A stretch of DNA of 64,000 nt, from positions 3,638 through 67,637 of the forward strand of contig CAZEBW010000004.1 in assembly GCA_964510205.1 (NCBI GenBank), written 5' to 3'. A model generated the notes under the pieces. It worked only from the letters and a program-made list of their open reading frames with translations, had not been told where the DNA came from and ran no database searches. This document shows, piece by piece, positions 1 to 64,000 of this stretch; positions within the stretch are counted from its first letter, which is position 1; each line of letters opens with the position of its first letter. This stretch comes from an uncultured Anaerolineae bacterium. GTDB lineage: Bacteria; Chloroflexota; Anaerolineae; VGOG01. Made by a program: the position numbers and the translations under genes.

Positions 1-894
1 GCGGGGGAGGCCGTGGTGCCGCTGCGCACCCAACTGCCGGTGGACAGGCACGAGGGCGTGACTCTGTTCATGCCCGCCTATCTTTCGGACAGCGATGACC
101 TGGGAGTCAAGATCGTCTCTGTCTTCCCCCGCAATCTGGACAAGCGTCTTCCTACCATCTTCGCCTTGGTGATCGTGGTGGAGGCCGCTACCGGCCGGCC
201 GCTGGCGGCGATGGACGGCGCTTATCTGACCGCCCTGCGCACGGGCGCGGCTTCGGGGGCGGCTACCGACCTGTTGGCCAGGGAGGACGCCGGGGCAGCG
301 GCCATCTTCGGGGCGGGAGCGCAGGGGCGCACCCAGCTTCTGGCCGTTTGCGAGGCGCGGGACATCGAAACAGCCTGGGTGTACGACGTCAACCTCCAGG
401 CGGCGGAGAAATACGCCCAGGAAATGGCGGGAAAGGGGAGGGTTCCCGCTGATGTCCGGGTCGCCTCCTCCCCAGCGGAAGCGGTCCGCGAGGCCGATGT
501 CATCTGCGCGGCCACCACTTCCAGCACGCCCGTCTTCGCCGACGGCGACCTCAAGCCCGGCGCCCACATCAACGCCGTGGGGTCTTTCACGCCGCAGATG
601 CAGGAGGTGCCGGAGCAGACGGTCGCCAGGGCCAGGCTGGTGGTAGGCTCGCGGGAGGGATGCCTGGCCGAGACGGGCGACCTGATCATCCCCATCCAGA
701 AGGGCCTGATCACCGAACACGATATCTACGCCGAGCTGGGGGAAATCGCTGCGGGGCTCAAGCCGGGGCGCGACCATGCCGACCAGATCACGCTCTTCAA
801 GTCGGTGGGCAATGCTGTGCAGGACGTGTCGGTGGCCCGCGCGGTGCTGACGCAGGCCGAGGCGCTGGGGCTAGGTATTGAGGTGGAACTGTGA
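1..894 (+). CDS. Ornithine cyclodeaminase / mu-crystallin family protein (5' end runs off the window)
   Basis: Track ORF 13..894 starts at an internal GTG and the frame stays open to base 1. It has a Rossmann GAGAQG motif and the DGAYLTALRTGAASG and INAVGS blocks typical of the OCD/mu-crystallin family. Confidence 0.8.
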   Translation, partial: AGEAVVPLRTQLPVDRHEGVTLFMPAYLSDSDDLGVKIVSVFPRNLDKRLPTIFALVIVVEAATGRPLAAMDGAYLTALRTGAASGAATDLLAREDAGAAAIFGAGAQGRTQLLAVCEARDIETAWVYDVNLQAAEKYAQEMAGKGRVPADVRVASSPAEAVREADVICAATTSSTPVFADGDLKPGAHINAVGSFTPQMQEVPEQTVARARLVVGSREGCLAETGDLIIPIQKGLITEHDIYAELGEIAAGLKPGRDHADQITLFKSVGNAVQDVSVARAVLTQAEALGLGIEVEL

Positions 895-901
895 GGCGCG
901 C

Positions 902-1711
902 TCAAGAGGCGAATTTGAGGAGCAGCGCCAGGCCGATCAGCCCCACCGCAGCGAACTCGATGACAATCCGCCGATTGAGGGCCTCCAGCAACCCCTGGCG
1001 GGCGAGGCCAGTGGTCAGGTAGAAGACGAGCAGCAGCAGGATGCCAGCGGTCAAGCTGTGCATCTGCAAGTGGCTCAAGGCCCAGAGGATTTCCCCCATG
1101 ACCAGGCCCACGATCAGCGCGTAGAGACCGCTTCGCCGCAGGCCCTGCTCGGTGCTGTGCAGCAGAGTGAGAGCCAACAGGCTGCTCCCGACCATCGCTG
1201 CCACCGACGAGAGCAGCGGGCGGTCCGCGCCCTCGTGGATGAGCGTGAAAAGAACGAGGGCCATGAGATAGGCGATGAAGTTCAGGCCCAAGTGAGTGAC
1301 GTTGTGGAACGAGGCGGTAGGATCAACGGAACGATACTCAGCGGAGATGATCAATGGAAGAACGATTCCCATCGCGGCCAGACCGCCCAGAGTGTAGATT
1401 GCATTTGGAGCCTTGGGCAGCAGAATCGCGGCCAGCAGCGTGGCCAGGCTGGGTAGGATGCAGGGAACGAAGGTGTGTTTGGACAGGGGATGGAGGCGCA
1501 TGATGGATGCGGCGCCGCTGTAGGCCAGGCCGGTCAGCAGCGCCGCCGTCAGCCAGTGCGCCAGTTCCCTGGCCGCGGAGAGTCGGATCGTCACAGGGAT
1601 GCTCAGCACGGCGAAGCCGAAAGTCCTCTGCGGCAAGACGACGAACAGCGAGAGGGCCAAACAGAGCAGTATCACACTTACCACCACGCTGAGCTTGTCG
1701 TAGTTGGGCAT
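902..1711 (-). CDS. Polytopic membrane protein, function unknown
   Basis: A 269-aa ORF that is almost entirely hydrophobic helices. No recognisable catalytic motif. Confidence 0.55.
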   Translation of the reverse strand: MPNYDKLSVVVSVILLCLALSLFVVLPQRTFGFAVLSIPVTIRLSAARELAHWLTAALLTGLAYSGAASIMRLHPLSKHTFVPCILPSLATLLAAILLPKAPNAIYTLGGLAAMGIVLPLIISAEYRSVDPTASFHNVTHLGLNFIAYLMALVLFTLIHEGADRPLLSSVAAMVGSSLLALTLLHSTEQGLRRSGLYALIVGLVMGEILWALSHLQMHSLTAGILLLLVFYLTTGLARQGLLEALNRRIVIEFAAVGLIGLALLLKFAS

Positions 1712-1756
1712 AGGCTCATTCTACAACTACCCCTCGTTTTTGTCAAACAGTTCTCT

Positions 1757-1832
1757 GGGGTCAGGGAATCAGGGAATCGGGGAATCGGGGAGCTGATTCT
1801 GATCCCTGATCACTGATTCCTGATTCCCTGGT
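1757..1832. repeat. Heptamer tandem array GGGAATC followed by its reverse complement (foldback-capable)
   Basis: The sequence tcagggaatcagggaatcggggaatcgggga is followed by ctgattctgatccctgatcactgattcctgattccctg. It lies between divergent genes. Confidence 0.8.
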
Positions 1833-1839
1833 CACTTGA

Positions 1840-3929
<2,090 letters not shown>

Positions 3930-3930
<1 letters not shown>

Positions 3931-3963
3931 AACGGATTGGAGGAAGGAAATCCGTTCTTTTCT
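3930..3963 (+). terminator. Rho-independent terminator after ligA
   Basis: Stem gaacggatt / aatccgttc followed by ttttctt. Confidence 0.6.
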
Positions 3964-3995
3964 TAATCTGTTGTAGTGTTGTTGCGAGGAATGCC

Positions 3996-5183
3996 ATGCC
4001 ACAAGTCGTCCTGAAACGAGGCCGTGAAAAACCTATCCTGAATCGTCACCCCTGGATCTTCTCCGGGGCCATCCAGCGCGTCGAGGGGGAGTGTGATGAC
4101 GGGGATGTGGTGGAGGTGGCCGACCAGCGGGGGCGCTTCCTGGCGCGAGGCTACCTAAACCGCCGCTCTCAGATCGCGGTGCGTCTCCTCACCTGGGATG
4201 AGGACGAGGTCATCGGGACGGACTTCTGGCGGCGTCGGCTGGAGCGGGCCTTCGCCAGCCGGCAGGCCCTGGCCGCTGATCCCTCCACCGACGCCTACCG
4301 CCTGGTCAACGCCGAGTCCGACCTACTGCCCGGCCTGGTTCTCGATCGCTACGGCGATTACCTGGTGGCCCAGTTTCTAACGCTGGGAATCGAGCGGTGG
4401 AAGGCCGAACTGGTTGGCCTGGCGGCTGATCTGCTGCAGCCCAGGGGCGTCTACGAGCGGAGTGACGCGGAGGTGCGGGAGAAAGAGGGATTGGCTGCGG
4501 TCAGCGGCCTGCTGCACGGCGAGCAGCCGCCGGACCTGGTGGACATAATGGAGAACGGCCACCGTTTCTGGGTGGACATAAAGGCGGGGCACAAAACCGG
4601 CTTCTATCTCGACCAGCGGGAGAACCGTGCCAAGCTGACCAGGTACTGTGCGGGCAAAGCGGTGCTCAACGGCTTCGCCTACACGGGGGCTTTCGCCGTC
4701 TACGCCGCTGCGGCGGGGGCGGGGCGCATCACCAATGTGGAATCCTCGGCCGAGGCCCTGGCGCTGGCCCGGCGCAACATGGCCCTCAACGGTTTCGCCG
4801 ACCGCGACGACGGGTACATTGAGGGGGACGTTTTTCAGGTGCTGCGGGGGTATCGCGATCAGGGGCGGACCTTTGAACTGGTCATCCTCGATCCGCCGAA
4901 GTTCGCCCACTCCAAGGCCCAGGTGCAGTCAGCCTGCCGGGGCTACAAGGACATCAACTTGCTGGCCATGCAGCTCCTGGCCCCCGGCGGCGTCCTGGCC
5001 ACCTTCTCTTGCTCAGGCCGGGTGAGCGCCGATCTCTTCCAGAAGGTGCTCTTCGGGGCCAGCGTGGACGCCGCCCGCGATGTGCAGATCATCGAGAAGC
5101 TGTCCCAGTCCTCCGATCACGCCATCCTGCTCACCTTCCCTGAGTCGGAGTACCTGAAGGGGTTTGTGTGTCGGGTGTTTTGA
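3996..5183 (+). CDS. rlmI: Class I SAM-dependent rRNA methyltransferase, RlmI/YccW-like (PUA + MTase)
   Basis: N-terminal PUA-like region, then a SAM methyltransferase core (LNGFAYTGAF, ILDPPKF). GAGGA RBS lies 6 nt upstream of the ATG. Confidence 0.8.
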   Translation: MPQVVLKRGREKPILNRHPWIFSGAIQRVEGECDDGDVVEVADQRGRFLARGYLNRRSQIAVRLLTWDEDEVIGTDFWRRRLERAFASRQALAADPSTDAYRLVNAESDLLPGLVLDRYGDYLVAQFLTLGIERWKAELVGLAADLLQPRGVYERSDAEVREKEGLAAVSGLLHGEQPPDLVDIMENGHRFWVDIKAGHKTGFYLDQRENRAKLTRYCAGKAVLNGFAYTGAFAVYAAAAGAGRITNVESSAEALALARRNMALNGFADRDDGYIEGDVFQVLRGYRDQGRTFELVILDPPKFAHSKAQVQSACRGYKDINLLAMQLLAPGGVLATFSCSGRVSADLFQKVLFGASVDAARDVQIIEKLSQSSDHAILLTFPESEYLKGFVCRVF

Positions 5184-6229
5184 AATGCGGTGACCGCGCC
5201 CTGCTGTCCCACCTCACCCTCTATCTCAAACGCTACATCTAAGAACTGTTCTACCACCCAGATATTGGTCAGCAAGTGCTGGGTGATCTCGCAGGTGGTG
5301 AAAGCTGACGGGCCAGAGGCTAGGGCCAGGGGCAGAATCAACTGATCGGCCAGGTACTTGCCCAGGCAGGCGCCGCTTTGGTGGTAGGCCATGAACTCGC
5401 GGCAGGCATCCTCGGCCACTTTCTCGGCAGGCTTGCCGCGCTTTCCCAAAGAGGAGAAGCCGGCCACTGCATTCTCGTACTCCGCCGCGAGAAAGAGGAC
5501 GGTGCCTTTGCCTGGCGAGGGCGCGTCCACGATCTCTACCTGCGGCTCGAAACCGCGCTCTCGCAGATATCCCTCCGCGCGCTTCTGCTGCCTCTGTCCG
5601 ATGTGGGCGGGCAGGTTGGAGGCCGCGGAGACGCCCCACAGGCGCTTCAGTTCGCCCCGCTGGGTCAAATCCAGGCCCGAAAGTTCGCTCTCTCCTCGGC
5701 CCTGGATTGCCACCGTCATCTCCCCTCCGCCTATGGGATACCAGCCCCACTTCTCGACCTCGGCTTTAGCTTCCAGGCCCGTGCGGGCCAGGGTGGGCAG
5801 GTAGACGTGTTTGAGGTAGTGAAAAGAGGGGCTCCAGGCCACGTGGGTGCCGCCGCGTACGGTCAGGCGGGATGAGCCGGAGGCGAAGGCCAGGGGCAGC
5901 AGCAGGGTTTGGGCGACCAGACTGGTTGCGCCCGCGCTTCCGCCCTTGCGGGCCTCGGCCACGTCGAATAAATACTGCCCAGCGCGAGGCGACGACCGAG
6001 GCTTGAAAGTCAGCTCCAGGGAGCCCAGGCTGGCGCCTTCTAGCTCGGCCTGGCAGACTTGAGCTGTGGCCCGGACCCCGGTGAGGTGTTGGGCTTGCAG
6101 GCCGGGCCTGCGGCGCTGAGCGCGGACGTTCTCGATGCGTGTGGGTTGGCCCAGGATCGCGGATAGGGTCAGGGAAGTGCGCAGCACCTGCCCGCCTCCC
6201 TCGCCATAAGAGCCATTGATGACGATCAT
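5117..6229 (-). CDS. rtcA: RNA 3'-terminal phosphate cyclase RtcA
   Basis: N-terminus MIVINGSYGEGGGQVLRTSLTLSAI and collinear RtcA-like sequence. Start placed at ATG 6229 (GGAGGA RBS) rather than the track start 6301. The 3' end overlaps convergent rlmI by 67 nt. Confidence 0.85.
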   Translation of the reverse strand: MIVINGSYGEGGGQVLRTSLTLSAILGQPTRIENVRAQRRRPGLQAQHLTGVRATAQVCQAELEGASLGSLELTFKPRSSPRAGQYLFDVAEARKGGSAGATSLVAQTLLLPLAFASGSSRLTVRGGTHVAWSPSFHYLKHVYLPTLARTGLEAKAEVEKWGWYPIGGGEMTVAIQGRGESELSGLDLTQRGELKRLWGVSAASNLPAHIGQRQQKRAEGYLRERGFEPQVEIVDAPSPGKGTVLFLAAEYENAVAGFSSLGKRGKPAEKVAEDACREFMAYHQSGACLGKYLADQLILPLALASGPSAFTTCEITQHLLTNIWVVEQFLDVAFEIEGEVGQQGAVTAFQNTRHTNPFRYSDSGKVSRMA

Positions 6230-6383
6230 CGTTCCTCCTTCTTCCCTCAGTGGCAGATGCAAATACCATACCACATTGTCCCCAAAAGTCAAATGGGTCA
6301 TTTTTCGCCTGGCAAAAACGCTCAGCCATTGGCCATCTCTCCAACGTGTATTTCAATTTGGGGGCAAGACCGAGAGACAGCGT

Positions 6384-6478
6384 CATGTGTCATTGCGAGG
6401 AGCGGAGCGACGAAGCAATCCCCTACGCACATTGGAGATTGCTTCGGGCGCACACACCGCGCCCTCGCAATGACATTT
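6384..6478. repeat. Palindromic (MITE/REP-like) element, copy 1
   Basis: Terminal inverted repeats tgtcattgcgag / ctcgcaatgaca with an inner stem gaagcaatc / gattgcttc. A near-identical left half recurs at 42154-42240. Confidence 0.75.
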
Positions 6479-6516
6479 GCCCTAGAACTGAAACGCACAT
6501 CTCTCCAAATCGCTTT

Positions 6517-6545
6517 TTGCGTTGAATCCGACTATCGTGTATAAT
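6517..6545 (+). promoter_or_regulatory. Putative sigma-70 promoter for the Flp pilin gene
   Basis: TTGCGT (6517-6522), 17-nt spacer, TATAAT (6540-6545), about 40 nt upstream of the start codon. Confidence 0.4.
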
Positions 6546-6586
6546 AAGGCAGTGTGTCCTTTACCACCTGAAGAGGAGGTCAATAA

Positions 6587-6739
6587 GTGATACCATTTCT
6601 GTCACGTGAAGAAGGACAGGGGCTCATTGAGTATGCCCTGATCATCGTCTTGGTAGCCATAGTCGTCACTGCCATCTTGCTGTTGCTGTGGGACAAGATA
6701 TACGTCTTGCTGAACCAGTTTATCAACTTCATTAGCTGA
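6587..6739 (+). CDS. flp: Flp/Fap-family type IVb (Tad) pilin, 50 aa (absent from the ORF track, below its size cut-off)
   Basis: GTG start with a GAGGAGG RBS 7 nt upstream. Translation is VIPFLSREEGQGLIEYALIIVLVAIVVTAILLLLWDKIYVLLNQFINFIS. The G/LIEYAL motif plus a hydrophobic helix is the Flp signature. Confidence 0.7.
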   Translation: MIPFLSREEGQGLIEYALIIVLVAIVVTAILLLLWDKIYVLLNQFINFIS

Positions 6740-6923
6740 CTCGTCGTCTTCGTGCACTCGACCTGACATTTGCCGTGTTTTTTCTTGCTTCAGTGGATCC
6801 AGATTCTGAGCAGAGCGGACCTTCGCGCCATTCGGCTGCGTGCGCTCAGGCCCGTGCTGATCCGGCCGCAATGACAGGCATGGGGGCCGCCTCTGCTGGA
6901 AATCCTGGCAGGCCAGGGGAAAC

Positions 6924-7628
6924 TTGACCGCTTTAGATTTGGTGCAGGGAATCAAAAGAGGTCTCCTGGATTTGCTGTTCCCCCCTCGCTGTGCGAGCTG
7001 TCGAGAGGTGGGGAGTTTGCTCTGTGCCAAGTGCCTCGATGAGTTCGAGTTGATTGAACCGCCCCTCTGCCCCCGCTGTGGTCGCCCCAGGTCCAACGGT
7101 CGCCTTTGCCCCCTTTGCCAACGCGGCCCGCTGCGAATAGACGGTGTTCGTGCTGTGGCCTATTTTGATGGAACCTTGCGCGATACCATTCACCGCTTCA
7201 AGTACTCAAACCTGCGGGATCTGGCCATCCCCTTGGGCAAGCTGATGGGCGACTATTGGGAGAAGAGCCCCCTTCCGGCTGACATCATTGCCCCCGTGCC
7301 CTTGCATCCAGCCCGACTGCGTGAGCGCGGCTACAATCAGGCGGCGCTCCTGGCCAGAGAGTTGGGGAAAAGCATCGGGTTGCCGGTCGTAGAGCACAGC
7401 TTGGTGCGCGTGCGGGCCACTCGCCCCCAGGTGGAGTTGGGTGCGCTGGAGCGCAAGGAGAACGTTCAGGACGCTTTTCGCTGCCCGAACGCCGAGCTGG
7501 GGGGCAAGCGAATCCTGTTGATTGACGACGTGTGCACCACCGGCGCCACGTTGGAGGCTTGCAGCATCGCCTTGCAGCAGGTCGGCGCTCGTTCCGTTTG
7601 GGCCTTCACCTTAGCCAGGGCCAGATGA
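6924..7628 (+). CDS. comF: ComF family protein (zinc ribbon + phosphoribosyltransferase fold)
   Basis: N-terminal CxxC pairs (CASC..CAKC, CPRCG..CPLC) and a C-terminal PRTase motif ILLIDDVCTTGAT. Confidence 0.8.
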   Translation: MTALDLVQGIKRGLLDLLFPPRCASCREVGSLLCAKCLDEFELIEPPLCPRCGRPRSNGRLCPLCQRGPLRIDGVRAVAYFDGTLRDTIHRFKYSNLRDLAIPLGKLMGDYWEKSPLPADIIAPVPLHPARLRERGYNQAALLARELGKSIGLPVVEHSLVRVRATRPQVELGALERKENVQDAFRCPNAELGGKRILLIDDVCTTGATLEACSIALQQVGARSVWAFTLARAR

Positions 7629-7742
7629 GCAGTGATCTGAAACGGCTTGCCTCATGCTGGCGGCGGATGATAAATCGCCAGTTCCAGGGCGGGCTGAGGC
7701 CGATGGTAGGACGCAAAACCGATTAAGGAAAGGAGATGTCAA

Positions 7743-8288
7743 ATGCAGTTGATCATCCAGGGTAAGAACATTGACGTGACCGATCGCTTGGAGGAGTACA
7801 TTGAGAAGAAAGTGGGCAAGCTGGACCGCTATCTGCCCACCATAAGCGAGGCGCGGGTAGAGCTGGCTGTTGAGGACACCAAGAGCGCTAAGGATCGCCA
7901 GGTAGCGCAGTTGACCGTGCGGAGCAAGGGCACATTTTTGCGGGCCGAAGAGAGAACTGCTGATATGTTCTCCTCGATTGACGTTGTTACGGACAAGATG
8001 TACCGCCAGATCGTTCGCTACAAGGGCAAACGCTATGGCCGAGGTCGCGGGCCAGGTGAGATGCCGCCAGTGGAGGACTTCGCATTTGAAGAGGAAGAAG
8101 AATCGTCTCGCATCGTCAGAACCAAGCGTTTCCAGTTGGCTCCCATGGATGCAGAAGAGGCCATCGAGCAAATGGAGCTTCTGGGCCACGACTTCTTCCT
8201 GTTCTTCAATGTTTACAACAATGCCATAAACGTCGTCTATCGGCGTAAGGATGGCAACTACGGGCTGCTTGAGCCGGAGCTGGCGTAG
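7743..8288 (+). CDS. hpf: Ribosome hibernation promoting factor, long form
   Basis: MQLIIQGKNIDVTDRLEEYIEKKVGKLDRY N-terminal S30AE domain plus a C-terminal dimerisation domain. Confidence 0.9.
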   Translation: MQLIIQGKNIDVTDRLEEYIEKKVGKLDRYLPTISEARVELAVEDTKSAKDRQVAQLTVRSKGTFLRAEERTADMFSSIDVVTDKMYRQIVRYKGKRYGRGRGPGEMPPVEDFAFEEEEESSRIVRTKRFQLAPMDAEEAIEQMELLGHDFFLFFNVYNNAINVVYRRKDGNYGLLEPELA

Positions 8289-8325
8289 AGACGAAACTGT
8301 CGGCGCTCAAAAGGAAAGTCAGCAA

Positions 8326-8787
8326 ATGAAGACCATACTTATCGTCTGCACGGGCAACATCTGCCGTTCACCTATGGCCATGGGGCTGCTGCGGGACAAG
8401 CTGCGGGAGGAGGGATTAGAGGACCAGTACGCGGTATCGTCGGCGGGCGTGTGGGGGCTGGATAGCCAACCGCCTTCCGCGTACGCCATTCAGATGATGG
8501 CGGAGCGAGGTATTGACATCAGCGATCACCGCAGCCGCGACCTCAGCTCGGCGGATGTGGAGGAGGCCGACCTCATTTTGACCATGGAGCGCGGGCAGGC
8601 CGAGGCCATCCGGGTGGAGTTCCCTCAACACGCTCACAAAGTTCATTTGCTGAGCCAGATGGCCGGGCGGCACTACGACGTCCGCGATCCCTACGGCGAC
8701 CCTTTGCCCGAATACCGCCAATGCGCCAACGAGATCGAAAGGTTGATCGGGGAGGGCTATCCGCGCATCATGCAGTTGGTGGGCTGA
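8326..8787 (+). CDS. Low-molecular-weight protein tyrosine phosphatase
   Basis: CTGNICRS P-loop (C-X5-R-S) and a downstream DPYG motif. Start placed at MKTILIVCTGN. Confidence 0.85.
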   Translation: MKTILIVCTGNICRSPMAMGLLRDKLREEGLEDQYAVSSAGVWGLDSQPPSAYAIQMMAERGIDISDHRSRDLSSADVEEADLILTMERGQAEAIRVEFPQHAHKVHLLSQMAGRHYDVRDPYGDPLPEYRQCANEIERLIGEGYPRIMQLVG

Positions 8788-8797
8788 GTGCAGCCGA

Positions 8798-8904
8798 AAT
8801 CCAAAAGAGTGTGGCTAAAATCTGTGGAAGGTAGTAGCGACTTCAGTCGCTTGGAACGACTAAAGTCGTCACTACCACAAGTTTTAGCCACACCCAATCC
8901 AAAA
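8798..8904. mobile_element. MITE-like hairpin element with flanking 9-bp direct repeat
   Basis: 12-bp terminal inverted repeats gtgtggctaaaa (8809-8820) and ttttagccacac (8882-8893), with an internal stem tagtagcgacttcagtcg / cgactaaagtcgtcactac. AATCCAAAA lies 2 nt outside both ends (8798-8806 and 8896-8904). Confidence 0.45.
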
Positions 8905-8906
8905 AG

Positions 8907-8937
8907 GGGAGACCGCCGGCGGTCTCCCCTTTTCTCA
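8907..8937. terminator. Bidirectional rho-independent terminator between convergent genes
   Basis: Perfect stem ggggagaccgcc / ggcggtctcccc, flanked by an A-tract upstream and a T-tract downstream. Confidence 0.7.
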
Positions 8938-8950
8938 TTCTCTTCAGTCG

Positions 8951-9466
8951 TCACCATCCCTCTATGAACTGCTGCCAGTCGGCGTTTTCTTTGACGTAAC
9001 GGCCAAAGAGGTAGGTACTCGTGGCAGCGGGTTCGTAAGGGCGCCGCAGCAACTGCATGTGGGCCTCTTGGAGCGTTCGTCCGCCCTTTCGATGGTTGCA
9101 GTCCGGGCACGCGCTCACCAGGTTCTCCCACTCGTGCTGTCCCCCATTGTGACGTGGGTTGACGTGATCCACGGTCAGGTTTTTGGTCTGTTTCCCGCAG
9201 TATTGGCAGGTGTAGTTGTCTCGCCGGAAGATCTCTTTTTTGGTGAGCTTGACCCGGGGGCGAGGCCGCTTGATCAGGCAGGCCAGCTTGATCACCGAAG
9301 GGCACTGGAAAGTGGTGGAAGGGGTGCGGATGACGCCCCGGCTGTTCTCCAGGACGTCGGCCTTGCCCACCACGACCAGGGTGATGGCCCTCTTGACGCT
9401 GCAAACATTCAGAGGTTCGTAATTTAGGTTAAGCACGAGAACAGGATAATCTAGCAAGCCTCTCAA
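8951..9466 (-). CDS. HNH endonuclease
   Basis: CQYCG...DHVNPRHNGG...N...CPDCNHRKG HNH/zinc motif. Confidence 0.85.
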   Translation of the reverse strand: MRGLLDYPVLVLNLNYEPLNVCSVKRAITLVVVGKADVLENSRGVIRTPSTTFQCPSVIKLACLIKRPRPRVKLTKKEIFRRDNYTCQYCGKQTKNLTVDHVNPRHNGGQHEWENLVSACPDCNHRKGGRTLQEAHMQLLRRPYEPAATSTYLFGRYVKENADWQQFIEGW

Positions 9467-9524
9467 CGATGCCTCCTCTGGCTTTTCGATCCAGTACCGA
9501 TTATAACACGACCTGGCGATTAGG

Positions 9525-10298
9525 TCAAGCTTGCCCTTGCCACAGCCGCCTCAGGCGCAGGTACATCACCAGATTGTAATAAGCCATCAACAGGCTTAGG
9601 AGTAATCCGTGGAAGCCGTCCTTGTAGCCCTCCAGCGAGACGTAGCGCCGCTTGAACTCCCGGAGGGGCTGCAGGATGAAGTTATGCGGCTTGGGCCGGA
9701 CGCCTTGCTCAAACATGATCTTGGCTTCGTAGTCAGTGTAGCGGTTCTGCCTCTGGATGAATTGAGCCAGGGTGTCGTAGTTGTAGTGGATCAGGGGATG
9801 TTCCAGATGCCCCGCTTCGCCGTCCAGGATGACGACCTCGTGGACCTCCCGCTGGGGATCGTAGCGGGCTTGGCCCTGCCGCAGGAGGCGCAGTTGATAG
9901 TCGGGATACCAGCCGGCGTGGCGGATCACGCGGCCGAAGATGTAGTTGTGGCGCGGCGCCCACCAGCCCGACCGCGATTCGTCCTGGATGGCGCGGCGTA
10001 TCTCGGCCGCCAGCTCCGGTGTAGCGCGTTCGTCGGCGTCCACGAAAAACACCCAATCGCTGTCCACGGCATCCAGGGCGGCGTTGCGCTGCTGGGCGAA
10101 ATTCTGAAACGGGTGCTGGAGCACCGTCGCCCCCGCCTCTCGTGCCACCGCCACCGTGCCGTCCTGGCTGAACGAGTCGAAGACCACCACCTCGTCGGCC
10201 CATTTCACGCTGGCGATGCAGTCGGCGATGTTCTTCTCCTCGTCCTTGGTGAGAATGATGACACTCAGCTTCGACCGAGATTGGCTATTTGTCCTCAA
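9525..10298 (-). CDS. Glycosyltransferase family 2
   Basis: LSVIILTKDEEKNI...VVVFDSFSQDGT...FFVDADE (DxD) pattern. Confidence 0.85.
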   Translation of the reverse strand: MRTNSQSRSKLSVIILTKDEEKNIADCIASVKWADEVVVFDSFSQDGTVAVAREAGATVLQHPFQNFAQQRNAALDAVDSDWVFFVDADERATPELAAEIRRAIQDESRSGWWAPRHNYIFGRVIRHAGWYPDYQLRLLRQGQARYDPQREVHEVVILDGEAGHLEHPLIHYNYDTLAQFIQRQNRYTDYEAKIMFEQGVRPKPHNFILQPLREFKRRYVSLEGYKDGFHGLLLSLLMAYYNLVMYLRLRRLWQGQA

Positions 10299-10311
10299 GC
10301 AATCACTCCCT

Positions 10312-11268
10312 TTACGACATCTCCGCCACAGTCCGATACGCTGCCAGGCGTCCTTCTAGTTCCGCTTCGCTGATCTCACCGTGCTCGTGGGCGGCCATCG
10401 CTCGACGCTTCTCCGCTCGCAGTCCCAGCCGCACCATGCGGCGCACAGTCCACTGATAGAAACGGCCATAGTGCTTCTCGAACAGCAGATAGCGGCTCTT
10501 CCACAGGGCCGCAAACATCTCGCCCCGCACCTGCCGGGTGCTCCTGGCCTCGTGGTGCACCACCTCAGCCTGGGGCACGCAGTAGACGCCCCAGCCCGCT
10601 TTCTTCATCCGCAGGCACCAATCAATCTCCTCGCAGTAGATGAAAAACCGTTCGTCCAGCAGTCCCACCTCTTGGATGGCCTCCCCCCGCCCCATCAGCG
10701 CTGCTCCGAGGGGATGGTCAATAGCGAAGGGCTGCCCGCGCTCGTACAGTCGGCGGGGATAGCGGCCGTTGAGGCGGGAGTTGAGCAGGCGGTGATGGAG
10801 GGGGAAAAAGTCGAGAAAGGCCTGGGCCAGGGTGGGGAAGGCGAAGGCCGAGTGCTGCAGGCTGCCGTCGGGATAGAGCAGCTTGGCCCCGGCCACGCCG
10901 GCGCGGGGATTCTCGTCCAAAAAGCGCACCATCGTGGCCAGCGCGTCGCCCAGCACCTCCGTATCGGGATTCAGCAGCAGAACATAGCGGGGCTGCTCGT
11001 GACGCTTGACGGAGGCAAACCCCATCCCCCGCAGCGCTTGGTTGTTGGCCGCGGCAAAGCCCACGTTCGTCTCGTTGGCCATCAGCCTGGCCTGGGGGAA
11101 GCGCTCCCGCACCATCTCGATACTCCCGTCCGTGGAGGCGTTGTCCACTACCCAAACCTCGGCCGTCAGATTCGAGCGTTGCAGGCTGCCATAAACCGAG
11201 GTCAGGCAAGCTGCCAGCAGCCCCCGCACGTTCCAATTGACGATGATGATGGCCAGGTTCGAGTTCAA
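10312..11268 (-). CDS. Glycosyltransferase family 2 (rhamnosyltransferase-like)
   Basis: AIIIVNWNVRGLL...VVDNASTDGS...LLNPDTE pattern. Confidence 0.85.
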   Translation of the reverse strand: MNSNLAIIIVNWNVRGLLAACLTSVYGSLQRSNLTAEVWVVDNASTDGSIEMVRERFPQARLMANETNVGFAAANNQALRGMGFASVKRHEQPRYVLLLNPDTEVLGDALATMVRFLDENPRAGVAGAKLLYPDGSLQHSAFAFPTLAQAFLDFFPLHHRLLNSRLNGRYPRRLYERGQPFAIDHPLGAALMGRGEAIQEVGLLDERFFIYCEEIDWCLRMKKAGWGVYCVPQAEVVHHEARSTRQVRGEMFAALWKSRYLLFEKHYGRFYQWTVRRMVRLGLRAEKRRAMAAHEHGEISEAELEGRLAAYRTVAEMS

Positions 11269-11400
11269 GCCTCCCTCCTGCAGAAGCGACGTGTGCTACT
11301 GGCCTAGATTATACTCGTGGTGGGGTAAAAGGCAAGCTCTGGTTGGGGAGAAAAGAAAGAGGCCATCCCGGTGGGTGAGGGGTGGGATGGCCCGGTCAAT

Positions 11401-11430
11401 TTGACAAGATTAGAACATGTGTGCTATAAT
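11401..11430 (+). promoter_or_regulatory. Near-consensus sigma-70 promoter
   Basis: TTGACA (11401-11406), 18-nt spacer ending in TGc, TATAAT (11425-11430). A GAGGAGGGA RBS precedes ATG 11486. Confidence 0.55.
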
Positions 11431-11485
11431 CAATCTCGAAAAACCGTTCTGTTACTTACGCTTCTAATGCAGAGGAGGGAGTGAA

Positions 11486-11725
11486 ATGGGTTTGGATATT
11501 TGGTTCAAGGAAGACATTAGGAACATTCTATTGGGTGTGGAGTTGGCCAATGGGCATCTGGCCAGTCGCTACAGTGATGACGAAGTGCGGGCTTATCGTG
11601 AGGGGTTTAAGGCTGCTCTGGCAGCGACGGCGGTGAGTTTTGGGATCTATCAATTCGGACCGCGGGCGGAAGCGCATCGCATTGGGAGCCAAACTGCGCT
11701 CTCCACAATTGCAGAGCAGCCTTGA
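11486..11725 (+). CDS. Small hypothetical protein (79 aa)
   Basis: ORF with a strong RBS and promoter. No recognisable domain. Convergent with the 3' end of the island operon. Confidence 0.5.
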   Translation: MGLDIWFKEDIRNILLGVELANGHLASRYSDDEVRAYREGFKAALAATAVSFGIYQFGPRAEAHRIGSQTALSTIAEQP

Positions 11726-11840
11726 ACCCGGCTGATTGATTCTTAACCCCGATGCCATTCTCCACTGGGACGCCAGGCATGCTTTGTGCAAGGCGTGTCT
11801 GCTGCTGGTCTCGGTAGAGCGGTTGCGATGCCCCCACTTT

Positions 11841-13340
11841 TCATGGAAGCGGTGGCAGTAGTATCCTATTGATGGTTATGCCCCACTGGTCACTTCTTCG
11901 TTCAAGCCCTTCCATTAGTTGCTGGCATGCTGTGGCCTTGTTCGGCGGATCATGTACATCCTGTTGCCTGTATCCACATAACGCCTCATTCAGGAGCACG
12001 GCCATTTCCTGCACGATTTCTTTGTCCCAAATAGTCTTCATGTCGGCTTCGGTCAGTTTTTTCTTCTTGGTCTTCTTGTGGTTATTCTCACCAGATTCTC
12101 TAAAGAAGTGAGGTGCATGAACCGCTTTTTCCTTATTGACCTGGTAGTAAACTACTGGGGCAAGCTGCAAGACCCCATCTGCTAGTGCGACTTTCTGTTT
12201 GGGGCAACGGCATCTCAGCTCCATGGTCGGGATTACAGCTTGAATTTGGCTGTACAAGGGAAGCTGAAGAATACTTTGACCTTCTTCCAGCACCCTGATT
12301 TCGCGACTGTCTCCGATCACAGCAATCCTGTCGGGTGGGACGGTGAAGGTGAACGCCCTGTATCCAACGAGCACCAGAAGGACAAGCAAGAGTGGCAAGG
12401 CCGTACCCGCGGCAGTCAAGACAACGATGTGCAGTGAACTGCGCACGGAAAGCAGTATGCTCGCCAGCAGCATCAGTAGTACAATGACCACAAAGCCTGC
12501 CAACGCGCTGACAAAGGCGAGCACAGGGCTGGACAGTATTAGGTTGATGGCATCGCGAGCGTATGTGAGCAATGTCTCGAGTTGAATAGCAAGCGATGGT
12601 GGAGATTGCTCCGCCGCTCCGTCCTTCTCCTGCTCTGACGGCCTCATGCCTTGCGGACTGGCGTCTCCAGGTGGAAGGGATTCTTCGTCAATGTCCTCTG
12701 AGTTCATGGCTAGTCGTTCCGTCGTTTGCTCAGGCATACTCTCTTCACCCTCCTCTTGTTTTTGCTTCGCCTCTTGGCCTGACGGCTCCGTTTGTACGGG
12801 ACCAGCTCTTCCACGTCGAAGCGGTCCTCCGCCGGTATCTCCTGAATCCATGGCTACTTGTTGGTCTCGCAGGATCTTCCGGTATCGTGACTCGACTGTG
12901 CGCCTTAGGCGGCGGTCCATGTCCTGCAGCAGTTCCAGGCTGCGTGAACAGGCTTGACTTGCCTTGAGCCATTTGCCTTGGGCCTCGCACACCGTGGCCA
13001 ATCCAAAGAGGGCTACTGCTTGACTATGTTTGTCACTCAGAAAGAAGCGAGTGCTCTCTTGATACTTGTTGGCTGCCTCATCCAAGTGTTCCTGAGCGTG
13101 AAAGATAGCTGCGAGGTGAATAAGGGCTACCCCTTGAGCATATGAGTCATCCAACATGTCCAATTCGAGAGATCCTCTTGCTGATCTAATGCTTTGCTCA
13201 GCTATCGATTGGGCTGCTTTGTACCGGCCAGCTCGTCGCAGTTTGTCGGCCTCCTTGTTGAGCACGGTACCGCGATTAGTTCGTTCTCTTAGTTGGCGTA
13301 TGATCTGGTTGGCTTGTCGGTGGTAAGGATCGGATGTCAT
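11841..13340 (-). CDS. TPR-like N-domain / acidic linker / 2 TM / divergent SPFH (band-7)-like C-domain protein
   Basis: N-terminal helical-repeat region (AAQSIAEQS...LFGLATVCEAQGKWLKA), an E/S/P-rich linker and two hydrophobic helices. The C-terminal pattern (RIAVIG..REIRVLEEGQ...VVYYQV...WGITINRILLPP) is collinear with the SPFH fold. Start set at MTSDPY (ATG 13340). Confidence 0.55.
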   Translation of the reverse strand: MTSDPYHRQANQIIRQLRERTNRGTVLNKEADKLRRAGRYKAAQSIAEQSIRSARGSLELDMLDDSYAQGVALIHLAAIFHAQEHLDEAANKYQESTRFFLSDKHSQAVALFGLATVCEAQGKWLKASQACSRSLELLQDMDRRLRRTVESRYRKILRDQQVAMDSGDTGGGPLRRGRAGPVQTEPSGQEAKQKQEEGEESMPEQTTERLAMNSEDIDEESLPPGDASPQGMRPSEQEKDGAAEQSPPSLAIQLETLLTYARDAINLILSSPVLAFVSALAGFVVIVLLMLLASILLSVRSSLHIVVLTAAGTALPLLLVLLVLVGYRAFTFTVPPDRIAVIGDSREIRVLEEGQSILQLPLYSQIQAVIPTMELRCRCPKQKVALADGVLQLAPVVYYQVNKEKAVHAPHFFRESGENNHKKTKKKKLTEADMKTIWDKEIVQEMAVLLNEALCGYRQQDVHDPPNKATACQQLMEGLERRSDQWGITINRILLPPLP

Positions 13341-13419
13341 TGAAGTCCCCCCATAGAAGGAAAGCCCACCGGGATGCAGGAGAGTTGGGCCGGATAAACT
13401 AAGGTGTTCTGCGATATCG

Positions 13420-14727
13420 CTATGGGCTGCCAGGCGGCAATGCAATCGCTGATCTTATGGATTGCAGAGTGGCCATCACGTCGGAAGGCAGAAGGATCTT
13501 GGTCGCTGGATCGGAGGCCATTTTCTCCAGAGCTTCAATGAAACGCAAGGCTATGAATTGTGGAATCGGGATGTTCTTAGTCTCCATCTGACGGAAGCCT
13601 TCGGTGATGGCTATGATCATTCTAGTTTGAGCTTGTGCTCTGGCAACCTCAATCAGGTTATATACTTCAGCCTGTGCCTCGCCTTCAGTGATGAGGACTT
13701 GCTTGCGACTCTCCGCCATGCGCGCTTCCCAGTCTACTTGCCATTTCTTTTGCATTCCTTCCCTAATTTCCGGAGGCACCTCAATATTCAGCATCTGAAA
13801 GCTTATGATAGTGCCTCCCCAGCCTTCGGCTATCTTTCGCAGGGAATCTCGGACACGCTGCTTGATGTCGCTTTGAGGGAACGTGTTGGGATCCAGTGGG
13901 TCAAAGATATCATCCAAGTAACGTTTGCCAATCTCGTCGCGAAGCAGATTCTTGGCTACTTCGATAGTGGCGATTTCCCAGTCATAGCTATCGTAGGTAG
14001 CTTTGAGGACCGCCTCTCTAGAGAATGGATAGGGCTTCTCTGGGTTCCACACCTTGGCTGGATCCTGCGCGATGCGGAATAGAACGCTATAGTGGATGGT
14101 CACCGGTATGCCATCTTTGGTTGAGGCATTATCTAGCGTTCCTCTCCTGAACCGTTTCCGTGTGACGATGACCTTCCTGATACTTTCAAAAGGCTTGGTG
14201 CGCACTGCACCGGGCCCCTCAATGCGAGTGAATTTCCCCATCCGCTCGAAGACAACGGCTTGCTCGTTGCGTATTACGATCAAATTGGCTACCTTGAAGC
14301 CGGCGAGTGCGCCTTTGGACTTCACCTCGTCCACTTGGCCATCTTCAACGATGATGTAGCTTCCCAGGAATAGCTCTCCGGTGACAAAAGAGAGTAAATA
14401 CCGAAAGCAGTCCCACTGATTGCCGCCCCGGCTGACCAGTATGAGTTGCGAGGCCAGAAACAGGAGACTGCCTGTTAAGAATAGATAGACAGCCAGCCCC
14501 AATACTGCCCCCGTCAGGCCTCTCGTGACGAAGGAGAAGGTCAGAAACACCCCACTTGCAGTGAAGAATATCGCCAGCGCCACGCCCTTGCTCTGGCCCA
14601 TCCTGACAAGACACCCAAGGGAGACCACAGCGAGCCATACTAGGCCCCATTTGGGCTCGTGAACTACAGAGACTAAAATCAGTAGTGGAAGCAGGGCTAC
14701 GGACAACACAAGCAAGATCTTCTTCAT
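13420..14727 (-). CDS. SPFH/band-7 (stomatin/prohibitin-like) membrane protein
   Basis: Four N-terminal TM helices, then VIRNEQAVVFERMGKF...TKDGIPVTIHYSVLFRI...GWGGTIISFQMLNIEVP and a coiled-coil tail. AAGGAGAG RBS precedes ATG 14727. Confidence 0.75.
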   Translation of the reverse strand: MKKILLVLSVALLPLLILVSVVHEPKWGLVWLAVVSLGCLVRMGQSKGVALAIFFTASGVFLTFSFVTRGLTGAVLGLAVYLFLTGSLLFLASQLILVSRGGNQWDCFRYLLSFVTGELFLGSYIIVEDGQVDEVKSKGALAGFKVANLIVIRNEQAVVFERMGKFTRIEGPGAVRTKPFESIRKVIVTRKRFRRGTLDNASTKDGIPVTIHYSVLFRIAQDPAKVWNPEKPYPFSREAVLKATYDSYDWEIATIEVAKNLLRDEIGKRYLDDIFDPLDPNTFPQSDIKQRVRDSLRKIAEGWGGTIISFQMLNIEVPPEIREGMQKKWQVDWEARMAESRKQVLITEGEAQAEVYNLIEVARAQAQTRMIIAITEGFRQMETKNIPIPQFIALRFIEALEKMASDPATKILLPSDVMATLQSIRSAIALPPGSP

Positions 14728-14903
14728 AGCACAAGCTCTCCTTGTTTCTGTCAGCACTCTTAAGGTACGTGAGACTGCCGTCCAGTGCGTTCAACACGAG
14801 CTTATCTGACGGCGCCACAGGTATCACCCAGTTTCCATAGATCGAGGCAAAACCAAAAGGCCGCGGCTCGATATCGAAAACGTTTTGCAATGAGGGTGCT
14901 CAC

Positions 14904-16418
14904 TCAGCTCTGGGCGATCAAAATGGGGGAAGCCCAAGTCAAGTCATCCTTATTACGCATTGCCAGCTCTCGCCGGGCATCCAGCAGTGCCAGTTCAGGG
15001 CTGCCGTGCTGGAGCATAGAACGATAGAACGCCAGTGCCATTTCCTTGGCGCTCACTGCCGGCACTGACCACCTGTAGCCCAAAACAGACGGCACCCCTG
15101 ATTGGATAATTCCATCAGCGATACCCAGGTAGTCATCGTCCAGCAAATCAACCGGGCTGCCGGTACGAGTGCCCTCGCAGCACGTCAGGTGAAACAAACG
15201 GGTGTCAGAATCTTCCAACAGCCATCTCAGCTCATTTCCGGTCATTGGCTTTATATTCCCTGACCGGTTGCTGTCTTCCCAGAAGAACAATCTGCTCTGT
15301 TCCGGAGACCCCTCGTGAAAGACTCCGTGACCAACATAATGCACGATGTGATGCTTACACCCACGGAGCATTTCTTGCACTGCACTGTATGTAGCTGCTT
15401 CGGTTCTGACATGAGTCAAATCCAACCAGTTCAGTGGCGACAGCAAATCCACCAACTCTTCTCCGATTTTGTCAATCAGATCAATGCGTGGCTCAGTGTT
15501 GGACACGAGCAGTAGAACACGCAGGTTCTCGCCTGAACTGGCGAGACGTCGTATGAGTTCAGCAGAGATGGGTTCACGCCTCGTCACTACGCCTCGAATT
15601 TGGCGGACCATTGGATGGAGCAGTGTAAGGTAATCACCAGCCTCATCGGAAAAGATGAACTCCAGTGGCAATCCTGCCAGATCTCGGGTGGATTCAAACA
15701 CGAGGTGCAAGTATTGGTTCATTTGCGTCCTACCGAGTGCTCGGTGATACCCGTTGAGTACCGCAGAGTGCTGTTCGAACAGCAGGCGGTATAGCTCCCG
15801 TCCCACGTCTTTGATCAGAAAGCGGCGGTCTGCTGTGCTCATCATGCGTTCGCTTCCCCAGCGTGCAAAACGTGGAGCGTCGAGGCTTAGTGGATTGACA
15901 GAGGTGTATGTGAAGCGGATGTTGCCACGGCCCCGCACAAGAAGTCGCTGCCCTGGCTCTAGCGAGATTGTAATTTCGCACTCTTGGCTCGGCTCAAAGA
16001 CCGGCAATTGCCATTTCAATGACCTACTGATCACGCTATCCATCACTTTAACCACATCTTCTATCATGGTCTTTGGGAGGTACTCGGCTACAAGTCGCCG
16101 TCCAGTTGCATCAGGTTCCAGGGCGCGCCTCATCGTGTCAGGGGTACCATAGCCGGTGATAATGACAATCGGGAGCCCAGGGAATCGTCGTTTAAGCTCA
16201 GCAGCTAGATCAAGGCCTTCTAGGTTGCCTTCATCTGTCTCGTCCAAGCGCATGTCAAGTAGGGCTGCGTCGAAATGCTCTCGGTCAGACAAATCCAGGG
16301 CTCGCGCAACACTGGCAGCCGTTTTGGTTGCGTAGCCCTCGTCAATCAAGAGTTGTGAAAGGGTCACTCGCCAGTCAAACAAATCATCTACGATAAGCAC
16401 CTGGATTTGTTTAGTCAT
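14904..16418 (-). CDS. Response-regulator receiver fused to CHAT (caspase-like) peptidase domain
   Basis: REC features: VLIVDD...LLDMRLDE...ITGYG...LPK. CHAT features: HIVHYVGHG (His), LFHLTCCEG (Cys), SVLGYRWSV. The ATG overlaps the stop of the upstream kinase by 8 nt. Confidence 0.85.
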   Translation of the reverse strand: MTKQIQVLIVDDLFDWRVTLSQLLIDEGYATKTAASVARALDLSDREHFDAALLDMRLDETDEGNLEGLDLAAELKRRFPGLPIVIITGYGTPDTMRRALEPDATGRRLVAEYLPKTMIEDVVKVMDSVISRSLKWQLPVFEPSQECEITISLEPGQRLLVRGRGNIRFTYTSVNPLSLDAPRFARWGSERMMSTADRRFLIKDVGRELYRLLFEQHSAVLNGYHRALGRTQMNQYLHLVFESTRDLAGLPLEFIFSDEAGDYLTLLHPMVRQIRGVVTRREPISAELIRRLASSGENLRVLLLVSNTEPRIDLIDKIGEELVDLLSPLNWLDLTHVRTEAATYSAVQEMLRGCKHHIVHYVGHGVFHEGSPEQSRLFFWEDSNRSGNIKPMTGNELRWLLEDSDTRLFHLTCCEGTRTGSPVDLLDDDYLGIADGIIQSGVPSVLGYRWSVPAVSAKEMALAFYRSMLQHGSPELALLDARRELAMRNKDDLTWASPILIAQS

Positions 16419-17205
16419 GGCTGCTATCCGTGGGAGTTTCTATGGCTTTGATCACAGGGAGTGTGATCGCTATCGTCGTGCCGTGGCCAATCTCAGTATG
16501 TTTTACACTAATCTCTCCACCAAACCTGGCAAGTATCAAATGCGCTAACCAGAGACCCAGGCCCTTGTTGGTCCCGGTTGACGGAATCGGACCCTGAAAA
16601 AGATCGGCAAGAATGAGTTGCGGTATCCCTGTTCCGTTATCTGCAATCTCTACTCGCACTGTGTTGTCCGCGTCCACGTACTGGGTATGGATGTCAATAT
16701 GTCCGGGTTTTTTGCTTGTTGCTTGGATCGAGTTTTCGAGCACCGCCCGGAAAACCTCCGCGAGCAAGTGGCTATCAGCACGCACGGGAGGGACATCCTC
16801 TGGAAAATCAAAACTCACCCGTACTGTCTTGGAAGTGTGGCTAGCAGAAAGTTCTTCCCAGACCTCATACAGCAGTGAGTTTACGTCTAAGGGCATAGGC
16901 GGCTCACTCGGCTCTCTGAGTACTTCGACGGCGGCACTTAATTCGCTCAAACTGCTAATGGTCTTTTCTATGGCTGTGACCAGGTCGAGGGCGGCTCTAT
17001 CGTTGCTATTGATGTATTCCTTAAGACGACCGACTCGAACTCCCAGCAACCCAGTCAAGTTGGAGAGCTGGTGCAGTAATGCAGCAGAAGCCATCCCCAG
17101 TGCAATGAGGCTGGCCTCCTCCCCGTGGCTACGGTTAGGATGTGCACTTTCTTGCGGTAGGGGTGGATTTGGTCTCTGACTTTCCCGGTCATTTGGTGGA
17201 CTCAT
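16411..17205 (-). CDS. Sensor-less cytoplasmic histidine kinase (DHp + HATPase_c only)
   Basis: H-box-like AALLHQLSNLTG. ATPase N/G boxes VLENSIQAT, IADNGTGIP, GLGLWLAHLI. No TM or sensor domain. Confidence 0.8.
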   Translation of the reverse strand: MSPPNDRESQRPNPPLPQESAHPNRSHGEEASLIALGMASAALLHQLSNLTGLLGVRVGRLKEYINSNDRAALDLVTAIEKTISSLSELSAAVEVLREPSEPPMPLDVNSLLYEVWEELSASHTSKTVRVSFDFPEDVPPVRADSHLLAEVFRAVLENSIQATSKKPGHIDIHTQYVDADNTVRVEIADNGTGIPQLILADLFQGPIPSTGTNKGLGLWLAHLILARFGGEISVKHTEIGHGTTIAITLPVIKAIETPTDSSHD

Positions 17206-17241
17206 TTGTCGGATTCTCCCAAGCGCGGCGCGTCCTTCAGT

Positions 17242-18717
17242 TCACTCCTGATGAATCAAGATAGGCGACAACCAGGTTGGATCGTTTCTGTCCATAGCGG
17301 CCAGCTCGCGCCTTGCGCTCCAGAGGGCGAACTCCGGCCCCCCTTGCTCCAATAAGGACTGGTAGAAAGCCAACGCCAGCCGACGGGCTCCATCATCTGA
17401 CACAGGCCAGCGGAAGCCCAGCACCGAGGGTGCGCCGGCCTGCGCGACAGCGTCGGCCAGCCCAAGGAAATCGTCATCCAGCAAAGCAGCCTGAGCGCCG
17501 CTGGCTGTGCCATAGCAACTGCTCATGTACACCAGACGTGCTTCCGAGCGCCTGAGTAGCATCTTTAGTTCGGTTGCTTTCATCGGCATGACGCCACCTT
17601 GCTTATTCTCCTGGGCCCAGAAGTATAGGCTGCTATCTTCAGGGGACTCGGTCCTGTACGAGCCATGTCCTGCGTAATGTACAATGTCGTAACTGGGCTT
17701 CCCCAACTCTGATCTTACGCGCTCATACGTGGCGCGCTCCGTGGGGATGAGTTTAACACTGACAGGGATGCAGTCCTGGCTCTTTAAGTACTCGTACAGT
17801 GCCTGCGCCTCGGCATCTACGCCGTCTATTGGAGGCTGTGTGTTAGAGGCGATAATCAGAATTCGCAATTCCTGAGTCAGTGCCAGCAGCGAAGGGGAAA
17901 TCAGGCTGCGTTTCGGGGTAGCATTGTATAGAAAACGGGCGAGGGGGTGTTGAAGTACCAGGTACTCTGGAGGATCATCCGAGCGCATAAATTCCAATGG
18001 TAGTCTGAGAAATTCCCTGGGCGTCTCAAAAAGCATTGAAAACGACTGGCTCTTGGCGCGCGCTTCCACATAGGCTTTTTCGGCTTCAGGGTGCTCAGTA
18101 AATATGTCACGCCACAGACTGTGGCCGATCTCCCCAACCTGGAAACGCAAATTGCTCACGTCTCTTCTGGCGAGTTCTGTCCGCCTTGCATAGCGTTCGA
18201 GTGCCACACGCAACACTTTCCACGAGCGCAAGGAACAGACGTGGCGACCGCGCGCCCTGATCACCAGAGGCTGTCCGGCTGTGAGTGATAGAGATAGCTG
18301 GGTAGCATCACCTGTCTTCTCAAACCTCGGCTTGGTTGCCTCCTGGCGTGCTTTCGCGATAGTCTCCAGAACTTGTTCAGCCACATCCGGGGTTTTTTCG
18401 ATGAAGTCAACTACTCCGAGATATCGAATCGCGCGTACAATTTGCTTGGTTCTCGGGTAGCGTGTGAGCAGGATGACGCGAACCCGCGGATTGAGGGCGC
18501 GGAATGCCATCGCCAGGCTCAATCCGCTTTCGTCCTCTTCATCATCTCCGTGCAGGCGCACGTCAATGAGAGCAAAGTCGAACGGTTCTTGCGTGACAGC
18601 AACCAGGGCTTGTTCCTCGTTGGCCGCTGACCGGACGGTGTATCCTTCATCGGAAAGTCGCCCTGCTAACGTGGTACAGAAATCGGCATGGTCATCTACT
18701 ATCAGAATCTTGCACAT
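17242..18717 (-). CDS. Response-regulator receiver fused to CHAT (caspase-like) peptidase domain
   Basis: REC features: ILIVDD...LIDVRLHGDDEEDE...LLTRY...IEK. CHAT features: DIVHYAGHG (His), LVYMSSCYG (Cys), SVLGFRWPV. Start chosen at MCKILIVDD (ATG 18717, GAGGG RBS); upstream in-frame ATGs at 18732 and 18768 are possible. Confidence 0.85.
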   Translation of the reverse strand: MCKILIVDDHADFCTTLAGRLSDEGYTVRSAANEEQALVAVTQEPFDFALIDVRLHGDDEEDESGLSLAMAFRALNPRVRVILLTRYPRTKQIVRAIRYLGVVDFIEKTPDVAEQVLETIAKARQEATKPRFEKTGDATQLSLSLTAGQPLVIRARGRHVCSLRSWKVLRVALERYARRTELARRDVSNLRFQVGEIGHSLWRDIFTEHPEAEKAYVEARAKSQSFSMLFETPREFLRLPLEFMRSDDPPEYLVLQHPLARFLYNATPKRSLISPSLLALTQELRILIIASNTQPPIDGVDAEAQALYEYLKSQDCIPVSVKLIPTERATYERVRSELGKPSYDIVHYAGHGSYRTESPEDSSLYFWAQENKQGGVMPMKATELKMLLRRSEARLVYMSSCYGTASGAQAALLDDDFLGLADAVAQAGAPSVLGFRWPVSDDGARRLALAFYQSLLEQGGPEFALWSARRELAAMDRNDPTWLSPILIHQE

Positions 18718-18757
18718 TGCTACCCTCTTCATCAACTGTCTGATGGGACGCTCCGGG

Positions 18758-19639
18758 TCATCCAGCATTCCCCCAATTTGCCTGTATGTAACTCGTTGTC
18801 GCCTTTACGTCCAGGCTGCGAGTCGAATTGCCAATACGCACCCAGAACTTGTGAACATCGCCCGTCGCCAGGAACACCGGCTTTGGGCTTTTTTCAATCG
18901 CAACGATGCAGACGTGTTTACCATCTATGGGTTCGAAGCGTGTGCGAATGTATGGCATATATTCTAGACCCACATAGGTCTTGACAATATCCGTCAATGC
19001 CAATTGAAACCCATCGGTATTTGGCTTGCGCAGAGTTTGTAAGTCTTTTTCAATACCTAGCACCGTGCCATCGTCAGCGACGCCAATGAGTAGGGTCCCA
19101 CCCTTGCTGTTCAACATTCCTGTGATTGCCACGGCGATCGTTTCCTGCAGGCTCTTGTTAGTTGTGTTTTTCTTGAAATCCCAGCGGATACTGGACTTGA
19201 ATTCCACGTGGTCATTTTCACCTTGGGCAATCAAATTGAGTACCGAGCGTTCAAATGCGCGGTTCACGTACTCCGGCAGTTGGTCTACTTCAGATTTTTC
19301 CAGGAAGCCAAACGCTGGTGATACTCCCTCGCGATCAGGTTGAAGGACCTCCCTCACCATCCTGACGTTTGCATAGCCGGTCAAGATAATGATGGCCACA
19401 TGGGGGTCCTTCTCTCTGATCTCGCGCATAAGCAAGATGCCATCTTGGTTGTCCTCGTCGGCCTCGTCCAAGCGCACGTCCAGAACTGCGACGTGAAAAC
19501 GCTCGGCGTCCAACATTTGCAGAGCCTCAACTCTGCTGGATGCCGAGCGTACTTCATAGCCTTCGTCTGACAAAAGGCCCGACAATGTTGCGCACACGTC
19601 GGGCAGGTCATCTACTACGAGAACGCGACCTTTGTACAT
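18758..19639 (-). CDS. Response-regulator receiver fused to AlbA_2 (Schlafen-like, putative nucleic-acid-binding) domain
   Basis: REC features: VLVVDD...VLDVRLDEADEDN...LTGYA...LEK. C-terminal features: GENDHVEFKSS...MLNSKGGTLLIGVADDGTVLGI, matching the AlbA_2/divergent-AAA pattern. AGGAG RBS precedes ATG 19639. Confidence 0.75.
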   Translation of the reverse strand: MYKGRVLVVDDLPDVCATLSGLLSDEGYEVRSASSRVEALQMLDAERFHVAVLDVRLDEADEDNQDGILLMREIREKDPHVAIIILTGYANVRMVREVLQPDREGVSPAFGFLEKSEVDQLPEYVNRAFERSVLNLIAQGENDHVEFKSSIRWDFKKNTTNKSLQETIAVAITGMLNSKGGTLLIGVADDGTVLGIEKDLQTLRKPNTDGFQLALTDIVKTYVGLEYMPYIRTRFEPIDGKHVCIVAIEKSPKPVFLATGDVHKFWVRIGNSTRSLDVKATTSYIQANWGNAG

Positions 19640-19665
19640 GGCACTCCTGCCGATTGCATCTTGTC

Positions 19666-20067
19666 TTATCGTGCCAACACTTCCTGTACTATCTTGACCA
19701 ACTCTTCGGTCTGGGTTTTCGGGATATAGTTCGCTACAAGTCTCCGGCCCTGCGTATCTGGCTCCATTGCCCGTCTCATGGTATCCGGCGTGCCGTAGCC
19801 TGTGATCATTACGACTTCGGTAGTGGGCCAATGTTGTTTGATCTCATCCGCCAGGTCCAGCCCCTCGGTGTTACTCTCGTCCGTCTCGTCCAGGCGCATG
19901 TCCAGTACTGCCAGATCAAAATGGCTGGTTTTGAGCAACTCCAATGCCGCAGGCGAAGACTCGGCAACCTGGACATCGTATCCCGCGTCCTCCAACAAGC
20001 CACCGAGCGTCGTGCGCCAATCTAGCAGGTCATCTACCACCAGAATCTTCTGCCGTTTGTTTGTCAT
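19666..20067 (-). CDS. Stand-alone response-regulator receiver
   Basis: ILVVDD...VLDMRLDETDESN...ITGYG...IPK. Closest in sequence to the REC of the 14904-16418 protein. Shows an ATGA start/stop overlap with the upstream gene. Confidence 0.9.
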   Translation of the reverse strand: MTNKRQKILVVDDLLDWRTTLGGLLEDAGYDVQVAESSPAALELLKTSHFDLAVLDMRLDETDESNTEGLDLADEIKQHWPTTEVVMITGYGTPDTMRRAMEPDTQGRRLVANYIPKTQTEELVKIVQEVLAR

Positions 20068-20453
20068 TCTCTTACTCCTTCGTGCTTACCATGGCGATTA
20101 CGCGGCACCTGTGGAAACAGAATGATCTCCCTGACCTGCTCGAAGAGATCCTCGCTTCCGAAAGACTTGGCGAAGTAGCGCATGGCTCCCAACCGGTAGG
20201 CCGCAAGCGCCTCTTGGGTCGTGGGTTGTACTGTTGTTACGACCACCCGCTTATCAGAGTATTTCTCAGCGATGACTGCAAGCACGTCCAGGCGGCGGGA
20301 GCTTGCGATGACCAGGTCGAACTGATCCGCTTCGAGTTCAGCGAGTGCTGCCTTGGTGTCAGGCGCAACGACGATTTCAAACTTGTTGAGATCGCTCTTG
20401 GCGAACTCAATCCAGCGAGGTTCGTCGTCAATGATCAGAATGCGAGTTTTCAT
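20064..20453 (-). CDS. Atypical (pseudo-)receiver domain protein; phospho-acceptor Asp replaced by Ser
   Basis: ILIIDDE...FDLVIASSRR...VVVTT...FAKSF. The acidic pair, Thr and Lys are kept, but the D57-equivalent reads S. AGGAGG lies 7 nt upstream of ATG 20453. Confidence 0.7.
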   Translation of the reverse strand: MKTRILIIDDEPRWIEFAKSDLNKFEIVVAPDTKAALAELEADQFDLVIASSRRLDVLAVIAEKYSDKRVVVTTVQPTTQEALAAYRLGAMRYFAKSFGSEDLFEQVREIILFPQVPRNRHGKHEGVRE

Positions 20454-20455
20454 GA

Positions 20456-23400
20456 TCACACCTCCTTTCCCGTCCCCGGCGCTGGGATCTGAACCAGCAT
20501 TGTTGTTCCAGTGGGATCGGTCTCTTCTATTATAGCATCACCGCCAATACTTTGCAACATCAGTCGGCTGAGCCAGAGACCCAGACCTGCCCCTCCGCCT
20601 GGCTCCTTGGATGGGACTGGTTTGACGAAGAGACGTTGCTGGACTTGCAGTGGGATGCCCGGTCCTGTATCCTGAACCCGCACACAGATATTACTGTCGG
20701 TCAGACGACTGGTAACTGCTAACTGGCCACCCGCCTTCATTGCTCGGTAGGCATTGTCAACCAAGTTGTAGAAGACCTCAGCGATCTGACCGATCGGGGC
20801 CCGAATCTGCGGCAGCGATTGATCCAGGTCTAGGGTATGTTCGATCGTTGATCGAATGGGATCCGTTCGCCACTGTTCTCTCACTTTACCCACCACGTCA
20901 CTCAGCACTGCGTTAATGTCCACATCCTGATCCTCGACCTCTCGCAGCGGTTCTTGAATGCGCGCGATGATATCCGACGTATAGCGGGCGTTACGTTCGA
21001 TGATGTCAAGGATCTCTGCAATCGTATCATTCGACATATCAACGCGCTTCCGCAGGCGCGTCACGTTGGGAACGATGATGTTGAAGGTATTATTGACACG
21101 ATGTTGTAAAGCTGCGATGGCCGTGCCCAGTGTGGCCAAGCGCTTGGTCGCGATGACTTCACTGCGTGCCTCCTCATATAACCGGGCATTCTCAAGGGCA
21201 ATGGCTGCCTGGTTGGCCATAGAGGAGATGACCTGCAAGTCCTGTTCATCGTAGGCCTGCTCTCTTTCCCAGTCGTAGATAGCGATCACGCCCAGAACCC
21301 TATTCTCCAGAACCATCGGGACACCTATCCAAGATTTGGCGACACGCCCGATGAACTCTTGATGTCCGGGCTGTCCATACCACGCTTTAGATTCCACTTG
21401 GGTGCGATGCAGGATTGGCTTCTTGGTAAGGATGACTTCTTCGGTCTTACCCCGCTTCTCCATATCAGCCTTGCGGGGATCGTAATGCACCTGCTCACCG
21501 TGCTCCGTTGCCAGACCGAAGCGGATCATCCCTGTTTCCTCGTCATACAGCGCGATGTACATGTCCTGTGCGCCGGTCAACTCCCTGGCCTGCTCGTAGA
21601 TTAGCTCCAGAATCTCATCTTGCTTCAGACGAATACCGGAGGTTAGTGCCTGTCCTACCTCATTCAGTGCCGCCAACGCCTGAACGCGCCGTGCGAGCTG
21701 CTGGTTGATCTCGTAGTAAAGCGTTGCATTATCCAACGCGATTGCCGCTTGGTTGGCCACAGAGGAGATGACCTGCAAGTCCTGTTCATCGTAGGCCTGC
21801 TCTCTTTCCCAGTCATAAATGGCGATCATACCCAGTACCTTCTCACCTGTGACCATGGGAACGCCCAAGTAAGAAGGCTGAACACGCCCGATGAACTCTT
21901 GATGTCCGGGCTGTCCATACCACGCTTTAGATTCCACTTGGGTGCGATGCAGGATTGGCTTCTTGGTAAGGATGACTTCTTCGGTCTTACCCCGCTTCTC
22001 CATATCAGCCTTGCGGGGATCGTAATGCACCTGCTCACCGTGCTCCGTTGCCAGACCGAAGCGGATCATCCCTGTTTCCTCGTCATACAGCGCGATGTAC
22101 ATGTCCTGTGCGCCGGTCAACTCCCTGGCCTGCTCGTAGATTAGCTCCAGAATCTCATCTTGCTTCAGACGAATACCGGAGGTTAGTGTCTGTCCCACCT
22201 CGTTCACTGCCTGTATAGCTTTATACAAGCGTGCGCTTTTAATAGCAACCGCTGCTGCCCCAGCTAGGGCCTCAACCAGACGCATGTGATCGTCTGTAAA
22301 GGCTCCGATTTGGGTACTCTCCAGATTGAGCGTTCCAATCACTCTGTCACGGTGTATCAACGGTGTTGTGAGTTCGGATTGTACTTCCTCAAACCACTCC
22401 TTGTAGTACGGATCGCTTTTGATATCGTTGCAAAGATATGTCTTTCTACTCAAGGCAACGTGTCCGTTGATGCTCGTCTCGTCTAGGGGTAGTCTCGTGA
22501 GGGTTCGCGTCGGCGTCTCATCCCTCTTGTTTCTCGCCCCAAATCGCAGTTCACGTGTCCGCTCGTCCAGCAACCAAATACTCGTATACTTGGCTGGCGT
22601 CAGCCTGGCCGCTTGCTCTGCGATTTGCTCCAGCAGATCCTCTAGGGAAGCAGTGCCAATGAGCGCGTATAGGTTCTGAAGAGCTCTGATATCATCAATT
22701 CGCTCTTGTAGGCTAGTCTGAGCCTCTTCGTACACACGGGCGTTATAGATAGCTGTCGCCGCTTGATTAGCGAACAGCTCGATAGCCCCCCGTTGCTCAG
22801 GAGTGAAGGGTTGTCGGCTCCGGTAATTGACGAACATAGCGCCCACGGTTTCGCCTGCTGCTTCGAGGGGGACGGCGGCTGACGATAGGATTCCCTCGCG
22901 CACTACAAAGCGCTTTTCCGGGCGCTCAGGGCGCTCTACGGTGAATGGGCCGGTGAGCAGGGTATCCGTCTGAGTATCGGGAGAGTAGAGGGGCTCTCCA
23001 CCCTCGACCACTTTCACAACGACATCATCCTTGAATATTTCGTCCTTGACAACTGTGGGGTCTCGGCGCTCTCCTTCCAAGATAGGTGGCATGATGTAAC
23101 GGTCATCCGCCTCAACGTACTGGTACACATCCACGAGATCGGCACCCAATACACTCCTGGCACTTCGCGCCACCTGACGCAATACCTCTCTCAACCCCTG
23201 TGCCGAAAGCTCAGCCGAGAGTATTCGTCCCCCAATCTGGTGCAGCCTCTGCAAGACTGCAGCCCGGCTGGTTGCCTGCTCAAGAAGTTGAGCATTGTGT
23301 ACAGCCACGGCGGACTGGCTGGCCACCGCCTCTAACAGCATCTGATCGTGCTCGTCAAAGCCGCTCAGCCCGTCCATATCAGCAGAGATCACCCCAATAA

Positions 23401-24193
23401 CCTCGTCTTGCAAGATTATGGGCGCCAGCACCATTGAGCGCTCGACGATGTCTGACGACAAACCGGGGACAAACTGAGGGTGCTTGACCGCATCCGGGAC
23501 GAGTTCTGATTGCTTGGTTTGGGCTACCCACCCGGCCAACCCGACCCCTTGGGCGAACTGCTGTCGTGCGATGCCTGCTGACGAGGCAGCTTCCAACGCT
23601 AGGTCACCGCTCTTATCCACTAGAAAAACGCTGATGTGCTTGCAATCCAGCACTCTTTCTGCGGCTTGCATAATGCGTGCGAAAAGATCGGCACGGCGCA
23701 ATTCGGAACTGATCAAGAGGCTCACTGCGTTCAGGGTCGCCAGATCCTGAATTCGACGCTGCGTGGCAGCCACTTGAGCGGAAGAACTCTCAATCAGCGC
23801 CTTCTCGAAATCAGTGAAATCCCTTGCCTCACGGGTATAAACGTCAAGCACACCAACGATTTTCCTTTTTACTCGTAGTGGTACCACCATAGCCGACTTC
23901 AGTCCCATAGCGGTGGTTTCTGGTTTGTACTTCCAGCGAGCATCGGTGTCAACGTCTGTCACGACGATTGCCTGTTCAGTCGCAAAAACGTCAGACGCGA
24001 CACTGGGCTCATCCAGGCGCAGAAACGCATCGCGAACGTATTCCTCTGACAACTCTGTCGCTGCAGCGATCCGGAGGGTTTCCCCCGTTTCATCGGCAAG
24101 CCAGATACAGGCCGGCAGTCCCAGAGTCTGGCTTATGGTCTCCACCACGGGTTGAAAGAACTGCTTTTTATCAAGTTCTTGAGAGGGGATCAT
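20456..24193 (-). CDS. Multi-GAF cytoplasmic histidine kinase (HisKA_2-like H-box + HATPase_c)
   Basis: 1245 aa with about five to six GAF-like modules judged by periodic motifs (e.g. VPL...VIGVL...). The C-terminus has AALQHRVNNTFN (an HRVxN-type H-box) plus LVDNAYRAM, VQDTGPGIP, GLGLWLSRLM. No TM segment. AAGGAGAG RBS. Confidence 0.9.
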   Translation of the reverse strand: MIPSQELDKKQFFQPVVETISQTLGLPACIWLADETGETLRIAAATELSEEYVRDAFLRLDEPSVASDVFATEQAIVVTDVDTDARWKYKPETTAMGLKSAMVVPLRVKRKIVGVLDVYTREARDFTDFEKALIESSSAQVAATQRRIQDLATLNAVSLLISSELRRADLFARIMQAAERVLDCKHISVFLVDKSGDLALEAASSAGIARQQFAQGVGLAGWVAQTKQSELVPDAVKHPQFVPGLSSDIVERSMVLAPIILQDEVIGVISADMDGLSGFDEHDQMLLEAVASQSAVAVHNAQLLEQATSRAAVLQRLHQIGGRILSAELSAQGLREVLRQVARSARSVLGADLVDVYQYVEADDRYIMPPILEGERRDPTVVKDEIFKDDVVVKVVEGGEPLYSPDTQTDTLLTGPFTVERPERPEKRFVVREGILSSAAVPLEAAGETVGAMFVNYRSRQPFTPEQRGAIELFANQAATAIYNARVYEEAQTSLQERIDDIRALQNLYALIGTASLEDLLEQIAEQAARLTPAKYTSIWLLDERTRELRFGARNKRDETPTRTLTRLPLDETSINGHVALSRKTYLCNDIKSDPYYKEWFEEVQSELTTPLIHRDRVIGTLNLESTQIGAFTDDHMRLVEALAGAAAVAIKSARLYKAIQAVNEVGQTLTSGIRLKQDEILELIYEQARELTGAQDMYIALYDEETGMIRFGLATEHGEQVHYDPRKADMEKRGKTEEVILTKKPILHRTQVESKAWYGQPGHQEFIGRVQPSYLGVPMVTGEKVLGMIAIYDWEREQAYDEQDLQVISSVANQAAIALDNATLYYEINQQLARRVQALAALNEVGQALTSGIRLKQDEILELIYEQARELTGAQDMYIALYDEETGMIRFGLATEHGEQVHYDPRKADMEKRGKTEEVILTKKPILHRTQVESKAWYGQPGHQEFIGRVAKSWIGVPMVLENRVLGVIAIYDWEREQAYDEQDLQVISSMANQAAIALENARLYEEARSEVIATKRLATLGTAIAALQHRVNNTFNIIVPNVTRLRKRVDMSNDTIAEILDIIERNARYTSDIIARIQEPLREVEDQDVDINAVLSDVVGKVREQWRTDPIRSTIEHTLDLDQSLPQIRAPIGQIAEVFYNLVDNAYRAMKAGGQLAVTSRLTDSNICVRVQDTGPGIPLQVQQRLFVKPVPSKEPGGGAGLGLWLSRLMLQSIGGDAIIEETDPTGTTMLVQIPAPGTGKEV
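21211..22200. repeat. In-frame 540-bp tandem duplication (one GAF module) inside the kinase gene
   Basis: 21342-21648 is identical to 21882-22188 (307/307 by eye). 21221-21274 is identical to 21761-21814. The roughly 65 bp between the two blocks are strongly diverged. Confidence 0.9.
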
Positions 24194-24228
24194 GGGTCAC
24201 TCTCCTTGTCATCTGTAAATGGGCAGAT

Positions 24229-25569
24229 TCAATTATGAGGTTGGTGTCTCCAGACTTCCAATGACTCCCTATATCCCGCTTCCGAAAATGCTAACCCCTT
24301 CTCCCTCAGCATCATAGCGGTGAGAAGGTGAGGTAATCCTTTCTTCTTTTCCAGGAAGACGATTTGTGGGCCGGAAAGCGTACGCCTACCATTCTTCTTC
24401 AGGAATTGCATGAGCTGGCGACGTCCGCGCTCAACGGTCTTTAAGAAACGCTGTGCCTCGGTTGAGAAATAGGATTCCAGTTTCTCCTCGTCCTCCGGCG
24501 CCGCTCGCGAAGCGTTGCGCACTGTTTGGGAAATGCAATCTATCAGTGTGGGTAGAAACCCCCTGGTTTCGATGCCCAGAACAATCTGCCGCGTTACGAC
24601 ACCTCGAATCAATAGCTTAATGAGACGCTCTCGCCCATTCTTACCTGGAGGTGGAGCGCCATCTGCGACTAGGAAATACAGCGCCTTTAGATAATCTGCC
24701 ATCACATGTTCGCTGGCAGTGATCAACGATTCTGGCAGGTCAGGTGCGCGAACGAGACTATGTATGGTGTCTGTGATCGGTTGGTAACTACTTATCTCAA
24801 ACACTGATTGAGCATCTTGCAGGATCATTGCCACGCGCTCAGTGCCAATCACCGTTTCGAAGAAAGGCTCCGTCATCGGTTGGAGCCTTTGGGTCTTAGT
24901 GTCTATCTCGGTGCTGACAAAGAGTGAATTGGCGAATTCAACGAACCGACCGCACTGGCAAGGCGGCCGACAATCGGGGCCGCAGCCAAAGACCGCGCCT
25001 CGATCAAAGAACATCTCAGTATTGGGCCCGCATTTACGATAGCGAACTACCCCTTCAATGCCATTTCCTTGTTTCCAGAGGTTGTCCTTGACTCCCAGAC
25101 CTATGATCTGCTCTTCAGGCATCCCGATACTCCGCCAAGCTTGATGAGCCTCTACATCCTCGTCAAACGCATGCTTTGAAATCTTACCCCCGGCGAAATA
25201 AGTGACCCATATGTTGTCTGGCTTGATTCTCAGGTTTGAGGTCATGAACTCCCACATTTGCTGGATAACAGTTGCCTTGCTGAGAGCATTAAAGGAAAAA
25301 GCGGCGGGCATTTCAAACAAGCTTAGGTGCACATTGTCGGTTCCAACGGTGTCAATGTCGAAATATCTGAAGCACTTTTGCACCAGTGCATACTTATGCC
25401 CGGCACGCTTGCCCATCTGATCAAGAGCCTTTTCAAATTGCGGTAATCCAGCACTCATTACGAACGACATAGGAATAGAGGGATGCAACAGCGAGGCACT
25501 AGGCAGAACGGAGAATCCTTTGCCCTGGTAATAATCGAGGAACGTTTGGCTAATGGCTGGGGATCGCAT
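24229..25569 (-). CDS. Alanyl-tRNA synthetase catalytic-core paralog (aminoacylation + tRNA-recognition domains only; no editing or C-Ala domains)
   Basis: 446 aa, collinear with roughly the first 450 residues of bacterial AlaRS. Matching blocks: FLDYYQGKGF, VMSAGLPQF (vs FTNAGMNQF), QKCFRYFDIDTVG (vs QRCVR..NDLENVG), LFEMPAAFSF (vs FFEMLGNFSF), KCGPNTEMFFD (vs GPCGPCTEIFYD), ETVIGTERV (vs DTGMGLERI), YFLVADGAPPPGKNGRE (vs AFLIADGVMPSNENRGY). Confidence 0.8.
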   Translation of the reverse strand: MRSPAISQTFLDYYQGKGFSVLPSASLLHPSIPMSFVMSAGLPQFEKALDQMGKRAGHKYALVQKCFRYFDIDTVGTDNVHLSLFEMPAAFSFNALSKATVIQQMWEFMTSNLRIKPDNIWVTYFAGGKISKHAFDEDVEAHQAWRSIGMPEEQIIGLGVKDNLWKQGNGIEGVVRYRKCGPNTEMFFDRGAVFGCGPDCRPPCQCGRFVEFANSLFVSTEIDTKTQRLQPMTEPFFETVIGTERVAMILQDAQSVFEISSYQPITDTIHSLVRAPDLPESLITASEHVMADYLKALYFLVADGAPPPGKNGRERLIKLLIRGVVTRQIVLGIETRGFLPTLIDCISQTVRNASRAAPEDEEKLESYFSTEAQRFLKTVERGRRQLMQFLKKNGRRTLSGPQIVFLEKKKGLPHLLTAMMLREKGLAFSEAGYRESLEVWRHQPHN

Positions 25570-25621
25570 TTTCTAGCTCCAAATCACGCGATACACCGAA
25601 CGTTATTGTAGATGCATGAAT

Positions 25622-25650
25622 ATTATATCAAACCTGTCCTTAAATGTCAA
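25622..25650 (-). promoter_or_regulatory. Perfect consensus sigma-70 promoter for the island operon
   Basis: The minus strand reads TTGACA (25650-25645), an exact 17-nt spacer, then TATAAT (25627-25622), set in an AT-rich gap. About 50 nt of 5'UTR with a GGAG RBS precedes ATG 25569. Confidence 0.65.
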
Positions 25651-25704
25651 GGCATCCAAAATACTGGATAGACATACACCGTATCGTTCAAGGAGTTGGG
25701 GTAA

Positions 25705-26070
25705 TCACACATTCGGGTGATGGCACTTCTTCCCAGTCGAAAATATCTCTAGCGAAGGGGCATCATATCGAGGCCCTCCTTCGAAGTCCCTAACGAACCG
25801 GTAAAACTCGTCAATGAAGCTGACTAATTCATCAGTATGCTCACTGATCGCCTTGACATCAGGGGAGATGTTCTCCTTGAGTTCCCTCTTGAACTTTTCA
25901 TCCTTCTCCTCAAGAGCAGCCCAATCCCAAGCCCCGTCAAGGTACTTGCGAATCTCCCCTAGCACATGATCTCGTGCGAGTGTGAGATCAGATGGGCAAT
26001 CTTTTGCCTTTAATCTACGATAATCTAATTCCATTTCCCTGCAAAGGGCTGGCGCATGGTCTCTGTCCAT
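25705..26070 (-). CDS. Hypothetical protein; possibly the C-terminal part of a frameshifted lipoprotein gene
   Basis: 121-aa ORF. Its frame is open upstream to 26124 and it overlaps the 26025-26249 ORF. Confidence 0.4.
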   Translation of the reverse strand: MDRDHAPALCREMELDYRRLKAKDCPSDLTLARDHVLGEIRKYLDGAWDWAALEEKDEKFKRELKENISPDVKAISEHTDELVSFIDEFYRFVRDFEGGPRYDAPSLEIFSTGKKCHHPNV

Positions 26071-26249
26071 CCCCTCGAAACTCTCAACACGTGAGTCAAA
26101 TTCATTGAGCGATTGACCAGCTCACAGGCATATTCCCTTACCAATTTGACATCAGCAGGTTTTGAGGATGTCTGCTCAGGGCTGCAGGCCATGACCACCG
26201 GCATTAGAAAACAAAACAGAAGTAGCAAGACAATCTTTTTCATGAGCAC
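26025..26249 (-). CDS. Lipoprotein signal peptide ORF (74 aa); possibly the N-terminal part of a frameshifted gene
   Basis: MLMKKIVLLLLFCFLMPVVMACS is a lipobox signal. The ORF ends 45 nt after the next ORF begins in another frame. Confidence 0.4.
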   Translation of the reverse strand: MLMKKIVLLLLFCFLMPVVMACSPEQTSSKPADVKLVREYACELVNRSMNLTHVLRVSRGWTETMRQPFAGKWN

Positions 26250-26440
26250 TCTACCTCCTCAGATGGTGTGGCAGATCGTAGTGCCGGCAGGTCAGAGCCA
26301 GAAGCTGATTGGCCCCGACATTTCATAGATTAGTTAGGGCTCTAGAAGAGTGTAATCCATTCGCCACGGTTCATTTACGGGGGTTACCTGCGTCATGCTT
26401 CCACCCCTCTACACGGCGGTTGCGCCCCCCCAAAAAACGC

Positions 26441-27730
26441 CTACTCGTTCCAAGCCCCCCCACTAGCCACATCAACCGTGATCAGCACGGGGTCAACCCG
26501 GTCCTGGACGATTTCGACGCCCTCGTGGATCAGGCCCGCCCAGACGTAGAAGGGGTTGCGCGGGGGCTTGTCCAATATCTGGATGGCGCCGGCGATGGTC
26601 ACTCTCTGGCCGGGCATGAGGTAGTGGAATACGTCGTCTCCCTTGACCACCGCCTCTAGTTCGTCGTGCTGGCCTAGGGACCAGCGGAAGGGGTAGGGAT
26701 AGGCGGGGTTCTCTTCGAAGTCTAGGCCGAAGCGCCAGGCGCCGTCCGATTGGTGCCACTCCAGGGTGCTGAAGTTCTGACGGCTGGTGTAGGTGGCGCC
26801 CGGCTCGGGGCCGGTGGTGCGAACGGGGGTGTCGCCGTAGTTCTCCACGGTGGCGGTGAAGTACAGCGTCCCGCTCAGGGGGATGGTGAGAGAGGTGAAA
26901 TCGCCCCGCAAGCCCTCGTCGGTGGCATACTCCACCACGGCGTTGATGATGTCGGCGCGGGGCACCCCGCCGTGCTGGATGGTCAGGGTGCTTCGCTCCT
27001 CCACCCGCTGGCCCAAGATGTCCTCGGCGATGGCCGTCACGGTGTAGGTGCCATCGGGCGGGGGGACGGACCCCAGATCAACGCCGCCCTCGTAGTCGTA
27101 CTCGTGCAGGCCCACCTCTCCCGGCTCGATCCGCTGCGATACTTTCTCTGGAATGAAGAACTTCTCCCCTTCGTCGTTGAGGAGATAGACGCGCACGGTG
27201 GCCGGCTTGGGGAGGAAGTAGTTGATGGTCACGTGGTCGCCAACGCCGTCGCGGTTGGGGCTGAAAACCTGGGGGGAGACGGAGAAGCCTCTCAGCTCAG
27301 GAAGGCTGGTGTCAGCGTCAACGATGGTCAGGCTGCCCTCCGCCTTCTGGGTGTGGCCGTCCTCGCCGGTGGCCTCGACGACCCAGGCGTACTGCCCATT
27401 GGGCAACATGCGCCGCTTGACCGAACCGCCGTCAGCCACGTCCACCACCCCGCCGAATAGGGTCCAGTAGGTCTCGTCCTGGGCCGAGCGTCGCTCTTCC
27501 TTTCGATGGTAGTGCCGCTCGCCGGCCTGGTCAATGAAGTAGATGGACACGCTGGCGTTGCGGGAGAGCTTGTAAAGGATGTTGGCGGCGTCGTCGTGCC
27601 CGTCGGCATTGGGCGAGATCACGTCGGGATAGAACTCCACGTCGTAGAGCAGCGGGCGGGACGAGCAGCCGGTCATGCTGAGCCCCGTCAGGATCAATGC
27701 GATCACCAGCGCGATAGACAAGTGTTTCAA
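26441..27730 (-). CDS. Secreted lipoprotein with tandem FlgD-Ig-like domains
   Basis: Lipobox LSMTGCS. Repeated ISPNADGHDD / FSPNRDGVGD motifs, each followed by a beta-rich segment. Confidence 0.65.
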   Translation of the reverse strand: MKHLSIALVIALILTGLSMTGCSSRPLLYDVEFYPDVISPNADGHDDAANILYKLSRNASVSIYFIDQAGERHYHRKEERRSAQDETYWTLFGGVVDVADGGSVKRRMLPNGQYAWVVEATGEDGHTQKAEGSLTIVDADTSLPELRGFSVSPQVFSPNRDGVGDHVTINYFLPKPATVRVYLLNDEGEKFFIPEKVSQRIEPGEVGLHEYDYEGGVDLGSVPPPDGTYTVTAIAEDILGQRVEERSTLTIQHGGVPRADIINAVVEYATDEGLRGDFTSLTIPLSGTLYFTATVENYGDTPVRTTGPEPGATYTSRQNFSTLEWHQSDGAWRFGLDFEENPAYPYPFRWSLGQHDELEAVVKGDDVFHYLMPGQRVTIAGAIQILDKPPRNPFYVWAGLIHEGVEIVQDRVDPVLITVDVASGGAWNE

Positions 27731-27759
27731 ATCAGCGGCACCTCCTTAACGTTGTGAGT

Positions 27760-27872
27760 TCTCCCGGAAAGTGCTCGAAGCCCCGTCCTCGGGGCGGCTT
27801 TCGTAGCGCAGCTACGCCAGCGACGCCCCCGGGGACGGGGGCTGGGAGCATCTTCAAAGACTTTCCGGGAGA
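27760..27872. repeat. Nested multi-hairpin intergenic element
   Basis: Outer stem tctcccggaaagt..gaag / cttc..actttccgggaga. Inner stems ccccgtcc..ggggc, cgtagcgcagctacg and gcccccggggacggggg. Confidence 0.6.
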
Positions 27873-27920
27873 TCTCTTGTCAGCCTGAAGTTTACCAGAT
27901 TGTGGATGAATAGTCAAGAC

Positions 27921-27975
27921 GGTTCACTTTTCACGTTTTTTACGTTTCACGTTTCACGCTTCACGCATCACGTAG
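27921..27975. repeat. Heptamer tandem array TTTCACG (about 7 imperfect copies)
   Basis: ggttcacttttcacgttttttacgtttcacgtttcacgcttcacgcatcacgtagg. Confidence 0.8.
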
Positions 27976-28123
27976 GTATCTTGCTTAAGCAGGTAGCGAT
28001 TTGTCATGCAGCTTTCTCTATCTCCTGATCTCTGGTTTTCGCATGATTTTACTTTTTCCCCCAGTTGGTATAAAATACAAGGCCGAAGTTCAAAGGCCAC
28101 CCGTTGGGATCGGATGACGAGAT

Positions 28124-29482
28124 ATGCTAACCTACCAAGACGCGCTCGACTACATCTACGGCTTCACCGATTACGAGAAGAAGATCTCCTACCTATACTC
28201 GCCGGAGCACTTCGATCTGGCGCGCGTGGAAAAGCTGTTGGCCTCGCTCGATGACCCCCACCGACGCTTTAAGTCCATTCACATCGCTGGCACCAAGGGC
28301 AAGGGTTCAGTGGCGGCGATGAGCGAATCTGTCCTGCGGGCGGCGGGCTACCGCACGGGTCTCTACACTTCGCCGCACCTGCACACTTTTCGAGAGCGGA
28401 TTCAGGTCAACGGCCAGTTGATTCCCGAGGAAGCGGTGGCTTCTCTCACCGAGCGATTGCAGCCCCTGGTGAGCCAGATCGAGGGCATCACCACCTTCGA
28501 GATCATGACTGCCCTGGGCTTTCTCTTTTTCGCCGAGCAGGGCGTGGAGCTGGCCGTTCTGGAGGTGGGCATGGGCGGCCGACTGGACGCCACCAACGTC
28601 GTGGATCCTCTGGTAGCCGTCATTACCTCCATTAGTTACGATCACACGCGTGTGCTGGGGGAGACCCTGCCCCTGATCGCACGGGAGAAGGCGGGCATTA
28701 TCAAGGACAAGGCTTTGGTGGTCAGTGCGCCCCAGGCGCCGCCGGCCATGGCCGTCATCGAAGAGGTGTGCAGGGAGCGCGATGCCGAGCTGATGGTCGT
28801 CGGCCGAGACTGGACGTGGGAGGCCGGGGAGGCCAACCTGGACGGGCAGTGGTTTGGAGTAACGAGTACCGAGGGACGAGTACCGAGGGACGAGTTCTGG
28901 ATTCCTTTGCTGGGCAGGCACCAGGTGGATAACGCCACCGTCGTCGTGGCCGCTGTGGACAAGCTGCGCCAACGAGGCGTCAACATTCCCCAGGCCAGCA
29001 TCGCCGAGGGCCTGCGGCGGGTTCGCTGGCCGGGACGGCTGGAGATTCTGGGCCGCGAACCCTGGCTGGTGGTGGACGGGGCGCACAACGGCGATTCGGC
29101 GAACAAGTTGGTGGCGGCGATCAAGGCCTTGTTTCCCTATCGGAAGCTGATTCTGGTGTTCGGCGCCCTGGCGGGCCACAGCGCGTCCGATATGCTGCGT
29201 GCCCTCTTGCCAGCGGCGGATGAGGTGATCCTCACCCAGGCCCATCGCATCAGGGCCGTGGCGACATCGGATTTGCTCCGAGAGGCGGAGGCCGTCTCCA
29301 CTTCCAAGACGAAGGCGGCAGTGGTCGCTGAAACAGTGGCCGAGTCCTTAGAACGCGCGTTGGCCCTGGCCGGCCCTGATGATCTGATTTGCGCCACCGG
29401 CTCGTTTTCCATCGTGACTGAAGTGCGCGAGGCCTGGGCCGAGAGGCAGGGCGCGGAGACGCCAGAGCGCGATGTGGGGTAG
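28124..29482 (+). CDS. folC: Folylpolyglutamate synthase / dihydrofolate synthase
   Basis: HIAGTKGKGS P-loop, Mur-ligase-family collinearity and the typical N-terminus YQDALDYIY. Confidence 0.9.
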   Translation: MLTYQDALDYIYGFTDYEKKISYLYSPEHFDLARVEKLLASLDDPHRRFKSIHIAGTKGKGSVAAMSESVLRAAGYRTGLYTSPHLHTFRERIQVNGQLIPEEAVASLTERLQPLVSQIEGITTFEIMTALGFLFFAEQGVELAVLEVGMGGRLDATNVVDPLVAVITSISYDHTRVLGETLPLIAREKAGIIKDKALVVSAPQAPPAMAVIEEVCRERDAELMVVGRDWTWEAGEANLDGQWFGVTSTEGRVPRDEFWIPLLGRHQVDNATVVVAAVDKLRQRGVNIPQASIAEGLRRVRWPGRLEILGREPWLVVDGAHNGDSANKLVAAIKALFPYRKLILVFGALAGHSASDMLRALLPAADEVILTQAHRIRAVATSDLLREAEAVSTSKTKAAVVAETVAESLERALALAGPDDLICATGSFSIVTEVREAWAERQGAETPERDVG

Positions 29483-29502
29483 AGAGCGATAACGGAGGAG
29501 AG

Positions 29503-31119
29503 TTGATGAAAGCTATACTGTCTCCAAGTGGCAGACGTAAAACGTCAAGCGTGAAACGTGAAACGTCAAACGTAGAACGTCAAGCGTCAGGTGCCAGGGG
29601 TCAAACGTTGAGGTTCAAAGCTATCTTGGCGACCTTGCTGATAAGCTTGGGGGCGCTGATCTTGTGCCAATCCCTGAGGGTGGAAGGGTCGCCCGTCCCC
29701 GCCTCTCCTGTCCTCCAGACTGAGGAGGAGAGGACGGCGGCGAGCGACGCGCCGTATCGGGCCCGCATCGTGATCAGCACTTCCTCTGACTGGACGCGGC
29801 TCTACGTTCGAGGTGGAGAGCGCATTTTGAACGCCAAAACTGCTATCCTGCAGGGCGACGCCGCCACGACGAAAGCGGAGTGGGACGGCGACGAGCTCTA
29901 TTTGGAACAGCCTCTGGCCAATGCTCCAGCCCAGACGGTCAAAGTGCAGTACGATCTGGTGATGACGGGCCTGGACAGTGACGGCCACGTCTTCTTCGAG
30001 AGCCAGAAAGGCGATTTGGGCGTCACCACCACGGAGTTCTACAATTACAGCTCATCTTCCGCTACTCCCATCGCCTCCTGGTCCAATCTGCTGGACAAAG
30101 CGGGCGATCCTTCCAATCCCTTCTCTTTTTCCATAGCCAGTTCCCATTTCACAACGGGTGGTCCCCTGCCCCTGCGGCACGTCTCGCCCAGATTGGTTTT
30201 GGCCTTTTATTATCCCTGGTACGATCTCGATTCCTGGTCGAGCCCAGTTCTCGAGGACCATCCGCTCATGCCTGCTAGTTCCGGCGACGTGGAAGCCATC
30301 ACCAGGCACGTCACCTGGGCACAGCAGCATGGCATTCACGGCTTCATCTCGTCCTGGTGGGGTTCGGGCAACTACCGCGATGCCAATTTCGCCAAGTTGC
30401 TCTCCGTGGCGGAAGGCACCGATTTCAAAGCAACTATCTACTTCGAAACCCTGGGCGAACGTTTCAGGACCCCCCAGGACGTTGTTCATCAGTTGGAGTA
30501 CGTCCTGGATTCCTACAGCGATCACCCCAACTTCCTGCGCTATCGGGGCCAGCCGGTGATTTTTCTTTACGCTGTGGACCACGTAGCCAGAGAGCCCGGC
30601 CAACCCCCCCTTCAGTCCTGGCAAGCCATACTGGGGCAGATGCGGGCTGATGGTTACGATGCAGTGTGGCTCGGCCAGACCTTCGATCCCAGCTATCTGC
30701 AGGTGTTCGACGGCCTGCACGCCTACGGCTTCTATGCCCCAGATATGGCTGAGGTGTACGCTTCGGTTTCGGGCCAGGTGAGGAGCTATCAATTCCTGCA
30801 CGACCCGACCGCCGAGCGGAAGATCTGGGCGCCAGCGGTCATGCCGGGCTATGACGACGACCTGTTGGGCCGCCCAGGTTCCTGGTATCTGGATCGAGCC
30901 GGTGGGGACGCCTACGGCTTCACTTTCCAAGCGGCCATTCAGTCCCAGGCCGATTGGATCGTCATCACCAGCTTCAACGAGTGGTGGGAGCACACTCACA
31001 TCGAGCCCAGCGACCGCTACGGGTTCACTTATCTGGGGCTGACTAAGGAGTGGTCGGACGCTTTTCTGGCTGGAGCTCCTCAACTCACTTTCCTGCCCCT
31101 GATCACCAAGAACTGGTAG
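29503..31119 (+). CDS. Membrane-anchored glycoside hydrolase, GH99-like
   Basis: N-terminal TM anchor. LAFYYPWYDLDSW and ITSFNEWWEHTHIEPS resemble GH99 endo-alpha-mannosidase blocks (recalled from memory). An alternative TTG start at 29608 would exclude the repeat-encoded tail. Confidence 0.5.
   Translation: MMKAILSPSGRRKTSSVKRETSNVERQASGARGQTLRFKAILATLLISLGALILCQSLRVEGSPVPASPVLQTEEERTAASDAPYRARIVISTSSDWTRLYVRGGERILNAKTAILQGDAATTKAEWDGDELYLEQPLANAPAQTVKVQYDLVMTGLDSDGHVFFESQKGDLGVTTTEFYNYSSSSATPIASWSNLLDKAGDPSNPFSFSIASSHFTTGGPLPLRHVSPRLVLAFYYPWYDLDSWSSPVLEDHPLMPASSGDVEAITRHVTWAQQHGIHGFISSWWGSGNYRDANFAKLLSVAEGTDFKATIYFETLGERFRTPQDVVHQLEYVLDSYSDHPNFLRYRGQPVIFLYAVDHVAREPGQPPLQSWQAILGQMRADGYDAVWLGQTFDPSYLQVFDGLHAYGFYAPDMAEVYASVSGQVRSYQFLHDPTAERKIWAPAVMPGYDDDLLGRPGSWYLDRAGGDAYGFTFQAAIQSQADWIVITSFNEWWEHTHIEPSDRYGFTYLGLTKEWSDAFLAGAPQLTFLPLITKNW
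29534..29590. repeat. Heptamer tandem array GAAACGT (reverse complement of the TTTCACG family)
   Basis: gacgtaaaacgtcaagcgtgaaacgtgaaacgtcaaacgtagaacgtcaagcgtcagg. It lies in the 5' end of the 29503 ORF and is encoded as RRKTSSVKRETSNVERQAS. Confidence 0.8.
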
Positions 31120-31160
31120 GTCAATCTAGACTCTACTGAAAGAAGGTGAACTGCTGGCAA

Positions 31161-31207
31161 GACCCTAAAGGTTTCCAAAACCTTTAGGGTCTCCACGCTG
31201 CTTTTTT
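31161..31207 (+). terminator. Rho-independent terminator
   Basis: 14-bp perfect stem gaccctaaaggttt / aaacctttagggtc, with a T-run (gcttttttc) a few nt downstream. Confidence 0.6.
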
Positions 31208-31247
31208 CGGGGGAGTCAATCTATCAAACTATTGGAGGCTTAGCTGA

Positions 31248-33704
31248 ATGTCGGATACCGATATGGACAAACTTCTTGAGGAGGGAGGCTTCTTGGCCGT
31301 CAGTGGCCGGCGAGCCGAAGGAGTCCTTCAGAATGCTTGGGAGGAGGTGCGTGAAGCAACCAACGAAATCGCTGAATATCCCTTGCTTCCCCTGCGCGAT
31401 ACGGTGGTTTTCCCGCACATGGTCACCCCGCTCTTTGTGGGCCGCGATCGCTCGCTGAAGGCTGTGGAGGCGGCGATGGCTACCGATGGCATCATCGTCG
31501 TGGCGGCCCAGAAGGATGCCGAAATCGAAGAGCCAGGCTGTGATGACATCTACGCCGTCGGCACCGAGATGACTATCGCCCGCATGTGGCACCTGCCCGA
31601 CGGCACGACCAACATCTGGGGGAAGGGCACGCGAAGGGTCGAGATCCTCAATTGCGTGCACGTTGACCCCTACATCAAAGTGAGAGTCAGGAACATAGTG
31701 GAACCCAGCGAGGAGGATCTGTCCACTCAGGCCCTGATGCGCGCCGTGCTGGCTCTGTTCGAAAAGTGTGTGCAACTGGACCGCAATCTGCCCGAAGACG
31801 CTTACGTGATCGCCCTGAACATTGACGAGCCGGGGTGGTTGGCAGACCTGGTTGCTTCTGCCCTGAACATAGATATCGAAAAACGCCAGGAAGTGCTGGA
31901 GACCATTCAGCCGCTCAGCCGCCTGCAGCGATTGAGCATCCTTCTGGCCCAGGAGCTGGACGTCCTGGAGCTGGAGGACCGCATCCACGCTCAGGTCCAG
32001 GAAGAGGTGGACAAGTCTCAGCGCGAGTATTTCCTGCGCCAGCAAATGAAGGCCATCCAGACCGAGTTGGGCGAGATTGATGGCCAGTTCCAAGAGGTCA
32101 ACGAGCTGAAGGAGAAGATCGCCGCCATCGGGATGCCGCAGGAGGTGCGCGAGAAGGCGGAGAAGGAGCTTGGCCGTCTCTCTTCCATGCCCGTCGCCTC
32201 TCCTGAGGTGAGCGTCATTCGCACCTACCTCGATTGGTTGATCGAATTACCGTGGAGCGAGGACACCAACAATAACATGGACATCGCGGCTGCAGCCCAG
32301 GTGTTGGAAGAAAGCCACTATGGCCTGGACAAAGCCAAGGAGCGCATTTTGGAATACATGGCCGTCCGCAAGCTGGCCGGCGAGAAAATGCGCAGCCCGA
32401 TCTTGTGCTTCGTGGGGCCGCCGGGAACGGGCAAGACCTCCCTCGGCAAAGCCATCGCTCAGGCGTTGGGAAGGAAGTTCGTGCGGGTCAGCCTGGGCGG
32501 CGTCCGAGATGAGGCGGAGATACGGGGGCACCGGCGCACTTACGTGGGCTCTATGCCGGGCCGCGTCATCCAGACCATGCGCCGCGCCGGAACCCTCAAC
32601 CCCCTCTTCATGCTGGACGAGATAGACAAAATGGGCGTTGACTTTCGGGGCGATCCCTCGGCCGCCCTGCTGGAGGTGTTAGACCCTGAGCAGAACCACG
32701 CTTTCTCCGATCACTACCTGGACGTGAACTATGACCTGTCAAAAGTGATGTTCATCACCACGGCCAATATCCTCGACCCCGTCCCGCCTGCCCTGCGTGA
32801 CCGTATGGAGGTCATCGAGTTCCCCGGCTACATCGAGGAGGAGAAGCTGGAGATCGCCAGGCGATTTCTCTGCCCCCGGCAGTTGACGGAAAATGGCTTG
32901 GACGATACGGAGCTCCACTTTTCAGATGAAGCATTGCGTCACATCATCCGCGAGTATACTTACGAAGCTGGGGTGCGCAATCTGGAGCGAGAGATCGCCA
33001 ATGTGTGTCGCAAAGTAGCCCGGCGAGTGGCTGATGGCGGGCCGCCCGCCCAGCGCGTCACCATCCAGTCGCTGCCCAAATATCTAGGCCCGCCGCAGTT
33101 TACCTACGGCCTGGCTGAGGAAGAAGACGAGATCGGGGTGGCTATGGGCATCGCCTGGACGGAGGCTGGCGGAGACATCATGCCCGTGGAAGTGAGCCTG
33201 ATGGAGGGCAAGGGGAATCTCATGCTGACTGGCCAGTTGGGCGAGGTGATGCAGGAGTCGGGCCAGGCGGCGCTTTCCTATGCCCGTTCTCACGCCGAGG
33301 CGTTGGGCATCCAGGGGCAGGACTTCGATAAGCTGGACATCCACATCCACGTGCCAGAAGGGGCCATCCCCAAGGACGGGCCTTCGGCGGGAATCACCAT
33401 GTCCACGGCCCTCATCTCGGCCTTAGCCCACCGTCCCGTCCGCCACGATGTGGGCATGACGGGCGAGATCACCCTGCGGGGGCGGGTGCTGCCCGTGGGC
33501 GGCATCAAGGAGAAGGTGCTGGCCGCCCACCGCGCCGGGCTGAAAACCGTCATCCTGCCCAAGAGAAACGAAAAGGACATGGTCGAAATTCCTAACAAGG
33601 TCAAACGGGACCTGGAGTTCATCTTCGTGGAGCGAATGGATGAGGTGCTGGCCGCGGCTCTGCTGCCGGCAGACAAGAAGCGCAAGAAGAGGTCCCTACA
33701 CTGA
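31248..33704 (+). CDS. lon: ATP-dependent Lon protease (endopeptidase La)
   Basis: N-terminal LON domain, Walker [10 protein letters not shown], and the PKDGPSAG catalytic Ser region. Confidence 0.95.
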
Positions 33705-33781
33705 GAGGCGCGCAATCGAGCGTGATCCTGCCTGGGTGAAGGGGCAGCGGCTGGCACGGGCGATTTACGAAAGGCGGAACA

Positions 33782-34810
33782 ATGATATCGGTCATTAGAA
33801 AAGCAGTTCTCCTGGGCGTGGTACTGGGCCTGCTGAGCCTTGCTGGCTGCGACTTCGGCGACCTGTTGGCAGGGAGAGGGACGCCGACGCCGAACATACC
33901 TGATCTCAGTGAGCTGGTCCCCGATGACTGGACCATCGAGAAAAGAGTGGAAGTAGACGTTGACGGGGACAGCGAGGTCGAGTGGCTCGTCATCTACCGC
34001 TACGACAAATCTCCCAGAGGCTTCGGCGGCCCTCTGGGGGGCGTGATTTATGACCGCCAGCCCGACAGGTCGCCCGAGAATCTGGCCACGCCGGAGCCGT
34101 ACCGGCCGTCCATTCTGGTGGCTTACCACCTCTTGCCGGGGAAGGGCGGAAAGGGCTATTTGGGGGAAAACCTGGGCGGCGAGGATACGCCCTGGCCTAG
34201 AGTGGCGCAATATGATGCCAACGGGGATGGCCGCGAGGAACTGGTGATCCTGGGCTACTCCTTTCCCGGTTTCCCCACTAGCCTGGCCATCTTCCGTTGG
34301 GTGGATAGGCAGAGAGGCTATGAGACTCTGATCCGCACAGAGGGCGAGGGCGCAGACGTGCTGTGGGGCGATGCCGGGGTCGAGCTGAAACCCGCCTTTG
34401 GCGAGGGGCCTATAGGAACGGTCATCGTGAGAAGCAGGCTGCATCACCCCTACTGGTATCTGCGTAGTCAGATTGGCCGCCGAATCGTTTACGAGTGGGA
34501 TGATGCCCAGACGAAGCTGGTGAAGAAATCCGAAAACATTGATTTCGTCTTTGGTCGCCCTCGGGGCGCCGAGCAGTCCAAGCAGAAGCAGTACCCCGTG
34601 GCCTATCCCGAGGCTGCCGTGCTGGCGTACTACGAAGATGGGCGCATAGAGGACATCGTTGCTGTGCAGGAAAACGAGGACGGGGAGGCTAAGGTGAACG
34701 TGCGACTGACGGTTGATGGCCAGCTTGTGGAGGATGTCTGTAGCCTCACCAGGAAATCCACCGGAAAGGTGAAGGACGTGACAAAGTGGGAGGTGAGTTG
34801 TCCGGAATGA
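33782..34810 (+). CDS. Hypothetical lipoprotein
   Basis: Signal plus lipobox LLSLAGCDF. No recognisable domain. Confidence 0.6.
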
Positions 34811-34815
34811 TGTCT

Positions 34816-34882
34816 GTGATTCGTAGGTTCGTAGATTCGTAAATTCGTGGGTTCGTAGATTCGTAAGTTCGTAGATTCGTGT
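34816..34882. repeat. Octamer tandem array TTCGTAGA (about 8 imperfect copies)
   Basis: gtgattcgtaggttcgtagattcgtaaattcgtgggttcgtagattcgtaagttcgtagattcgtg, immediately upstream of eno. Confidence 0.85.
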
Positions 34883-34902
34883 TACCGACTGGAGGAGGCT
34901 GA

Positions 34903-36216
<1,314 letters not shown>

Positions 36217-36344
36217 TGATTTGACATCAGGCCCGATTAACGGTACAATAGAAGGTGATGTTATATTCTCTTGCTTGGGCTCGGTCTGAGACCTTCGCCC
36301 AACGGAGGATGTCGGTTCTGGGCTGTCCAAGTTAGGAGGATCAC

Positions 36345-36695
36345 ATGCGAGCTACTTTACCCAAAATACCCCAGAGTGTGGAGCGAACCCTCGGCCCAGA
36401 GGCGACGGGTGACTTGAGCCAGTGGTTCGAGATTGTTCTGGTTGAACACGCCGTGCGTCGTGACGAGTATCGTGAGGTGCTTTCACGTCTGGACATCCTA
36501 GAGCACGACGTCGCCGATGTGAAGGACGGAATCACCGACCTGCACCGCACAATGGATGATCGCTTCGATCGGATGAACGAGCGCTTCGATGAAATGTACA
36601 GGCACATCAGCACCATGACCCGCTGGACGGTGGGGACGCTGGCTCTGTTGGGCACCATCATGACCATCCTGATGGCTATCGCTCAGTTCACCTGA
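36345..36695 (+). CDS. Tail-anchored coiled-coil protein, function unknown
   Basis: 116 aa, with a heptad-rich middle (LDILEHDVADVKDGITDLHRTMDDRFDRMNERFDEMY) and a C-terminal TM helix. Confidence 0.55.
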   Translation: MRATLPKIPQSVERTLGPEATGDLSQWFEIVLVEHAVRRDEYREVLSRLDILEHDVADVKDGITDLHRTMDDRFDRMNERFDEMYRHISTMTRWTVGTLALLGTIMTILMAIAQFT

Positions 36696-36740
36696 TTACA
36701 ACTAGCTTCTTGCATAAACGGCAGGGATTTCATCCAGAAA

Positions 36741-36778
36741 AGCCACCAGAGGTCTTACCTCTGGTGGCTTTTTGTCTT
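36741..36778 (+). terminator. Rho-independent terminator
   Basis: Stem agccaccagagg / cctctggtggct with loop tctta, followed by ttttgtctt. Confidence 0.7.
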
Positions 36779-36783
36779 GGAGA

Positions 36784-36960
36784 GCCCACCCTCCCCTAGC
36801 CCCTCCCTGTGAGGGAGGGGAACATCATGCTCCTCCCCCTCGGAGGGGGAGGCTGGGTGGGGGAGCTTCAGTAGATCACAGTCGCTCGCGGTGGATTGCC
36901 AAATCCACCGCCAAACCGCTGGATCTGGCGATCCAGCGGGAGCAAATTGTGATGTACTGA
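36784..36960. repeat. Composite nested-hairpin elements
   Basis: First half: cccaccc..gggtggg enclosing cccctccct/gggagggg and cctccccctc/gggggagg. Second half: outer stem gcttcagtagatcaca / tgtgatgtactgagc enclosing gcggtggatt/aatccaccgc and cgctggatc/gatccagcg. The 5' part recurs at 57545-57600. Confidence 0.6.
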
Positions 36961-36973
36961 GCTTCGATGATTT

Positions 36974-38437
36974 CTAGACAGACTCTTCCAGCTCCGGACG
37001 AGCCTCTTCTGTCAGCCTGGCGGCAGCCACCGCCAAACCGATGTACAGCCAGAACAGGGCCACGGCGTGGGGGAAGCTGAAGAGGTAATGGTCGAGGATG
37101 CCGCCTATCAGTCCCCCCACCACGGCTGTTTGAAGACCCAACAGGATGGCCTCCAAACGCGGATCGTGCTCCATGTTTTTCCAACTGCGCCAGGTATACC
37201 TGAAGAAGATGGCCATGATGACCAAGAACACGCCCAGCCCCACCAGGCCCATCTCCTCGGCGATGAGCAGGTAGAGGCTGGATACGCCCAGGTAGATGTC
37301 TATATCGGGCGTGCCGATGAAGCCTACGCCGATCCAGGGGTAGCGGCTGATGAGGATGAAGGCGTCTTTGTACTCCCCCAGACGCATTTGGCTGGCCAGG
37401 TCTTGAAACTGCACTCCCTCGGTGAAGTGTATGACGTATTCTCGCGTCTGCGGCAGGAGCAGGACGAGCAGGCCCGCAGCAGCCAGCACGGGCAACAGGC
37501 GGCGATACTTGATCACGGCCAGCAGGACCAGGGCGCAGCCGAGGCCGGCCATTGAGCCTCGCGAGAAGGTCAGAATCAGACAGAGGCCCATCGCCGCCAA
37601 CATGGGTGCGGCCAATGTGCGCTTCAGGAGCGGGCGCCGCGTGAAAAGCTGGGGGACGGTCAGCGACGCCACCAGGATCAACAGGCCGCCCAAAATGTTG
37701 GGGTCCACGGAGGTGCCGATGGCCCGCATGGGCAGCGAGGGGTCGTCGCGGATGAAGCGCAGCACCCCCCAGCCGGCCGGGTAGTTGAAGACGCGCAGGG
37801 CGGAGAGGAGGCGGACGGTGAGGGCGCGGGGCAGGAGATAGAGCACCACGCCAATCAGGGCTTCCCCGAAGCCGGCCAAGATGATGACCAGCACCAACTG
37901 CTCCAGCTCCTTGCGGGTGCGCACGCAGTTGACCGTTACGAAAAACAGGGCGATGCCCATGATGATCTCGGCGAAGCGGCGCACGGCGTTGGGCGTGGGA
38001 CTGGCGTGGGCCAGGCCGGCCACGAAGGAGACGAAGGCCAGGAACAGGAAAATGACGATGGGCAGGGCCAAAGGGGAGGTCACGAACTCCTGCTGCTGGC
38101 CGGTGACCAGGTGGGCCAGCCAGACGGCGAACAGCACCGCCAGCACCAGGTTCGGAAAAGTGGGGGTGAAGCCGATCTTGATGGGCAGGGCGCCGAAGGG
38201 CAGCAGGCAGACGATGCCGATGAGGGCCATGAAGCCGAATTGAGTGCTCTGCAACATCATCAGTCCGCTGACAAGCGCCATCACCAGGGCCGCCGTGATC
38301 AGCGGGCCGGGATAGGCGATCAGCCATCCCCCGATGATTCCCAGCGCCAGGCAGAGGGCTATCACCGCCAGGGCCACCACCCAGCGCTTGTCGGATACGA
38401 AAATGGATTGTAGGCGGTTGTAGGTGGAGTTTTGCAT
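36974..38437 (-). CDS. O-antigen ligase / polymerase family (Wzy_C-like) membrane protein
   Basis: About 12 TM helices, with a loop LTFSRGSMAGLG typical of the O-antigen ligase family. Confidence 0.7.
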   Translation of the reverse strand: MQNSTYNRLQSIFVSDKRWVVALAVIALCLALGIIGGWLIAYPGPLITAALVMALVSGLMMLQSTQFGFMALIGIVCLLPFGALPIKIGFTPTFPNLVLAVLFAVWLAHLVTGQQQEFVTSPLALPIVIFLFLAFVSFVAGLAHASPTPNAVRRFAEIIMGIALFFVTVNCVRTRKELEQLVLVIILAGFGEALIGVVLYLLPRALTVRLLSALRVFNYPAGWGVLRFIRDDPSLPMRAIGTSVDPNILGGLLILVASLTVPQLFTRRPLLKRTLAAPMLAAMGLCLILTFSRGSMAGLGCALVLLAVIKYRRLLPVLAAAGLLVLLLPQTREYVIHFTEGVQFQDLASQMRLGEYKDAFILISRYPWIGVGFIGTPDIDIYLGVSSLYLLIAEEMGLVGLGVFLVIMAIFFRYTWRSWKNMEHDPRLEAILLGLQTAVVGGLIGGILDHYLFSFPHAVALFWLYIGLAVAAARLTEEARPELEESV

Positions 38438-38447
38438 AAAGACCTCC

Positions 38448-38580
38448 GGGGTTCGTAGATTCGTAAATTCGTAAATTCGTAAATTCGTAGATTCGTAGAT
38501 TCGTGGGTTCGTGGATTTGATCCCGAATTTATGAGTCCCGAGTCTACGAATCTACCAGTTTCACGTTTCACGTTTTACGG
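38448..38580. repeat. Octamer array TTCGTAGA (about 9 copies), one inverted unit, then TTTCACG heptamers
   Basis: ggggttcgtagattcgtaaattcgtaaattcgtaaattcgtagattcgtagattcgtgggttcgtgg ... tctacgaatcta ... cagtttcacgtttcacgttttacgg. Confidence 0.85.
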
Positions 38581-38800
38581 TAATGGTGACAGGCAGTAGG
38601 ATTCTGTTGTCCTTTATCTCTCCATCATCTCCCAAGATTGGCAATCGTTGCTCTGTCGCCAGTTCGTACATTCCGACCTCCAGCCAATGTGGTCCCGCTG
38701 GAGTGTCCTCTCGGACAGTCAGGATGTACTCGTCTTCGATGACCTCGCCGACGTCCCAGACGGAAGTGGGATAATCGCCCTCCAAAGGCTGGCTGTCCAT
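38561..38800 (-). pseudogene. Detached C-terminal half of the second C-terminal module of the 38882-40990 GT-C protein
   Basis: In the same frame as the upstream ORF, 27 sense codons after its TAA. YPTSVWDVGEVIEDEYILTV...LEVGMYELATEQRLPIL...NRILL aligns with the ends of the paralogs. Confidence 0.7.
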
Positions 38801-38821
38801 CTGCCCCCAGATGTGCGCCGC

Positions 38822-38893
38822 GACGTCATGTGATGAAGCCGCCGCGACGTCATATGATGAAGCGGCCTCGACGTCATATGATTAAGCGGCCTC
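38822..38893. repeat. 24-bp tandem repeat, 3 copies
   Basis: gacgtcatgtgatgaagccgccgc / gacgtcatatgatgaagcggcctc / gacgtcatatgatTaagcggcctc. The third copy carries the stop codon of the GT-C ORF. Confidence 0.9.
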
Positions 38894-40990
38894 GTCAATC
38901 AGGTGGGTGAAGATGGTGTAATCGGTGTCCATCTCTGCCTCAGCTCGCCAGTAGAGGGTCAGGTGGATCTCCTCGTCTGGCCTAAGCTCGACTTTGTCCA
39001 CTTTGTATCCGATCAGAGTGACCTTGTTATCCAGGTTGAAATCCAACGGGTTATCAATCGCTACCTCCCGACGTTCTCGCGGGAGCATCTTCAACTGACC
39101 GATGACGACGCTTGGGGGATCAAGTTTTGAACCAGTGGTGGGGTCGTAGTGCCCCACCTCAACTCGCACGAGGCTGGGCGCTTGGGCGTCCTCGCTGATG
39201 GGCAGCCGATAGGCGTCGGCGATGATCCCCCCTGGGGCCCACAAGCTGGTGGGATACGAACCCCAACCGGGATAGGTGTCCTCAGATCCCACTAGTTCGC
39301 CCCCGCGCCCCAGCAGGTGGATAAACAGGTAGTAGTCCTTCTCCTCCATCTCCGCCAGCCCCTGCCAGTAGAAAGTGACGCCCAGCGTCTCGCCCGGCCT
39401 GACCGTCTCTCTATCTAGTTTGAAACCGAGCAGTCGGATTTTCTCTCCAAAATCGTGGACCACCCCTGGCGGGACCTCGCTGGGGGAGACGATGGGCGGC
39501 CTGGCGTAGGCAGGGTGGATGTAGACAAATGGACAGAGGGCGGCGAAGGCGAACATGGCCAGACCTATCACCGTCACCAGGATGTTAACGTATCTCCCAG
39601 ATACCAGTTGGCTCAGGCCCAGCATCAGCAGGACGGATATGGCGGAGATGGCGGGAAATAGCAGCCGTCCCTGGCTGGCGGGCGTCGTCCACGTCCAGCG
39701 AACTAGTCCCGCGAAGACGATGCCCAGCCAGAGGATGAGGACAAAGAAACCAGGTTTTTCCCGTTTCACAGTACTTCCCTGGGCGTTTGGAGTGTTCGTA
39801 AACTGGTGTGTTTTGGGTCCAAAGGATGCGAAAAACCTGGTTTCTGACAACCAACGCCGTCTCACAAACCAAATCCCCAAGCCCACCAGGGCCAGCAAGC
39901 TTACCACGTCCAGGATGGCGTAGGCGGCGGGCGCAACCAAGATGCTGAACCAGCCAAACAGCGCCCAGAAAGACATGCGCAGGCCCCGAAACTCGCCCCA
40001 CAGTTCTGACAGATTCGATGGCCCACTATCTCGGCCCACCACGGCCAGCATGGCGTTGAGGCCGGTCGGGTCCCCGTAAAGCTGCCAATTCCTGACGTAC
40101 CACCAGCCAGCCACCGCCAGCACTACGGCAAGGACGATCAGCCCCCCGATCAACGGCCTCGCCGACCGGCGGCGGTAGGCTTGCACGACGAGGACGACGG
40201 CGGTCAAGATCAACAGGCCCAGGCCGCTGAGCTTGGAGAGGCAGGCCAAACCTAGGACGAGGCCCAACAACACGTAATACGCAATACGCAATACGAACAG
40301 GCGGCGTGTTGCGTACTGCGTATTGCGTATTTCGTATTGCGTATTGCGTACCAACAGAAGCAGCGTCAGTGACGATAGGAAGACCACTAGATTGTCGTTG
40401 TTGATGGAGCTGCTGATGAACAAGAACTGCGGGATGAAGGCGTTGATGGCTGCGGCGCCGAGGGCGAGGTGTTCGCGGTCAGGGAAGACCTCCAGAGCGA
40501 GTCTATGCGTCAAGAACACGGTGCCTGCCCCCAGGAGCACCGACAGCAGGCGGACGAGGTGCACCGCCAAAGCTGTGCCCTGAAAGGGGAAACTCTCCCG
40601 CCGGGTATGGACGATCACGTTCTTGTTGCCTGCATCCAGCGGCGTGCCGACGTTGCGCTGGGGATTGTACCAGAGTAGGTCCTCCGCCTCGCTGGTATCG
40701 CTCCAGAAAGTGGTCAGTGCGCCGATCAGGTAATACAGAGGCGGCTGGCTGCCCTCCTGCTCCCACAATCCCGGCTCTTCGGGGTTCTGCACCGGCAGTC
40801 CCTTCCCATCAGCAAGATGCTTGATGAAGAAGTAGTGGTAGATCTCATCGGGCGCCTCGAAGATGGGCGTGACCAGGCTGTAGGTGATGCCCAGGGCGAT
40901 GAACGTGGTTAGAATTAGGGTTATGGCCCAGTGTTGTCTCATAGTGCAAAGTCCTACGTCCCACGTCCTACGTCTCACGTCCGAAGTCAT
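38882..40990 (-). CDS. GT-C fold glycosyltransferase (PMT/ArnT-like, GT39/83 type), paralog 1; truncated by an in-frame TAA
   Basis: N-terminal loop FEAPDEIYHYFFIKHLADGKGLP (acidic DE motif), about 11 TM helices, and C-terminal LTLYW-type modules. ATGA start/stop overlap with paralog 2. Confidence 0.8.
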   Translation of the reverse strand: MTSDVRRRTWDVGLCTMRQHWAITLILTTFIALGITYSLVTPIFEAPDEIYHYFFIKHLADGKGLPVQNPEEPGLWEQEGSQPPLYYLIGALTTFWSDTSEAEDLLWYNPQRNVGTPLDAGNKNVIVHTRRESFPFQGTALAVHLVRLLSVLLGAGTVFLTHRLALEVFPDREHLALGAAAINAFIPQFLFISSSINNDNLVVFLSSLTLLLLVRNTQYEIRNTQYATRRLFVLRIAYYVLLGLVLGLACLSKLSGLGLLILTAVVLVVQAYRRRSARPLIGGLIVLAVVLAVAGWWYVRNWQLYGDPTGLNAMLAVVGRDSGPSNLSELWGEFRGLRMSFWALFGWFSILVAPAAYAILDVVSLLALVGLGIWFVRRRWLSETRFFASFGPKTHQFTNTPNAQGSTVKREKPGFFVLILWLGIVFAGLVRWTWTTPASQGRLLFPAISAISVLLMLGLSQLVSGRYVNILVTVIGLAMFAFAALCPFVYIHPAYARPPIVSPSEVPPGVVHDFGEKIRLLGFKLDRETVRPGETLGVTFYWQGLAEMEEKDYYLFIHLLGRGGELVGSEDTYPGWGSYPTSLWAPGGIIADAYRLPISEDAQAPSLVRVEVGHYDPTTGSKLDPPSVVIGQLKMLPRERREVAIDNPLDFNLDNKVTLIGYKVDKVELRPDEEIHLTLYWRAEAEMDTDYTIFTHLIDEAA
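40273..40351. repeat. Inverted pair of heptamer arrays AATACGC / GCGTATT inside a CDS
   Basis: gtaatacgcaatacgcaatacgaa...ttgcgtactgcgtattgcgtatttcgtattgcgtattgcgtac, translated as VRNTQYEIRNTQYATRRLFVLRIAYY. Confidence 0.85.
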
Positions 40991-41024
40991 TGACTTAGGA
41001 CCTCGGACTTAGGACCTAGGACTA
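40951..41024. repeat. Inverted heptamer arrays GTCCTAC(G) / GGACCTA spanning a gene junction
   Basis: gtcctacgtcccacgtcctacgtctcacgtcc and ggacctcggacttaggacctaggac. These encode the N-terminus of paralog 1 and the C-terminus of paralog 2. Confidence 0.75.
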
Positions 41025-43332
41025 TTCTCACTTTGCTCAACAGGATTCGGTTGCCCATCAGCCGGCCGTCCTGGTCGAGGAGGTCTAAGCGATTCCCGGT
41101 CTCAGCCAGGTAGAGCCCCACCTCGATCTCGTAGACGTCGGGAGGGGCGTCGGGGGCGATGTCTAGCTCGTATTGGTCCACGACGATTTGCCCCCTGGCC
41201 CAGGCGGAAGTGGAAGGCTGCGGCTGGCGGTCCGCTCCTGCCCAGATCTGATCTCCCTCTCTCAGCAGGTGGACGAAGACGGTGTAGGCGTCCCTCATCT
41301 CGGCCAGGCTCTGCCAGTACAGAGTAAGGTGGATGGCTTCGCCCGGCTCGGCCTTTCTGCGGTCCATCTCGTAGCCCACCAGGGCGATCTGGCCCCCAAA
41401 GTTGAAATGCACCGGATTGGGCAGCCCGGTTTCGGACCTGGGCAAGACCCCGATTTTCCCGAAGCGCACGTTATCTCCCGCAAGTTCTCCATTGGCCCCG
41501 TACACGGGTAGGCGTTCGCCCGTCGCAGCGTCGTAAGGCCCCACCTCCAGTTGGGCCGAACTGGGGGCGTAGGTCGTCTCTGGCAGCGTCAGGGTGTAGG
41601 CGTCCGCGATGGCGTCGCCGGCCTGCCACAGCGTGGTAGGGAAGCTGCCCAGTCCGGGGAAGGTGTTCCTCTGGGCTATGACGAGATCGTTTTCGTCCAG
41701 CAGGTGAACGAAGACGGCGTAGTCCCGGTTCATCTCGGCCAGGGATTGCCAGTACAGGGTGACGGTTAGCGAATCGCCGGGTTGCAGGTTGTAGGTTGTA
41801 GGTTGCAGGTTGTAGCCCAGCAGCTTCATCACTCCGCCGAAGTTCATATCCAGGCGATTTGGGATGGCCTCGATCTGTTCGGGAGAGAGCAGGGGCGGCC
41901 TGGCGTAGGCTGGGGCGATGTAGGCCACGGGACAGATGCAGGCGAACACGAACATCGCTCCGGCCAGCAGGGCTGTGGCCTTGCCTCGCCAGCGGGTGGG
42001 AATGAGTTGTAACCATCCCAGCAGGGGCAGGATGGCGAGGGACGCAGTGGCTGGGAAGAGGTGCCGCCCAGAGGGTGCAAAGACCCACTGCAGCCAGCGC
42101 AGCAGGGCGGCGAAGACCAGTAAGCTCCACAGCAGGAGCAGGGCTAAGCCCTGCCATGTGTCATTGCGAGGAGCGGAGCGACGAAGCAATCTCCTCCTTG
42201 CGGCTTGGGGATTGCTTCGCTTCGCTCGCAATGACACATCCGTGAGTTTGGTCCCGTTTCTAACGACTAGAACTAACAGCCCCAGGGCGCCCAGGCGCAC
42301 CACAATTCGCAGGACGGTGTAGATCCAAGGGTGGACGTGGACATTGCCCCAGCCGAAGGCGGCCCAAAAGGACAGCTCCATCTGAGAGAACTCGTGGATC
42401 AACTCGCCGAGGGTGAGCTGCGGCCGGCCGGGGCCCACGATGGCTTGGTGGATCTGCACCCCCAGCGGGTCGCCGTGCAATCGCCAATTCAAAGTATACC
42501 ACCATCCGGCTACGATGGCAACAACAGCAAAGACGATCAGGCATGCCTTGAGAAAGGCCCACCCAGAGCCTCTGCGCCAGGCGGCCATGGCGATGGCCAC
42601 GACCGCAGCAGGCAGCAGGGCCAGCGCGCTCGCTTTGGTGATGAGGGCCAATCCCACGGTCAGCCCCAGCCAGACCAGACGGCGGGTGGAGAGGCCCCTT
42701 CTCCTCAGGCGGACCATGAGCCACAGGGCCAGGGTGCACAGGGCCGACACTGCGCTGTCGTTGCTCACTGCACTTGATATAAAGATGAACTGCGGATTGA
42801 AGGCCACCAGGCCCGCTGCACCAGCGGCGAAAGAACGTTGCCGGGGGAACAACTCCAGCGCAATCAGATAGGTGGCCAAGACGGTGGTTGCTCCCCAGAG
42901 CACCGACACCAGGCGGGCCATACGAACGGCCAACACCGCGCCGCGATAGGGGAAGCGTTCCTCGTTGGTGTGAAGCACTCGGTTTTTGTTGTCGTTGACC
43001 GTGCCAGGCGCGCTGTAGCCCCAGAAAGGATTGAGCCACGCCAGGTTCTGCCAATCGTCGTCTTCGATCCAGAACGTAGCCAAAGCCGCCGTGACATAAT
43101 ACAGTGGGGGCTGGGTGGCCTCCTGTCTCATCAGAGGCTGCGTTTGCGCCAGGCTCTGCACCGGCAGACCTTTCCCGTCGCCCAGCCATTTGACGTAAGG
43201 GTAATGCCACAACTCGTCGGGCTTCTCGAAGAGGGGCGTGGCTGCGTTGTAGGCGATGCCCAGGGCGAAAAACGCGGTTAGGATTAGGATGATGGCCCAA
43301 TGTTGTTTGATGGTCCGAGGTCCCCTATCCAT
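40987..43332 (-). CDS. GT-C fold glycosyltransferase (PMT/ArnT-like), paralog 2
   Basis: FEKPDELWHYPYVKWLGDGKGLP, multi-TM core, and two C-terminal modules of about 120 aa (TVTLYWQSLAEM..., HLTLYWQSLAEM...). Confidence 0.85.
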   Translation of the reverse strand: MDRGPRTIKQHWAIILILTAFFALGIAYNAATPLFEKPDELWHYPYVKWLGDGKGLPVQSLAQTQPLMRQEATQPPLYYVTAALATFWIEDDDWQNLAWLNPFWGYSAPGTVNDNKNRVLHTNEERFPYRGAVLAVRMARLVSVLWGATTVLATYLIALELFPRQRSFAAGAAGLVAFNPQFIFISSAVSNDSAVSALCTLALWLMVRLRRRGLSTRRLVWLGLTVGLALITKASALALLPAAVVAIAMAAWRRGSGWAFLKACLIVFAVVAIVAGWWYTLNWRLHGDPLGVQIHQAIVGPGRPQLTLGELIHEFSQMELSFWAAFGWGNVHVHPWIYTVLRIVVRLGALGLLVLVVRNGTKLTDVSLRAKRSNPQAARRRLLRRSAPRNDTWQGLALLLLWSLLVFAALLRWLQWVFAPSGRHLFPATASLAILPLLGWLQLIPTRWRGKATALLAGAMFVFACICPVAYIAPAYARPPLLSPEQIEAIPNRLDMNFGGVMKLLGYNLQPTTYNLQPGDSLTVTLYWQSLAEMNRDYAVFVHLLDENDLVIAQRNTFPGLGSFPTTLWQAGDAIADAYTLTLPETTYAPSSAQLEVGPYDAATGERLPVYGANGELAGDNVRFGKIGVLPRSETGLPNPVHFNFGGQIALVGYEMDRRKAEPGEAIHLTLYWQSLAEMRDAYTVFVHLLREGDQIWAGADRQPQPSTSAWARGQIVVDQYELDIAPDAPPDVYEIEVGLYLAETGNRLDLLDQDGRLMGNRILLSKVRIVLGPKSEVLSQ
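41779..41816. repeat. Heptamer array GGTTGTA/GGTTGCA inside a CDS
   Basis: gggttgcaggttgtaggttgtaggttgcaggttgtag, translated as YNLQPTTYNLQP. Confidence 0.85.
42154..42240. repeat. Palindromic (MITE/REP-like) element, copy 2, in-frame inside the GT-C paralog 2 CDS
   Basis: catgtgtcattgcgaggagcggagcgacgaagcaatc...gattgcttcgcttcgctcgcaatgacacatc, translated as a loop ...DVSLRAKRSNPQAARRRLLRRSAPRNDTW... Confidence 0.8.
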
Positions 43333-43418
43333 AGTCCATAGTCCTAGGTCCGATGGAAGGCGGCCTCGGACCTAGCGCGATTTCACAAAACAGGCATTGA
43401 TTCTTGAGACAGCGTCCG

Positions 43419-43530
43419 CCAGGGGCTCCGCTGCGCTCAAGCCCCTGGCTCAGTCTACAAAGCCCCCGCTGGGGCTGGGGTCGTCAGGCCGCAGGCCTTT
43501 GTACCTGAGCCCGGCGGCTTCAGCCCCGGG
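43419..43530. repeat. Intergenic nested-hairpin element
   Basis: gccagggg...cccctggc, and ctcagtctacaaagcc...ggcctttgtacctgag enclosing gcccc/ggggc stems. Confidence 0.4.
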
Positions 43531-43583
43531 CGGAGTGGCGGCGGAGTCAACCTTTGTTGTGTGATGCAGTGCTAGGCTTGGAT

Positions 43584-45926
43584 TTATTTGACTCGTACTT
43601 TGCTCAACAGCACGCGGTCGTCCAGCAGCCGCCCGCCCTCCCCCACGATTCTCAGGCGGTCGCCTGTCTCCGCCAGGTAGAAGCCTATCTCGACGTCGTA
43701 CACGTCGGCGGGAGTGTCGGCATAGATGGTAAGTTCGTATTCGTCCACTATCGTCTGGCCGGGCTGCCAAGTCGAAGTGGGGGACTTGCCGTCCAGGGGC
43801 CAGCTATCCTCTTGGGCCCAGATGCGGTTCTCTTCTCCCAAAACGTGGGTGAACACGGAGTAGTCTTCTTTCATGTCAGCCAGCCCCTGCCAGTAGAGGG
43901 TCAGGTGGATGGTCTCGCCGGGCGCGGCCGTCCGTCGGTCCATATCGTATCCGACGAGGGCGATCTTGTTTGCGAAGTTGAAGTGGACGGGGTTGGGCGC
44001 CTCTGCTTCAGCTCGGGGCAGGATCTCGAATTGGTGGAAGCGGACGTTGTCGCCCAGGGCCTCTCCATTGGGAGCGTAGGCCGACAGCCGCTCCCCGGTG
44101 TCGAAGTTGTAGAGTCCCACGGCCAGTTGGGCTTGGTTGGGGGCGAAGGCCGTCTCTGGCAGGATGAGGACGTAGCGGTTGGCGATGGCCTCTCCTGGCG
44201 ACCAGAGGCTGGTGGGATAGAGGCCCTGTCCGGGGTACATGTCTCGTTGGGCGACGATGAGCTCGGTTTGGTCGAGCAGGTGGACGAAGGTGCTGTAGTT
44301 CTCGTTCATTTCGGCCAGGGCTTGCCAGTAGAGGGTGACCTCCAGTGAATCGCCAGGTTTCAGGTGACTGGGTATTGGGTATTGGGTATTGGGTATTGCG
44401 TAGCCTAGCAGCTTGATCACTTCGCCGAAGGAGACGTCGAGGCGGTTGGGGATGGCCGCGATCTCTGCTGGTGAGAGGGGTTGGGGTTTGGCGTAGGCGG
44501 GGGCGATGTAGCGGAAGGGGGTGGCGGCGGCGATGATGAACATCAGGCTGCCCAGCAGGCAGGCCAGCGTTTTGGTGTAAGCGAAGCGGCGGTTTTTGTA
44601 AGCGAAGCGACGGCGTCGGGGCACGAACTGGCTCAGGCCCAAGAAGAGCAGGATGGAGAGGGCCGAGATAGCTGAAAAGACCAGTCGCCCTTGAGAGGAC
44701 CAGGTCAGCAGCGCCCAGCGGATCAGGGATATGAACACGATGGCCGGCCAGGCCAGCAGCAGCGCTACTTTGATCCAGGCCTCTGGCCGTGGTTTGTCTC
44801 CAATCAATTTGCGAATCAGGAAGGCGATCACCCCCAGGGCGGCTGCTATGGCCATGAGATTCAGCAGGTCGTAGACCCAGGCATCCATGGGCACGTTCAC
44901 CCCGCCGAACAGGCCCCAGTACGACATGGCGAAGCCCTCACGCTCCCCCCACAATTGACGGAGGGTGGCGGGCGGGTGGCGCCGGCCCAGAATGTCCAGG
45001 AACACGTTTAGCCCCAGGGGGTCGCCGTAGAGCTTCCAATTCCTGACAAACCACCAGCCTGACAGGAGTGCAGCCAGACCCACCACGATGAGGCCGCCTT
45101 GCAGGAGAGTTCGCCAGGAGCGTTGACGGTAAGCAGCGTAGGCGACGGTCAGGCCCGCCAGCGCCAGGAGACCGATGGCGCTCTCTTTGGTCAGGATGGC
45201 CAATCCTATGACCAGCCCCAGCCATGCCCAATCGCGGTTTGCGGTTTGCGGTTTGCGATTTGCGATTTGTGGTTTGCGATTTGTGATTTTGACCATCATC
45301 AGCAGGGCCAGGCTGCACAAGGGCACCACCAAGTTGTCGTTGTTGATCGCGCCGCTGACGAACAGGAACATGGGAGTGAAGGCGTTGACGGCGGCTGCGC
45401 CCAGGGCCAAGTCCTCGCGGCCGGGGAAGATCTCCAGAGCGAGCAGGTAAGTCAGCAGCACCGTGGCCGCTCCCATCAACACCGAGAGGAAGCGTATGAG
45501 GTGCACGGCCAGGGCCGTCCCATGCCAGGGGAAGGCCTCTTGTTCGGAGTGTATGACCAAATTGGTGTTGCCGTCGGCGGTCAGCACGCCGTTATCCACG
45601 TGGGGGTTGGGCCATAACAGGGGCGGCTGGCCGTGGTAGGCGTCGTCGGTGTCAATCCAGAAAGTGGCCAGGGCGCCCAGGGCGTAGTACAGGGGCGGCT
45701 GGCTCCCCTCCTGCCGCCAGGGCTGATCAATGCCGGGATCCTGCACGGGTAGACCGTGGCCGTCCGCCAGGTGCTTGACGAAGGGGTAGTGCCACAACTC
45801 GTCGGAGGCCTCGAAGATGGGTGTGACTACGCTGTAGGCAACGCCCAGGGCGATAAACGTGGCCAGGATGAGGGCGATGGCTAAAGGTTGTAGGTTGTAG
45901 GTTCTAGATTTTAGGGTTGCGTTCAT
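43584..45926 (-). CDS. GT-C fold glycosyltransferase (PMT/ArnT-like), paralog 3
   Basis: FEASDELWHYPFVKHLADGHGLP, multi-TM core, and two C-terminal modules. ATGA overlap with paralog 4. Confidence 0.85.
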   Translation of the reverse strand: MNATLKSRTYNLQPLAIALILATFIALGVAYSVVTPIFEASDELWHYPFVKHLADGHGLPVQDPGIDQPWRQEGSQPPLYYALGALATFWIDTDDAYHGQPPLLWPNPHVDNGVLTADGNTNLVIHSEQEAFPWHGTALAVHLIRFLSVLMGAATVLLTYLLALEIFPGREDLALGAAAVNAFTPMFLFVSGAINNDNLVVPLCSLALLMMVKITNRKPQIANRKPQTANRDWAWLGLVIGLAILTKESAIGLLALAGLTVAYAAYRQRSWRTLLQGGLIVVGLAALLSGWWFVRNWKLYGDPLGLNVFLDILGRRHPPATLRQLWGEREGFAMSYWGLFGGVNVPMDAWVYDLLNLMAIAAALGVIAFLIRKLIGDKPRPEAWIKVALLLAWPAIVFISLIRWALLTWSSQGRLVFSAISALSILLFLGLSQFVPRRRRFAYKNRRFAYTKTLACLLGSLMFIIAAATPFRYIAPAYAKPQPLSPAEIAAIPNRLDVSFGEVIKLLGYAIPNTQYPIPSHLKPGDSLEVTLYWQALAEMNENYSTFVHLLDQTELIVAQRDMYPGQGLYPTSLWSPGEAIANRYVLILPETAFAPNQAQLAVGLYNFDTGERLSAYAPNGEALGDNVRFHQFEILPRAEAEAPNPVHFNFANKIALVGYDMDRRTAAPGETIHLTLYWQGLADMKEDYSVFTHVLGEENRIWAQEDSWPLDGKSPTSTWQPGQTIVDEYELTIYADTPADVYDVEIGFYLAETGDRLRIVGEGGRLLDDRVLLSKVRVK
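44368..44405. repeat. Heptamer array GGGTATT inside a CDS
   Basis: ctgggtattgggtattgggtattgggtattgcgtagcc, translated as IPNTQYPIPS. Confidence 0.85.
45229..45293. repeat. Heptamer array GGTTTGC/GATTTGC (about 8 copies) inside a CDS
   Basis: cgcggtttgcggtttgcggtttgcgatttgcgatttgtggtttgcgatttgtgatttt, translated as KITNRKPQIANRKPQTANRDW. Confidence 0.85.
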
Positions 45927-48900
45927 TGCACTTGCACCTTGCTCAACAGAATGCGGTCGCCGGGCAAAGGTTCGCCCTGTTCATCGAAAGCGGGAAGTCG
46001 CTGCATGGTCTCCAAATCGTACATCCCCACTTCGATCTGGTACTCGCCGGCCGGTGCGGCCGCGTCCACGATGATCTCGTATTCGTCTACCACGACCTCG
46101 CCGGGAAGCCAGCTCGTCGTCGGATGCGCGCCCCTCATGGGAAGGTTATCTTTTTGCCCCCAGGTGCGATTCTGGGCGTCTACGAGGTGGGTGAAGACGG
46201 TGTAGCTGGTCTCCATTTCTTGCTGTAAGCGAAGCGGCGCTTGCCAGTAGAGGGTGAGGTGCAGCGTGCCGCCTGGCTTCACGGTGGTCTTGTCGAGATC
46301 GTAGCCGAGGAAGGCCACCTTGTCAGCCAGGTTCGCTCGCAAGGGATGTTGGATGTCGGTGGGCGCGGTGAAAAGCCGCTCAGGGGCGATTACCGACAAT
46401 GTCGCCAGAGGTTGGAAGTCGGAAGTTGGAGATTGGAGGTTGGAAGGTTGAATTTTGAAGTTTAAGCTTTGCTCGCCCGTTGGAGCAGCGGCATCAACCG
46501 CCAGGTCGTATTGGCCGCGAATGACCTCGCCTTCCTTCCAGCGGCTGGTGGGGTATTCTTCGTTGGCCAATGGGAACTCTCCCCTGGCCCAAACGTTTCC
46601 CGTGCTGTCTTGCATCTGTAGATGAAGGCGGTAGTCGCTTTCCATCGAGCGCAGCGCCCGCCAGAAGAGCGCGGCTCGCATTGTCTCCCCCGCCCGCGCT
46701 TCGGTGGACGACAGGTCGTAGCCCAGGAGTTCCACCTGGCCGTCGAAGTCGTGACGCAGGGGGTGGGGGATGGCCAGCTCCTCGATGGTCGGCGGCACGC
46801 TGGGGCTGGCTACGGCGACTGTCCCCAAGGCGTACTCCGTACCCGCTGGCGCGTTCCTTTCGTCCAAGATGCGCAGGCTTTGCAGCGTGTCCACATCATA
46901 AACGACCAGCTCCACTTGATAGCGGCCCGGCGGGATGCCAGGCAGCAGGGAGAGGGTATGATGCCTCTCCACGATCCCGCCCACCTCCCAGGCATAGGTC
47001 GCCAGGCCGTCTTCGTTCTCCAGCCATTCGTCTGTTTGGCTCCAAAGGCGCCCCTGTTCGTCCACCAGGCGGAGGGAGAGGGCGTAGCCCTCCTGCATCT
47101 GCGCCTGGGTCTCCCACCGAAGGGCGACCCCCAACTGCTTTCTGTACTCGATGATGTCCCCGGTGAAGCCGTGGCCCGTCAGCCGCAAGCGGTTGCCGAA
47201 ATTGACGTTAGCCTGGACCTGGATGGGGCTCAAATCCAGGTCCAGAGGAGAGGTGAGGAGATAGCGAGAGACGGTGGTATGGGGAAGGGCCTCTCGGCCG
47301 ATGAGCAGGGCATGGGTATTCAGTTGGTAACTGATCCAATTGCCCATATCGCTTTCTGGGTAGGCCACGTACCATAGCTGTCGGGGCGCGGCGGACTCTG
47401 TTAGCTTGTCGGTCATGTCGGTCCAGCCCTGGCTATCGGAGACGACGTAGTAGGTCAGCGGCCCTTGATAATGCTTGACGAAGGGCGAGTCGGCGTCGAG
47501 CAGCACGACGTCGTCCGGCTGAGCCTGGCTCTCCAAATAGGCGATCAGCTCTTGGTAGTAAGTGTTGGGATAGATCCAGGCGTAGTCCACGCCGCGAATC
47601 TTGACCACGTGCTCTGGCTGCTGTTGACCGTGGAGAGCCGCTGTGACGGGCGAGTCTTGCTGCACATCGCTGACGTAGAGCACGGCGTAATCGGCGGTAG
47701 CTGTGTTGTGCTCCGTCAGTGCTTCCGTCTGGCCCTTGAACAGGGGGGCGAACCCTGGGATGTCCCAGGTGGCAACGCGAAGGTCTGTTGCATTCTCCTT
47801 TTGATTCAAATATCTGGCCGCCAGATCCATGCCCTCGCCCCAGCCCGCGGGCAGGATTTGGATGGCTCTGGATGTGCCGCCCAGCAGGGGGTTGGCGTAG
47901 GCCAGATAGTAGGGATGGTAGGGCAAGGCGAGAGCAGCCTGGAGGAGCACCACTAAGCTCAGAGCCAGCTCGATCCCCCATCTCCAATGCCTGGATAGGA
48001 AGGCTTCGATGAAATAGACCCACCCAACAGCGGCCAGGATGTCAAGGGCCAGAAAGGCGGGCAATAGATACCGCTCGAACTTCTTGGCCCCCACGGCCAG
48101 AGTGATCGTGACCAGGGAAACGTAGACGAGCAGGGCGAGTACCTCGAACCACTTCGAACCTCTTTTCTTTACGATGGCCCAAAATGCTGCTGCCAGTAGG
48201 CCCAGCCAGACGAGGGGCGTCGTCCTGAAGAGCAGGCTGAAGGGATAGAACCAGGGGCCTGGGTCGGAGACGGACTGACCGAGGAAGAAGTTGACGGGGT
48301 GAGGGGTGGCGGCGAAGCGGTGGGCGAGTCCGAAGGTGCCGCGCAGGGTCTCGACGGGAGAGACCCACATAGCTGGCCAAAGGGCCACAAAAGCGATAAC
48401 CGCTACCATGCACCACACCGAGAGGGACCGTAGCGAACTGAAAATCGGCTTGGCCCACGCCTGCCCTGAGCCTTGTCCTGAGGCCGCTTCGCCTACAGTC
48501 GAAGCGTGTCGCCGGAGGATTGCCGACTTCGTGAGACCCTCGAAGCTGAGCAAAAGGGCGGCGAAGGGTAGCAGAGCGAAGGCGGTGGCCTTGGTCAGAA
48601 AGGCCAGGCCGGCTAGGCACCCTGAGAGGCCGAGGTAAACAAGGGAGCGATTATGCCTCAGGTAGACGAGAAGGCTCAGGACGGACAGGATCATCAGGTT
48701 GGCCGCCGCCCCGTCGGTGTGGAAGACTCGCGAATGGGCCAGGTGGAAGGGGTCGAAGCAAATCAAGAGCGCGGCCAGGAGGGCCACCCTCCCCCCGAAG
48801 AGTTTCCTGGTCAGGAGGTATACCCCCACCGCGCTCGCTGCGCCGAGGAGAACGAGTGGGAGCTTGGCTGCCACCAGGAAGAGGGCCAGGCGGCGCAGGG

Positions 48901-49234
48901 CAGCTACGTTGTACAAATCAAGCGTGGCTAGCTGTTGCAGCCAGTTCCACTCGGCCGCCCCTTGCCCCAGCAGGAGCTGGCCGGCTGCCCCCAAAGCCCC
49001 GGCCCACATGATGGTCACCCCAGGCGCCCCCACCTGGAAGGTATCGGCGAAGCGCCCGCTCTCTATGGCAGAGAGGAAGCGGAGCGAGCGGTAGACCCAC
49101 ATTGGCTCGTCCCAGGTGATGAAGGTGTTGAGGGCCAGGATGCGGGGCAGCAAGGCCAAAACGAAAAGGCCCAGGCAGATGAGCGTTTGTCGCTTCTTGT
49201 TACGAAATCGCATTCGCCGCTGGCTCATTTTCAA
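45923..49234 (-). CDS. GT-C fold glycosyltransferase (ArnT/PMT-like), paralog 4, 1103 aa
   Basis: ITWDEPMWVYRSLRF N-loop, multi-TM core, a central soluble region and three C-terminal modules. Confidence 0.8.
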   Translation of the reverse strand: MKMSQRRMRFRNKKRQTLICLGLFVLALLPRILALNTFITWDEPMWVYRSLRFLSAIESGRFADTFQVGAPGVTIMWAGALGAAGQLLLGQGAAEWNWLQQLATLDLYNVAALRRLALFLVAAKLPLVLLGAASAVGVYLLTRKLFGGRVALLAALLICFDPFHLAHSRVFHTDGAAANLMILSVLSLLVYLRHNRSLVYLGLSGCLAGLAFLTKATAFALLPFAALLLSFEGLTKSAILRRHASTVGEAASGQGSGQAWAKPIFSSLRSLSVWCMVAVIAFVALWPAMWVSPVETLRGTFGLAHRFAATPHPVNFFLGQSVSDPGPWFYPFSLLFRTTPLVWLGLLAAAFWAIVKKRGSKWFEVLALLVYVSLVTITLAVGAKKFERYLLPAFLALDILAAVGWVYFIEAFLSRHWRWGIELALSLVVLLQAALALPYHPYYLAYANPLLGGTSRAIQILPAGWGEGMDLAARYLNQKENATDLRVATWDIPGFAPLFKGQTEALTEHNTATADYAVLYVSDVQQDSPVTAALHGQQQPEHVVKIRGVDYAWIYPNTYYQELIAYLESQAQPDDVVLLDADSPFVKHYQGPLTYYVVSDSQGWTDMTDKLTESAAPRQLWYVAYPESDMGNWISYQLNTHALLIGREALPHTTVSRYLLTSPLDLDLSPIQVQANVNFGNRLRLTGHGFTGDIIEYRKQLGVALRWETQAQMQEGYALSLRLVDEQGRLWSQTDEWLENEDGLATYAWEVGGIVERHHTLSLLPGIPPGRYQVELVVYDVDTLQSLRILDERNAPAGTEYALGTVAVASPSVPPTIEELAIPHPLRHDFDGQVELLGYDLSSTEARAGETMRAALFWRALRSMESDYRLHLQMQDSTGNVWARGEFPLANEEYPTSRWKEGEVIRGQYDLAVDAAAPTGEQSLNFKIQPSNLQSPTSDFQPLATLSVIAPERLFTAPTDIQHPLRANLADKVAFLGYDLDKTTVKPGGTLHLTLYWQAPLRLQQEMETSYTVFTHLVDAQNRTWGQKDNLPMRGAHPTTSWLPGEVVVDEYEIIVDAAAPAGEYQIEVGMYDLETMQRLPAFDEQGEPLPGDRILLSKVQVQ
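46409..46468. repeat. Heptamer array GGTTGGA/AGTTGGA (about 8 copies) inside a CDS
   Basis: gaggttggaagtcggaagttggagattggaggttggaaggttgaattttgaagtttaagc, translated as LNFKIQPSNLQSPTSDFQP. Confidence 0.85.
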
Positions 49235-49276
49235 CTCCGAGGTAATGCGTTTCTCCCGCTATTCTTGTGCCTGCTC

Positions 49277-50302
49277 TCAATCTGGCTCTGCGGTGAGGGC
49301 TGAGCTCTCAACGGCAGCCTCGTGCGAAGCGCCTGCCCGCTCAATCAACTCAAATCCTTCCCGCGAGAGATAGAAGTAGCCCAAGGCCAGGGGGAGTATG
49401 TGAGTGGCCCGAAAAAGGAGGGCGAAGGCTAGTGCATCGCTCCTGTCGGCGGAGAAGACCGCGAGTATGCCGGCGAAAACGAATTCCAGAGTACCCACTT
49501 TGCCAGGCAGAGCCGGGACGAGGCTTGCCAAGTTGAAGATGACCAGCAGAAGGACATAGATGTATCCGGACAGGGATATGCCTAACGAGGCGCCGGTCAG
49601 AAGAAAGGTGATCAGCATAAGAGACCAAGCCGAAAACGATAGAAGGACTGAGAGCGCCATCCCTCTTCCCTCTTTCAAAATCAACATCCCTTTGCTGAAG
49701 GAGGCCAACAGGTTCTTGGCTTTGGAGGCCAGAGAGGGAGAGATTTTGGCCAACCCCGTGGTCAGCAGATGGGTGATGTCTTCCCCTCGGTGATACCAGC
49801 TCGCCAGGAGAAGGAGGCCGACGGCAAATAGAAGGCCGGCCAGACCACCCACGTACATGATCCAGTCGGGCAGCGGGAAAAGACGGAGGAGCACCAGCAG
49901 GCCAAAGAGTAGAATCAGCACATCGAGCATCCTCTCCACGACGATGGTCGCCAGAACCGTGCTGGTCCGCAGGCTTTCCCCTCTTGCCAGCGCGAAAGCG
50001 CGCAACAACTCGCCCGATTGGACGGGTAGAAAGTAGTTGCCGAAATAACCAATCAAAATCCTGGGCAGCAGAATGCGGACCCTCAAATCCTTAACCGGCC
50101 TGAGAAGATACTTCCAACGGGCGGCTCGCAAGCCGAAAGCCCCCAGGCGAAGCAAATTGGCCAGAACCAGATAGGAGTAGTCAGCTCCTCGCAGGGCCAA
50201 CGCGAGCTTTCCCGCCTCGATATTTCTCACGACCAGGAACAATAGGAGAAGGCTGATTCCAGTTCCGATCAGCAGCCGATATCTTTTCACCGTCAACCCC
50301 AA
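49277..50302 (-). CDS. Lysylphosphatidylglycerol-synthase-TM-like (flippase-like, UPF0104) membrane protein
   Basis: N-terminus RYRLLIGTGISLLLLFLVVRNI...LRAARWKYLL and about 8 TM helices, typical of the LPG_synthase_TM family. Confidence 0.7.
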   Translation of the reverse strand: MGLTVKRYRLLIGTGISLLLLFLVVRNIEAGKLALALRGADYSYLVLANLLRLGAFGLRAARWKYLLRPVKDLRVRILLPRILIGYFGNYFLPVQSGELLRAFALARGESLRTSTVLATIVVERMLDVLILLFGLLVLLRLFPLPDWIMYVGGLAGLLFAVGLLLLASWYHRGEDITHLLTTGLAKISPSLASKAKNLLASFSKGMLILKEGRGMALSVLLSFSAWSLMLITFLLTGASLGISLSGYIYVLLLVIFNLASLVPALPGKVGTLEFVFAGILAVFSADRSDALAFALLFRATHILPLALGYFYLSREGFELIERAGASHEAAVESSALTAEPD

Positions 50303-51981
50303 TACCCCAGCCCTTTGAGCCTCTCCTCGATCAACGCGCTATCTTCCTGGGAATAGGCGCCAGCCTGGCCTCCCCGTTCCTCAGGGGCCTCGGTGTAGAG
50401 CACAGGATTGGAGACAAGAAAATCTTCCTGGAGGGCTTCTTTTAGCACTTTCCCATCCATGTCCACAGGCACGGGCAGACCCAGCAGATGTAGGATGGTG
50501 GGAGCGACGTCTATGATCTGCGCTCCCGTGATGGTCTCGTTCTCTCTGATGCCGTCACCCATCAGGGCAATCAAGCCGTTCATCCTATGGTCGCCGGAAT
50601 TGCCGAAGACATCCTCGATGATATGACGGGACGCAAACTCCAATATGCCCAGTGGCTTATATCTCATGTCCCTAGCTATAAAGGAGATATCGGGGGCTTT
50701 GTCAACGTATGGGCCATTGTAGAACTCTTCTTTGGTCAAGATCTCGCCGATAATCTTCTCACCAGTCTGAGGATCTCTAAACTGGCGCAAATCATGTACG
50801 ATTTTATCCCGAAGCTCCTCGTATTCGCGGCCAGGCTCGACAATGCCCTGGGGCTCCCTACCTTTGAGATTGATGAAGATCTGACCGTAGTTGCCTCTGG
50901 AATAGGCCCTTGTTGTGGACCAGTCCACCGACGACATGGAGAGGAACATGGCTTTCAGCAGACGAATCAGTTTGTGGCGTTGAACCAACCCGCCGGAAAG
51001 CCTCAATTTGGCCAGACCGAGCTCCATAGCCAGCCTGTATAGGAGACCGGGGGTGAACCCTCTGCTGAAAAGGGCGTACTTGGCCTTGGTGATGAAATCC
51101 TGTTTCAACCTTAAATAGCCTGACTCCATCAGCCAGATGTTGAAGTTGACGAATTTGTGAATAGGCCCAAAGCCATGATCAGACATTAAGATCACCACGG
51201 TCTCGTCGCCCGCGCTCTGAATCAACTGTTGCAGGCCGGCATCCACCTCCTTGAGAAAGGACATGATCCGACCCTCGAATTTCGCCGCCTCACTGTGGTT
51301 GTGCTTGGGATGGGTGGGATCGAAGATGTGCCACAGTTCGTGTTGGAGCCGATCCATGCCCGAGAAATGCACCATGAAGAAATCCCAATCGTAGTGCTCG
51401 AGAAGGTAGCGGCTCGTGTTAAGCCTGTACTCGAAAACCTGAAAGAGTTCCTCGATGACATGGCCGACTCGCCCTGGGCTGTAGACCTCGGTGTGCAGCA
51501 GGCGGTACTTTCCAAACTTCCTCTCCAGCTCGGGTATCAAAGTCTTGGGGTAGGAAAAGCGCCTATCTCCGGGCGGCGTCAGCATGCCGCTTATGAGGAA
51601 ACCATTGACCTGGCGCGGTGGATAGGTGACCGGCACATTGACCGTTCCTACCTTCTTACCCGCCTCGCTCACCAGGTCCCAGATCGCCTGACCGCTGCAC
51701 ATGTCGGCGCTGACGGGCTCTCGATCGAAGCTCTCTCCGTGGCGAAGGAGGAATTCGAAAACCCCATGTTTGCCGGGGTTTTTGCCCGTCATGAAGGACG
51801 CCCAGGCGGCTGCCGTCACGGGGGGAAAGACGGTGTGCAATTCACCTGCTGCCCCATTCTCAAGCATCTTTCTCAGAACAGGGAGGTGGCCCTCCTTAAT
51901 CAAGGGGTTGAGCAAATCCAAAGTCGCCCCATCGAGGCCGATGACCAAGACCCTGCGATGATTCACGTTCTCCTCTTTCAA
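50293..51981 (-). CDS. Alkaline-phosphatase-superfamily protein (type I phosphodiesterase/nucleotide pyrophosphatase family)
   Basis: VLVIGLDGATLDLL...PPVTAAAWASFMTGKNPGKHGV...ILMSDHGFGP metal/nucleophile motifs. Confidence 0.8.
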   Translation of the reverse strand: MKEENVNHRRVLVIGLDGATLDLLNPLIKEGHLPVLRKMLENGAAGELHTVFPPVTAAAWASFMTGKNPGKHGVFEFLLRHGESFDREPVSADMCSGQAIWDLVSEAGKKVGTVNVPVTYPPRQVNGFLISGMLTPPGDRRFSYPKTLIPELERKFGKYRLLHTEVYSPGRVGHVIEELFQVFEYRLNTSRYLLEHYDWDFFMVHFSGMDRLQHELWHIFDPTHPKHNHSEAAKFEGRIMSFLKEVDAGLQQLIQSAGDETVVILMSDHGFGPIHKFVNFNIWLMESGYLRLKQDFITKAKYALFSRGFTPGLLYRLAMELGLAKLRLSGGLVQRHKLIRLLKAMFLSMSSVDWSTTRAYSRGNYGQIFINLKGREPQGIVEPGREYEELRDKIVHDLRQFRDPQTGEKIIGEILTKEEFYNGPYVDKAPDISFIARDMRYKPLGILEFASRHIIEDVFGNSGDHRMNGLIALMGDGIRENETITGAQIIDVAPTILHLLGLPVPVDMDGKVLKEALQEDFLVSNPVLYTEAPEERGGQAGAYSQEDSALIEERLKGLGYWG

Positions 51982-51995
51982 ATCAGATCAATCTC

Positions 51996-53678
51996 CTAAG
52001 CTATGTAGCCCAGTCCCTTCAGCCGCTCCAGGATCAGCTCCCTGTCCTCTCCGACGTAGTCCTGGCTGCTCTCCGCTTTTTCCAAAGAGGGCTCGCCATA
52101 AGTTACCCGATGGGATTTCAGGAATCCGGGAGTAAAAGCCTTCTGCAAAACCTTGCCTTCCAGGTCGGAGGGTAGAGGTAGCCCCATAGCGTAAAGGATG
52201 GTGGGAGCGAGGTCAATGATCTGAGCCTCGTCTAAGCTCTCGCCGGCTTTGACACCTCCGCCGTGTAGGATCAATATACCATCCATACTGTGATGGCCCG
52301 TCTGTCCATAGCTGGGCTCGATGACGCGATTTGAACCGAAATCCGCATGGCCGAAGGAAACGTACTTGGAGCGCTCAGTATGCAGAACCAGATCGGGCAT
52401 CCTGTCCAGGCTTTTCCCCTGGAATATCTCCTCTTTTCTATAAGCCCTTTTGATCACCTTCTCGCCGCTTTGAGGATCGCGCAAGCTCTGCGCTTCGCCG
52501 ATTAACCTGTCTCGCAGCCTCTCGTACTCCCGCCCCGGCTCGACAATTCCCTGCGGGTACTTTTCCTTGAGATTGATGTAGACCTGCCCGAAGTTGCCCA
52601 CGGCGAAGGCCCTGGTCTTCGACCAGTTGACATCGGAGAAGGAGAGGAAGAGCTTTTTCAGGAGGCCGAGGGATTTCCCCCGTTTCACGTTTGCCCGCAG
52701 GCCGCTTAGGCCCAAATACGTCGCTAGCTTCAGGATATTCATGGGGGTGAATCCCGCCTGGAACATAGCATACTTGGCCAGGCTGAGCGGATCTTTCTTC
52801 AGGCTCAGCAAGCCCAATTGGCGCAGCCAGTTGTTGACGTGGAAGAAACGATGGAAGGGACCGAATCCGTGATCCGACATCACCACAACGATGGTATCCT
52901 CGTCCGCTTGAGCCAGAATCCGACCCAGGTGGCGGTCAATCTCCCGATAGAAGCTCAGGATGGACTCCCTGTGCAGATCTGCCTGGATGGGATCGTATAG
53001 AGGGTGCTTTTCGTCGAGGAGATGCCAGAGCTCATGTTGCAGCAAATCCACCGATTCGAAGACAGAGACGAAGAAATCCCACTCCCTGTTCTCCAGCAGG
53101 TAAAGCACAGCCTCGACTCTTTGGGCCTCGAACGCTTTCACATCCTCAACGAAACGTTCAATGTTACCAGATCGGTTGCCCTCAGGCGGGGAGAGCGGGA
53201 AATCCCCCACCTTTCGCCGCAGCTCTTCCCTGAGCGAAGGGGGATAGGTGTAATCGCTATCGGGACCAGGGGCCATAAAAGAGCTGACGATGAAGCCGTT
53301 CACCGCCTCGGGGGGATAGGTGACGGGAAAGCTCACTAGCCCCACCTTGCAGCCAGCATCGCTGATGAGATTCCACAGCGTCCTTGAGGTTCTGAAGGTG
53401 GCGTTGGCGACAGATACCTGATAGCTGCCAGGGCGGGGAAAGACGAAATCCACCAACCCGTGTTGTCCAGGGTTCTTGCCCGTGGCGAAGGATGTCCAGG
53501 CCGAGGCCGAGACGGGAGGGATGGTGGTGGTCAGGGCTCCGACCGTCCCTTCGCTCATCAACCTTTGCAGGGTAGGCAATTTGCCGTCCCTGGCCCAAGG
53601 CCGGAGCAGGTCGAAAGTGGCGCCGTCCAGTCCTATTACCAACACTCTTCTGTTCTCCGCGGCGTTCTCAGCAAACAT
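51996..53678 (-). CDS. Alkaline-phosphatase-superfamily protein, paralog
   Basis: VLVIGLDGATFDLL...PPVSASAWTSFATGKNPGQHGL...VVMSDHGFGP. Collinear with the neighbouring gene. Confidence 0.8.
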   Translation of the reverse strand: MFAENAAENRRVLVIGLDGATFDLLRPWARDGKLPTLQRLMSEGTVGALTTTIPPVSASAWTSFATGKNPGQHGLVDFVFPRPGSYQVSVANATFRTSRTLWNLISDAGCKVGLVSFPVTYPPEAVNGFIVSSFMAPGPDSDYTYPPSLREELRRKVGDFPLSPPEGNRSGNIERFVEDVKAFEAQRVEAVLYLLENREWDFFVSVFESVDLLQHELWHLLDEKHPLYDPIQADLHRESILSFYREIDRHLGRILAQADEDTIVVVMSDHGFGPFHRFFHVNNWLRQLGLLSLKKDPLSLAKYAMFQAGFTPMNILKLATYLGLSGLRANVKRGKSLGLLKKLFLSFSDVNWSKTRAFAVGNFGQVYINLKEKYPQGIVEPGREYERLRDRLIGEAQSLRDPQSGEKVIKRAYRKEEIFQGKSLDRMPDLVLHTERSKYVSFGHADFGSNRVIEPSYGQTGHHSMDGILILHGGGVKAGESLDEAQIIDLAPTILYAMGLPLPSDLEGKVLQKAFTPGFLKSHRVTYGEPSLEKAESSQDYVGEDRELILERLKGLGYIA

Positions 53679-53848
53679 ATCTTACCTCAGTGGACGGATT
53701 ATAGACGAAAGCGTGGGTAAAGTCAATGCAGGCCAAACAGCATTTTCCCCCTCGTTGTAGAGGGGGATGACGATAGATCCGTCTGCTTTCACCTCTGCGA
53801 CCCTCCCGCAGACTCTGAGCCTGCGGGAGGGTGTTATTGGCTGTCGGT

Positions 53849-56074
53849 CTATGGCCCGAAGTTCTTGAGCACCAGCGGCAAATAGACGTGGTAGGCGGAT
53901 GTCGGCGTTGTCGTGGATGTGGCAGTGCTGGTTGCGGTAGGCGTAGGTGTGCGGGTGGCCGTTGGTGTGTTGGTCAGCGTTGGAGTCAGCGTGTTTGTAG
54001 GCGTTGGTGTGTTAGTCGGTGTTGAGCTTGGCGTGGCGGTAGAGGTTGATGTAGAGGTGGGCGTCGGCGTAGGCTCGTCTGTGATGCGCAAGATGAGGAG
54101 GCCACCTGCGTTATCGGCCACGTAGACGTAGTCCCCGGCCACCTGAACGCCTCTGGCATCGCCGGGCGTGTCAAAGGCCCCAACTTCGATGGGATTTTCC
54201 TTGTCAGCCACGGAGACGATCCGCAGGCCAGCGCTTCCATAGGCCACGTAGGCGAGGTTTCCTACGACCTGAACGTCGAAGGCCCAGCCACGGATGTCAA
54301 ATGAGCCGACCTCGGTGGGATGGGCCTTGTCGGCCACCGAGATGATCCGCAGACCGCCCCCCCGATCGGCGACGTAGGCATAACTGCCAGCCACGTGCAC
54401 ACCGCTTGCCCGGTCGGGTGTATCGCAGAAGCCTTCCTCTGTAGGATTGGCCTTGTCGGCAATGGAGATGACGCGCAGCCCGCTTTCTCCGTCGGCGACG
54501 TAAGCGTGGTTGCCGACCACGTGCACGCCGCTTGCCTGGTCGGGTGTATCGCAGAAGCCTTCCTCTGTGGGATTGGCCTCATCGGCAACGGAGATGATGC
54601 GCAGCCCGCTTTCTCCATCGGCGACGTAGGCATAAGCCGCTGTCGCTTCCGAGGCCGCTGCCGCTTCGCCCACTACATGAACGCCTTTGGCGTCATCGGG
54701 CGTCTCGGCGAAGCTGACTTCGGTGGGGTTTGCTTTGTCCGAAACGGAGATGACGCGCAGCCCAGCCACGCCATCGGCGACGTAGGCGTAAGCCGCTGCC
54801 GCTTCCGAGGCCGCTGTCGCTTCCGAGGCCGCTTCTGCTTCCGAGTCACCCACCACGTAAACGCCCTTAGCCGAACCAGTGGTATTCCAGAAGCCTTCTT
54901 CTGTAGGATTGGCCTTGTCGGCCACCGAGATGACTCTAAGTCCCTCGTCCCACTCAGCGACGTAGGCATAGTTCACTTCCGAGGCCGCTTCCACATAAAC
55001 ATCCCTTGCCTCGCCAGCGGTGTCGAAGAAGCCTTCCTCTGTCGGACTGGCCTTGTCGGCCACGGAGATGACTCGGAGGCCGCCTGTCTCATCGGCGACG
55101 TAAGCGCGGTTGTCAGCTACGTGAACGTCGAACGCTCGGTCGGGTGTGTCACAGGAACCGACTTCAGTGGGATTCTCCTTGTCGGCCACCGAGATGACCC
55201 GCAGCCCGCCGTAGTTGTGGGCGATGTAGGCATGGTCGCCCACAACGTGGACCTTCCTGGCATAGCCAGATAGGTCCAGATGGCCAGTCTCAGAAGGATT
55301 CTGCTTGTGGGCGACTGAGATCACCCGCAGACCTCTATCCCAATTGGTGACGTAGGCGTGGGCCGCTCCCGCTTCCGAGTCGTCCATGACGTGAACGCCA
55401 TTGGCCGAGCCTGGCATATCGAAGAAGCCGACCTCGGTGGGGTTGGCCTTGTCGGCGACGGAGATGATCCGAAGCCCTCCGGTTCCAGCAGCGACGTAGG
55501 CGTAGGCTCCCAAAACGTGGACGTCTTCTGCCGAGTCGGGCGTGTAGAGGGAGCCTACCTCGGTTGGATTCGCCTTGTCAGCAACGGAAATGATCCGCAG
55601 CCCGCTCCACTCGTCGGCCAGGTAGGCGTACTCGCCAACGACATGAACGCTGTGGGCACGGTCCAAATCTAGGTGACCTACCTCAGTGGGGTTGCCTTTG
55701 TCGGCAAGCGAGATGATCCTTAGGCCCCCGTCCCCAGCGGCGATATAAGCGTAGGCCGTTTCCACTTCCGAGTCCCCTTCCACGTGGATGTCCCTCACGA
55801 TGCCGGGGAGCGCTTCAGTGCGTCCCATCTCGGTGGGGTTGGCCGGATCGGAGACATCCACGATGACCAGCTTCAGCCCGTTGCCGACATAAGCGTACTG
55901 TCCGGCGACGTGAACGGCGTGAGTCGCTCCCCTAATCTGGCCCACTAACTCCAGCGCCAAACCGTTCTGGGCGCCCTGGGGCGGAAGGGCCAGCCCCGAA
56001 AGGGAAGTGCCCGCCAGGATAAGTGCGAGGCTGATGACGACCGGGGCAATCTTCCAGAGATGTTCTTTGTTCAT
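53849..56074 (-). CDS. Secreted LVIVD-repeat (beta-propeller) protein with Thr/Pro-rich linker and short conserved C-terminal tail
   Basis: Signal-anchor MNKEHLWKIAPVVISLALILAG. At least 12 repeats of GLR(I/V)ISVADKANPTEVG...DVHV.G.YAYVA. The C-terminal section is PTPTPTSTSTS... followed by YLPLVLKNFGP. Start taken at ATG 56074; 56086 is possible. Confidence 0.8.
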   Translation of the reverse strand: MNKEHLWKIAPVVISLALILAGTSLSGLALPPQGAQNGLALELVGQIRGATHAVHVAGQYAYVGNGLKLVIVDVSDPANPTEMGRTEALPGIVRDIHVEGDSEVETAYAYIAAGDGGLRIISLADKGNPTEVGHLDLDRAHSVHVVGEYAYLADEWSGLRIISVADKANPTEVGSLYTPDSAEDVHVLGAYAYVAAGTGGLRIISVADKANPTEVGFFDMPGSANGVHVMDDSEAGAAHAYVTNWDRGLRVISVAHKQNPSETGHLDLSGYARKVHVVGDHAYIAHNYGGLRVISVADKENPTEVGSCDTPDRAFDVHVADNRAYVADETGGLRVISVADKASPTEEGFFDTAGEARDVYVEAASEVNYAYVAEWDEGLRVISVADKANPTEEGFWNTTGSAKGVYVVGDSEAEAASEATAASEAAAAYAYVADGVAGLRVISVSDKANPTEVSFAETPDDAKGVHVVGEAAAASEATAAYAYVADGESGLRIISVADEANPTEEGFCDTPDQASGVHVVGNHAYVADGESGLRVISIADKANPTEEGFCDTPDRASGVHVAGSYAYVADRGGGLRIISVADKAHPTEVGSFDIRGWAFDVQVVGNLAYVAYGSAGLRIVSVADKENPIEVGAFDTPGDARGVQVAGDYVYVADNAGGLLILRITDEPTPTPTSTSTSTATPSSTPTNTPTPTNTLTPTLTNTPTATRTPTPTATSTATSTTTPTSAYHVYLPLVLKNFGP

Positions 56075-56099
56075 CTTTCCTTCCATTCGCTTCTCTTGC

Positions 56100-57305
56100 T
56101 CAGGTGATCTGATCTTGCAGAACTCTCTCGTAAAGCGCACCTGTTTTCTCAGCGATCTTCTCCCAGGTGAAGCTCTGGGCTAGTCTGGCCGCCCCCTCGC
56201 CCAGGCGCCGCCGCAGCTCGGCGTTCGACGCCAGTCTGGCAATGGCCTCGGCCAGCGCGACCGGGGCGTCGGGGGGGACGAGGAGGATGTTCTCTCCATG
56301 CACAAGCTCAGGCACGTCCGCTCGTGGGCGGGTGCTGACGGTGGGCAGGCCATGGGCCAGGGCGGCCATGAAGCTCCCCCGCCGGAACGAGGCCCCGTCC
56401 CGGTAGGGCAGCACGCAGATGTCGGAGGCCAGCAAGTTGGCTGAGACCTCGGCCTGGGGAGTGTAGCCCGTCCAAAACACGCTATCCGTCAGGCCCAGCT
56501 CCGCGATCAAACCTTCGACCCTCTTCAGATAGGCCAGGTTGGTGGGATCGCTGGAGCCTACTTTGCCCCCTACCATCATCAGTTGGAGGTTGGAGGTTGA
56601 TTGCATCAGCCTAGCCAGGGCACGTATCAGGGTTTCGGCTCCTTTGCTCTTGTTGAGGAAGCCGAAGTAGGAGAGCAGGATGTCATCCGGTCCCACGCCC
56701 CAACGGGCTCGCCAGGCCTCGCGGTCGTAGTCCGCCGGCGGTGCGGGGCTGATGTTGGAGCCGATGGGGATCAGCGATAGGGAGCGGATGGACGAATAAT
56801 CGGACAGCCTGGCGAAATCCTCGGCGTTGGTGGCGATGACGGCGTCGCTCCAGCGGGCCAGGGCCAGGTTCACCCACCAGCGCAGGGGGCCGGCTTTGGG
56901 GAAGAGGTAGGGCACCTTTAGATCGTGGAAGGTGACTACGGTCAACGGATGGTCTTTGGAAGAACGGGACGCGAGGCGCAGCGGCAGGAGATTGATGGCC
57001 GGGTGCATGTCGTAGGCGGCTGTCTGGTATTGGATGTTGACGATGTCGGAGCGGGTCTCGTTCAGTAGCTCGATGATGCGTCGCCAGGAGCCCCAATCCC
57101 ATTTCTCGATGATAGGGAAAAGGGACAAGTGACCAGTGACAAGGGGCAGCCCTGATCCCTTGTCCCTAGTCCCTAGTCCCTTGACCGAGGTGATAACGCT
57201 GACCTCAACTCCCAGCTCGGCCAGCGCCTTACCCAGCTCGTTGGTGAAATCTCCCACACCGCCTTGCATGGGTGGGAACTCGCCGCTGATTAGACACACT
57301 TTCAT
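56100..57305 (-). CDS. Glycosyltransferase family 4 (GT-B)
   Basis: MKVCLISGEFPPMQGGVGDF N-terminus and a C-terminal E-x7-E-type region (GSFMAALAHGLPTV...ELV). Confidence 0.85.
   Translation of the reverse strand: MKVCLISGEFPPMQGGVGDFTNELGKALAELGVEVSVITSVKGLGTRDKGSGLPLVTGHLSLFPIIEKWDWGSWRRIIELLNETRSDIVNIQYQTAAYDMHPAINLLPLRLASRSSKDHPLTVVTFHDLKVPYLFPKAGPLRWWVNLALARWSDAVIATNAEDFARLSDYSSIRSLSLIPIGSNISPAPPADYDREAWRARWGVGPDDILLSYFGFLNKSKGAETLIRALARLMQSTSNLQLMMVGGKVGSSDPTNLAYLKRVEGLIAELGLTDSVFWTGYTPQAEVSANLLASDICVLPYRDGASFRRGSFMAALAHGLPTVSTRPRADVPELVHGENILLVPPDAPVALAEAIARLASNAELRRRLGEGAARLAQSFTWEKIAEKTGALYERVLQDQIT
57122..57187. repeat. Imperfect inverted heptamer arrays (GGGACAA.. / CCCTAGT) inside the GT4 CDS
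   Basis: gggacaagtgaccagtgacaagggg...cccttgtccctagtccctagtcccttg, translated as KGLGTRDKGSGLPLVTGH. Confidence 0.7.
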
Positions 57306-57334
57306 GCTTCGGTCCTGCTTTCGAGAACACGGAT

Positions 57335-57518
57335 GTACAGGGTAGTCCCCCTCTTGGGTGTTGTTGATTGGCCCTCGGTCTGAAGACCTCGGCTGATACA
57401 GGAAATCCGTTGAAACGGATTCAGAACAAATGCGATTTATCGCATTTTATGTCTCAGCCGGGCAATTCATTGCTCGGCAAGGCCAGCAACACTCTACGGG
57501 GGGACTACCGAGTACAGG
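57335..57518. mobile_element. MITE-like multi-hairpin element flanked by a GTACAGG direct repeat
   Basis: Outer inverted repeats gtagtccccc (57342-) and gggggactac (-57508). Internal stems cctcggtc/gacctcgg, gaaatccgtt/aacggattc, aatgcgat/atcgcatt and ccgggcaat/attgctcgg. GTACAGG occurs at 57335-57341 and 57512-57518. Confidence 0.45.
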
Positions 57519-57544
57519 ATTTACGGATTTTGCCTCAAGCTGGG

Positions 57545-57600
57545 TAGCTTCAGTAGATCGCGGTCGCTCCCGTTGAATTGCCAAACCGACTGAGCTTGAT
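57545..57600. repeat. Partial copy of the 36865-36960 hairpin element
   Basis: gcttcagtagatcgcggtcgctcccgttgaattgccaaaccgactgagc compared with gcttcagtagatcacagtcgctcgcggtggattgccaaatcc... Confidence 0.6.
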
Positions 57601-57603
57601 CCG

Positions 57604-58539
57604 TTAATCCTGCGAATCCGCCGTTATCCTCCCTAACACTTGCCAATACGACTTAATCCGCGCTGCTCGCAGCGGTCGCTTGTGCCCCACCAGCCACTTG
57701 AGGGCTTCTACGATCAGTTGATAGAAATAGGTGACTAGGATAAACAACCGCAACGCCTCTGCTTGCCACGGGCCGTGATGCTTGCGGAAATAGCGGATTT
57801 TGCTGCGCTGGAATTGGATGTGCTGGAAGGATTTGACCTGCTCGCTCGATTGCCCCCCGTGGTGGACCACTTTGGCCGTGGACAGGTAGATTATCTTCCA
57901 GCCTCGCTCCTGGGCTCGACGGCACCAATCCAATTCCTCAGAGTACATGAAGAAGCCTTCGTCTAGTGGCCCCACCTGTTCGATGGCCTCGCGGCGGGCC
58001 AGCAAGCAGGCTCCAGTGACCCAGTCCACCTCTTGCACCTCGTCGTCCGGGCGGTCTGCGATGTAGTAGCGTCCGGCGACGCGGTTGTGGGGGAACCACT
58101 GCTGCATGATCGTGCTTTCCAGGAAAGCGGTGGTCAGGGTCGGGAAGCGGCGGCGCGAGGACTGGATGCTGCCGTCGGGGTTCAGGAGCTGCGGCCCCAG
58201 CGCGCCCACTTGAGGATGCTCGTCCATGTACTCGACCATCGTCGCCAGCGCGTCGCCGACCACTTCCGTGTCCGGGTTCAGCAGCAGGACGTATCGCCCC
58301 CGGCTGACGGCGATGCCCTGGTTGTTGCCCACGGTGAAGCCCACGTTCTCGCGGTTGGCGATGAGCCGCACCTGGGGGAACTCCTTTTCAACCATCGCTG
58401 CGCTGCCATCTGAGGAAGCGTTGTCTACTACGATGACCTCGAGCCGGAAGTTGGAAGGTGGAAGGTGGAAGATGGAATCGAGACAACGCTTCAGGAGGTC
58501 TCGTACATTCCAGTTCACGATCACAATGGACAGATCCAT
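57604..58539 (-). CDS. Glycosyltransferase family 2
   Basis: LSIVIVNWNVRDLL...VVDNASSDGS...LLNPDTE. Start taken at MDLSIV (ATG 58539); the track start at 58623 lies in a repeat array. Confidence 0.85.
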   Translation of the reverse strand: MDLSIVIVNWNVRDLLKRCLDSIFHLPPSNFRLEVIVVDNASSDGSAAMVEKEFPQVRLIANRENVGFTVGNNQGIAVSRGRYVLLLNPDTEVVGDALATMVEYMDEHPQVGALGPQLLNPDGSIQSSRRRFPTLTTAFLESTIMQQWFPHNRVAGRYYIADRPDDEVQEVDWVTGACLLARREAIEQVGPLDEGFFMYSEELDWCRRAQERGWKIIYLSTAKVVHHGGQSSEQVKSFQHIQFQRSKIRYFRKHHGPWQAEALRLFILVTYFYQLIVEALKWLVGHKRPLRAARIKSYWQVLGRITADSQD

Positions 58540-58587
58540 TCTAACCTTCGACCTCCAATCTCCAACCTCTAACCTCCAACCTCCATT
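58446..58587. repeat. Inverted heptamer arrays GGAAGGT/GGTGGAA and CCTCCAA bracketing the GT2 start codon
   Basis: ggaagttggaaggtggaaggtggaagatgg (58446-58476, in the CDS, encoded as HLPPSNFRLE) and ccttcgacctccaatctccaacctctaacctccaacctcc (58545-58585, in the 5' leader). Confidence 0.8.
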
Positions 58588-58706
58588 TGCTAAGACGGCG
58601 GCTTCTAGGCCGCCGCGTCTCAAACATCTATCCCCAAGTTACCAATTCAGGACTCTCACCCCTCACCGCAAGACAGATGGCCGCCACCTCTCATTGCCTC
58701 GTTGCC

Positions 58707-59684
58707 TCATTCTCGCCGCTCTACCACAAAATTGGCTAGGTCGAGCATGGCCTGGCGGTATTCGTTGGGGGGCAGGAGCGTGAGGGCCTCGCGGCTCTTG
58801 GCGGCGAAACGCTTGGCTTCGGCCGTGGAAGACTCAATCGCTCCCGATTCCTTGATCGCTTTCAGCGCTTGCGCCTCATCGCCTCCCCGATCTCGCCCGT
58901 TCAGCACGCTGGTCACTGTCTCGTCCTCTGGATGGGCCTCCAGGAAATAGAGAGTGGGCAGGGTGAGGATGCCCTGGCGCAGGTCGCTGCCGACAGGCTT
59001 TCCCAGCACATCCTCGTTGCCTGCGAAGTCGAGGATGTCGTCCACGATTTGAAAGGCCATTCCCAAGTTGTAGCCATAATCGCGCAGGGCTTGTATTTCT
59101 GGCTCCGGTGCGCCGCTCAGGACGCCCCCCGCCTCCGTTGAGGCGGCGAAGAGAGAGGCGGTCTTGCTGTAAATGCGTTGGTAGTAGTATTCCCTAGCGG
59201 TAGCCGTTGTTCGCTCCCCCTCTTTGCTGTCAAAGATCTGATTCAACTCGCCGCTGCAGATCGTCATCAGGGTTTGGGCGAAGATGGAGACCACGCGCAC
59301 GCTCTCGGTCTCGGCGGCAAACGCCGCTGATCTGGCGAAGAGGTAATCACCGGTCAGCACCGTCGCTGCGCTGTTCCACATGGTATTCAGGGTGGGGTTG
59401 CCGCGGCGTAGAAAAGCGTTGTCTATCAAATCGTCGTGGACGAGAGTGGCTGTGTGCAGCGTCTCCACGGCTGCGGCCAGGGAAGTGACCTTTTCGGCGT
59501 CGGCGGGATAGAACTTGCTCGATAGGAGAACCAGAGCAGGGCGCATCCGCTTGCCGCCGCCGCTCAGCAGATAGTCCAGTATGGTCCTCATTTGTTCGTA
59601 TTCGATGCGGTAGACTTCGCGCATCTTGCGCTCTACACGCTCCAGGTCCTGGCGGATGATTTTGAAGATGGGGATGACCTTCAA
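58707..59684 (-). CDS. Polyprenyl diphosphate synthase (trans-IPPS, hepta/octaprenyl type)
   Basis: First and second Asp-rich motifs LVHDDLIDN and FQIVDDILDF. Confidence 0.9.
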   Translation of the reverse strand: MKVIPIFKIIRQDLERVERKMREVYRIEYEQMRTILDYLLSGGGKRMRPALVLLSSKFYPADAEKVTSLAAAVETLHTATLVHDDLIDNAFLRRGNPTLNTMWNSAATVLTGDYLFARSAAFAAETESVRVVSIFAQTLMTICSGELNQIFDSKEGERTTATAREYYYQRIYSKTASLFAASTEAGGVLSGAPEPEIQALRDYGYNLGMAFQIVDDILDFAGNEDVLGKPVGSDLRQGILTLPTLYFLEAHPEDETVTSVLNGRDRGGDEAQALKAIKESGAIESSTAEAKRFAAKSREALTLLPPNEYRQAMLDLANFVVERRE

Positions 59685-59700
59685 GGCTGTTTCCTTTCGT

Positions 59701-60489
59701 TCAGAGATCTAATGCAAATAGTGCTCGCGCATTGTCCGAGGTAATTCGCGCCACTTCTTCTACCGACATCTCCTTTAGGCGGGCGATGGCCTGAGCCACC
59801 AGCTTTACGTAAGCAGGCTCGTTGCGTTTCCCTCGATGGGGATGGGGCGTCAGGTAGGGACAATCGGTCTCCACCAGCAGCTTTTCCAGGGGCAGTTGAC
59901 GGACCAAGTCCCGCAGGCGTCGGGCATTGTCAAAAGTCACGGGGCCGGCGACGGAGATATAGAAACCCAGTTCGATGGCCTCTTGCGCCATAGCCAAATC
60001 GCCGGAGAAGCAGTGCAGAACCCCCGCTGGCTGATGGCTGCTCTTGGCCCAACGGCGCAGAGTGGCCATAATCTCTTCGTGGGCTTCGCGATCGTGGATG
60101 ATAACCGGTTTCCCCACTTCGCTCGCCAGGGCCAACTGCTGTTGGAATGCCCGGCGCTGCTGATCTCGGGGCGAGAGATCGCGATAGAAGTCCAGCCCGA
60201 TTTCGCCGATGGCGACCACTTTGGGATGGAGCGCCAAGGCCCCCAGCTCTTCCAGCATTCTCCTCGTCACGGTCTTGGCGTCGTGAGGGTGCACACCTAC
60301 CGCTGCGTAGACCTGGGGGTAAGCCTCGGCCAGGGCCACCGCCGCCTGGCTGGAAGCCAAGTCGGCTCCGACATTGACGATAGTCCTCACCCCAGCGGCC
60401 TGGGCTCGCTCGATGACTCGCTTCCGATCGTCGTCGAATTGGGGGAAGTCGAGATGGGTGTGGGTATCAACCAGCAGCGTGTCTGGCAT
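59701..60489 (-). CDS. tatD: TatD family metal-dependent hydrolase
   Basis: VDTHTHLDF...IGEIGLDFY...HCFSG...ETDCPYL motifs. Confidence 0.9.
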   Translation of the reverse strand: MPDTLLVDTHTHLDFPQFDDDRKRVIERAQAAGVRTIVNVGADLASSQAAVALAEAYPQVYAAVGVHPHDAKTVTRRMLEELGALALHPKVVAIGEIGLDFYRDLSPRDQQRRAFQQQLALASEVGKPVIIHDREAHEEIMATLRRWAKSSHQPAGVLHCFSGDLAMAQEAIELGFYISVAGPVTFDNARRLRDLVRQLPLEKLLVETDCPYLTPHPHRGKRNEPAYVKLVAQAIARLKEMSVEEVARITSDNARALFALDL

Positions 60490-60907
60490 CTCGTCGTTTC
60501 CTGGGCTGAATGAAAGTGGTCTCGTGCTCCTCGAAGATCACCCGGAAGGTCTCAAGGAAGTCCTGCCTGCCCAGCAAAGGGGGGATGTCATCCCTGTCCA
60601 GGAAGCCAAGCGGGATATGCCTCTCCCAGCGACCAAGCTTGACCGTCACATCACGGCATAGATAAATTGTCTCGCTGCCGCCAATGCCGTGGGTACCGTG
60701 TTCTATGCAATCCACATTGACATCTATCCCCAGTAGAGGAGCATACCGTTTGGGCATAATGGTGTAATCGGCTCCGGTATCAACTATCATGCTGACGGAT
60801 ACCCAATTGTCCTGCTCTTTCGTCTGGACCAGAACGTCAGCAACAGGGCGATACACGACGCCGAAGAGATCGGAGGGCACGGCTTTGTGACGGAATTTTA
60901 GAGCCAT
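60467..60907 (-). CDS. Retropepsin-like aspartic peptidase
   Basis: MIVDTGADYTIMP D-T-G active-site motif, about 146 aa. The 3' end overlaps the tatD start by 23 nt. Confidence 0.7.
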   Translation of the reverse strand: MALKFRHKAVPSDLFGVVYRPVADVLVQTKEQDNWVSVSMIVDTGADYTIMPKRYAPLLGIDVNVDCIEHGTHGIGGSETIYLCRDVTVKLGRWERHIPLGFLDRDDIPPLLGRQDFLETFRVIFEEHETTFIQPRKRRDARHAAG

Positions 60908-61125
60908 AGGATGTATAGCTCCTCTTTCGTGACATAGGTTAGCAGAGGGATTCTACCTGGATGTTTCTTCCTGACCTCTTCCAACAGTCGTACCCCCTGT
61001 TCTTCGTCCTCAATTTCGTGTATCTCCTCGCCGATCACGAGGACATGCTTTCCCCTGAACTCTTCTTCTCTTGCCTGAAGGGTTTGATGTTCCAGTGAGA
61101 AATCGGTTTGCATTTCCATTATCAA
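60898..61125 (-). CDS. Small acidic protein (DUF5678-like), partner of the retropepsin-like gene
   Basis: 75 aa with FRGKHVLVIGEEIHEIEDEE...IPLLTYV. 10-nt overlap with the downstream peptidase gene. Confidence 0.5.
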   Translation of the reverse strand: MIMEMQTDFSLEHQTLQAREEEFRGKHVLVIGEEIHEIEDEEQGVRLLEEVRKKHPGRIPLLTYVTKEELYILWL

Positions 61126-61135
61126 TCCTCCCTCA

Positions 61136-62560
61136 TTAAGGTTCCAGCCCCGCCAGCCTCATCCCCTCCTCCAGGAGGGGCCTCACCTTGTCCTGGTGCG
61201 TTGTCTCGCAGTAGATGCGGAGCAGGCCGGGCTCGGTGCCGGAGAAGCGCATCAAAAGCCAACCGCCGTCCTCCAGGCTGAACTTGTAGCCATCGGTGGT
61301 GTTAAGGTCTGTCACCTCGAGGCCAGCCACGGACTCCGGCCTAGCCTCATCCACGCGCCGCTGCACAGTTTCTCGCTCTTCACGCGGGAAGTAGTGGTCA
61401 ATGCGGTCGTAGTAGTAGCGAGCGCCGACGACTTCGTACAGGTGGTCCAGGAGCTGGGAGGGGGTCTTGCCCGTTTGCACCATGAAATCGAGGAAGTAGA
61501 GATTGGCCAGGATGCCGTCCCGGTCGGGGACGTTGCCCCGAAAGGCGTAGCCTCCACTCTCCTCCCCGCCGATCATGGCCTCCACCTCCAGCATCTTGGG
61601 GGCCACGTACTTGAAGCCTACCCCGGTCTGGTATACCGGCACGTCGTAGATCTGCCCCAGCTTCTCCAGAACCGAGGTGGTGGAGAGGGTTTTCACAATC
61701 GGACCCCGCCAGCCTCGCACTTCCAGCAGGTACAGCGCCAACAGGCCGTAGACCTGCAACTGGTTGACGAAGCGGCCATGCTCGTCGCCTATGCCGATGC
61801 GGTCGGCGTCGCCGTCGTTGATGATGGCCACGTCGGCTCCTAGCTCCACTACCGTGGCCAGGCACGGGTCCACGTTGGGGGGGATGGGCTCGGGTCGAAC
61901 CATGTCGGGGAAGAGGGGATTGCGCAGGTTGTGGATCTCGATGATCTCTGTGCTGCCGCCCCCCAGGATGCGCGGGAACCAGCCGATGCCGTTGCCCCAC
62001 ATGGGATCCGCGACGATGGTCAGGCCAGCGGCTTTGATAGGCTCGACGTCAATCAGGTCTCGCAGGTGGGCCAGATAGGCCGGCGCCGGGTCGAAGCGCT
62101 CCACTAGGCCCTGATCCTCGGCCTCGTCCAACGCCAGGCGTTTCACCTCCTCAATGGGCGGGATGTGAGCCTCGATCTCTTTTAGCCCATCGGGAGCGAT
62201 GGCGCCCCCGTGCTCGTCCCGCACCTTGAAGCCGTTGTCGGTGGGCGGATTGTGGCTGGCGGTGATGTTGACCGCTCCCGCCGCCCCCAGCGCCACCACG
62301 CTGTGGCCGATGACCGGGGTGGGGGTGGCCCCCTCGGTGAGGTGGACGCGGATGTCGTGGGCGGCCATCACCTCGGCCACGGCAGCGGCGAAGTGCTCCG
62401 AGGCGAAGCGGCGGTCGTGGCCCACTACCACGCCCTTTTCGGAGCCGCCATTGTCGAGCAGATAGCGGGCGAAACCTTGGGCGCAGCGCCGCACATTGTC
62501 GAAAGTGTAATCCTCGGCGATTTGAGCACGCCATCCGTCGGTGCCAAATTTGATCTTCAT
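61136..62560 (-). CDS. Phosphoglucomutase/phosphomannomutase family protein
   Basis: KFGTDGWR, phosphoserine loop [14 protein letters not shown], and Mg site INDGDADR. Confidence 0.9.
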
Positions 62561-62964
62561 TCGTCTTCTAATCCTTTCCTCACCATCGCCAGGACCTCGG
62601 AGGCCAGGCTGATAGCTTCTGCGGCATCCTGTTCGTCGTAGACTTCAGCTGGCACCCCGCCTGGCAAGGCATTGGGGTAGCGAGTGGGAATGTAGAAACG
62701 GTCCAGTTTGCCTGCCGATCCAGCGAGGTCAGCGAAGCTCTTCTCGTACTCTCTGCAGCGACGGCTGAGCTCAGCCACCGAGTGCCCCACTACCACCCGC
62801 TCTCCTTGAGCGAACAGGAAGGCTTTAAGGGCCTTCTCTGCTGCTTGCTGGGCGCTGAAGCAGGCTATCGAGTAGTATTCCCCGTCCGCATTGTGTTCAG
62901 CAGCTCGGAGGTCGTATTCGGCTTGCTTCAGCCAGCGCTCTGCTTCACCCTTAGGGTCTTTCAT
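62557..62964 (-). CDS. HEPN domain protein (toxin-like component of a MNT-HEPN pair)
   Basis: Helical protein of about 135 aa with the [14 protein letters not shown] motif of the HEPN family. The stop overlaps the pgm start by 4 nt. Confidence 0.75.
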
Positions 62965-63292
62965 AGATGACGACTCCTTCTTTCAGTACCATTTCGATAA
63001 AGGGATTTCTCCGCTCTTGCATCTCGGCGAACTCTTGAGGGGTGTAGACCAATACGTCCATAGCGAAAGTGGGTTTGACGAGTTCATACACCCTTCCCAG
63101 TCTGTCCAGAAAGCGCTCCTGGGTCTCTTTGATGATCACCAAGTCGAGGTCGCTGTATTCATCCTCATCTCCGCGGGCCCAGGAGCCGAAAAGGATCACC
63201 TGCTGGGGGTCGTATGCTTCTAGCGAGGCAATGACGTGAGAGATTCCCTCTCGTCTTGAAACGGTTTCCATGTTATCAAAGATCTTTCTCAT
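62951..63292 (-). CDS. Minimal nucleotidyltransferase (MNT) domain protein
   Basis: ILFGSWARGDEDEYSDLDLVII (GS-x-RG...DxD). 14-nt overlap with the HEPN gene. Confidence 0.8.
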   Translation of the reverse strand: MRKIFDNMETVSRREGISHVIASLEAYDPQQVILFGSWARGDEDEYSDLDLVIIKETQERFLDRLGRVYELVKPTFAMDVLVYTPQEFAEMQERRNPFIEMVLKEGVVIYERP

Positions 63293-63552
63293 TGCTCTTT
63301 CCCGTAAAGGTAGCGATCGTGCTCTACAGCAGCGTTTGGCAGTCGGCCAGGTTGGGCATCACGTCCCAGGGAGCGAAAAACCTCCCAACCCCTTGGTGAT
63401 TCTTTTCGCTTAGCTTCATCCGGCACGGGCAAAATGCGAATCTCCCCTGGCCGCACTACTACCTGCAAACGGGTGCCCAATCCAGCATTGCGAATCCAGT
63501 GTTCGTCAATCCAGATCCCCTGTTGAACCTCTAGCATCTTTTGATTAGGCAT
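63289..63552 (-). CDS. Small hypothetical protein, possibly AbrB/SpoVT-like
   Basis: 87 aa with LQVVVRPGEIRILPV, which is swapped-hairpin-like. 4-nt overlap with the MNT gene. The domain call is weak. Confidence 0.4.
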   Translation of the reverse strand: MPNQKMLEVQQGIWIDEHWIRNAGLGTRLQVVVRPGEIRILPVPDEAKRKESPRGWEVFRSLGRDAQPGRLPNAAVEHDRYLYGKEQ

Positions 63553-63569
63553 AGTTTTGTTCTCCTCTC

Positions 63570-64000
63570 CTATCTCAGATAGTTTTCCTTCTTCAGCGCT
63601 TCCAGATCGGCATCCACCATGATCTGGATCAGCTCCTCAAAAGTGACGGCAGGCTCCCAGCCCAGCTTGGTGTGGGCCTTGTTGGCATCAGCCACCAGAC
63701 AGTCCACGTCGGCAGGGCGAAGGAATCTGGGATCGACCACCACATGGTCTTGCCAGCCCAGATCGAGGTAGCTGAAGGCCACCTCGCAGAGATATCGCAC
63801 TGAGTGAGTTTGCCCGGTACCCACCACGTAGTCGTCCGGCTCGTCCTGCTGGAGCATGAGCCACATGGCTTTGACATAGTCTCCGGCGTAGCCCCAATCT
63901 CGTTGGGCCTCTAAGTTGCCCATCCTCAGTTCATTGTCCAGGCCCAGTTTGATGCGGGCTGCGCCGTAGGTCACTTTATGGGTTGAGAACTCCAGGCCTC
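63570..64000 (-). CDS. gmd: GDP-mannose 4,6-dehydratase (3' part; 5' end beyond the window)
   Basis: [45 protein letters not shown] matches the Gmd C-terminal half. The frame is open to base 64000. Confidence 0.9.

Follow-up and report, generated by a model that had tools for sequence, protein, structure and literature searches.

An alanyl-tRNA synthetase catalytic-core paralog beside, or fused to, multi-GAF histidine kinases in Chloroflexota: a candidate sensor subunit

A half-size relative of alanyl-tRNA synthetase (AlaRS) is encoded at 24229..25569 on the minus strand of a 64,000-nucleotide stretch of DNA from an uncultured Anaerolineae bacterium (the whole stretch is here termed the window). 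Judged by sequence comparison it is a member of a large monophyletic family of AlaRS catalytic-fragment paralogs in Chloroflexota/Anaerolineae. Most likely it passes a signal derived from tRNA or from a metabolite to a switch governing bacterial immunity or cell death, and on balance, though without great assurance, we think it does so as the sensor, or input subunit, for the multi-GAF histidine kinase next to it, in an effector-bearing two-component system like Detocs and with a logic like that of GCN2.

The 446-aa ORF runs intact from ATG to stop codon. Its class II aminoacylation domain occupies residues ~1–245 and its helical tRNA-recognition domain ~246–446, without editing or C-Ala domains. 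An initial annotation, made from the letters alone, had proposed just this collinearity with the first two domains of AlaRS, and it is confirmed by the match to Pfam tRNA-synt_2c (E = 5e-70, covering profile positions 2–426 of 552), by matches to AlaRS catalytic fragments of solved structure (9jdn, 3hxz and 1riq; E = 1e-42 to 1e-49), and by a tblastn search of the window with full-length E. coli AlaRS, of which residues 5–425 alone matched. The same annotation was right that the two C-terminal domains are missing: a remnant of either was found neither in the window nor in the ~90 homologous loci. The motifs it quoted (QKCFR, ETVIGTER, EFANSLF, VMSAGL, PAAFSFNAL and VADGAPPPGKNGRERLIKLLIRG) are all present and align to the E. 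coli blocks named for them. The structure prediction that it had proposed as a check gave an AF2 model with pLDDT 90.2 and pTM 0.89, which Foldseek matched to AlaRS fragments at TM 0.77. Fold and domain order are like those of canonical AlaS (TIGR00344; fragments 3HXU, 1RIQ, 9JC7) over the first ~440 residues, whereas the canonical enzyme has four domains and ~870–880 aa.

On the minus strand at 25622..25650, ~50 nt upstream of the ATG, lies a predicted sigma-70-type consensus promoter, TTGACA-17-TATAAT with a TG extension (12/12 hexamer matches), and a GGAG ribosome-binding site stands 8–9 nt ahead of the start codon; with promoter and ribosome-binding site so disposed the paralog is plausibly the first gene of its operon. 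The 35 nt between it and the ATG of the kinase gene, a spacing correctly given at the outset, contain an AAGGAG ribosome-binding site. Its placement at the head of a signalling operon therefore holds, but to name the neighbour simply as a GAF kinase was too narrow, the operon being an effector-type two-component system with REC-CHAT and REC-Schlafen/AlbA_2 proteins. An upstream 121-aa ORF (25705..26070), considered as a further component, was rejected since searches of Pfam, NCBIfam and PADLOC gave no match to it and the other loci have no homolog. No tRNA gene or structured RNA was found in the window (ARAGORN, Rfam), nor any in six related loci (ARAGORN).

At E ≤ 1e-10 the paralog has 609 relatives, the best 120 of which are ~446 aa long and 49–100% identical to it, and that length is conserved over hundreds of them. 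Identity to canonical AlaRS is ~29–33%, and the score against the NCBIfam alaS equivalog TIGR00344, 224.3 bits, is below the cutoff of 457.05. A phylogeny against AlaRS, likewise suggested initially, puts 51/51 E236-class representatives in a single clade from which all 82 canonical AlaRS are excluded. From this comparison of locus and family we judge that the paralog is not a fragment of a longer gene and not a housekeeping alaS, and the description of it as a divergent stand-alone AlaRS-core paralog is sustained. A scan of genome contigs with a one-protein query yielded two true family loci. A search of plasmids and phages found no family members, only canonical alaS at ≤31% identity; the alaS of a Streptomyces plasmid is full length and unrelated.

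What has been kept, and what has been changed, is consistent across the family (residues are numbered by E. coli AlaRS counted from Met1 unless the query is stated). R70, F91, M93, W171, E210, N213, G240, E242 and R243 are kept, and in the class II ATP site query R68 (motif 2), F85 (adenine-stacking) and R245 (motif 3) are invariant or near-invariant. In an ATP/Ala co-crystal the residues corresponding to R70, F91 and R243 bind the alpha-phosphate and sandwich the adenine (PMC12143591). The motif-2 and motif-3 arginines, the stacking Phe, E210, N213, W171 and a 4-Cys knuckle are shared with canonical AlaS. The near-invariant changes are N96A, W212 to A/S/L, V215L, D236E, G238V, M239I, N303K/R, Y308R and D400K/R, and N96A, W212 to a small residue, V215L, D236E and G238V among them fall in the alanine pocket, where the Asp holds the alpha-amino group, the Gly is adjacent and the Val contacts the methyl (PMC10123102, PMC12143591). 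D236/G238/V215 are Glu/Val/Leu in the query and in ~44/51 family representatives but D/G/V in 82/82 canonical enzymes; query E238 is invariant among 79 sequences, and query N214 is retained. The initial reading, that the catalytic arginines survive while the pocket is altered, is thereby borne out, and the fully canonical active site that it had allowed for as an alternative is not what the pocket residues reveal.

Some other features that looked distinctive are not. The 4-Cys cluster GCGxxCxPxCxC (query C196/200/204/206) was considered as a paralog-specific metal or redox site, but 74–78/82 canonical AlaRS share the cysteines. E. coli AlaRS is an exception in being without the knuckle that most canonical enzymes have. 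A four-residue gap after the motif-2 Arg (‘AGGK’ in E. coli) was considered as a lost contact to the tRNA 3′ end, but canonical AlaRS of two of the loci (L003, L005) is gapped too. Met at the position of Methylomonas AlaRS L219, where it abolishes Ser and lactate activation, was dropped as a family trait, most members having Leu there.

The tRNA-recognition region, said at first to be well preserved, is so as a fold; its readers of the G3:U70 pair are not. N303 and D400, present in 78/82 and 71/82 canonical enzymes respectively, are Lys or Arg in nearly all members, and the mean net charge of the domain is +3.6 in the family versus −6.0 in canonical AlaRS, ~10 charges more positive. The RNA-facing loops are remodelled and, within the family, invariant. 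Loss of the G3:U70 readers alone does not establish altered tRNA specificity, to go by the analogy of the Tupanvirus mini-AlaRS (TuAlaRS), which is without the canonical readers and still reads G3:U70; that enzyme is active, alanine-specific and close to the host enzyme, unlike the present family with its re-cut pocket and signalling context (PMC10036535).

The paralog differs from canonical AlaS in the company it keeps as well as in its separate clade, sub-cutoff score and net-positive domain. The next gene (20456..24193, minus strand) encodes a cytoplasmic histidine kinase of 1245 aa with six GAF domains, an HRVNN-type H-box and HATPase_c; one GAF unit is duplicated in tandem and in frame, over 540 bp. 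The protein lacks membrane segments and begins at once with a GAF domain, which fits an intracellular signal. By tblastn a GAF kinase starts ≤800 bp downstream of the paralog in 56/63 loci, and Pfam adds three more (L049, L066 and, with one inserted gene between, L047), so that in at least 59/63 loci the kinase is the neighbouring gene or the next but one. In the loci that remain, the paralogs are tandem copies at contig ends, or there is an IS insertion or a truncated gene. In diverged lineages the two are one polypeptide, either AlaRS-core+GAFx5+HATPase (P0126, P0128) or 2xAlaRS-core+GAFx2+HATPase (P0122, P0123); collinearity at 59% and 43% identity marks these fusions as conserved rather than as artefacts of frameshifting. 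Their linker is P/S-rich and looks flexible rather than like a signalling helix, which accords equally with allostery and with bringing an enzyme close to its GAF receptor. From linkage and fusion it can be seen that paralog and kinase are functionally coupled, but not in which direction.

Downstream, all on the minus strand, come two stand-alone receivers, REC1 (20064..20459, 131 aa), in which the phospho-acceptor Asp is absent (FDLVIASS), and REC2 (19666..20067, 133 aa), in which it is present, making REC2 by analogy with DtcB a candidate phosphate ‘buffer’. There follow a REC-Schlafen/AlbA_2 protein (18758..19831), which probably begins in truth at an internal Met near 19642, with a length of ~294 aa like that of its homologs; a first REC-CHAT (caspase-like protease) effector (17242..18768) with its His (HYAGHG) and Cys (SSCYG) present; a small sensor-less histidine-kinase-like protein of 264 aa (16411..17205) with H-box and HATPase_c; and a second REC-CHAT effector (14904..16418), again with His (HYVGHG) and Cys (TCCEG). 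A membrane SPFH/Band_7 protein (13420..14757) and a TPR protein with a C-terminal membrane/SPFH-like region (11841..13445) come last, the latter closing the co-directional block of lower G+C. SPFH genes accompany the module also in L012, L001 and other loci.

The gene order of the window is repeated in L012, L015, L018 and L019, and a pattern like its kinase, REC, REC, REC-AlbA_2 and two REC-CHAT genes recurs in ~30 loci. Among the 103 downstream ORFs of 30 loci REC is found in 74, with effector domains comprising CHAT (12), SLFN_AlbA_2 (9), TCAD9/APH (4), TIR (3), caspase (2) and one each of PNP, trypsin and HD. This is reminiscent of Detocs, with its DtcA kinase, DtcB receiver-only buffer and DtcC receiver-PNP effector (bioRxiv 10.1101/2023.01.24.525353): in both a sensor kinase is followed by one or more stand-alone receivers and by receiver-fused killing effectors that are swapped modularly, and a locus related to that of the window even has a PNP effector. 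The Detocs kinase, however, has TPRs where the kinase here has GAF arrays and an extra AlaRS-like subunit, and the window operon has two bare receivers, one lacking the acceptor Asp, and several effectors, mostly CHAT and Schlafen-AlbA_2. Detocs is a defensive system; any anti-phage role of the window operon is putative. A known defence system was rejected as an identification, no PADLOC model matching the paralog or the kinase in a release that may or may not include models for Detocs; on the rest of the operon the REC and CHAT matches are weak and domain-level only. The flanks of the locus are envelope-glycosylation genes and not a defence island.

How might such an assembly work? If the paralog is the sensor of the kinase, it would still bind adenine nucleotide in the class II manner and, with its re-cut small-ligand pocket and more basic RNA-binding face, would bind the acceptor end of a tRNA, whether charged, uncharged or damaged, or else some related ligand, its state of occupancy altering autophosphorylation of the kinase. 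Phosphate would then pass to the stand-alone receiver ‘buffers’ and to the receiver-fused effectors, here two CHAT proteases and the Schlafen/AlbA_2 protein, elsewhere TIR, caspase, TCAD9-APH kinase or PNP, with growth arrest or cell death as the presumed outcome. Regulation of the kinase by the paralog is suggested by their coupling, and an output in defence or programmed death by the kinds of effector. Of the three roles put forward initially (sensor, enzyme of changed substrate, and decoy or guard) that of sensor fits best because the AlaRS-core/kinase fusions are conserved.

There is precedent for tRNA-state sensing by a synthetase-derived module in GCN2, the eukaryotic eIF2-alpha kinase, and the likeness lies in the coupling of such a module to a kinase, effected in the paralog family by operon and fusions. 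GCN2 is HisRS-like, with a Ser/Thr kinase and control of translation initiation, whereas the paralog is AlaRS-like, with a histidine kinase and receiver-fused proteases and other effectors; further, the HisRS-like domain of GCN2 is catalytically degenerate, whereas the paralog keeps its ATP-binding residues and its tRNA binding is predicted. Activation of the kinase by uncharged tRNA bound to the AlaRS-like module would have indirect support in the remodelled, invariant RNA-facing loops and in the charge shift of about +10. The signal sensed may be a state of tRNA or a small ligand, and a full bacterial counterpart of GCN2 is a more tentative proposition than a sensor in general, less likely than not. 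It would have the AlaRS module reading the acceptor end (uncharged, cleaved or foreign) and switching on the kinase, and through it CHAT, TIR and Schlafen-like effectors, in a tRNA-surveillance pathway of immunity or programmed death in filamentous Chloroflexota, with the synthetase fold turned pattern-recognition domain. Against any sensor reading, the ATP/adenylate apparatus is retained in full and the pocket is tightly conserved, which suits a working enzyme more than a module that only binds, and the lack of a tRNA or RNA family in the locus, of a PADLOC match and of a defence island around it also counts against it.

That first objection is the strength of the alternative that comes closest, though we think it unlikely, namely that the paralog makes the messenger. 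It would adenylate a new acid or amino acid, and the GAF domains would recognise the product, be it an acyl- or aminoacyl-adenylate, a dinucleotide of ApnA type or an aminoacyl-nucleotide, the level of a metabolite thus being turned into a nucleotide second messenger. Aminoacyl-tRNA synthetases do make Ap4A, the ATP-contact residues are all kept around a remodelled pocket that is near-invariant, the partner is in every case a carrier of GAF domains, a classic receptor fold for small molecules and nucleotides, and the flexible fusion linker would suit the tethering of enzyme to receptor. Left unexplained are the retention of the whole tRNA-recognition domain, the invariance of its RNA-facing loops and its gain of positive charge, and multi-GAF kinases are common without an AlaRS-like partner.

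Less probable again is a transferase of the AcmF type, which would move an aminoacyl group from an aminoacyl-tRNA donor onto an acceptor that might be a nucleotide, a small molecule or a protein, in the last case possibly the kinase or one of the receivers. AcmF, going by its published description, is a truncated AlaRS-like aminoacyl-tRNA-dependent transferase of ascamycin biosynthesis with an essential Glu232 at the residue holding the alpha-amino group (PMC12945691; ACS Catal 2024 cited there). As so described it has in common with the paralog the two-domain truncation, the Asp-to-Glu change at that residue and the loss of the Asn/Asp readers of G3:U70. By the same description, however, AcmF is without most ATP-binding residues and has N219Q, whereas the paralog family keeps both the ATP residues and the Asn, and AcmF sits in a nucleoside-antibiotic gene cluster while the family is found in, or fused to, two-component signalling genes.

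A decoy or guard is the worst fit of the roles initially suggested, and we regard it as very doubtful. On this view the paralog would imitate the AlaRS of the host, or keep hold of tRNA(Ala), and phage attack on either would trip the kinase; tRNA is a frequent battleground of phage and host, and CHAT, TIR, caspase, PNP and Schlafen-like effectors are typical of immune and abortive-infection systems. A decoy should, though, keep the surfaces that are targeted, and here those of the active site and of tRNA contact are fixed in a non-canonical state in a protein of such low identity to canonical AlaRS, outside any defence island or PADLOC match. Although AlaRS catalytic fragments are able to charge tRNA(Ala), a working mini-AlaRS or a frameshifted remnant of alaS, the latter envisaged initially as an alternative, is highly improbable given an equivalog score of less than half the cutoff, an intact ORF with its own promoter, ribosome-binding site and stop codon, no editing-domain remnant at any locus, a length and kinase neighbour that recur in dozens of loci, and replacement of all three pocket residues D236, G238 and V215, when V204L by itself reduces the Ala efficiency of Methylomonas AlaRS (PMC12143591).

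A search of the full-text literature, including the conflict-system papers of the Aravind group, found no published link between AlaRS and a kinase; a cyanobacterial review mentions a single orthocaspase with an ‘alaS-like’ domain, giving no detail. As far as that literature goes, a family of AlaRS half-size look-alikes next to or fused to a histidine kinase is undescribed. HisZ, EpmA, GluQRS, AcmF and the HisRS-like domain of GCN2 are textbook cases of the re-use of translation machinery, and we know of no earlier case in which signalling is linked to a paralog of the AlaRS catalytic core. Here a large and well-conserved family of them has a histidine kinase as its sole constant partner, sometimes in the same polypeptide, and its outputs are domains (protease, TIR and nuclease-type) by which prokaryotic systems of immunity and cell death are defined. 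If the paralog is an enzyme, it would point to GAF domains reading a new signal, an acyl- or aminoacyl-nucleotide. If it is the state of tRNA that is sensed, the family would add intracellular sensors of a new class to two-component systems, would parallel GCN2 in prokaryotes and would link translation status directly to a bacterial death or immune switch.

The AlaRS-core ORF (24229..25569, minus strand) is intact from ATG to stop and encodes 446 aa, with a GGAG ribosome binding site before its ATG and, further upstream, a promoter matching the consensus at 12 of 12 positions (25650..25622, minus strand). Pfam tRNA-synt_2c matches the product at E = 5e-70 (profile positions 2-426 of 552), solved AlaRS catalytic fragments (9jdn, 3hxz, 1riq, 5knn) match it over its whole length at E = 1e-37 to 1e-49, and AlaRS catalytic fragments are also the top Foldseek matches in the PDB (TM 0.76-0.78) to its AlphaFold2 model, built on 79 family sequences (mean pLDDT 90.2, pTM 0.89). 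Is it, as the initial annotation had it, a stand-alone divergent paralog rather than the housekeeping alaS? The NCBIfam alaS equivalog model gives it 224 bits against a cutoff of 457, and full-length E. coli AlaRS as a tblastn query found a match in the window for residues 5-425 only. A word-indexed search returned 609 relatives at E <= 1e-10, the best 120 of which are nearly all 440-450 aa (49-100% identity); the named ones are Anaerolineales, Candidatus Promineifilaceae and ‘Anaerolineae bacterium’ MAGs. The Lon protease encoded in the window has its nearest matches among Chloroflexota/Anaerolineae proteins. In an exhaustive representative search family members score above ~220 bits, with canonical ~880-aa enzymes first appearing at ~220-200 bits and 31-34% identity. 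A phylogeny, as the annotation had suggested, sets the family in its own clade apart from canonical AlaRS: with 133 near-full-length sequences in the neighbour-joining tree, 51 of 51 family members group together with zero canonical members among them. Score, clade and recurring length bear out the proposal, and by these comparisons the paralog appears to be neither a gene fragment nor the housekeeping enzyme. Separately, the 150-kb linear plasmid of Streptomyces sp. NBC_01387 (locus L100) has a second, full-length alaS (81411-84065 of the record), whose neighbours are LOG-family, phosphoribosyltransferase and HAD genes; it probably serves for self-resistance within a gene cluster for a nucleoside natural product.

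The motif strings quoted initially are all present, each aligned with the E. coli block named for it. With 150 representatives aligned to E. coli AlaRS (numbering from Met1), R70, D77, H87, F91, M93, W171, E184, E210, N213, G240, E242 and R243 are kept in family and canonical enzymes alike, so that retention of the motif-2 and motif-3 arginines (R70, R243) extends across the family. The alteration noted in the amino-acid pocket is likewise a family trait, with both states near-invariant: canonical N96 is A, W212 is A/S/L, V215 is L and D-T-G at 236-238 is E-T-V, and further on N303 is K/R, Y308 is R and D400 is K/R. Methylomonas AlaRS has been co-crystallised with ATP and Ala: there, the residues matching R70, F91 and R243 hold the alpha-phosphate and sandwich the adenine, the one matching V215 contacts the alanine methyl, and its change to Leu lowers alanine efficiency and impedes serine (PMC12143591); D236 and R70 grip the amino and carboxyl groups (PMC10123102). 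The nucleotide site is thus conserved, and the amino-acid pocket and the pair of G3:U70-reading residues have been remodelled to a new, equally constrained state. A small side-branch (P0235, 976 aa; P0174; P0247) keeps E236 with Ala at 238 and Val at 215, and one of its members has ~590 C-terminal residues without a Pfam match. The four-Cys knuckle GCGxxCxPxCxC (residues 196-206; 24952-24984, minus strand), probably a metal site, was considered as a paralog novelty and rejected, since 74-78 of 82 canonical representatives carry it (E. coli AlaRS does not); it is an ancestral AlaRS feature.

Preservation of the tRNA-recognition region, also proposed initially, holds in part. The domain is retained, its invariant family residues clustering in the loop ADGAPPPGKNGRERIIKLLIRG and around LEKxxGLP, but N303 and D400 have given way to K/R and its mean net charge is +3.6 in the family versus -6.0 in canonical AlaRS, a shift as would be expected had RNA binding needed strengthening after loss of C-Ala. 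Absence of the Asn/Asp pair is by itself no proof that tRNA(Ala) recognition is lost: Tupanvirus mini-AlaRS, without the pair, still reads G3:U70 (PMC10036535).

The kinase gene starts 35 nt past the paralog stop, as annotated, and has its own AAGGAG ribosome binding site. Where 1 kb or more of downstream sequence is available, in 63 related loci, tblastn places a GAF-kinase homolog on the same strand, starting within 800 bp downstream, in 56; the seven exceptions are a GAF protein missed by tblastn, a PAS-PAS-GAF kinase, a dCache-HAMP-GAF kinase past one inserted gene, two second tandem paralog copies at contig ends, one IS insertion and one truncated gene. In four representatives the two are fused, as AlaRS-core+GAFx5+HATPase_c (P0126, P0128) or 2xAlaRS-core+GAFx2+HATPase_c (P0122, P0123), and since each pair is collinear through the junction (59% and 43% identity) the fusions are conserved and not sequencing artefacts. 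The paralog and the kinase work together, as their conserved adjacency and fusion show; the paralog being N-terminal in the fusions, with no other obvious input on the cytoplasmic kinase, it is likely the kinase's input module.

Tandem double-core ORFs followed by short GAF kinases also occur: L090, L091, L093, L095 and P0121-P0123 have two AlaRS-core copies per ~920-aa polypeptide, each with the ATP-site residues and the E/V/L pocket intact, and a short 2xGAF kinase either comes next or is fused to them. This hints at the module acting in pairs. At L092 the family locus is disrupted by a mobile element, an ISAZ013-type DDE transposase (11396-12655) between two AlaRS-core genes, beside a REC-8xGAF protein. 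The window's kinase gene contains an in-frame tandem duplication of 540 bp (21186-22181, minus strand), with 21342-21641 identical to 21882-22181 (100%, 300 nt) and the flanking 149 nt at 79%, either a very recent duplication of one ~180-aa GAF unit or an assembly artefact. GAF arrays seem to expand and contract, as homologous kinases range from ~600 to 1900 aa.

The paralog does head a signalling operon, a block of ten co-directional genes in which it is followed by the cytoplasmic 6xGAF kinase, two bare receivers, REC-Schlafen/AlbA_2, REC-CHAT, a small sensor-less kinase, a second REC-CHAT, an SPFH/Band_7 membrane protein and a TPR protein. Both CHAT domains retain His and Cys. The first stand-alone receiver (20064-20459, minus strand; ‘FDLVIASS’) lacks the phospho-acceptor Asp present in the other five window receivers (‘LDMRL’ or ‘LDVRL’), and may serve as a pseudo-receiver or adaptor instead of taking up phosphate as a sink. 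Operon G+C is 0.50-0.55 (12000-26000) and that of the flanks ~0.60 (~0.58-0.64), which suggests horizontal acquisition or distinct codon usage. No PADLOC model matched paralog or kinase, and the remainder of the window is no defence island but encodes envelope glycosylation. A large cluster of this kind, unrelated to the paralog, occupies 38882-49234 and 49277-57305 (both minus strand); it comprises four large PMT_2-type membrane glycosyltransferases in a row (702-1103 aa) and, after them, an LPG_synthase_TM protein, two type I phosphodiesterases, an LVIVD-repeat protein and a GT4 glycosyltransferase.

Across 30 loci, 74 of the 103 ORFs downstream of the kinase have a receiver domain, with CHAT (12), Schlafen/AlbA_2 (9), TCAD9 with APH kinase (4), TIR (3), EAD11 (2) and caspase (2) domains fused or neighbouring, and one case each of PNP, trypsin-like protease, HD-CE, calcineurin-like phosphoesterase and nucleoside deoxyribosyltransferase. 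Usually the genes run in the order paralog, kinase, REC (~118 aa), REC (~135 aa), REC-effector (~300 or 530 aa) and REC-CHAT (~500 aa). In domain content these effectors use the vocabulary of prokaryotic conflict and cell-death systems. Detocs achieves abortive infection through a kinase, a ‘buffer’ made of a receiver only, and a killer domain fused to a receiver (bioRxiv 10.1101/2023.01.24.525353); the paralog operons have the same logic of kinase, bare receivers and receiver-fused effectors.

Of the roles initially entertained, adjacency and fusions favour that of a sensor, and it is somewhat probable that the paralog would bind nucleotide and a tRNA acceptor end, or a related ligand, and so modulate kinase autophosphorylation, with phosphate passing onward to buffers and effectors, an arrangement GCN2-like in logic. 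The nature of the signal is an inference, and tRNA state as that signal is on the whole less likely than not. In the main rival the paralog would be an active enzyme of the adenylate-forming kind, its product serving as ligand for the kinase GAF domains. A fully conserved ATP site agrees with this, as does a fusion linker that is flexible and P/S-rich; a retained, more basic RNA-binding domain fits it less well, and it is rather unlikely. AcmF, as described (PMC12945691), is likewise truncated, carries the Asp-to-Glu change and lacks the G3:U70 readers, but it has lost most of the ATP residues that the family keeps, and an AcmF-like aminoacyl-tRNA-dependent transferase is improbable. A decoy of host AlaRS is disfavoured still further, since at its functional surfaces the paralog is fixed in a non-canonical state. 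A housekeeping or fragmentary alaS is scarcely credible, as almost all of the above tests speak against it.

Neither full-text literature searches nor targeted reading in the conflict-system literature turned up a described link between an AlaRS-core paralog and a histidine kinase. Each component belongs to a known kind, one an aminoacyl-tRNA synthetase paralog, the other a two-component system whose effectors are fused to receivers; their combination, and the family itself, appear undescribed. Interest is high because both leading mechanisms, a sensor feeding the kinase and an adenylate-forming enzyme, are directly testable on soluble proteins.

Follow-up and report, generated by a model that had tools for sequence, protein, structure and literature searches.

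Our analyses indicate that p1, a predicted glycosyltransferase gene in the 64-kb stretch of Anaerolineae DNA that we analyzed (hereafter the window), is interrupted by a single in-frame TAA. The interruption is best explained, with a probability that we put at roughly 0.6, as an evolutionarily very recent nonsense substitution in unit 1 of an in-frame 24-bp coding minisatellite, which would make p1 a young pseudogene or a hypomorph. The features involved, all on the minus strand, are as follows.

38882..40990, minus strand: truncated GT-C (PMT_2) glycosyltransferase ORF, p1, 702 aa from ATG 40990 (ORF list, Pfam)
38882..38884, minus strand: in-frame TAA of p1, with the middle base, 38883, a T on the plus strand and an A on the coding strand
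38561..38881, minus strand: same-frame continuation of p1, 106 sense codons plus TGA (38563-38561)
38819..38890, minus strand: three head-to-tail 24-bp units (38867-38890, 38843-38866 and 38819-38842; Tandem Repeats Finder, pattern search)
38561..38800, minus strand: 79-aa ORF that opens with the first in-frame ATG past the stop (ORF list)
40987..43332, minus strand: paralog p2, PMT_2, 781 aa, intact, without the 24-bp repeat (ORF list, Pfam)
43584..45926, minus strand: paralog p3, PMT_2, 780 aa, intact, without the 24-bp repeat (ORF list, Pfam)
45923..49234, minus strand: fourth PMT_2 paralog, 1103 aa (Pfam)
36974..38437, minus strand: Wzy_C (O-antigen ligase/polymerase-like) gene directly downstream of p1 (Pfam)

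The p1 frame can be read from ATG 40990, which overlaps the p2 stop codon as ATGA, or from a second candidate start, ATG 40942 (MRQHW...), which matches the N-termini of the orthologs P0016 and P0019. It ends as ...FTHLIDEAA-TAA, and past the stop the same frame reads SYDVEAASSYDVAAASSHDVAAHIWGQMDSQPL..., encoding the remainder of the repeat and the final five β-strands of C-terminal β-sandwich module 2. Long ORFs tile the window densely and p1 is its only same-frame, zero-gap split, which argues that the 64-kb assembly is not error-ridden; a search of the rest of the window revealed neither frameshift-like splits nor other signs of sequence error. Reassignment of TAA was ruled out, since TAA terminates other ORFs in the window (6 of 36 ORFs end in this codon). 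An Rfam scan of the window returned no known RNA.

From its sequence and from a model of an ortholog, p1 is predicted to be a PMT_2-type GT-C glycosyltransferase. Its Pfam PMT_2 (PF13231) match is marginal, with 26.8 bits where the cutoff is 26.1, compared to 39.4, 42.5 and 51.7 bits for the paralogs, and its orthologs carry a prior PF13231 annotation. The AF2 model of the ortholog P0004, which is 73% identical to p1, has a pLDDT of 86, a pTM of 0.81 and 11 long helices, and Foldseek searches with this model returned Pmt4 (9i5k_A, TM-score by target 0.58), ALG9 (9s6u_A) and AglB (3waj). An Asp-Glu motif, FEAPDEIYHY, is located directly after TM1, and conservation at D32 and E33 is 90% or higher in a 60-sequence alignment (A1). 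Thus p1 resembles PMT/ArnT-type GT-C enzymes (Pmt4 9i5k, ALG9 9s6u, AglB 3waj) in its ∼11 TM helices, Asp-Glu motif, PMT_2 profile and membrane fold. Unlike them, it has two C-terminal β-sandwich modules without a Pfam family, and modules of this type resemble, generically, tandem Ig/arrestin/transglutaminase-barrel folds. For an N-in GT-C with its C-terminal domain after TM helix 11, the model would place that domain outside the cytoplasm. The gene order of several PMT_2 genes followed by Wzy_C recurs in related contigs (L052/L053).

Tandem Repeats Finder located the repeat at 38817-38891 (period 24, 3.1 copies, 92% matches, score 122), and a search with the 24-mer consensus found three units against 0 expected from 100 shuffles. 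No second site was found in the window when up to four mismatches were allowed. Each unit encodes the peptide (E/A)AASS(Y/H)DV and, being a multiple of three in length, keeps the reading frame. The TAA sits in unit 1 (38867-38890). Units 1 (GAGGCCGCTTAATCATATGACGTC) and 2 (GAGGCCGCTTCATCATATGACGTC) are identical at 23 of 24 positions; the sole difference is the base that makes the stop, and 10 nt of identity lie 5′ of it. Codons one substitution away from a stop are 2.3-fold enriched in the repeat (8.3% of single substitutions versus 3.6% in the rest of the gene), and 18 of the 265 possible nonsense substitutions of p1 (∼7%) fall within its 72 bp. That the stop landed here is a mild coincidence, and could reflect a repeat-related consensus problem. 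Folding gave little indication that the 24-bp unit is a hairpin or a MITE: single units with their flanks give no convincing fold (z = 0.15 and −0.65), and only a unit flanked by the neighboring units' GCGGCCGC folds well (−10.2 kcal/mol, z = −2.7).

The earlier note on this DNA had attributed the split to a single TCA-to-TAA change in the repeat. The stop, its frame and its coordinates check, and the state of the codon and the copy number in relatives bear the claim out. Five other repeat-bearing alleles (L001, L052/L053, L054, L057 and L102), all from related Anaerolineae, carry the repeat at the same site and are intact, and the homologous codon is TCA (GCT TCA TCA) in 9/9 of their units. 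TCA>TAA (G>T at 38883) is therefore the derived state in the window, and the alignments point firmly to TCA (Ser) as the ancestral codon at 38884-38882. The copy number at the HLIDE-...-(A)HIWGQ junction is 0, 1, 2 or 3 among orthologs. Most have no copy and read HLIDEEGNIWGQ; P0004/L052 and L057 have one, P0032/L054/L102 have two and L001 has three. The 23-aa insert of p1 is likewise missing from p2 and p3. The insertion point falls in a hairpin turn of the second C-terminal β-sandwich module (...FTHLIDE-EGN-IWGQ...), and in the P0004 model strands 697-705 and 717-723 flank the insert, and five strands come after it. Three features thus go beyond what the earlier note had described: the repeat was inserted in frame into a β-hairpin turn in certain lineages only, its copy number ranges from 0 to 3 depending on lineage, and copies of its unit are scattered through other genes (see below). 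The p1 array is an in-frame coding minisatellite with copy-number variation at one site among related genomes. Neighbor-joining trees are star-like, with the repeat-bearing alleles scattered among 0-copy alleles, a pattern that may reflect recombination or recurrent gain.

The orthologs are full length (716-806 aa) and 68-76% identical to p1, and no homolog that naturally ends at ...IDEAA was found. More than 30 related lineages retain an intact ortholog under purifying selection (dN/dS ∼0.2-0.3), and loss of p1 was therefore not expected a priori. The best homolog shares 76% identity with the whole protein and 63% with a C-terminal query that includes the insert. Searches of protein, genome and metagenome collections found no relative above 76% identity, and the public contig index held no record of exact p1 (from either start), Wzy_C, enolase or the 79-aa ORF.

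The piece past the stop supplies, as earlier proposed, the half of the final C-terminal module that truncated p1 lacks. It aligns with the C-terminal halves of both neighboring paralogs, p2 and p3, and with orthologs, the similarity being highly significant (for example, 77% identity to L001 over 185 aa, E 2e-92). The 106-codon continuation contains no further stops or frameshifts. Its dN/dS is 0.14-0.18 in pairs with the window sequence versus 0.10-0.26 in pairs of intact orthologs, and changes at conserved residues show no excess downstream of the stop (5.7%, versus 5.1% upstream). If p1 is a pseudogene, this constraint is compatible only with a very young one. Indeed, units 1 and 2 differ just at the stop and no decay is evident beyond it, so that the change is either of very recent origin or else due to a consensus error or a strain variant.

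The stop thus most probably reflects either a commonplace gene-breaking mutation of very recent date or an error in the consensus, and among the options that the earlier note had listed, a recent pseudogene fits best. Under this reading, the coding strand would have changed from TCA to TAA in unit 1 of three (plus strand, G to T at 38883), and translation would end after ...HLIDEAA, leaving the last five β-strands of the second C-terminal module unmade. The product would be a C-terminally crippled enzyme, probably non-functional, and the gene in effect a young pseudogene or hypomorph. Because three paralogs adjoin p1, their presumed redundancy may allow the truncation to be tolerated. The 106 downstream codons would be an untranslated remnant too young for decay. 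As the stop base is the sole difference between units 1 and 2, loss of one unit through a crossover 5′ of that base would be expected to restore an intact two-unit allele like the natural one of L102/P0032. More generally, short in-frame repeat insertions of this kind raise the risk of nonsense mutation, given 2.3 times as many near-stop codons, while the damage is potentially reversible by contraction. Besides the unexpected loss of p1 and the mild coincidence of the stop's position, two further points count against the very recent substitution as the explanation. A decay-free downstream part is equally expected from an error or from a still-functional arrangement, and, with the closest relative at 76% identity, the base call at 38883 rests on the assembly.

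Premature in-frame stops in conserved bacterial genes have been described as young pseudogenes and "read-through candidates," with TGA named as the leaky codon (Belinky et al. 2021, PMC7918605). The p1 stop is like these cases in being a single nonsense codon at a position that is sense in all relatives, with downstream sequence that is in frame and constrained-looking, and in being short-lived. Unlike them, it is a TAA, not the leaky TGA emphasized there, and it lies inside an inserted coding minisatellite, for which reason it is removable in principle by contraction.

Less probable than a recent substitution, but a serious contender, is a consensus, assembly or polishing artifact or a minority strain variant, in which case the true base at 38883 would be G and the ORF would be intact at ∼793 aa with three units. 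The entirely undecayed downstream part and the intactness of every other repeat-bearing allele would fit this, as would the setting, a tandem repeat of near-alike units prone to read misplacement and strain mixing. However, the dense long ORFs of the window, free of frameshift-like splits, speak against a poor consensus, and T at 38883 occurs in no sister unit. Misplacement of reads from a sister unit cannot give rise to a base that is absent from all other units; the variant must exist in the reads. Far less probable is a reversible off-state, in which loss of the TAA unit or its conversion from unit 2 would restore the allele and make p1 a contingency-like envelope-glycan locus. Consistent with this are the 23/24 identity of units 1 and 2 with its 10 nt 5′ of the variant base, and the existence of natural intact alleles with one, two and three units, indicating that array length evolves and that shorter arrays function. 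The surface-glycan cluster (PMT_2 ×4 plus Wzy_C) is, moreover, a setting typical for phase variation. Like the Haemophilus SSR contingency loci (PMC2651432), p1 is an envelope glycosyltransferase-type gene with a tandem repeat that differs in copy number. In contrast to those loci, its 24-bp unit keeps the frame and its off-state arose by point mutation, not slippage. As each unit spans eight whole codons, a change in copy number alone leaves the frame unswitched, so a prior nonsense mutation is needed, and the stop is present in just 1/6 repeat-bearing alleles, which gives no sign of an evolved switch.

Two further readings, each slightly less credible still, would keep the downstream codons in use. 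In one, a 79-aa fragment (ATG 38800, ∼9 kDa) would be translated on its own and would re-associate with the 702-aa enzyme to complete the module. An in-frame ATG does lie 84 nt past the TAA, directly preceded by tgggggcag, and the sequence beyond it is undecayed. However, tgggggcagATG upstream of this ORF represents the conserved IWGQM codons found in all orthologs; the G-run and the ATG thus belong to the Trp-Gly-Gln-Met codons of every ortholog and did not evolve as a start signal. The spacing from the G-run to the ATG is 3 nt, without GGAGG, whereas confident genes of the window have GGAGG-like sequences 6-9 nt upstream. Neither a signal peptide nor a TM segment is present in the fragment, which on its own also has no Pfam match, and if the C-terminal domain lies outside the cell, as the model suggests, a cytoplasmic fragment could not reach its partner. 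The 79-aa ORF is thus probably not an independent gene, which leaves the earlier suggestion of an independently translated fragment weak. The other reading is recoding, by UAA read-through or by a gene-60-like hop from GCU (38887-38885) to the GCU 24 or 48 nt downstream, yielding a full-length protein. A take-off GCU directly before the UAA, with identical GCU codons at +24 and +48 nt, would suit a hop, but matched take-off and landing codons come free with any tandem repeat. UAA is generally the least leaky stop codon. A tRNA scan of the window found no suppressor tRNA, and the RNA of the repeat region folds somewhat better than shuffles (z = −2.0), with structure no more than any tandem repeat gives. 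In-frame stops with kept constraint are reportedly widespread in bacteria (PMC7918605). At p1, however, the stop is not conserved, with TCA in all five other repeat-bearing alleles, and dispersed copies of the unit occur in stop-free frames only, indicating selection against stops. The read-through option of the earlier note thus found no support. If read-through, a hop or a separate product did occur, peptides from MDSQPLEGDYPTSVWDVGEVIEDEYILTVR... or a full-length product of ∼88 kDa would be expected, and a hop specifically would yield the two-unit junction peptide HLIDEAASSYDVAAASSHDVAAHIWGQ from the three-unit gene. We consider it improbable that p1 represents either such a gene-60-like bypass (a three-unit gene making a two-unit protein) or on/off switching within the population by point mutation and unit loss or conversion; if either were true, a very small mobile, ORF-colonizing repeat would serve as a built-in, reversible gene switch.

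With a recent substitution as the preferred reading, the stop alone is a routine annotation matter, and p1 is appropriately labeled a disrupted or truncated GT-C paralog pending read support. Pursuit of the repeat revealed that related Anaerolineae carry the 24-bp unit in frame within many unrelated housekeeping genes. In metagenome contigs, 21 arrays consist of the unit followed by a CGCGGC continuation, and 15 of these lie in about 12 host genes that are not GT-C genes; among 41 matches without the CGCGGC continuation, all but one are chance matches. The host ORFs include PGI-, G6PDH-, XseA-, butyrate/acetate-kinase-, HdrA-, ABC-ATPase- and adenine-deaminase-like genes. Its in-frame presence in at least 12 unrelated genes indicates that the unit is a dispersed coding-sequence repeat. 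The dispersed copies are in frame and use all four stop-free frames of the unit and no others, from which it follows that the unit is normally translated and that stops in it are selected against. Presence/absence polymorphism is evident at homologous sites, both between GT-C orthologs with and without the unit and between the domains of L107, where domain 1 reads SSPYYD[AASSHDVAAASLT]AKFN and the internal paralogous domain 2 reads SSPYYNPAKFN.

The 24-bp unit is similar to the Rickettsia RPEs (PMC10969869) in that it occurs in frame in many unrelated conserved genes and is translated, with the extra peptide apparently tolerated at surface positions in both cases. RPEs, however, are ∼150 bp, clearly palindromic and found in Rickettsia, whereas the present unit is single or tandem, forms at most a weak hairpin and is found in Chloroflexota (PMC10969869 for RPEs). 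The unit also resembles, by description, the SDR of cyanobacteria, in being a very small dispersed unit with presence/absence polymorphism. SDR of heterocystous cyanobacteria are reportedly ∼21-27 nt long and mostly intergenic, unlike the 24-bp unit, whose documented copies lie almost only inside ORFs and in stop-free frames. Genomes with SDR are also said to be full of tandem heptamer repeats and to show presence/absence polymorphism at orthologous sites. If dispersal of the 24-bp unit reflects an active mechanism, the unit would be a Chloroflexota counterpart of the Rickettsia RPEs and cyanobacterial SDRs, and its insertions would constitute a natural experiment on insertion-tolerant protein positions. 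The literature was searched for accounts of heptamer, STRR or short dispersed repeats from Chloroflexi/Anaerolineae, and none was found. The genomes of these related Anaerolineae also carry heptamer arrays and hairpin elements as insertions in coding loops.

The p1 gene, encoding a GT-C glycosyltransferase on the minus strand, is interrupted by an in-frame TAA within a short tandem array, with the following layout.

Reading frame and repeat units of p1
ATG 40990 to TAA 38884-38882, minus strand: p1 ORF, 702 aa, ending ...FTHLIDEAA*
from the TAA to TGA 38563-38561, minus strand: p1 remnant, 106 codons, SYDVEAASSYDVAAASSHDVAAHIWGQMDSQPL...VKRET, same frame, uninterrupted
38867-38890, minus strand: unit 1, GAG GCC GCT TAA TCA TAT GAC GTC
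38843-38866, minus strand: unit 2, GAG GCC GCT TCA TCA TAT GAC GTC
38819-38842, minus strand: unit 3

A further in-frame ATG lies at 40942. These coordinates and the 106-codon extension bear out the earlier note, which had described an ORF ending ...IDEAA-TAA and continuing in the same frame. The note had also placed the stop inside a 24-bp tandem repeat, and both Tandem Repeats Finder (38817-38891, period 24 bp, 3.1 copies, 92% matches, score 122) and the codon layout of the individual units agree. A search with the consensus 24-mer recovered exactly three units in the window, with none beyond the GT-C site, versus none expected from 100 shuffles. Units 1 and 2 differ solely at the stop-making base, 38883; thus, the stop arose after the most recent unit duplication.

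The 702-aa product matches Pfam PMT_2 narrowly over threshold, and the three genes upstream (781, 780 and 1103 aa) give clear PMT_2 matches. The gene downstream encodes a Wzy_C protein, and related metagenome contigs show the same order, with several PMT_2 genes ahead of Wzy_C. To represent p1, an AlphaFold model was made for its orthologue P0004 (73% identical), which gave a pLDDT of 86 and a pTM of 0.81 and shows two β-sandwich modules after 11 long membrane helices. In Foldseek searches the membrane part matched Pmt4, ALG9 and AglB, and the C-terminal part gave generic matches only, to tandem β-sandwich proteins. An Asp-Glu motif following TM1 is nearly invariant. Arg-rich loops and the helix count suggest an extracytoplasmic position for the C-terminal modules, like that in PMT-type enzymes. 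The stop maps to a turn between strands 697-705 (DYTVFTHLI) and 717-723 (IWGQMDS) of the model, and therefore removes five strands of module 2. The remnant is the absent half of this last module: it matches the C-terminal halves of the intact paralogues p2 and p3 residue for residue, and also aligns with Anaerolineae MAG orthologues (L001, for example, at 77% identity over 185 aa, E 2e-92). The last value shows the downstream similarity to be significant, and a natural end at ...IDEAA was seen in none of the roughly 45 orthologues or fragments inspected.

At this hairpin, HLIDE-EGN-IWGQ is the sequence in the paralogues and most orthologues, with no repeat. A minority of orthologues carry the repeat at exactly the junction used in the window, in differing copy number.

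Units at the GT-C junction
one unit: P0004/L052/L053, L057
two units: P0032/L054, L102
three units: L001, window

All other repeat-bearing alleles are intact, and TCA stands in 9/9 of their units where the window has TAA, indicating that the direction of change was TCA to TAA. The single substitution proposed in the earlier note is thus upheld; its description was correct in every element, and its main interpretation is supported. The duplicated unit is of GAG/TAT type in the window versus CGT type in L001, showing that the arrays expanded independently. On these sequence comparisons, the repeat is itself an insertion, with the behavior of a coding VNTR. In neighbor-joining trees of the GT-C alleles, which took in P0001-P0034, the orthologues were star-like and repeat-bearing alleles were scattered among zero-copy alleles. 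The nearest relative of the three-unit L001 is L002/P0002, with zero units (dS 0.24 upstream versus 0.51 downstream of the repeat). This non-monophyly suggests within-gene recombination or recurrent gain at one site.

The metagenome collection was also scanned with the 24-bp unit, permitting TCA or TAA at the variable codon. Besides the GT-C orthologues, the unit, GCCGCTTCATCACATGACGTCGCG, often followed by a degenerate GCNGCTTCGCTTAC, was present within many unrelated genes. Twenty-one arrays consisted of the unit with a CGCGGC continuation; 41 more matches lacked it, all but one of them chance (the exception is a second copy in L088).

Loci bearing the unit
window, 38819-38890, minus strand
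L057, L058, L064, L066, L067, L072, L075, L077, L083, L088, L089, L094, L096, L102, L103, L107

The unit lies in frame in about 12 unrelated conserved genes, either once or in tandem arrays that reach nine units. The host ORFs, of 245-1693 aa, resemble glucose-6-P isomerase, G6P dehydrogenase (nine units), XseA, butyrate/acetate kinase, HdrA, an ABC ATPase and adenine deaminase. Assembly SDBT01 contributes several of these hosts as well as a two-unit GT-C allele, and L107 carries the insert in just one of a pair of internal paralogous domains. All four stop-free frames were observed (for example, AASSHDVA, TSCDEAAA and RRHVMKRP), and the two stop-containing frames were never occupied among dispersed copies. 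This implies that the unit is translated where present and that stop-bearing versions are selected against, which argues for the window TAA being a defect rather than something tolerated. Codons a single step from a stop are 2.3-fold enriched in the unit, whose hairpin potential is weak. It appears to be a dispersed, perhaps mobile, family of coding-sequence repeats in Anaerolineae, of which we found no published description in the literature, and it is a more interesting lead than the stop. Its dispersal resembles that of small dispersed repeats reportedly described in cyanobacteria by Elhai and colleagues in 2008, a study cited in PMC3116915. It also recalls the Rickettsia palindromic elements (PMC10969869), in which a small translated unit has spread through unrelated ORFs, but the 24-bp unit is much shorter, forms tandem arrays and resides in Chloroflexota.

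We favor a real, very young nonsense mutation (probability roughly 0.6). Downstream of the stop, dN/dS was 0.14-0.18 in window-orthologue pairs, within the intact-pair range of 0.10-0.26, and departures from conserved residues occurred at equal rates downstream (3/53) and upstream (20/394). A consensus error or strain variant would fit the identical unit 1/2 background and the undecayed downstream sequence equally well, and we consider it the clearly less probable account. No other same-frame split occurs in the 64 kb, the rest of which is tiled by long ORFs, indicating that the assembly is not generally error-prone; no relative of >76% identity was present in the collections searched. The lesion is an ordinary young nonsense mutation, or a consensus error, and the gene it affects is one of four redundant paralogues. 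Young in-frame stops form a well-known class, to which this one belongs (PMC7918605). A reversible off-state of p1, an improbable rival reading, follows from the anatomy of the array: a one-unit contraction whose crossover fell within the 10 identical bases 5′ of the variant would yield an intact two-unit allele, and intact alleles like this product occur in nature. Unlike in classical contingency loci (PMC2651432), the 24-bp unit here keeps the frame.

Two further rival readings have translation restarting after the stop or continuing past it. The independent 79-aa fragment raised in the earlier note, with GGGGG before its ATG (38561-38800, minus strand), is unlikely, as the "GGGGG...ATG" represents Trp-Gly-Gln-Met codons conserved in every orthologue, the G-run is spaced by 3 nt whereas confident genes here have GGAGG 6-9 nt upstream, and the product has no export signal, yet the module to be completed is predicted to be extracytoplasmic. 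The note's read-through site, or a gene-60-like hop between repeated GCU codons, is improbable, and nothing supports either: the stop is unique to this genome, the local RNA fold reaches only z = −2.0, and the window contains no suppressor tRNA. UAA, generally the least leaky stop codon, also counts against read-through. TAA terminates other ORFs of the window. On leakiness, PMC7918605 goes no further than naming TGA as the leaky stop codon.

Other repeats and features were observed in the window.

Further features of the window
40268-40350, in p1 CDS: heptamer arrays CAATACG x4 and GCGTATT x6.7, mutually inverted, arms up to 28 nt, 89-100% complementary
39745-39845, in p1 CDS: 101-bp element, perfect 16-nt terminal inverted repeats (AGAAACCAGGTTTTTC / GAAAAACCTGGTTTCT)
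42156-42239, in p2 CDS: nested hairpin element, 15-nt perfect outer arms, 13-nt inner arms
34818-34880 and 38452-38517, intergenic: common octamer array TTCGTAGA/GATTCGTA, about 8 copies each, 24-bp super-period
1799-1830, 27919-27973, 29535-29589, 40951-41023, 41780-41815, 44369-44402, 45234-45289, 45885-45915, 58446-58585: examples of heptamer arrays
11841-26121, minus strand: about 14 kb of genes, third-position GC 0.50-0.61 versus 0.68-0.87 elsewhere in the window
54310-54635, in ORF 53849-56140: 126-bp tandem repeat, 2.6 copies, 83% identity
54636-54845, directly past it: GCCGCT-type hexamer and 18-mer repeats

The p1 heptamer arrays translate as VRNTQYEIRNTQYATRRLFVLRIAYY, in a probably cytoplasmic loop, and orthologues have other heptamer-derived peptides at this site (RNIQYPISNTK, SRITHHVSRFTFH, KIVNRKSKIENRN), marking the loop as a heptamer-repeat hot spot. 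The 101-bp element is translated in frame as SETRFFASFGPKTHQFTNTPNAQGSTVKREKPGFF. Some orthologues also have it, and others have a shortened version or lack it (P0005, for example, has SETRFFPLQKPGFF); it is thus a MITE-like insert in a coding loop. The p2 element is likewise an in-frame insert, in the homologous loop of that paralogue, and its plus strand reads ...CHCEERSDEAISSLRLGDCFASLAMT..., which we take to resemble a motif of spurious ORFs in many bacterial genomes. The two octamer arrays are separated by 3.6 kb: one lies upstream of enolase, the other in the spacer between p1 and Wzy_C. This second array pairs with an inverted partial copy (38539-38561) that overlaps the final codons of the p1 remnant and its TGA. 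Many short tandem heptamer arrays of differing units occur window-wide, intergenic and within CDS (for example, TYNLQPTTYNLQP in p2 and RKPQIANRKPQTANR and NRRFAYKNRRFAY in p3), an abundance like that of STRR-rich cyanobacteria. The low-GC3 block at 11841-26121 may be a horizontally acquired island.

Follow-up and report, generated by a model that had tools for sequence, protein, structure and literature searches.

Tandem repeats whose unit length is not divisible by three are usually regarded as either purged from genes or acting there as on/off switches, and phase-variable simple-sequence contingency loci are known in the glycosyltransferase genes of Neisseria, Haemophilus and Campylobacter. 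The cyanobacteria are said to carry both STRR-type repeats (Mazel et al., in 1990) and very small dispersed repeats, SDR, of 21-27 nt (Elhai et al., in 2008). Rickettsia palindromic elements are copies of a consensus element of 100-150 bp; Ogata et al., in 2000, reportedly found them in frame within genes, at sites where the fold is not disturbed, and reportedly took them for selfish or neutral DNA that protein tolerance had filtered. The in-ORF repeat units of Borg elements are said to be multiples of three. Fast-evolving tandem repeats within ORFs of Borg elements create disordered protein regions (PMC9879509). The heptamer repeats of cyanobacteria, Xanthomonas and Beggiatoaceae are mainly intergenic and rarer in coding regions (PMC4692102; PMC4679880), and one orientation of the heptamer TAACTGA is translatable (LSVISYQ) and occasionally found within ORFs (PMC4679880). 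Background on phase-variable simple-sequence contingency loci is also available (PMC4692102). Full-text literature searches for heptamer repeats of this kind specific to Chloroflexi or Anaerolineae returned no report.

The 64,000-nucleotide stretch of Anaerolineae DNA analysed here (the window) carries a tandem cluster of four genes on the minus strand: par1 (38882..40990, 702 aa), par2 (40987..43332, 781 aa), par3 (43584..45926, 780 aa) and gtc4 (45923..49234, 1103 aa). All of them match Pfam PMT_2 (PF13231; 26.8, 39.4, 42.5 and 51.7 bits, respectively, with a gathering cut-off of 26.1). The AF2 model of par3 (pLDDT 88.6) consists of 11 transmembrane (TM) helices and two C-terminal beta-sandwich modules, and its Foldseek matches include Pmt4 (9i5k), STT3 (6s7t/8agb) and ArnT (5f15). 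In the first extracytoplasmic loop, residues E39, D42 and E43 of par3 (FEASDELWHY) are invariant in 98 sequences. By fold, profile match and these acidic residues, the products are predicted glycosyltransferases of the GT-C (PMT_2/ArnT-like) family, and par3 is modelled with the GT-C fold, the N-terminus inside and the C-terminal domain outside. A Wzy-like gene adjoins the cluster, and the spacer between par3 and par2 (43420-43565) holds a GC-rich element, single-copy in the window, that folds modestly better than its shuffles (z -2.3). The par1 ORF is shortened by an in-frame TAA (38882-38884) located in the first unit of a 24-nt x3 in-frame array (38817..38891, minus strand; AASS[Y/H]DV[E/A]) in its last module; in the read-through alignment to orthologs the same frame runs on to ~38563, and the L003 ortholog carries this array intact.

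Four heptamer arrays lie wholly within the minus-strand ORFs of par1, par2 and par3, in two loops, A and B, and their positions and translations agree exactly with those of the initial annotation. In loop A of par1, the forward arm (40304..40350; Tandem Repeats Finder GCGTATT x6.7) is (AATACGC)n on the coding strand and encodes the polar RNTQYEIRNTQYATR, and the reverse arm (40268..40299; CAATACG x4, 40268-40295/99) is (GCGTATT)n on the coding strand and encodes the hydrophobic FVLRIAYYVL, leading into TM5; the loop as a whole is translated as VRNTQYEIRNTQYATRRLFVLRIAYY. Loop A of par3 (45234..45289; GCGATTT/GCGGTTT x8), translated as KITNRKPQIANRKPQTANRDW, contains eight AAATCGC/AAACCGC units encoding NRKPQIANRKPQTANR. 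The same loop of par2 (42676..42711; RLRRRGLSTRRL) is free of arrays, which is the conserved state in 4/9 par2-orthogroup genes compared (those of the window, L006, L012 and L005). Loop B of par2, a beta-hairpin in the first C-terminal module, carries five AACCTGC/AACCTAC units (41780..41815; GGTTGTA x5.1) encoding NLQPTTYNLQP, and that of par3 carries 4.9 AATACCC units (44369..44402; TGGGTAT x4.9, 96% matches) encoding IPNTQYPIP in the segment IPNTQYPIPS. In par1 this loop (39398..39421; KLDRETVR, in the segment KLDRETVRPGE) has no heptamer array, nor have the par1 orthologs compared.

Further minus-strand repeats are found in the same cluster. At the junction of the par2 stop and par1 start (40945..41030), an inverted heptamer pair, (GTCCTAR)n / (GTRGGAC)n, forms a hairpin and encodes the C-terminal end of par2 together with the N-terminal end of par1. 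The N-terminal tail of par3 contains an (ACCTACA)n array (45885..45915; RTYNLQP), a short TCCATAG array lies at the start codon of par2 (43328..43344), and the inter-module linker of gtc4, array-bearing in orthologs too, has a weak AACCTCC-type array (46411-46446). A 21-nt tandem duplication in the TM10-TM11 cytoplasmic loop of par3 (44571..44612; RRFAYKN/RRFAYTK) coincides with an array cluster of homologs at 443-449. Outside the cluster, a GT4 gene and a Mur-ligase-like gene of the window have internal heptamer arrays. The tracts of the window are short and imperfect (3-8 units, 80-96% matches).

The proposal that the arrays of different paralogs occupy homologous sites was confirmed by a MAFFT alignment (columns 221-250 for loop A and 556-566 for loop B), and if four array sites were placed at random, two homologous co-locations would arise with P ~0.0013. 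Eleven period-7 arrays were detected in the window, together with two of period 8 and none of periods 5, 6 or 9-12, and 40 dinucleotide-matched simulations gave no period-7 array. The units had been described as unrelated, which was correct only in part: AATACGC of par1 loop A is one base apart from AATACCC of par3 loop B, and the former differs by two bases from AAACCGC of par3 loop A; among random heptamer pairs, ~1% are within one base and ~9% within two.

Period 7 prevails in related Anaerolineae assemblies as well, with 295 arrays vs 19 of all other periods in ~325 homologous genes, 138 vs 14 in 1.14 Mb of loci and 157 vs 5 in an independent set of 0.65 Mb, while 47/77 sources had no array. 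These figures refer to the neighbourhoods of GT-C genes. In 154 GT-C homologs from the genome loci, 31 arrays cluster at positions corresponding to par2 residues 209-221 and 18 at 510-513, and the same two sites hold 45 and 24 arrays in 79 independent metagenome loci, which bears out loops A and B as hot-spots. Arrays recur in the N-terminal tail, in loops A and B, in three cytoplasmic loops besides loop A and in the linker between modules. In this sample, which is biased to GT-C neighbourhoods and relies on crude longest-ORF gene calls, 96/138 arrays fall within long ORFs; of these internal arrays, 74% belong to GT-C genes, which account for only 37% of ORF bases, counts that are non-independent through shared descent and come from loci picked around GT-C genes. 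Linkers between domains also harbour arrays in an ADP-forming acetyl-CoA synthetase and in a MetH-like enzyme, while GT4 glycosyltransferases and a YfhO protein contain them internally. A locus whose GT-C genes carry arrays tends to have them outside these genes too (odds ratio 5.6, P = 0.025). There are 57 canonical heptamer families, of which AATATCC (22 arrays) and AATACCC (10) can be found in both loops as well as in GT4 genes and further proteins. A few families (AATAYCC, GGGGATT, TAACTGA) recur at unrelated sites, even in other phyla.

Independent insertion rather than inheritance had been suggested for the window arrays. The comparison with orthologs points the other way: the arrays are mostly inherited, as for each array of the window an ortholog elsewhere carries one at the corresponding site. 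The AATAYCC array of loop B (DLPISNTQYPISSNLKPGD) keeps one register across the orthogroups par2, par3 and par3b, in many genomes, and a GGATATT arm in loop A is common to the par1 and par3 orthogroups. Window arrays differ from orthologous ones by unit mutation, by expansion by three units or by seeding from a flanking unit. Thus, the par3 loop A array equals that of the L003 ortholog plus three units (7 aa), the AACCTGC unit of par2 loop B matches the AACCTGA that flanks the common allele, and the par1 unit ACGCAAT is present at the edge of the L039 array. The NLQPTTY-type allele of par2 loop B is found also in L010 par3b and P0023, and close relatives have NTQYPIS, NLQPTTY, SNEERGT or QSSKFKA in this loop.

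The loops are indeed variable, as had been expected, and the arrays are not fixed and identical in relatives: proteins at least 90% identical differ at array sites by steps of 7 aa or 8 aa, their multiples or swaps of repeat family, all of which keep the frame, although array sizes may be wrong in short-read MAG assemblies. Several clusters of 7-11 independent assemblies have identical protein lengths, and metagenome contigs scanned with the exact flanks of the par3 loop A array gave no match for a length variant. In-frame heptamer arrays at permissive loops are a lineage-wide, inherited feature with fast turnover.

The location of the loops in the protein bears on their proposed role as surface loops. 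By the AF2 model and the positive-inside rule (22 K+R in 73 residues inside vs 7 in 162 outside), loop A is the cytoplasmic loop between TM4 and TM5 (CL2), and the N-terminal tail, CL3, CL4 and CL5 hot-spots are cytoplasmic too; loop B and the inter-module linker belong to extracytoplasmic modules of the model. Array sites coincide with dips of pLDDT in the par3 model (N-terminal tail 42, loop A 71, CL5 68, loop B 61). The orientation of the arrays is related to the peptide encoded: those with an A+C-rich coding strand (70 arrays) give polar loop peptides with a mean hydropathy of -0.99, and G+T-rich ones (25 arrays) give hydrophobic peptides that open transmembrane helices, with a mean of +0.74 (P = 3e-10). 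Loop B and the linker contain only the A+C orientation (16/0 and 4/0; replicate 24/0), and G+T-rich arrays are found only at helix starts.

Diversifying selection for length and sequence of exposed surface loops, the adaptive reading favoured in the initial annotation, would fit the extracytoplasmic position of loop B and the linker and the alternative loop B alleles of close relatives. However, most arrays are held by cytoplasmic sites (loop A, the N-terminal tail, CL3, CL4 and CL5), the commonest loop B allele is conserved over three orthogroups, and cytoplasmic enzymes have arrays likewise, so that this reading is highly improbable. Selection for variability is not needed, as arrays in the linkers of cytoplasmic enzymes and orientation that follows the local protein environment are what a tolerance filter predicts. 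Hot-spots and variability are thus the supported parts of the earlier interpretation, while independent origin, surface location and the need for variability selection are not supported. Nothing shows a purpose-built variable surface.

The best explanation, to which we assign a probability of about 0.6, is that heptamer slippage acting genome-wide, together with a filter of protein tolerance, has produced STRR-like microsatellites in coding regions that have no dedicated function beyond that of spacers. The host Anaerolineae lineage would form and remodel 7-nt tandem arrays throughout its genome, probably by replication slippage and by fold-back or template-switch copying, the latter giving inverted pairs. 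As every set of three units adds 21 nt and hence 7 aa, a gene can accommodate an array as long as it lacks a stop in any frame. Selection would retain arrays only where extra residues are tolerated and only in the orientation that yields a suitable peptide: the A+C-rich strand might supply polar or basic peptides for loops, tails and linkers, and the G+T-rich strand hydrophobic ones that lengthen the cytoplasmic start of a helix. The permissive places of a GT-C protein are probably the N-terminal tail, CL2 (loop A), CL3, CL4, CL5, the loop B hairpin and the inter-module linker; as they are few, the same loops recur in every paralog. The arrays of loops A and B may be old, either present before the paralogs arose or spreading among them. 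Their renewal in place, by unit mutation and its spread, gains and losses of three units, take-over by an edge unit and copying of hairpin arms, could explain why paralogs and genomes now differ in heptamer families. We infer no dedicated function of the arrays other than the spacer role.

Another possibility is that the tracts are contingency loci, in which a change of one or two units would shift the frame of a GT-C paralog and vary envelope glycans, for example for phage escape. Heptamer tracts within glycosyltransferase genes of a tandem cluster beside a Wzy-like gene, copy numbers that vary among close relatives, a frame change exactly at a TACTGCG array in L031 (16712-16799) and the truncation of par1 within a repeat are consistent with it, and non-triplet units do lie within ORFs. 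Yet this frame break is the only array-linked one in ~325 GT-C genes, although consensus assemblies would conceal minority OFF variants: tblastn, applied systematically to look for frame changes beside arrays, gave a single case for the genome loci (L031) and none for the metagenome loci. Assemblies with proteins at least 90% identical had no frame-shifting length variants, only the frame-keeping steps and swaps described above, and several clusters of 7-11 assemblies had no length change at all. No long, perfect, highly mutable tract was found, the tracts being imperfect and of 3-8 units, and arrays lie in mid-gene and also in cytoplasmic housekeeping enzymes. No support was found for phase variation, and we consider contingency loci a decidedly unlikely explanation. 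Two half-length proteins in clusters at least 90% identical, P0176 and P0177, had been candidates for array-split frameshift alleles; they were traced instead to the end of a contig and to an N-gap in the scaffold at the array. The frame changes of the metagenome loci L087 and L088 are due to one additional C that lies apart from any heptamer array.

The inverted pairs require separate consideration. The arms of par1 loop A may form a hairpin of ~33 bp (RNA fold of -46 kcal/mol, z -5.1, 0/200 shuffles as good), the par2/par1 junction one of -38.9 kcal/mol (z -4.4), and the surroundings of the GT2 start codon (58441-58590) another with z -3.6. Complementary arms in inverted orientation were counted in 23 of the 84 pairs of neighbouring arrays, vs ~1% expected, in 8 families, and both arms of par1 in the window have changed jointly from AATATCC/GGATATT to AATACGC/GCGTATT. 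The pairs might thus be retained as RNA or DNA elements, with hairpins that affect transcript or DNA, for example in the initiation or pausing of translation, in processing of the operon mRNA by RNase III, or in replication and recombination, and with the peptides as a by-product. The nucleotide-level conservation of loop B, discussed below, would also agree with this. On the other hand, many orthologs, including L002, L004, L007, L009 and L006, have a single arm or two non-complementary arms at the homologous site, and the three single arrays (par2 loop B, par3 loops A and B) have no structure (z -0.15, -1.3 and +1.2). An Rfam scan of the whole window gave no family at the gathering threshold, and template switching could produce matching arms mechanically as well. 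Retention for the hairpins is therefore regarded as unlikely.

Small mobile insertions were considered too: the arrays or their pairs would be tiny selfish elements with preferred targets, in the manner of Rickettsia palindromic elements or the SDR of cyanobacteria, and only their in-frame copies at permissive sites would survive. Identical unit families turn up in unrelated positions and proteins, other phyla included, loop B alleles are replaced within clusters of proteins at least 90% identical, and a true mini-element exists in a relative, L080. Compared with L079, one GT-C gene of L080 has 21-nt in-frame insertions at three sites, each made of a 17-nt palindrome (CCCCACCTGGAGTGGGG) and a 4-nt target duplication; a fourth, variant copy (CCCCACCTGAAGTGGGG) in loop A brings a net gain of only 9 nt. 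Neither the window nor any of the other 79 loci searched contains this palindrome, and it was rejected as a source of the window arrays. The arrays themselves, compared with orthologs, show neither a single consensus element nor defined ends, a common length or target duplications. Single-base steps and seeding from edge units link the families of one site, and net length changes are small: the 36-nt array of par2 loop B makes the loop only 6 nt longer than in the array-free state. A mobile origin of the arrays thus seems rather improbable.

Several observations count against the spacer explanation, among them the recurrence of a few heptamer families in other phyla and the high share of internal arrays in GT-C genes, both given above. 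In addition, between orthogroups, the loop B array is far more conserved than the remainder of the gene (nucleotide identity 0.80 vs 0.61; third positions 0.79 vs 0.47), which is unexpected for a neutral spacer. This conservation needs gene conversion, which the flanks indicate weakly, or else a peptide constraint spread by homogenisation, or a sequence-specific process. Synonymous identity of the flanks is 0.87 vs 0.63 (n = 53) between par3 and par3b of one genome and only mildly raised elsewhere. The last possibility, a dedicated enzyme or tiny mobile agent that makes and keeps arrays and favours a few heptamers and inverted pairs, is unlikely. If true, it would account for a loop B unit conserved at all codon positions across ancient paralogs; it would be common to filamentous Cyanobacteria, Beggiatoaceae and Anaerolineae, in which GGGGATT, TAACTGA and TTGGTCA recur, and would represent a self-renewing source of protein segments, both polar loops and hydrophobic helix extensions.

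Under the preferred reading, slippage filtered by protein tolerance, the lineage would carry non-triplet repeats in frame over the long term at a few permissive sites, with the strand sorted by polar or hydrophobic need, a clear case in which mutational bias and a protein-level filter together shape loop sequences. Array sites could then serve as a natural map of insertion-tolerant positions in the GT-C fold. Annotators should be aware that NTQYPIS, NLQPTTY, WSLVIGH and LDIRYWIL in Chloroflexota proteins are repeat-derived and not motifs.

The locus does not reveal a new molecular system; it is a variation on known repeat phenomena. It is closest to STRR-type repeats, with which it shares tandem head-to-tail 7-nt units, an over-representation of period 7, unit families dispersed at unrelated sites, inverted pairs and length variation. 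Two units are identical, GGGGATT (canonical AATCCCC) and TAACTGA (AACTGAT), and TTGGTCA (canonical AATGACC) is presumably the STRR2 unit, so the unexplained recurrence of particular heptamers across phyla now extends to Chloroflexota. Unlike the STRR-type repeats of Nostoc and Xanthomonas, the arrays lie mostly inside ORFs and in frame (in the biased sample given above), they have hot-spots in one protein family and an orientation rule tied to membrane topology, and the host belongs to Anaerolineae. As in Rickettsia palindromic elements, ORFs contain palindromic repeated DNA that is translated, at permissive sites (the hairpin of par1 loop A, the pLDDT dips), but here 7-nt unit arrays of dozens of families take the place of a consensus element, change by slippage in place and are in many cases single, without a palindrome. 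With the loci of Neisseria, Haemophilus and Campylobacter, the arrays have in common a non-triplet tract in glycosyltransferase ORFs and polymorphism of tract length; they differ in their in-frame steps, short and imperfect tracts, mid-gene position in cytoplasmic loops and presence in housekeeping enzymes. As in Borg elements, in-ORF tandem repeats add low-complexity, poorly ordered segments to proteins, whereas here the unit of 7 keeps the frame only by triplets of units and is read in all three frames. The L080 insertions, a palindrome and its duplication that add up to a frame-preserving 21 nt, resemble an SDR-type mini-element, while the features of the window are tandem arrays rather than unit-length insertions.

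The window derives from an MAG of Anaerolineae (Chloroflexota) with a G+C content of about 60%; its nearest relatives are MAGs too, each from Anaerolineae or Chloroflexota. An envelope-glycan cluster on the minus strand (36974-50302) encodes an LPG_synthase_TM-like protein, a GT-C glycosyltransferase of 1103 aa (gtc4), three tandem GT-C paralogs, par1 (38882-40990), par2 (40987-43332) and par3 (43584-45926), all on the minus strand, and a Wzy-like protein. Tandem Repeats Finder recovered the arrays of 7-nt units (heptamers) at the positions named in the initial annotation, and the loop peptides quoted there match the translations exactly. In a three-way alignment the arrays of loop A (between TM4 and TM5) fall on one set of columns and those of loop B (the start of the first C-terminal module) on another, which bears out the proposed homologous placement. 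The window holds 11 arrays of period 7, two of period 8 and none of periods 5, 6 and 9-12; no period-7 array appeared in 40 dinucleotide-matched simulations of the window, and four sites placed at random would rarely yield two homologous co-locations (P of about 0.0013). Both the period-7 arrays and their shared positions exceed chance. The octamer GATTCGTA forms two arrays of about eight copies each, one a short way upstream of the enolase gene (34818-34880) and the other a short way upstream of the Wzy-like gene (38452-38517); on the plus strand the two read in the same orientation. The 126-nt unit repeated 2.6 times at 54310-54635, within an ORF of 763 aa holding 12 LVIVD repeats, is an ordinary protein-repeat duplication with no relation to the heptamers.

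Loops A and B were compared as DNA across orthogroups. One loop B array, ccaatatccaatacccaatatccaatatcc (DLPISNTQYPISSNLKPGD), is common, in the same register, to most of the par2 and par3 groups and of a fourth paralog group, par3b, which is not in the window; no heptamer array was found at loop B in the par1 orthologs compared. Loop B of the window par3 is this common array homogenised to AATACCC, and the window par2 allele (aacctgc aacctac aacctac aacctgc), whose unit matches the flank of the common array (aacctga), has a near-identical copy in a par3b gene of a relative (L010) and in a par3 ortholog (P0023). At loop A, arrays occur in almost all members of the par1 and par3 groups, with GGATATT as a reverse arm that the two groups share, and the site is array-free in four par2-group genomes, the window among them. 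The window par3 array at this loop is the L003 array of AAATCGC units, three units longer. The forward unit of par1, ACGCAAT, is the edge unit of an array in the related loci L039 and L001 (acgcaat atccaat atccaat...); ACGCAAT displaced the units of the forward arm and its complement did so in the reverse arm. The par1 loop A unit is one base away from that of par3 loop B and two from that of par3 loop A, so that the earlier description of unrelated sequences was overstated; origin by independent insertion rather than inheritance is likewise not borne out, since orthologous arrays are common to orthogroups and share their register at loop B. We conclude from these alignments that the arrays are probably old residents of loops A and B, turning over in place. 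In the relatives L001, L006 and L009, par3b separates par3 from par2. In the window this interval is only a 250-nt spacer (43333-43583), probably a deletion scar, and it contains a GC-rich element of modest structure (z -2.3).

Homologs from relatives were sampled in 76 loci of genomes and 79 of metagenomes, all picked around GT-C genes; the MAGs are assembled from short reads. In the genome loci 138 arrays of period 7 were found versus 14 for the remaining periods 4-12 combined, and in the metagenome loci 157 versus 5, array counts among orthologs not being equal to independent events. By greedy longest-ORF gene calls, 96 of the 138 lie within long ORFs, 71 of them in genes for GT-C homologs. 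The period-7 array habit is lineage-wide. Arrays in GT-C genes tend to go with arrays elsewhere in the locus (odds ratio 5.6, P = 0.025), and 47 of 77 sources have no arrays. In the genome loci the arrays occupy discrete sites, numbered here by par2 residues: 1-15 (16 arrays), 209-221 (31), 262-267 (3), 376 (1), 443-449 (7), 510-513 (18) and 632-637 (5). The metagenome loci show the same preference for sites, with 45 arrays at loop A, 24 at loop B, 10 at the cytoplasmic loop CL3, 7 at the N-terminal tail and 7 at the linker, and the loops of 120 database homologs contain the repeat-derived peptides NTQYPIS, SNIQYPIS...LDIRYWIL, NLQPTTY, WSLVIGH and LGFGIWD, as well as NWETGKLV, which is derived from an 8-mer.

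The AlphaFold2 model of par3 (98 sequences; pLDDT 88.6, pTM 0.87) places two beta-sandwich modules after 11 transmembrane helices; in Foldseek the membrane part resembles Pmt4, STT3 and ArnT, and the tail resembles tandem Ig-like domains. With the N-terminus assigned inside and the loop carrying the invariant E39/D42/E43 outside, lysine and arginine account for 22 of 73 residues in loops assigned as cytoplasmic versus 7 of 162 in outer loops. The N-terminal tail, loop A and the sites near residues 265, 376 and 445 are predicted to be cytoplasmic. Just two sites are predicted to lie outside: loop B, which is a beta-hairpin (residues 511-526), and the linker near 635. At array places pLDDT dips to 42, 71, 68 and 61. 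By the model and the K+R counts alike, loop A and most hot-spots are cytoplasmic, so that the term 'surface loop' used initially is wrong there. The cytoplasmic loop between TM10 and TM11 of par3 carries a 21-nt tandem duplication (44571-44612, RRFAYKN/RRFAYTK), and orthologs have heptamer arrays there.

Coding arrays that are A+C-rich on the sense strand (n=70) encode hydrophilic peptides (mean Kyte-Doolittle -0.99), and G+T-rich ones (n=25) hydrophobic peptides (+0.74; P = 3e-10 for the difference). The A+C orientation is exclusive at loop B and the linker (16/0 and 4/0; 24/0 in the replicate), and G+T-rich arrays are confined to entries from a cytoplasmic loop into a helix, as at CL3, at a further cytoplasmic loop (CL5) and in the latter half of loop A. 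Under this rule an inverted pair encodes a polar loop and then a hydrophobic helix start, and the context of loop A, RNTQYEIRNTQYATRR followed by LFVLRIAYYVL, matches such a product. Coding arrays are not confined to GT-C genes, since the window carries heptamer arrays (57120-57181, residues ~42-62) in a GT4 glycosyltransferase gene (56100-57305) and a perfect 14-nt repeat of 2.4 copies (28862-28895, residues ~246-257) in a Mur-ligase/FolC-like gene (28124-29482); in relatives, arrays are also found within GT4s and a YfhO protein, and in linkers that join the domains of two enzymes, one an ADP-forming acetyl-CoA synthetase and the other MetH-like. Heptamer formation may be a genome-wide mutational habit, with protein tolerance filtering which arrays would survive, and the orientation rule, the arrays outside GT-C genes and the co-occurrence within loci all fit this explanation.

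The conservation of loop B does not fit it neatly, as judged by sequence identity. Between orthogroups the loop B array has a nucleotide identity of 0.80 (0.79 at third positions), and the rest of the gene 0.61 (0.47); synonymous identity of the flanks is no more than mildly raised, the exception being par3 and par3b of one genome (0.87 versus 0.63, n = 53). Possible causes are gene conversion, a sequence-specific process, or a peptide constraint spread by homogenisation, each base of the unit taking all three codon positions in turn.

Ten clusters of proteins sharing at least 90% identity were examined. Their internal indels fall on array sites, and most measure 7 aa (21 nt, three units), 8 aa (24 nt) or 14 aa. 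The repeat family at loop B was swapped in two such clusters (DLPVTNTQYPISCTLM versus AQPTTSNLR, and DLPVTNTQYPV versus EVMSNEERG), and length change was absent in other clusters of 7-11 independent assemblies. The arrays are labile, not hypermutable; they are both homologous in position and variable among relatives, the two properties on which the initial annotation hung. Phase variation was sought in about 325 GT-C genes and not found, an array-linked frame change being present in one (L031); close relatives differ at array sites solely by in-frame steps or family swaps, as seen in consensus assemblies, in which minority variants are invisible. Split-gene candidates for phase variation were assembly artefacts.

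The last module of par1 contains a 24-nt unit repeated three times in frame (38817-38891, AASS[Y/H]DV[E/A]). Its first unit has TAA (38882-38884) versus TCA in the others, so par1 stops at 702 aa, with the frame open for about 100 codons further. This array is intact in one ortholog (L003), and in two others (L087 and L088) a single-base frameshift is located there. It seems that decay of the C-terminal half-module of par1 affects at least two lineages, or that the TAA is a sequencing error.

Inverted array pairs can fold into hairpins: par1 loop A gives a stem of ~33 bp (-46 kcal/mol, z -5.1), and another hairpin (z -4.4) lies at the junction of the par2 stop and the par1 start. Single arrays gave no structure. 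Adjacent array pairs are inverted complements in 9/33 and 14/51 cases, across 8 unit families, against ~1% if heptamers were drawn at random. Many orthologs have non-complementary arms at the site homologous to par1 loop A, and thus the stem is not kept strictly; the complementary pairs need no explanation beyond mechanical copying from arm to arm. The Mur-ligase-like gene is flanked by inverted arrays of ACGTTTC and its complement GAAACGT (27919-27973 and 29535-29589), ~1.56 kb apart. In the minus-strand region 58441-58590, a (GGAGGTT)n array upstream of a GT2 gene resembles repeated Shine-Dalgarno sites; codons ~23-32 hold an (AACCTCC-like)n array with which it forms a hairpin (-57.8 kcal/mol, z -3.6). 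The true GT2 start is likely the ATG near 58530 (giving MDLSIVIVNWN), and the hairpin, which encloses this start codon, may occlude translation.

Compared with an allele of at least 90% identity (L079), a GT-C gene of one relative (L080) carries a 17-nt palindrome, CCCCACCTGGAGTGGGG, at 743-759, 1422-1438 and 1593-1609. Together with a 4-nt target duplication (TTTG or TATG) it makes 21-nt in-frame insertions (FAPPGVG twice and PHLEWDM), and loop A holds a variant copy; L079 has none of these copies. From its sequence the palindrome looks like a tiny mobile element, and it is absent from the window and the other 79 loci searched.

Palindromic selfish DNA is present in frame in Rickettsia. Heptamer repeats are over-represented in many bacteria, and those described from Nostoc, Xanthomonas, Microcystis and Beggiatoaceae are mainly intergenic and at times paired in inverted orientation, their origin being unknown (PMC4692102, PMC4679880). 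The Anaerolineae arrays differ from these in host phylum, in the dominance of in-frame coding copies, in persisting where a paralogous family of membrane enzymes has conserved hot-spots and in obeying an orientation rule. A few unit families are found again at unrelated sites, and also in phyla other than Chloroflexota, which does not fit neatly with a mutational habit filtered by tolerance. The unit TAACTGA is that of a repeat of Beggiatoaceae and cyanobacteria, GGGGATT is a Nostoc repeat unit, and TTGGTCA is presumably the cyanobacterial STRR2. Units identical to repeats of other phyla were seen in L001 (16702-16725), L061 (9187-9231 and 17182-17207) and several loci with the WSLVIGH peptide. 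The cross-phylum recurrence of particular heptamers now reaches Chloroflexota.
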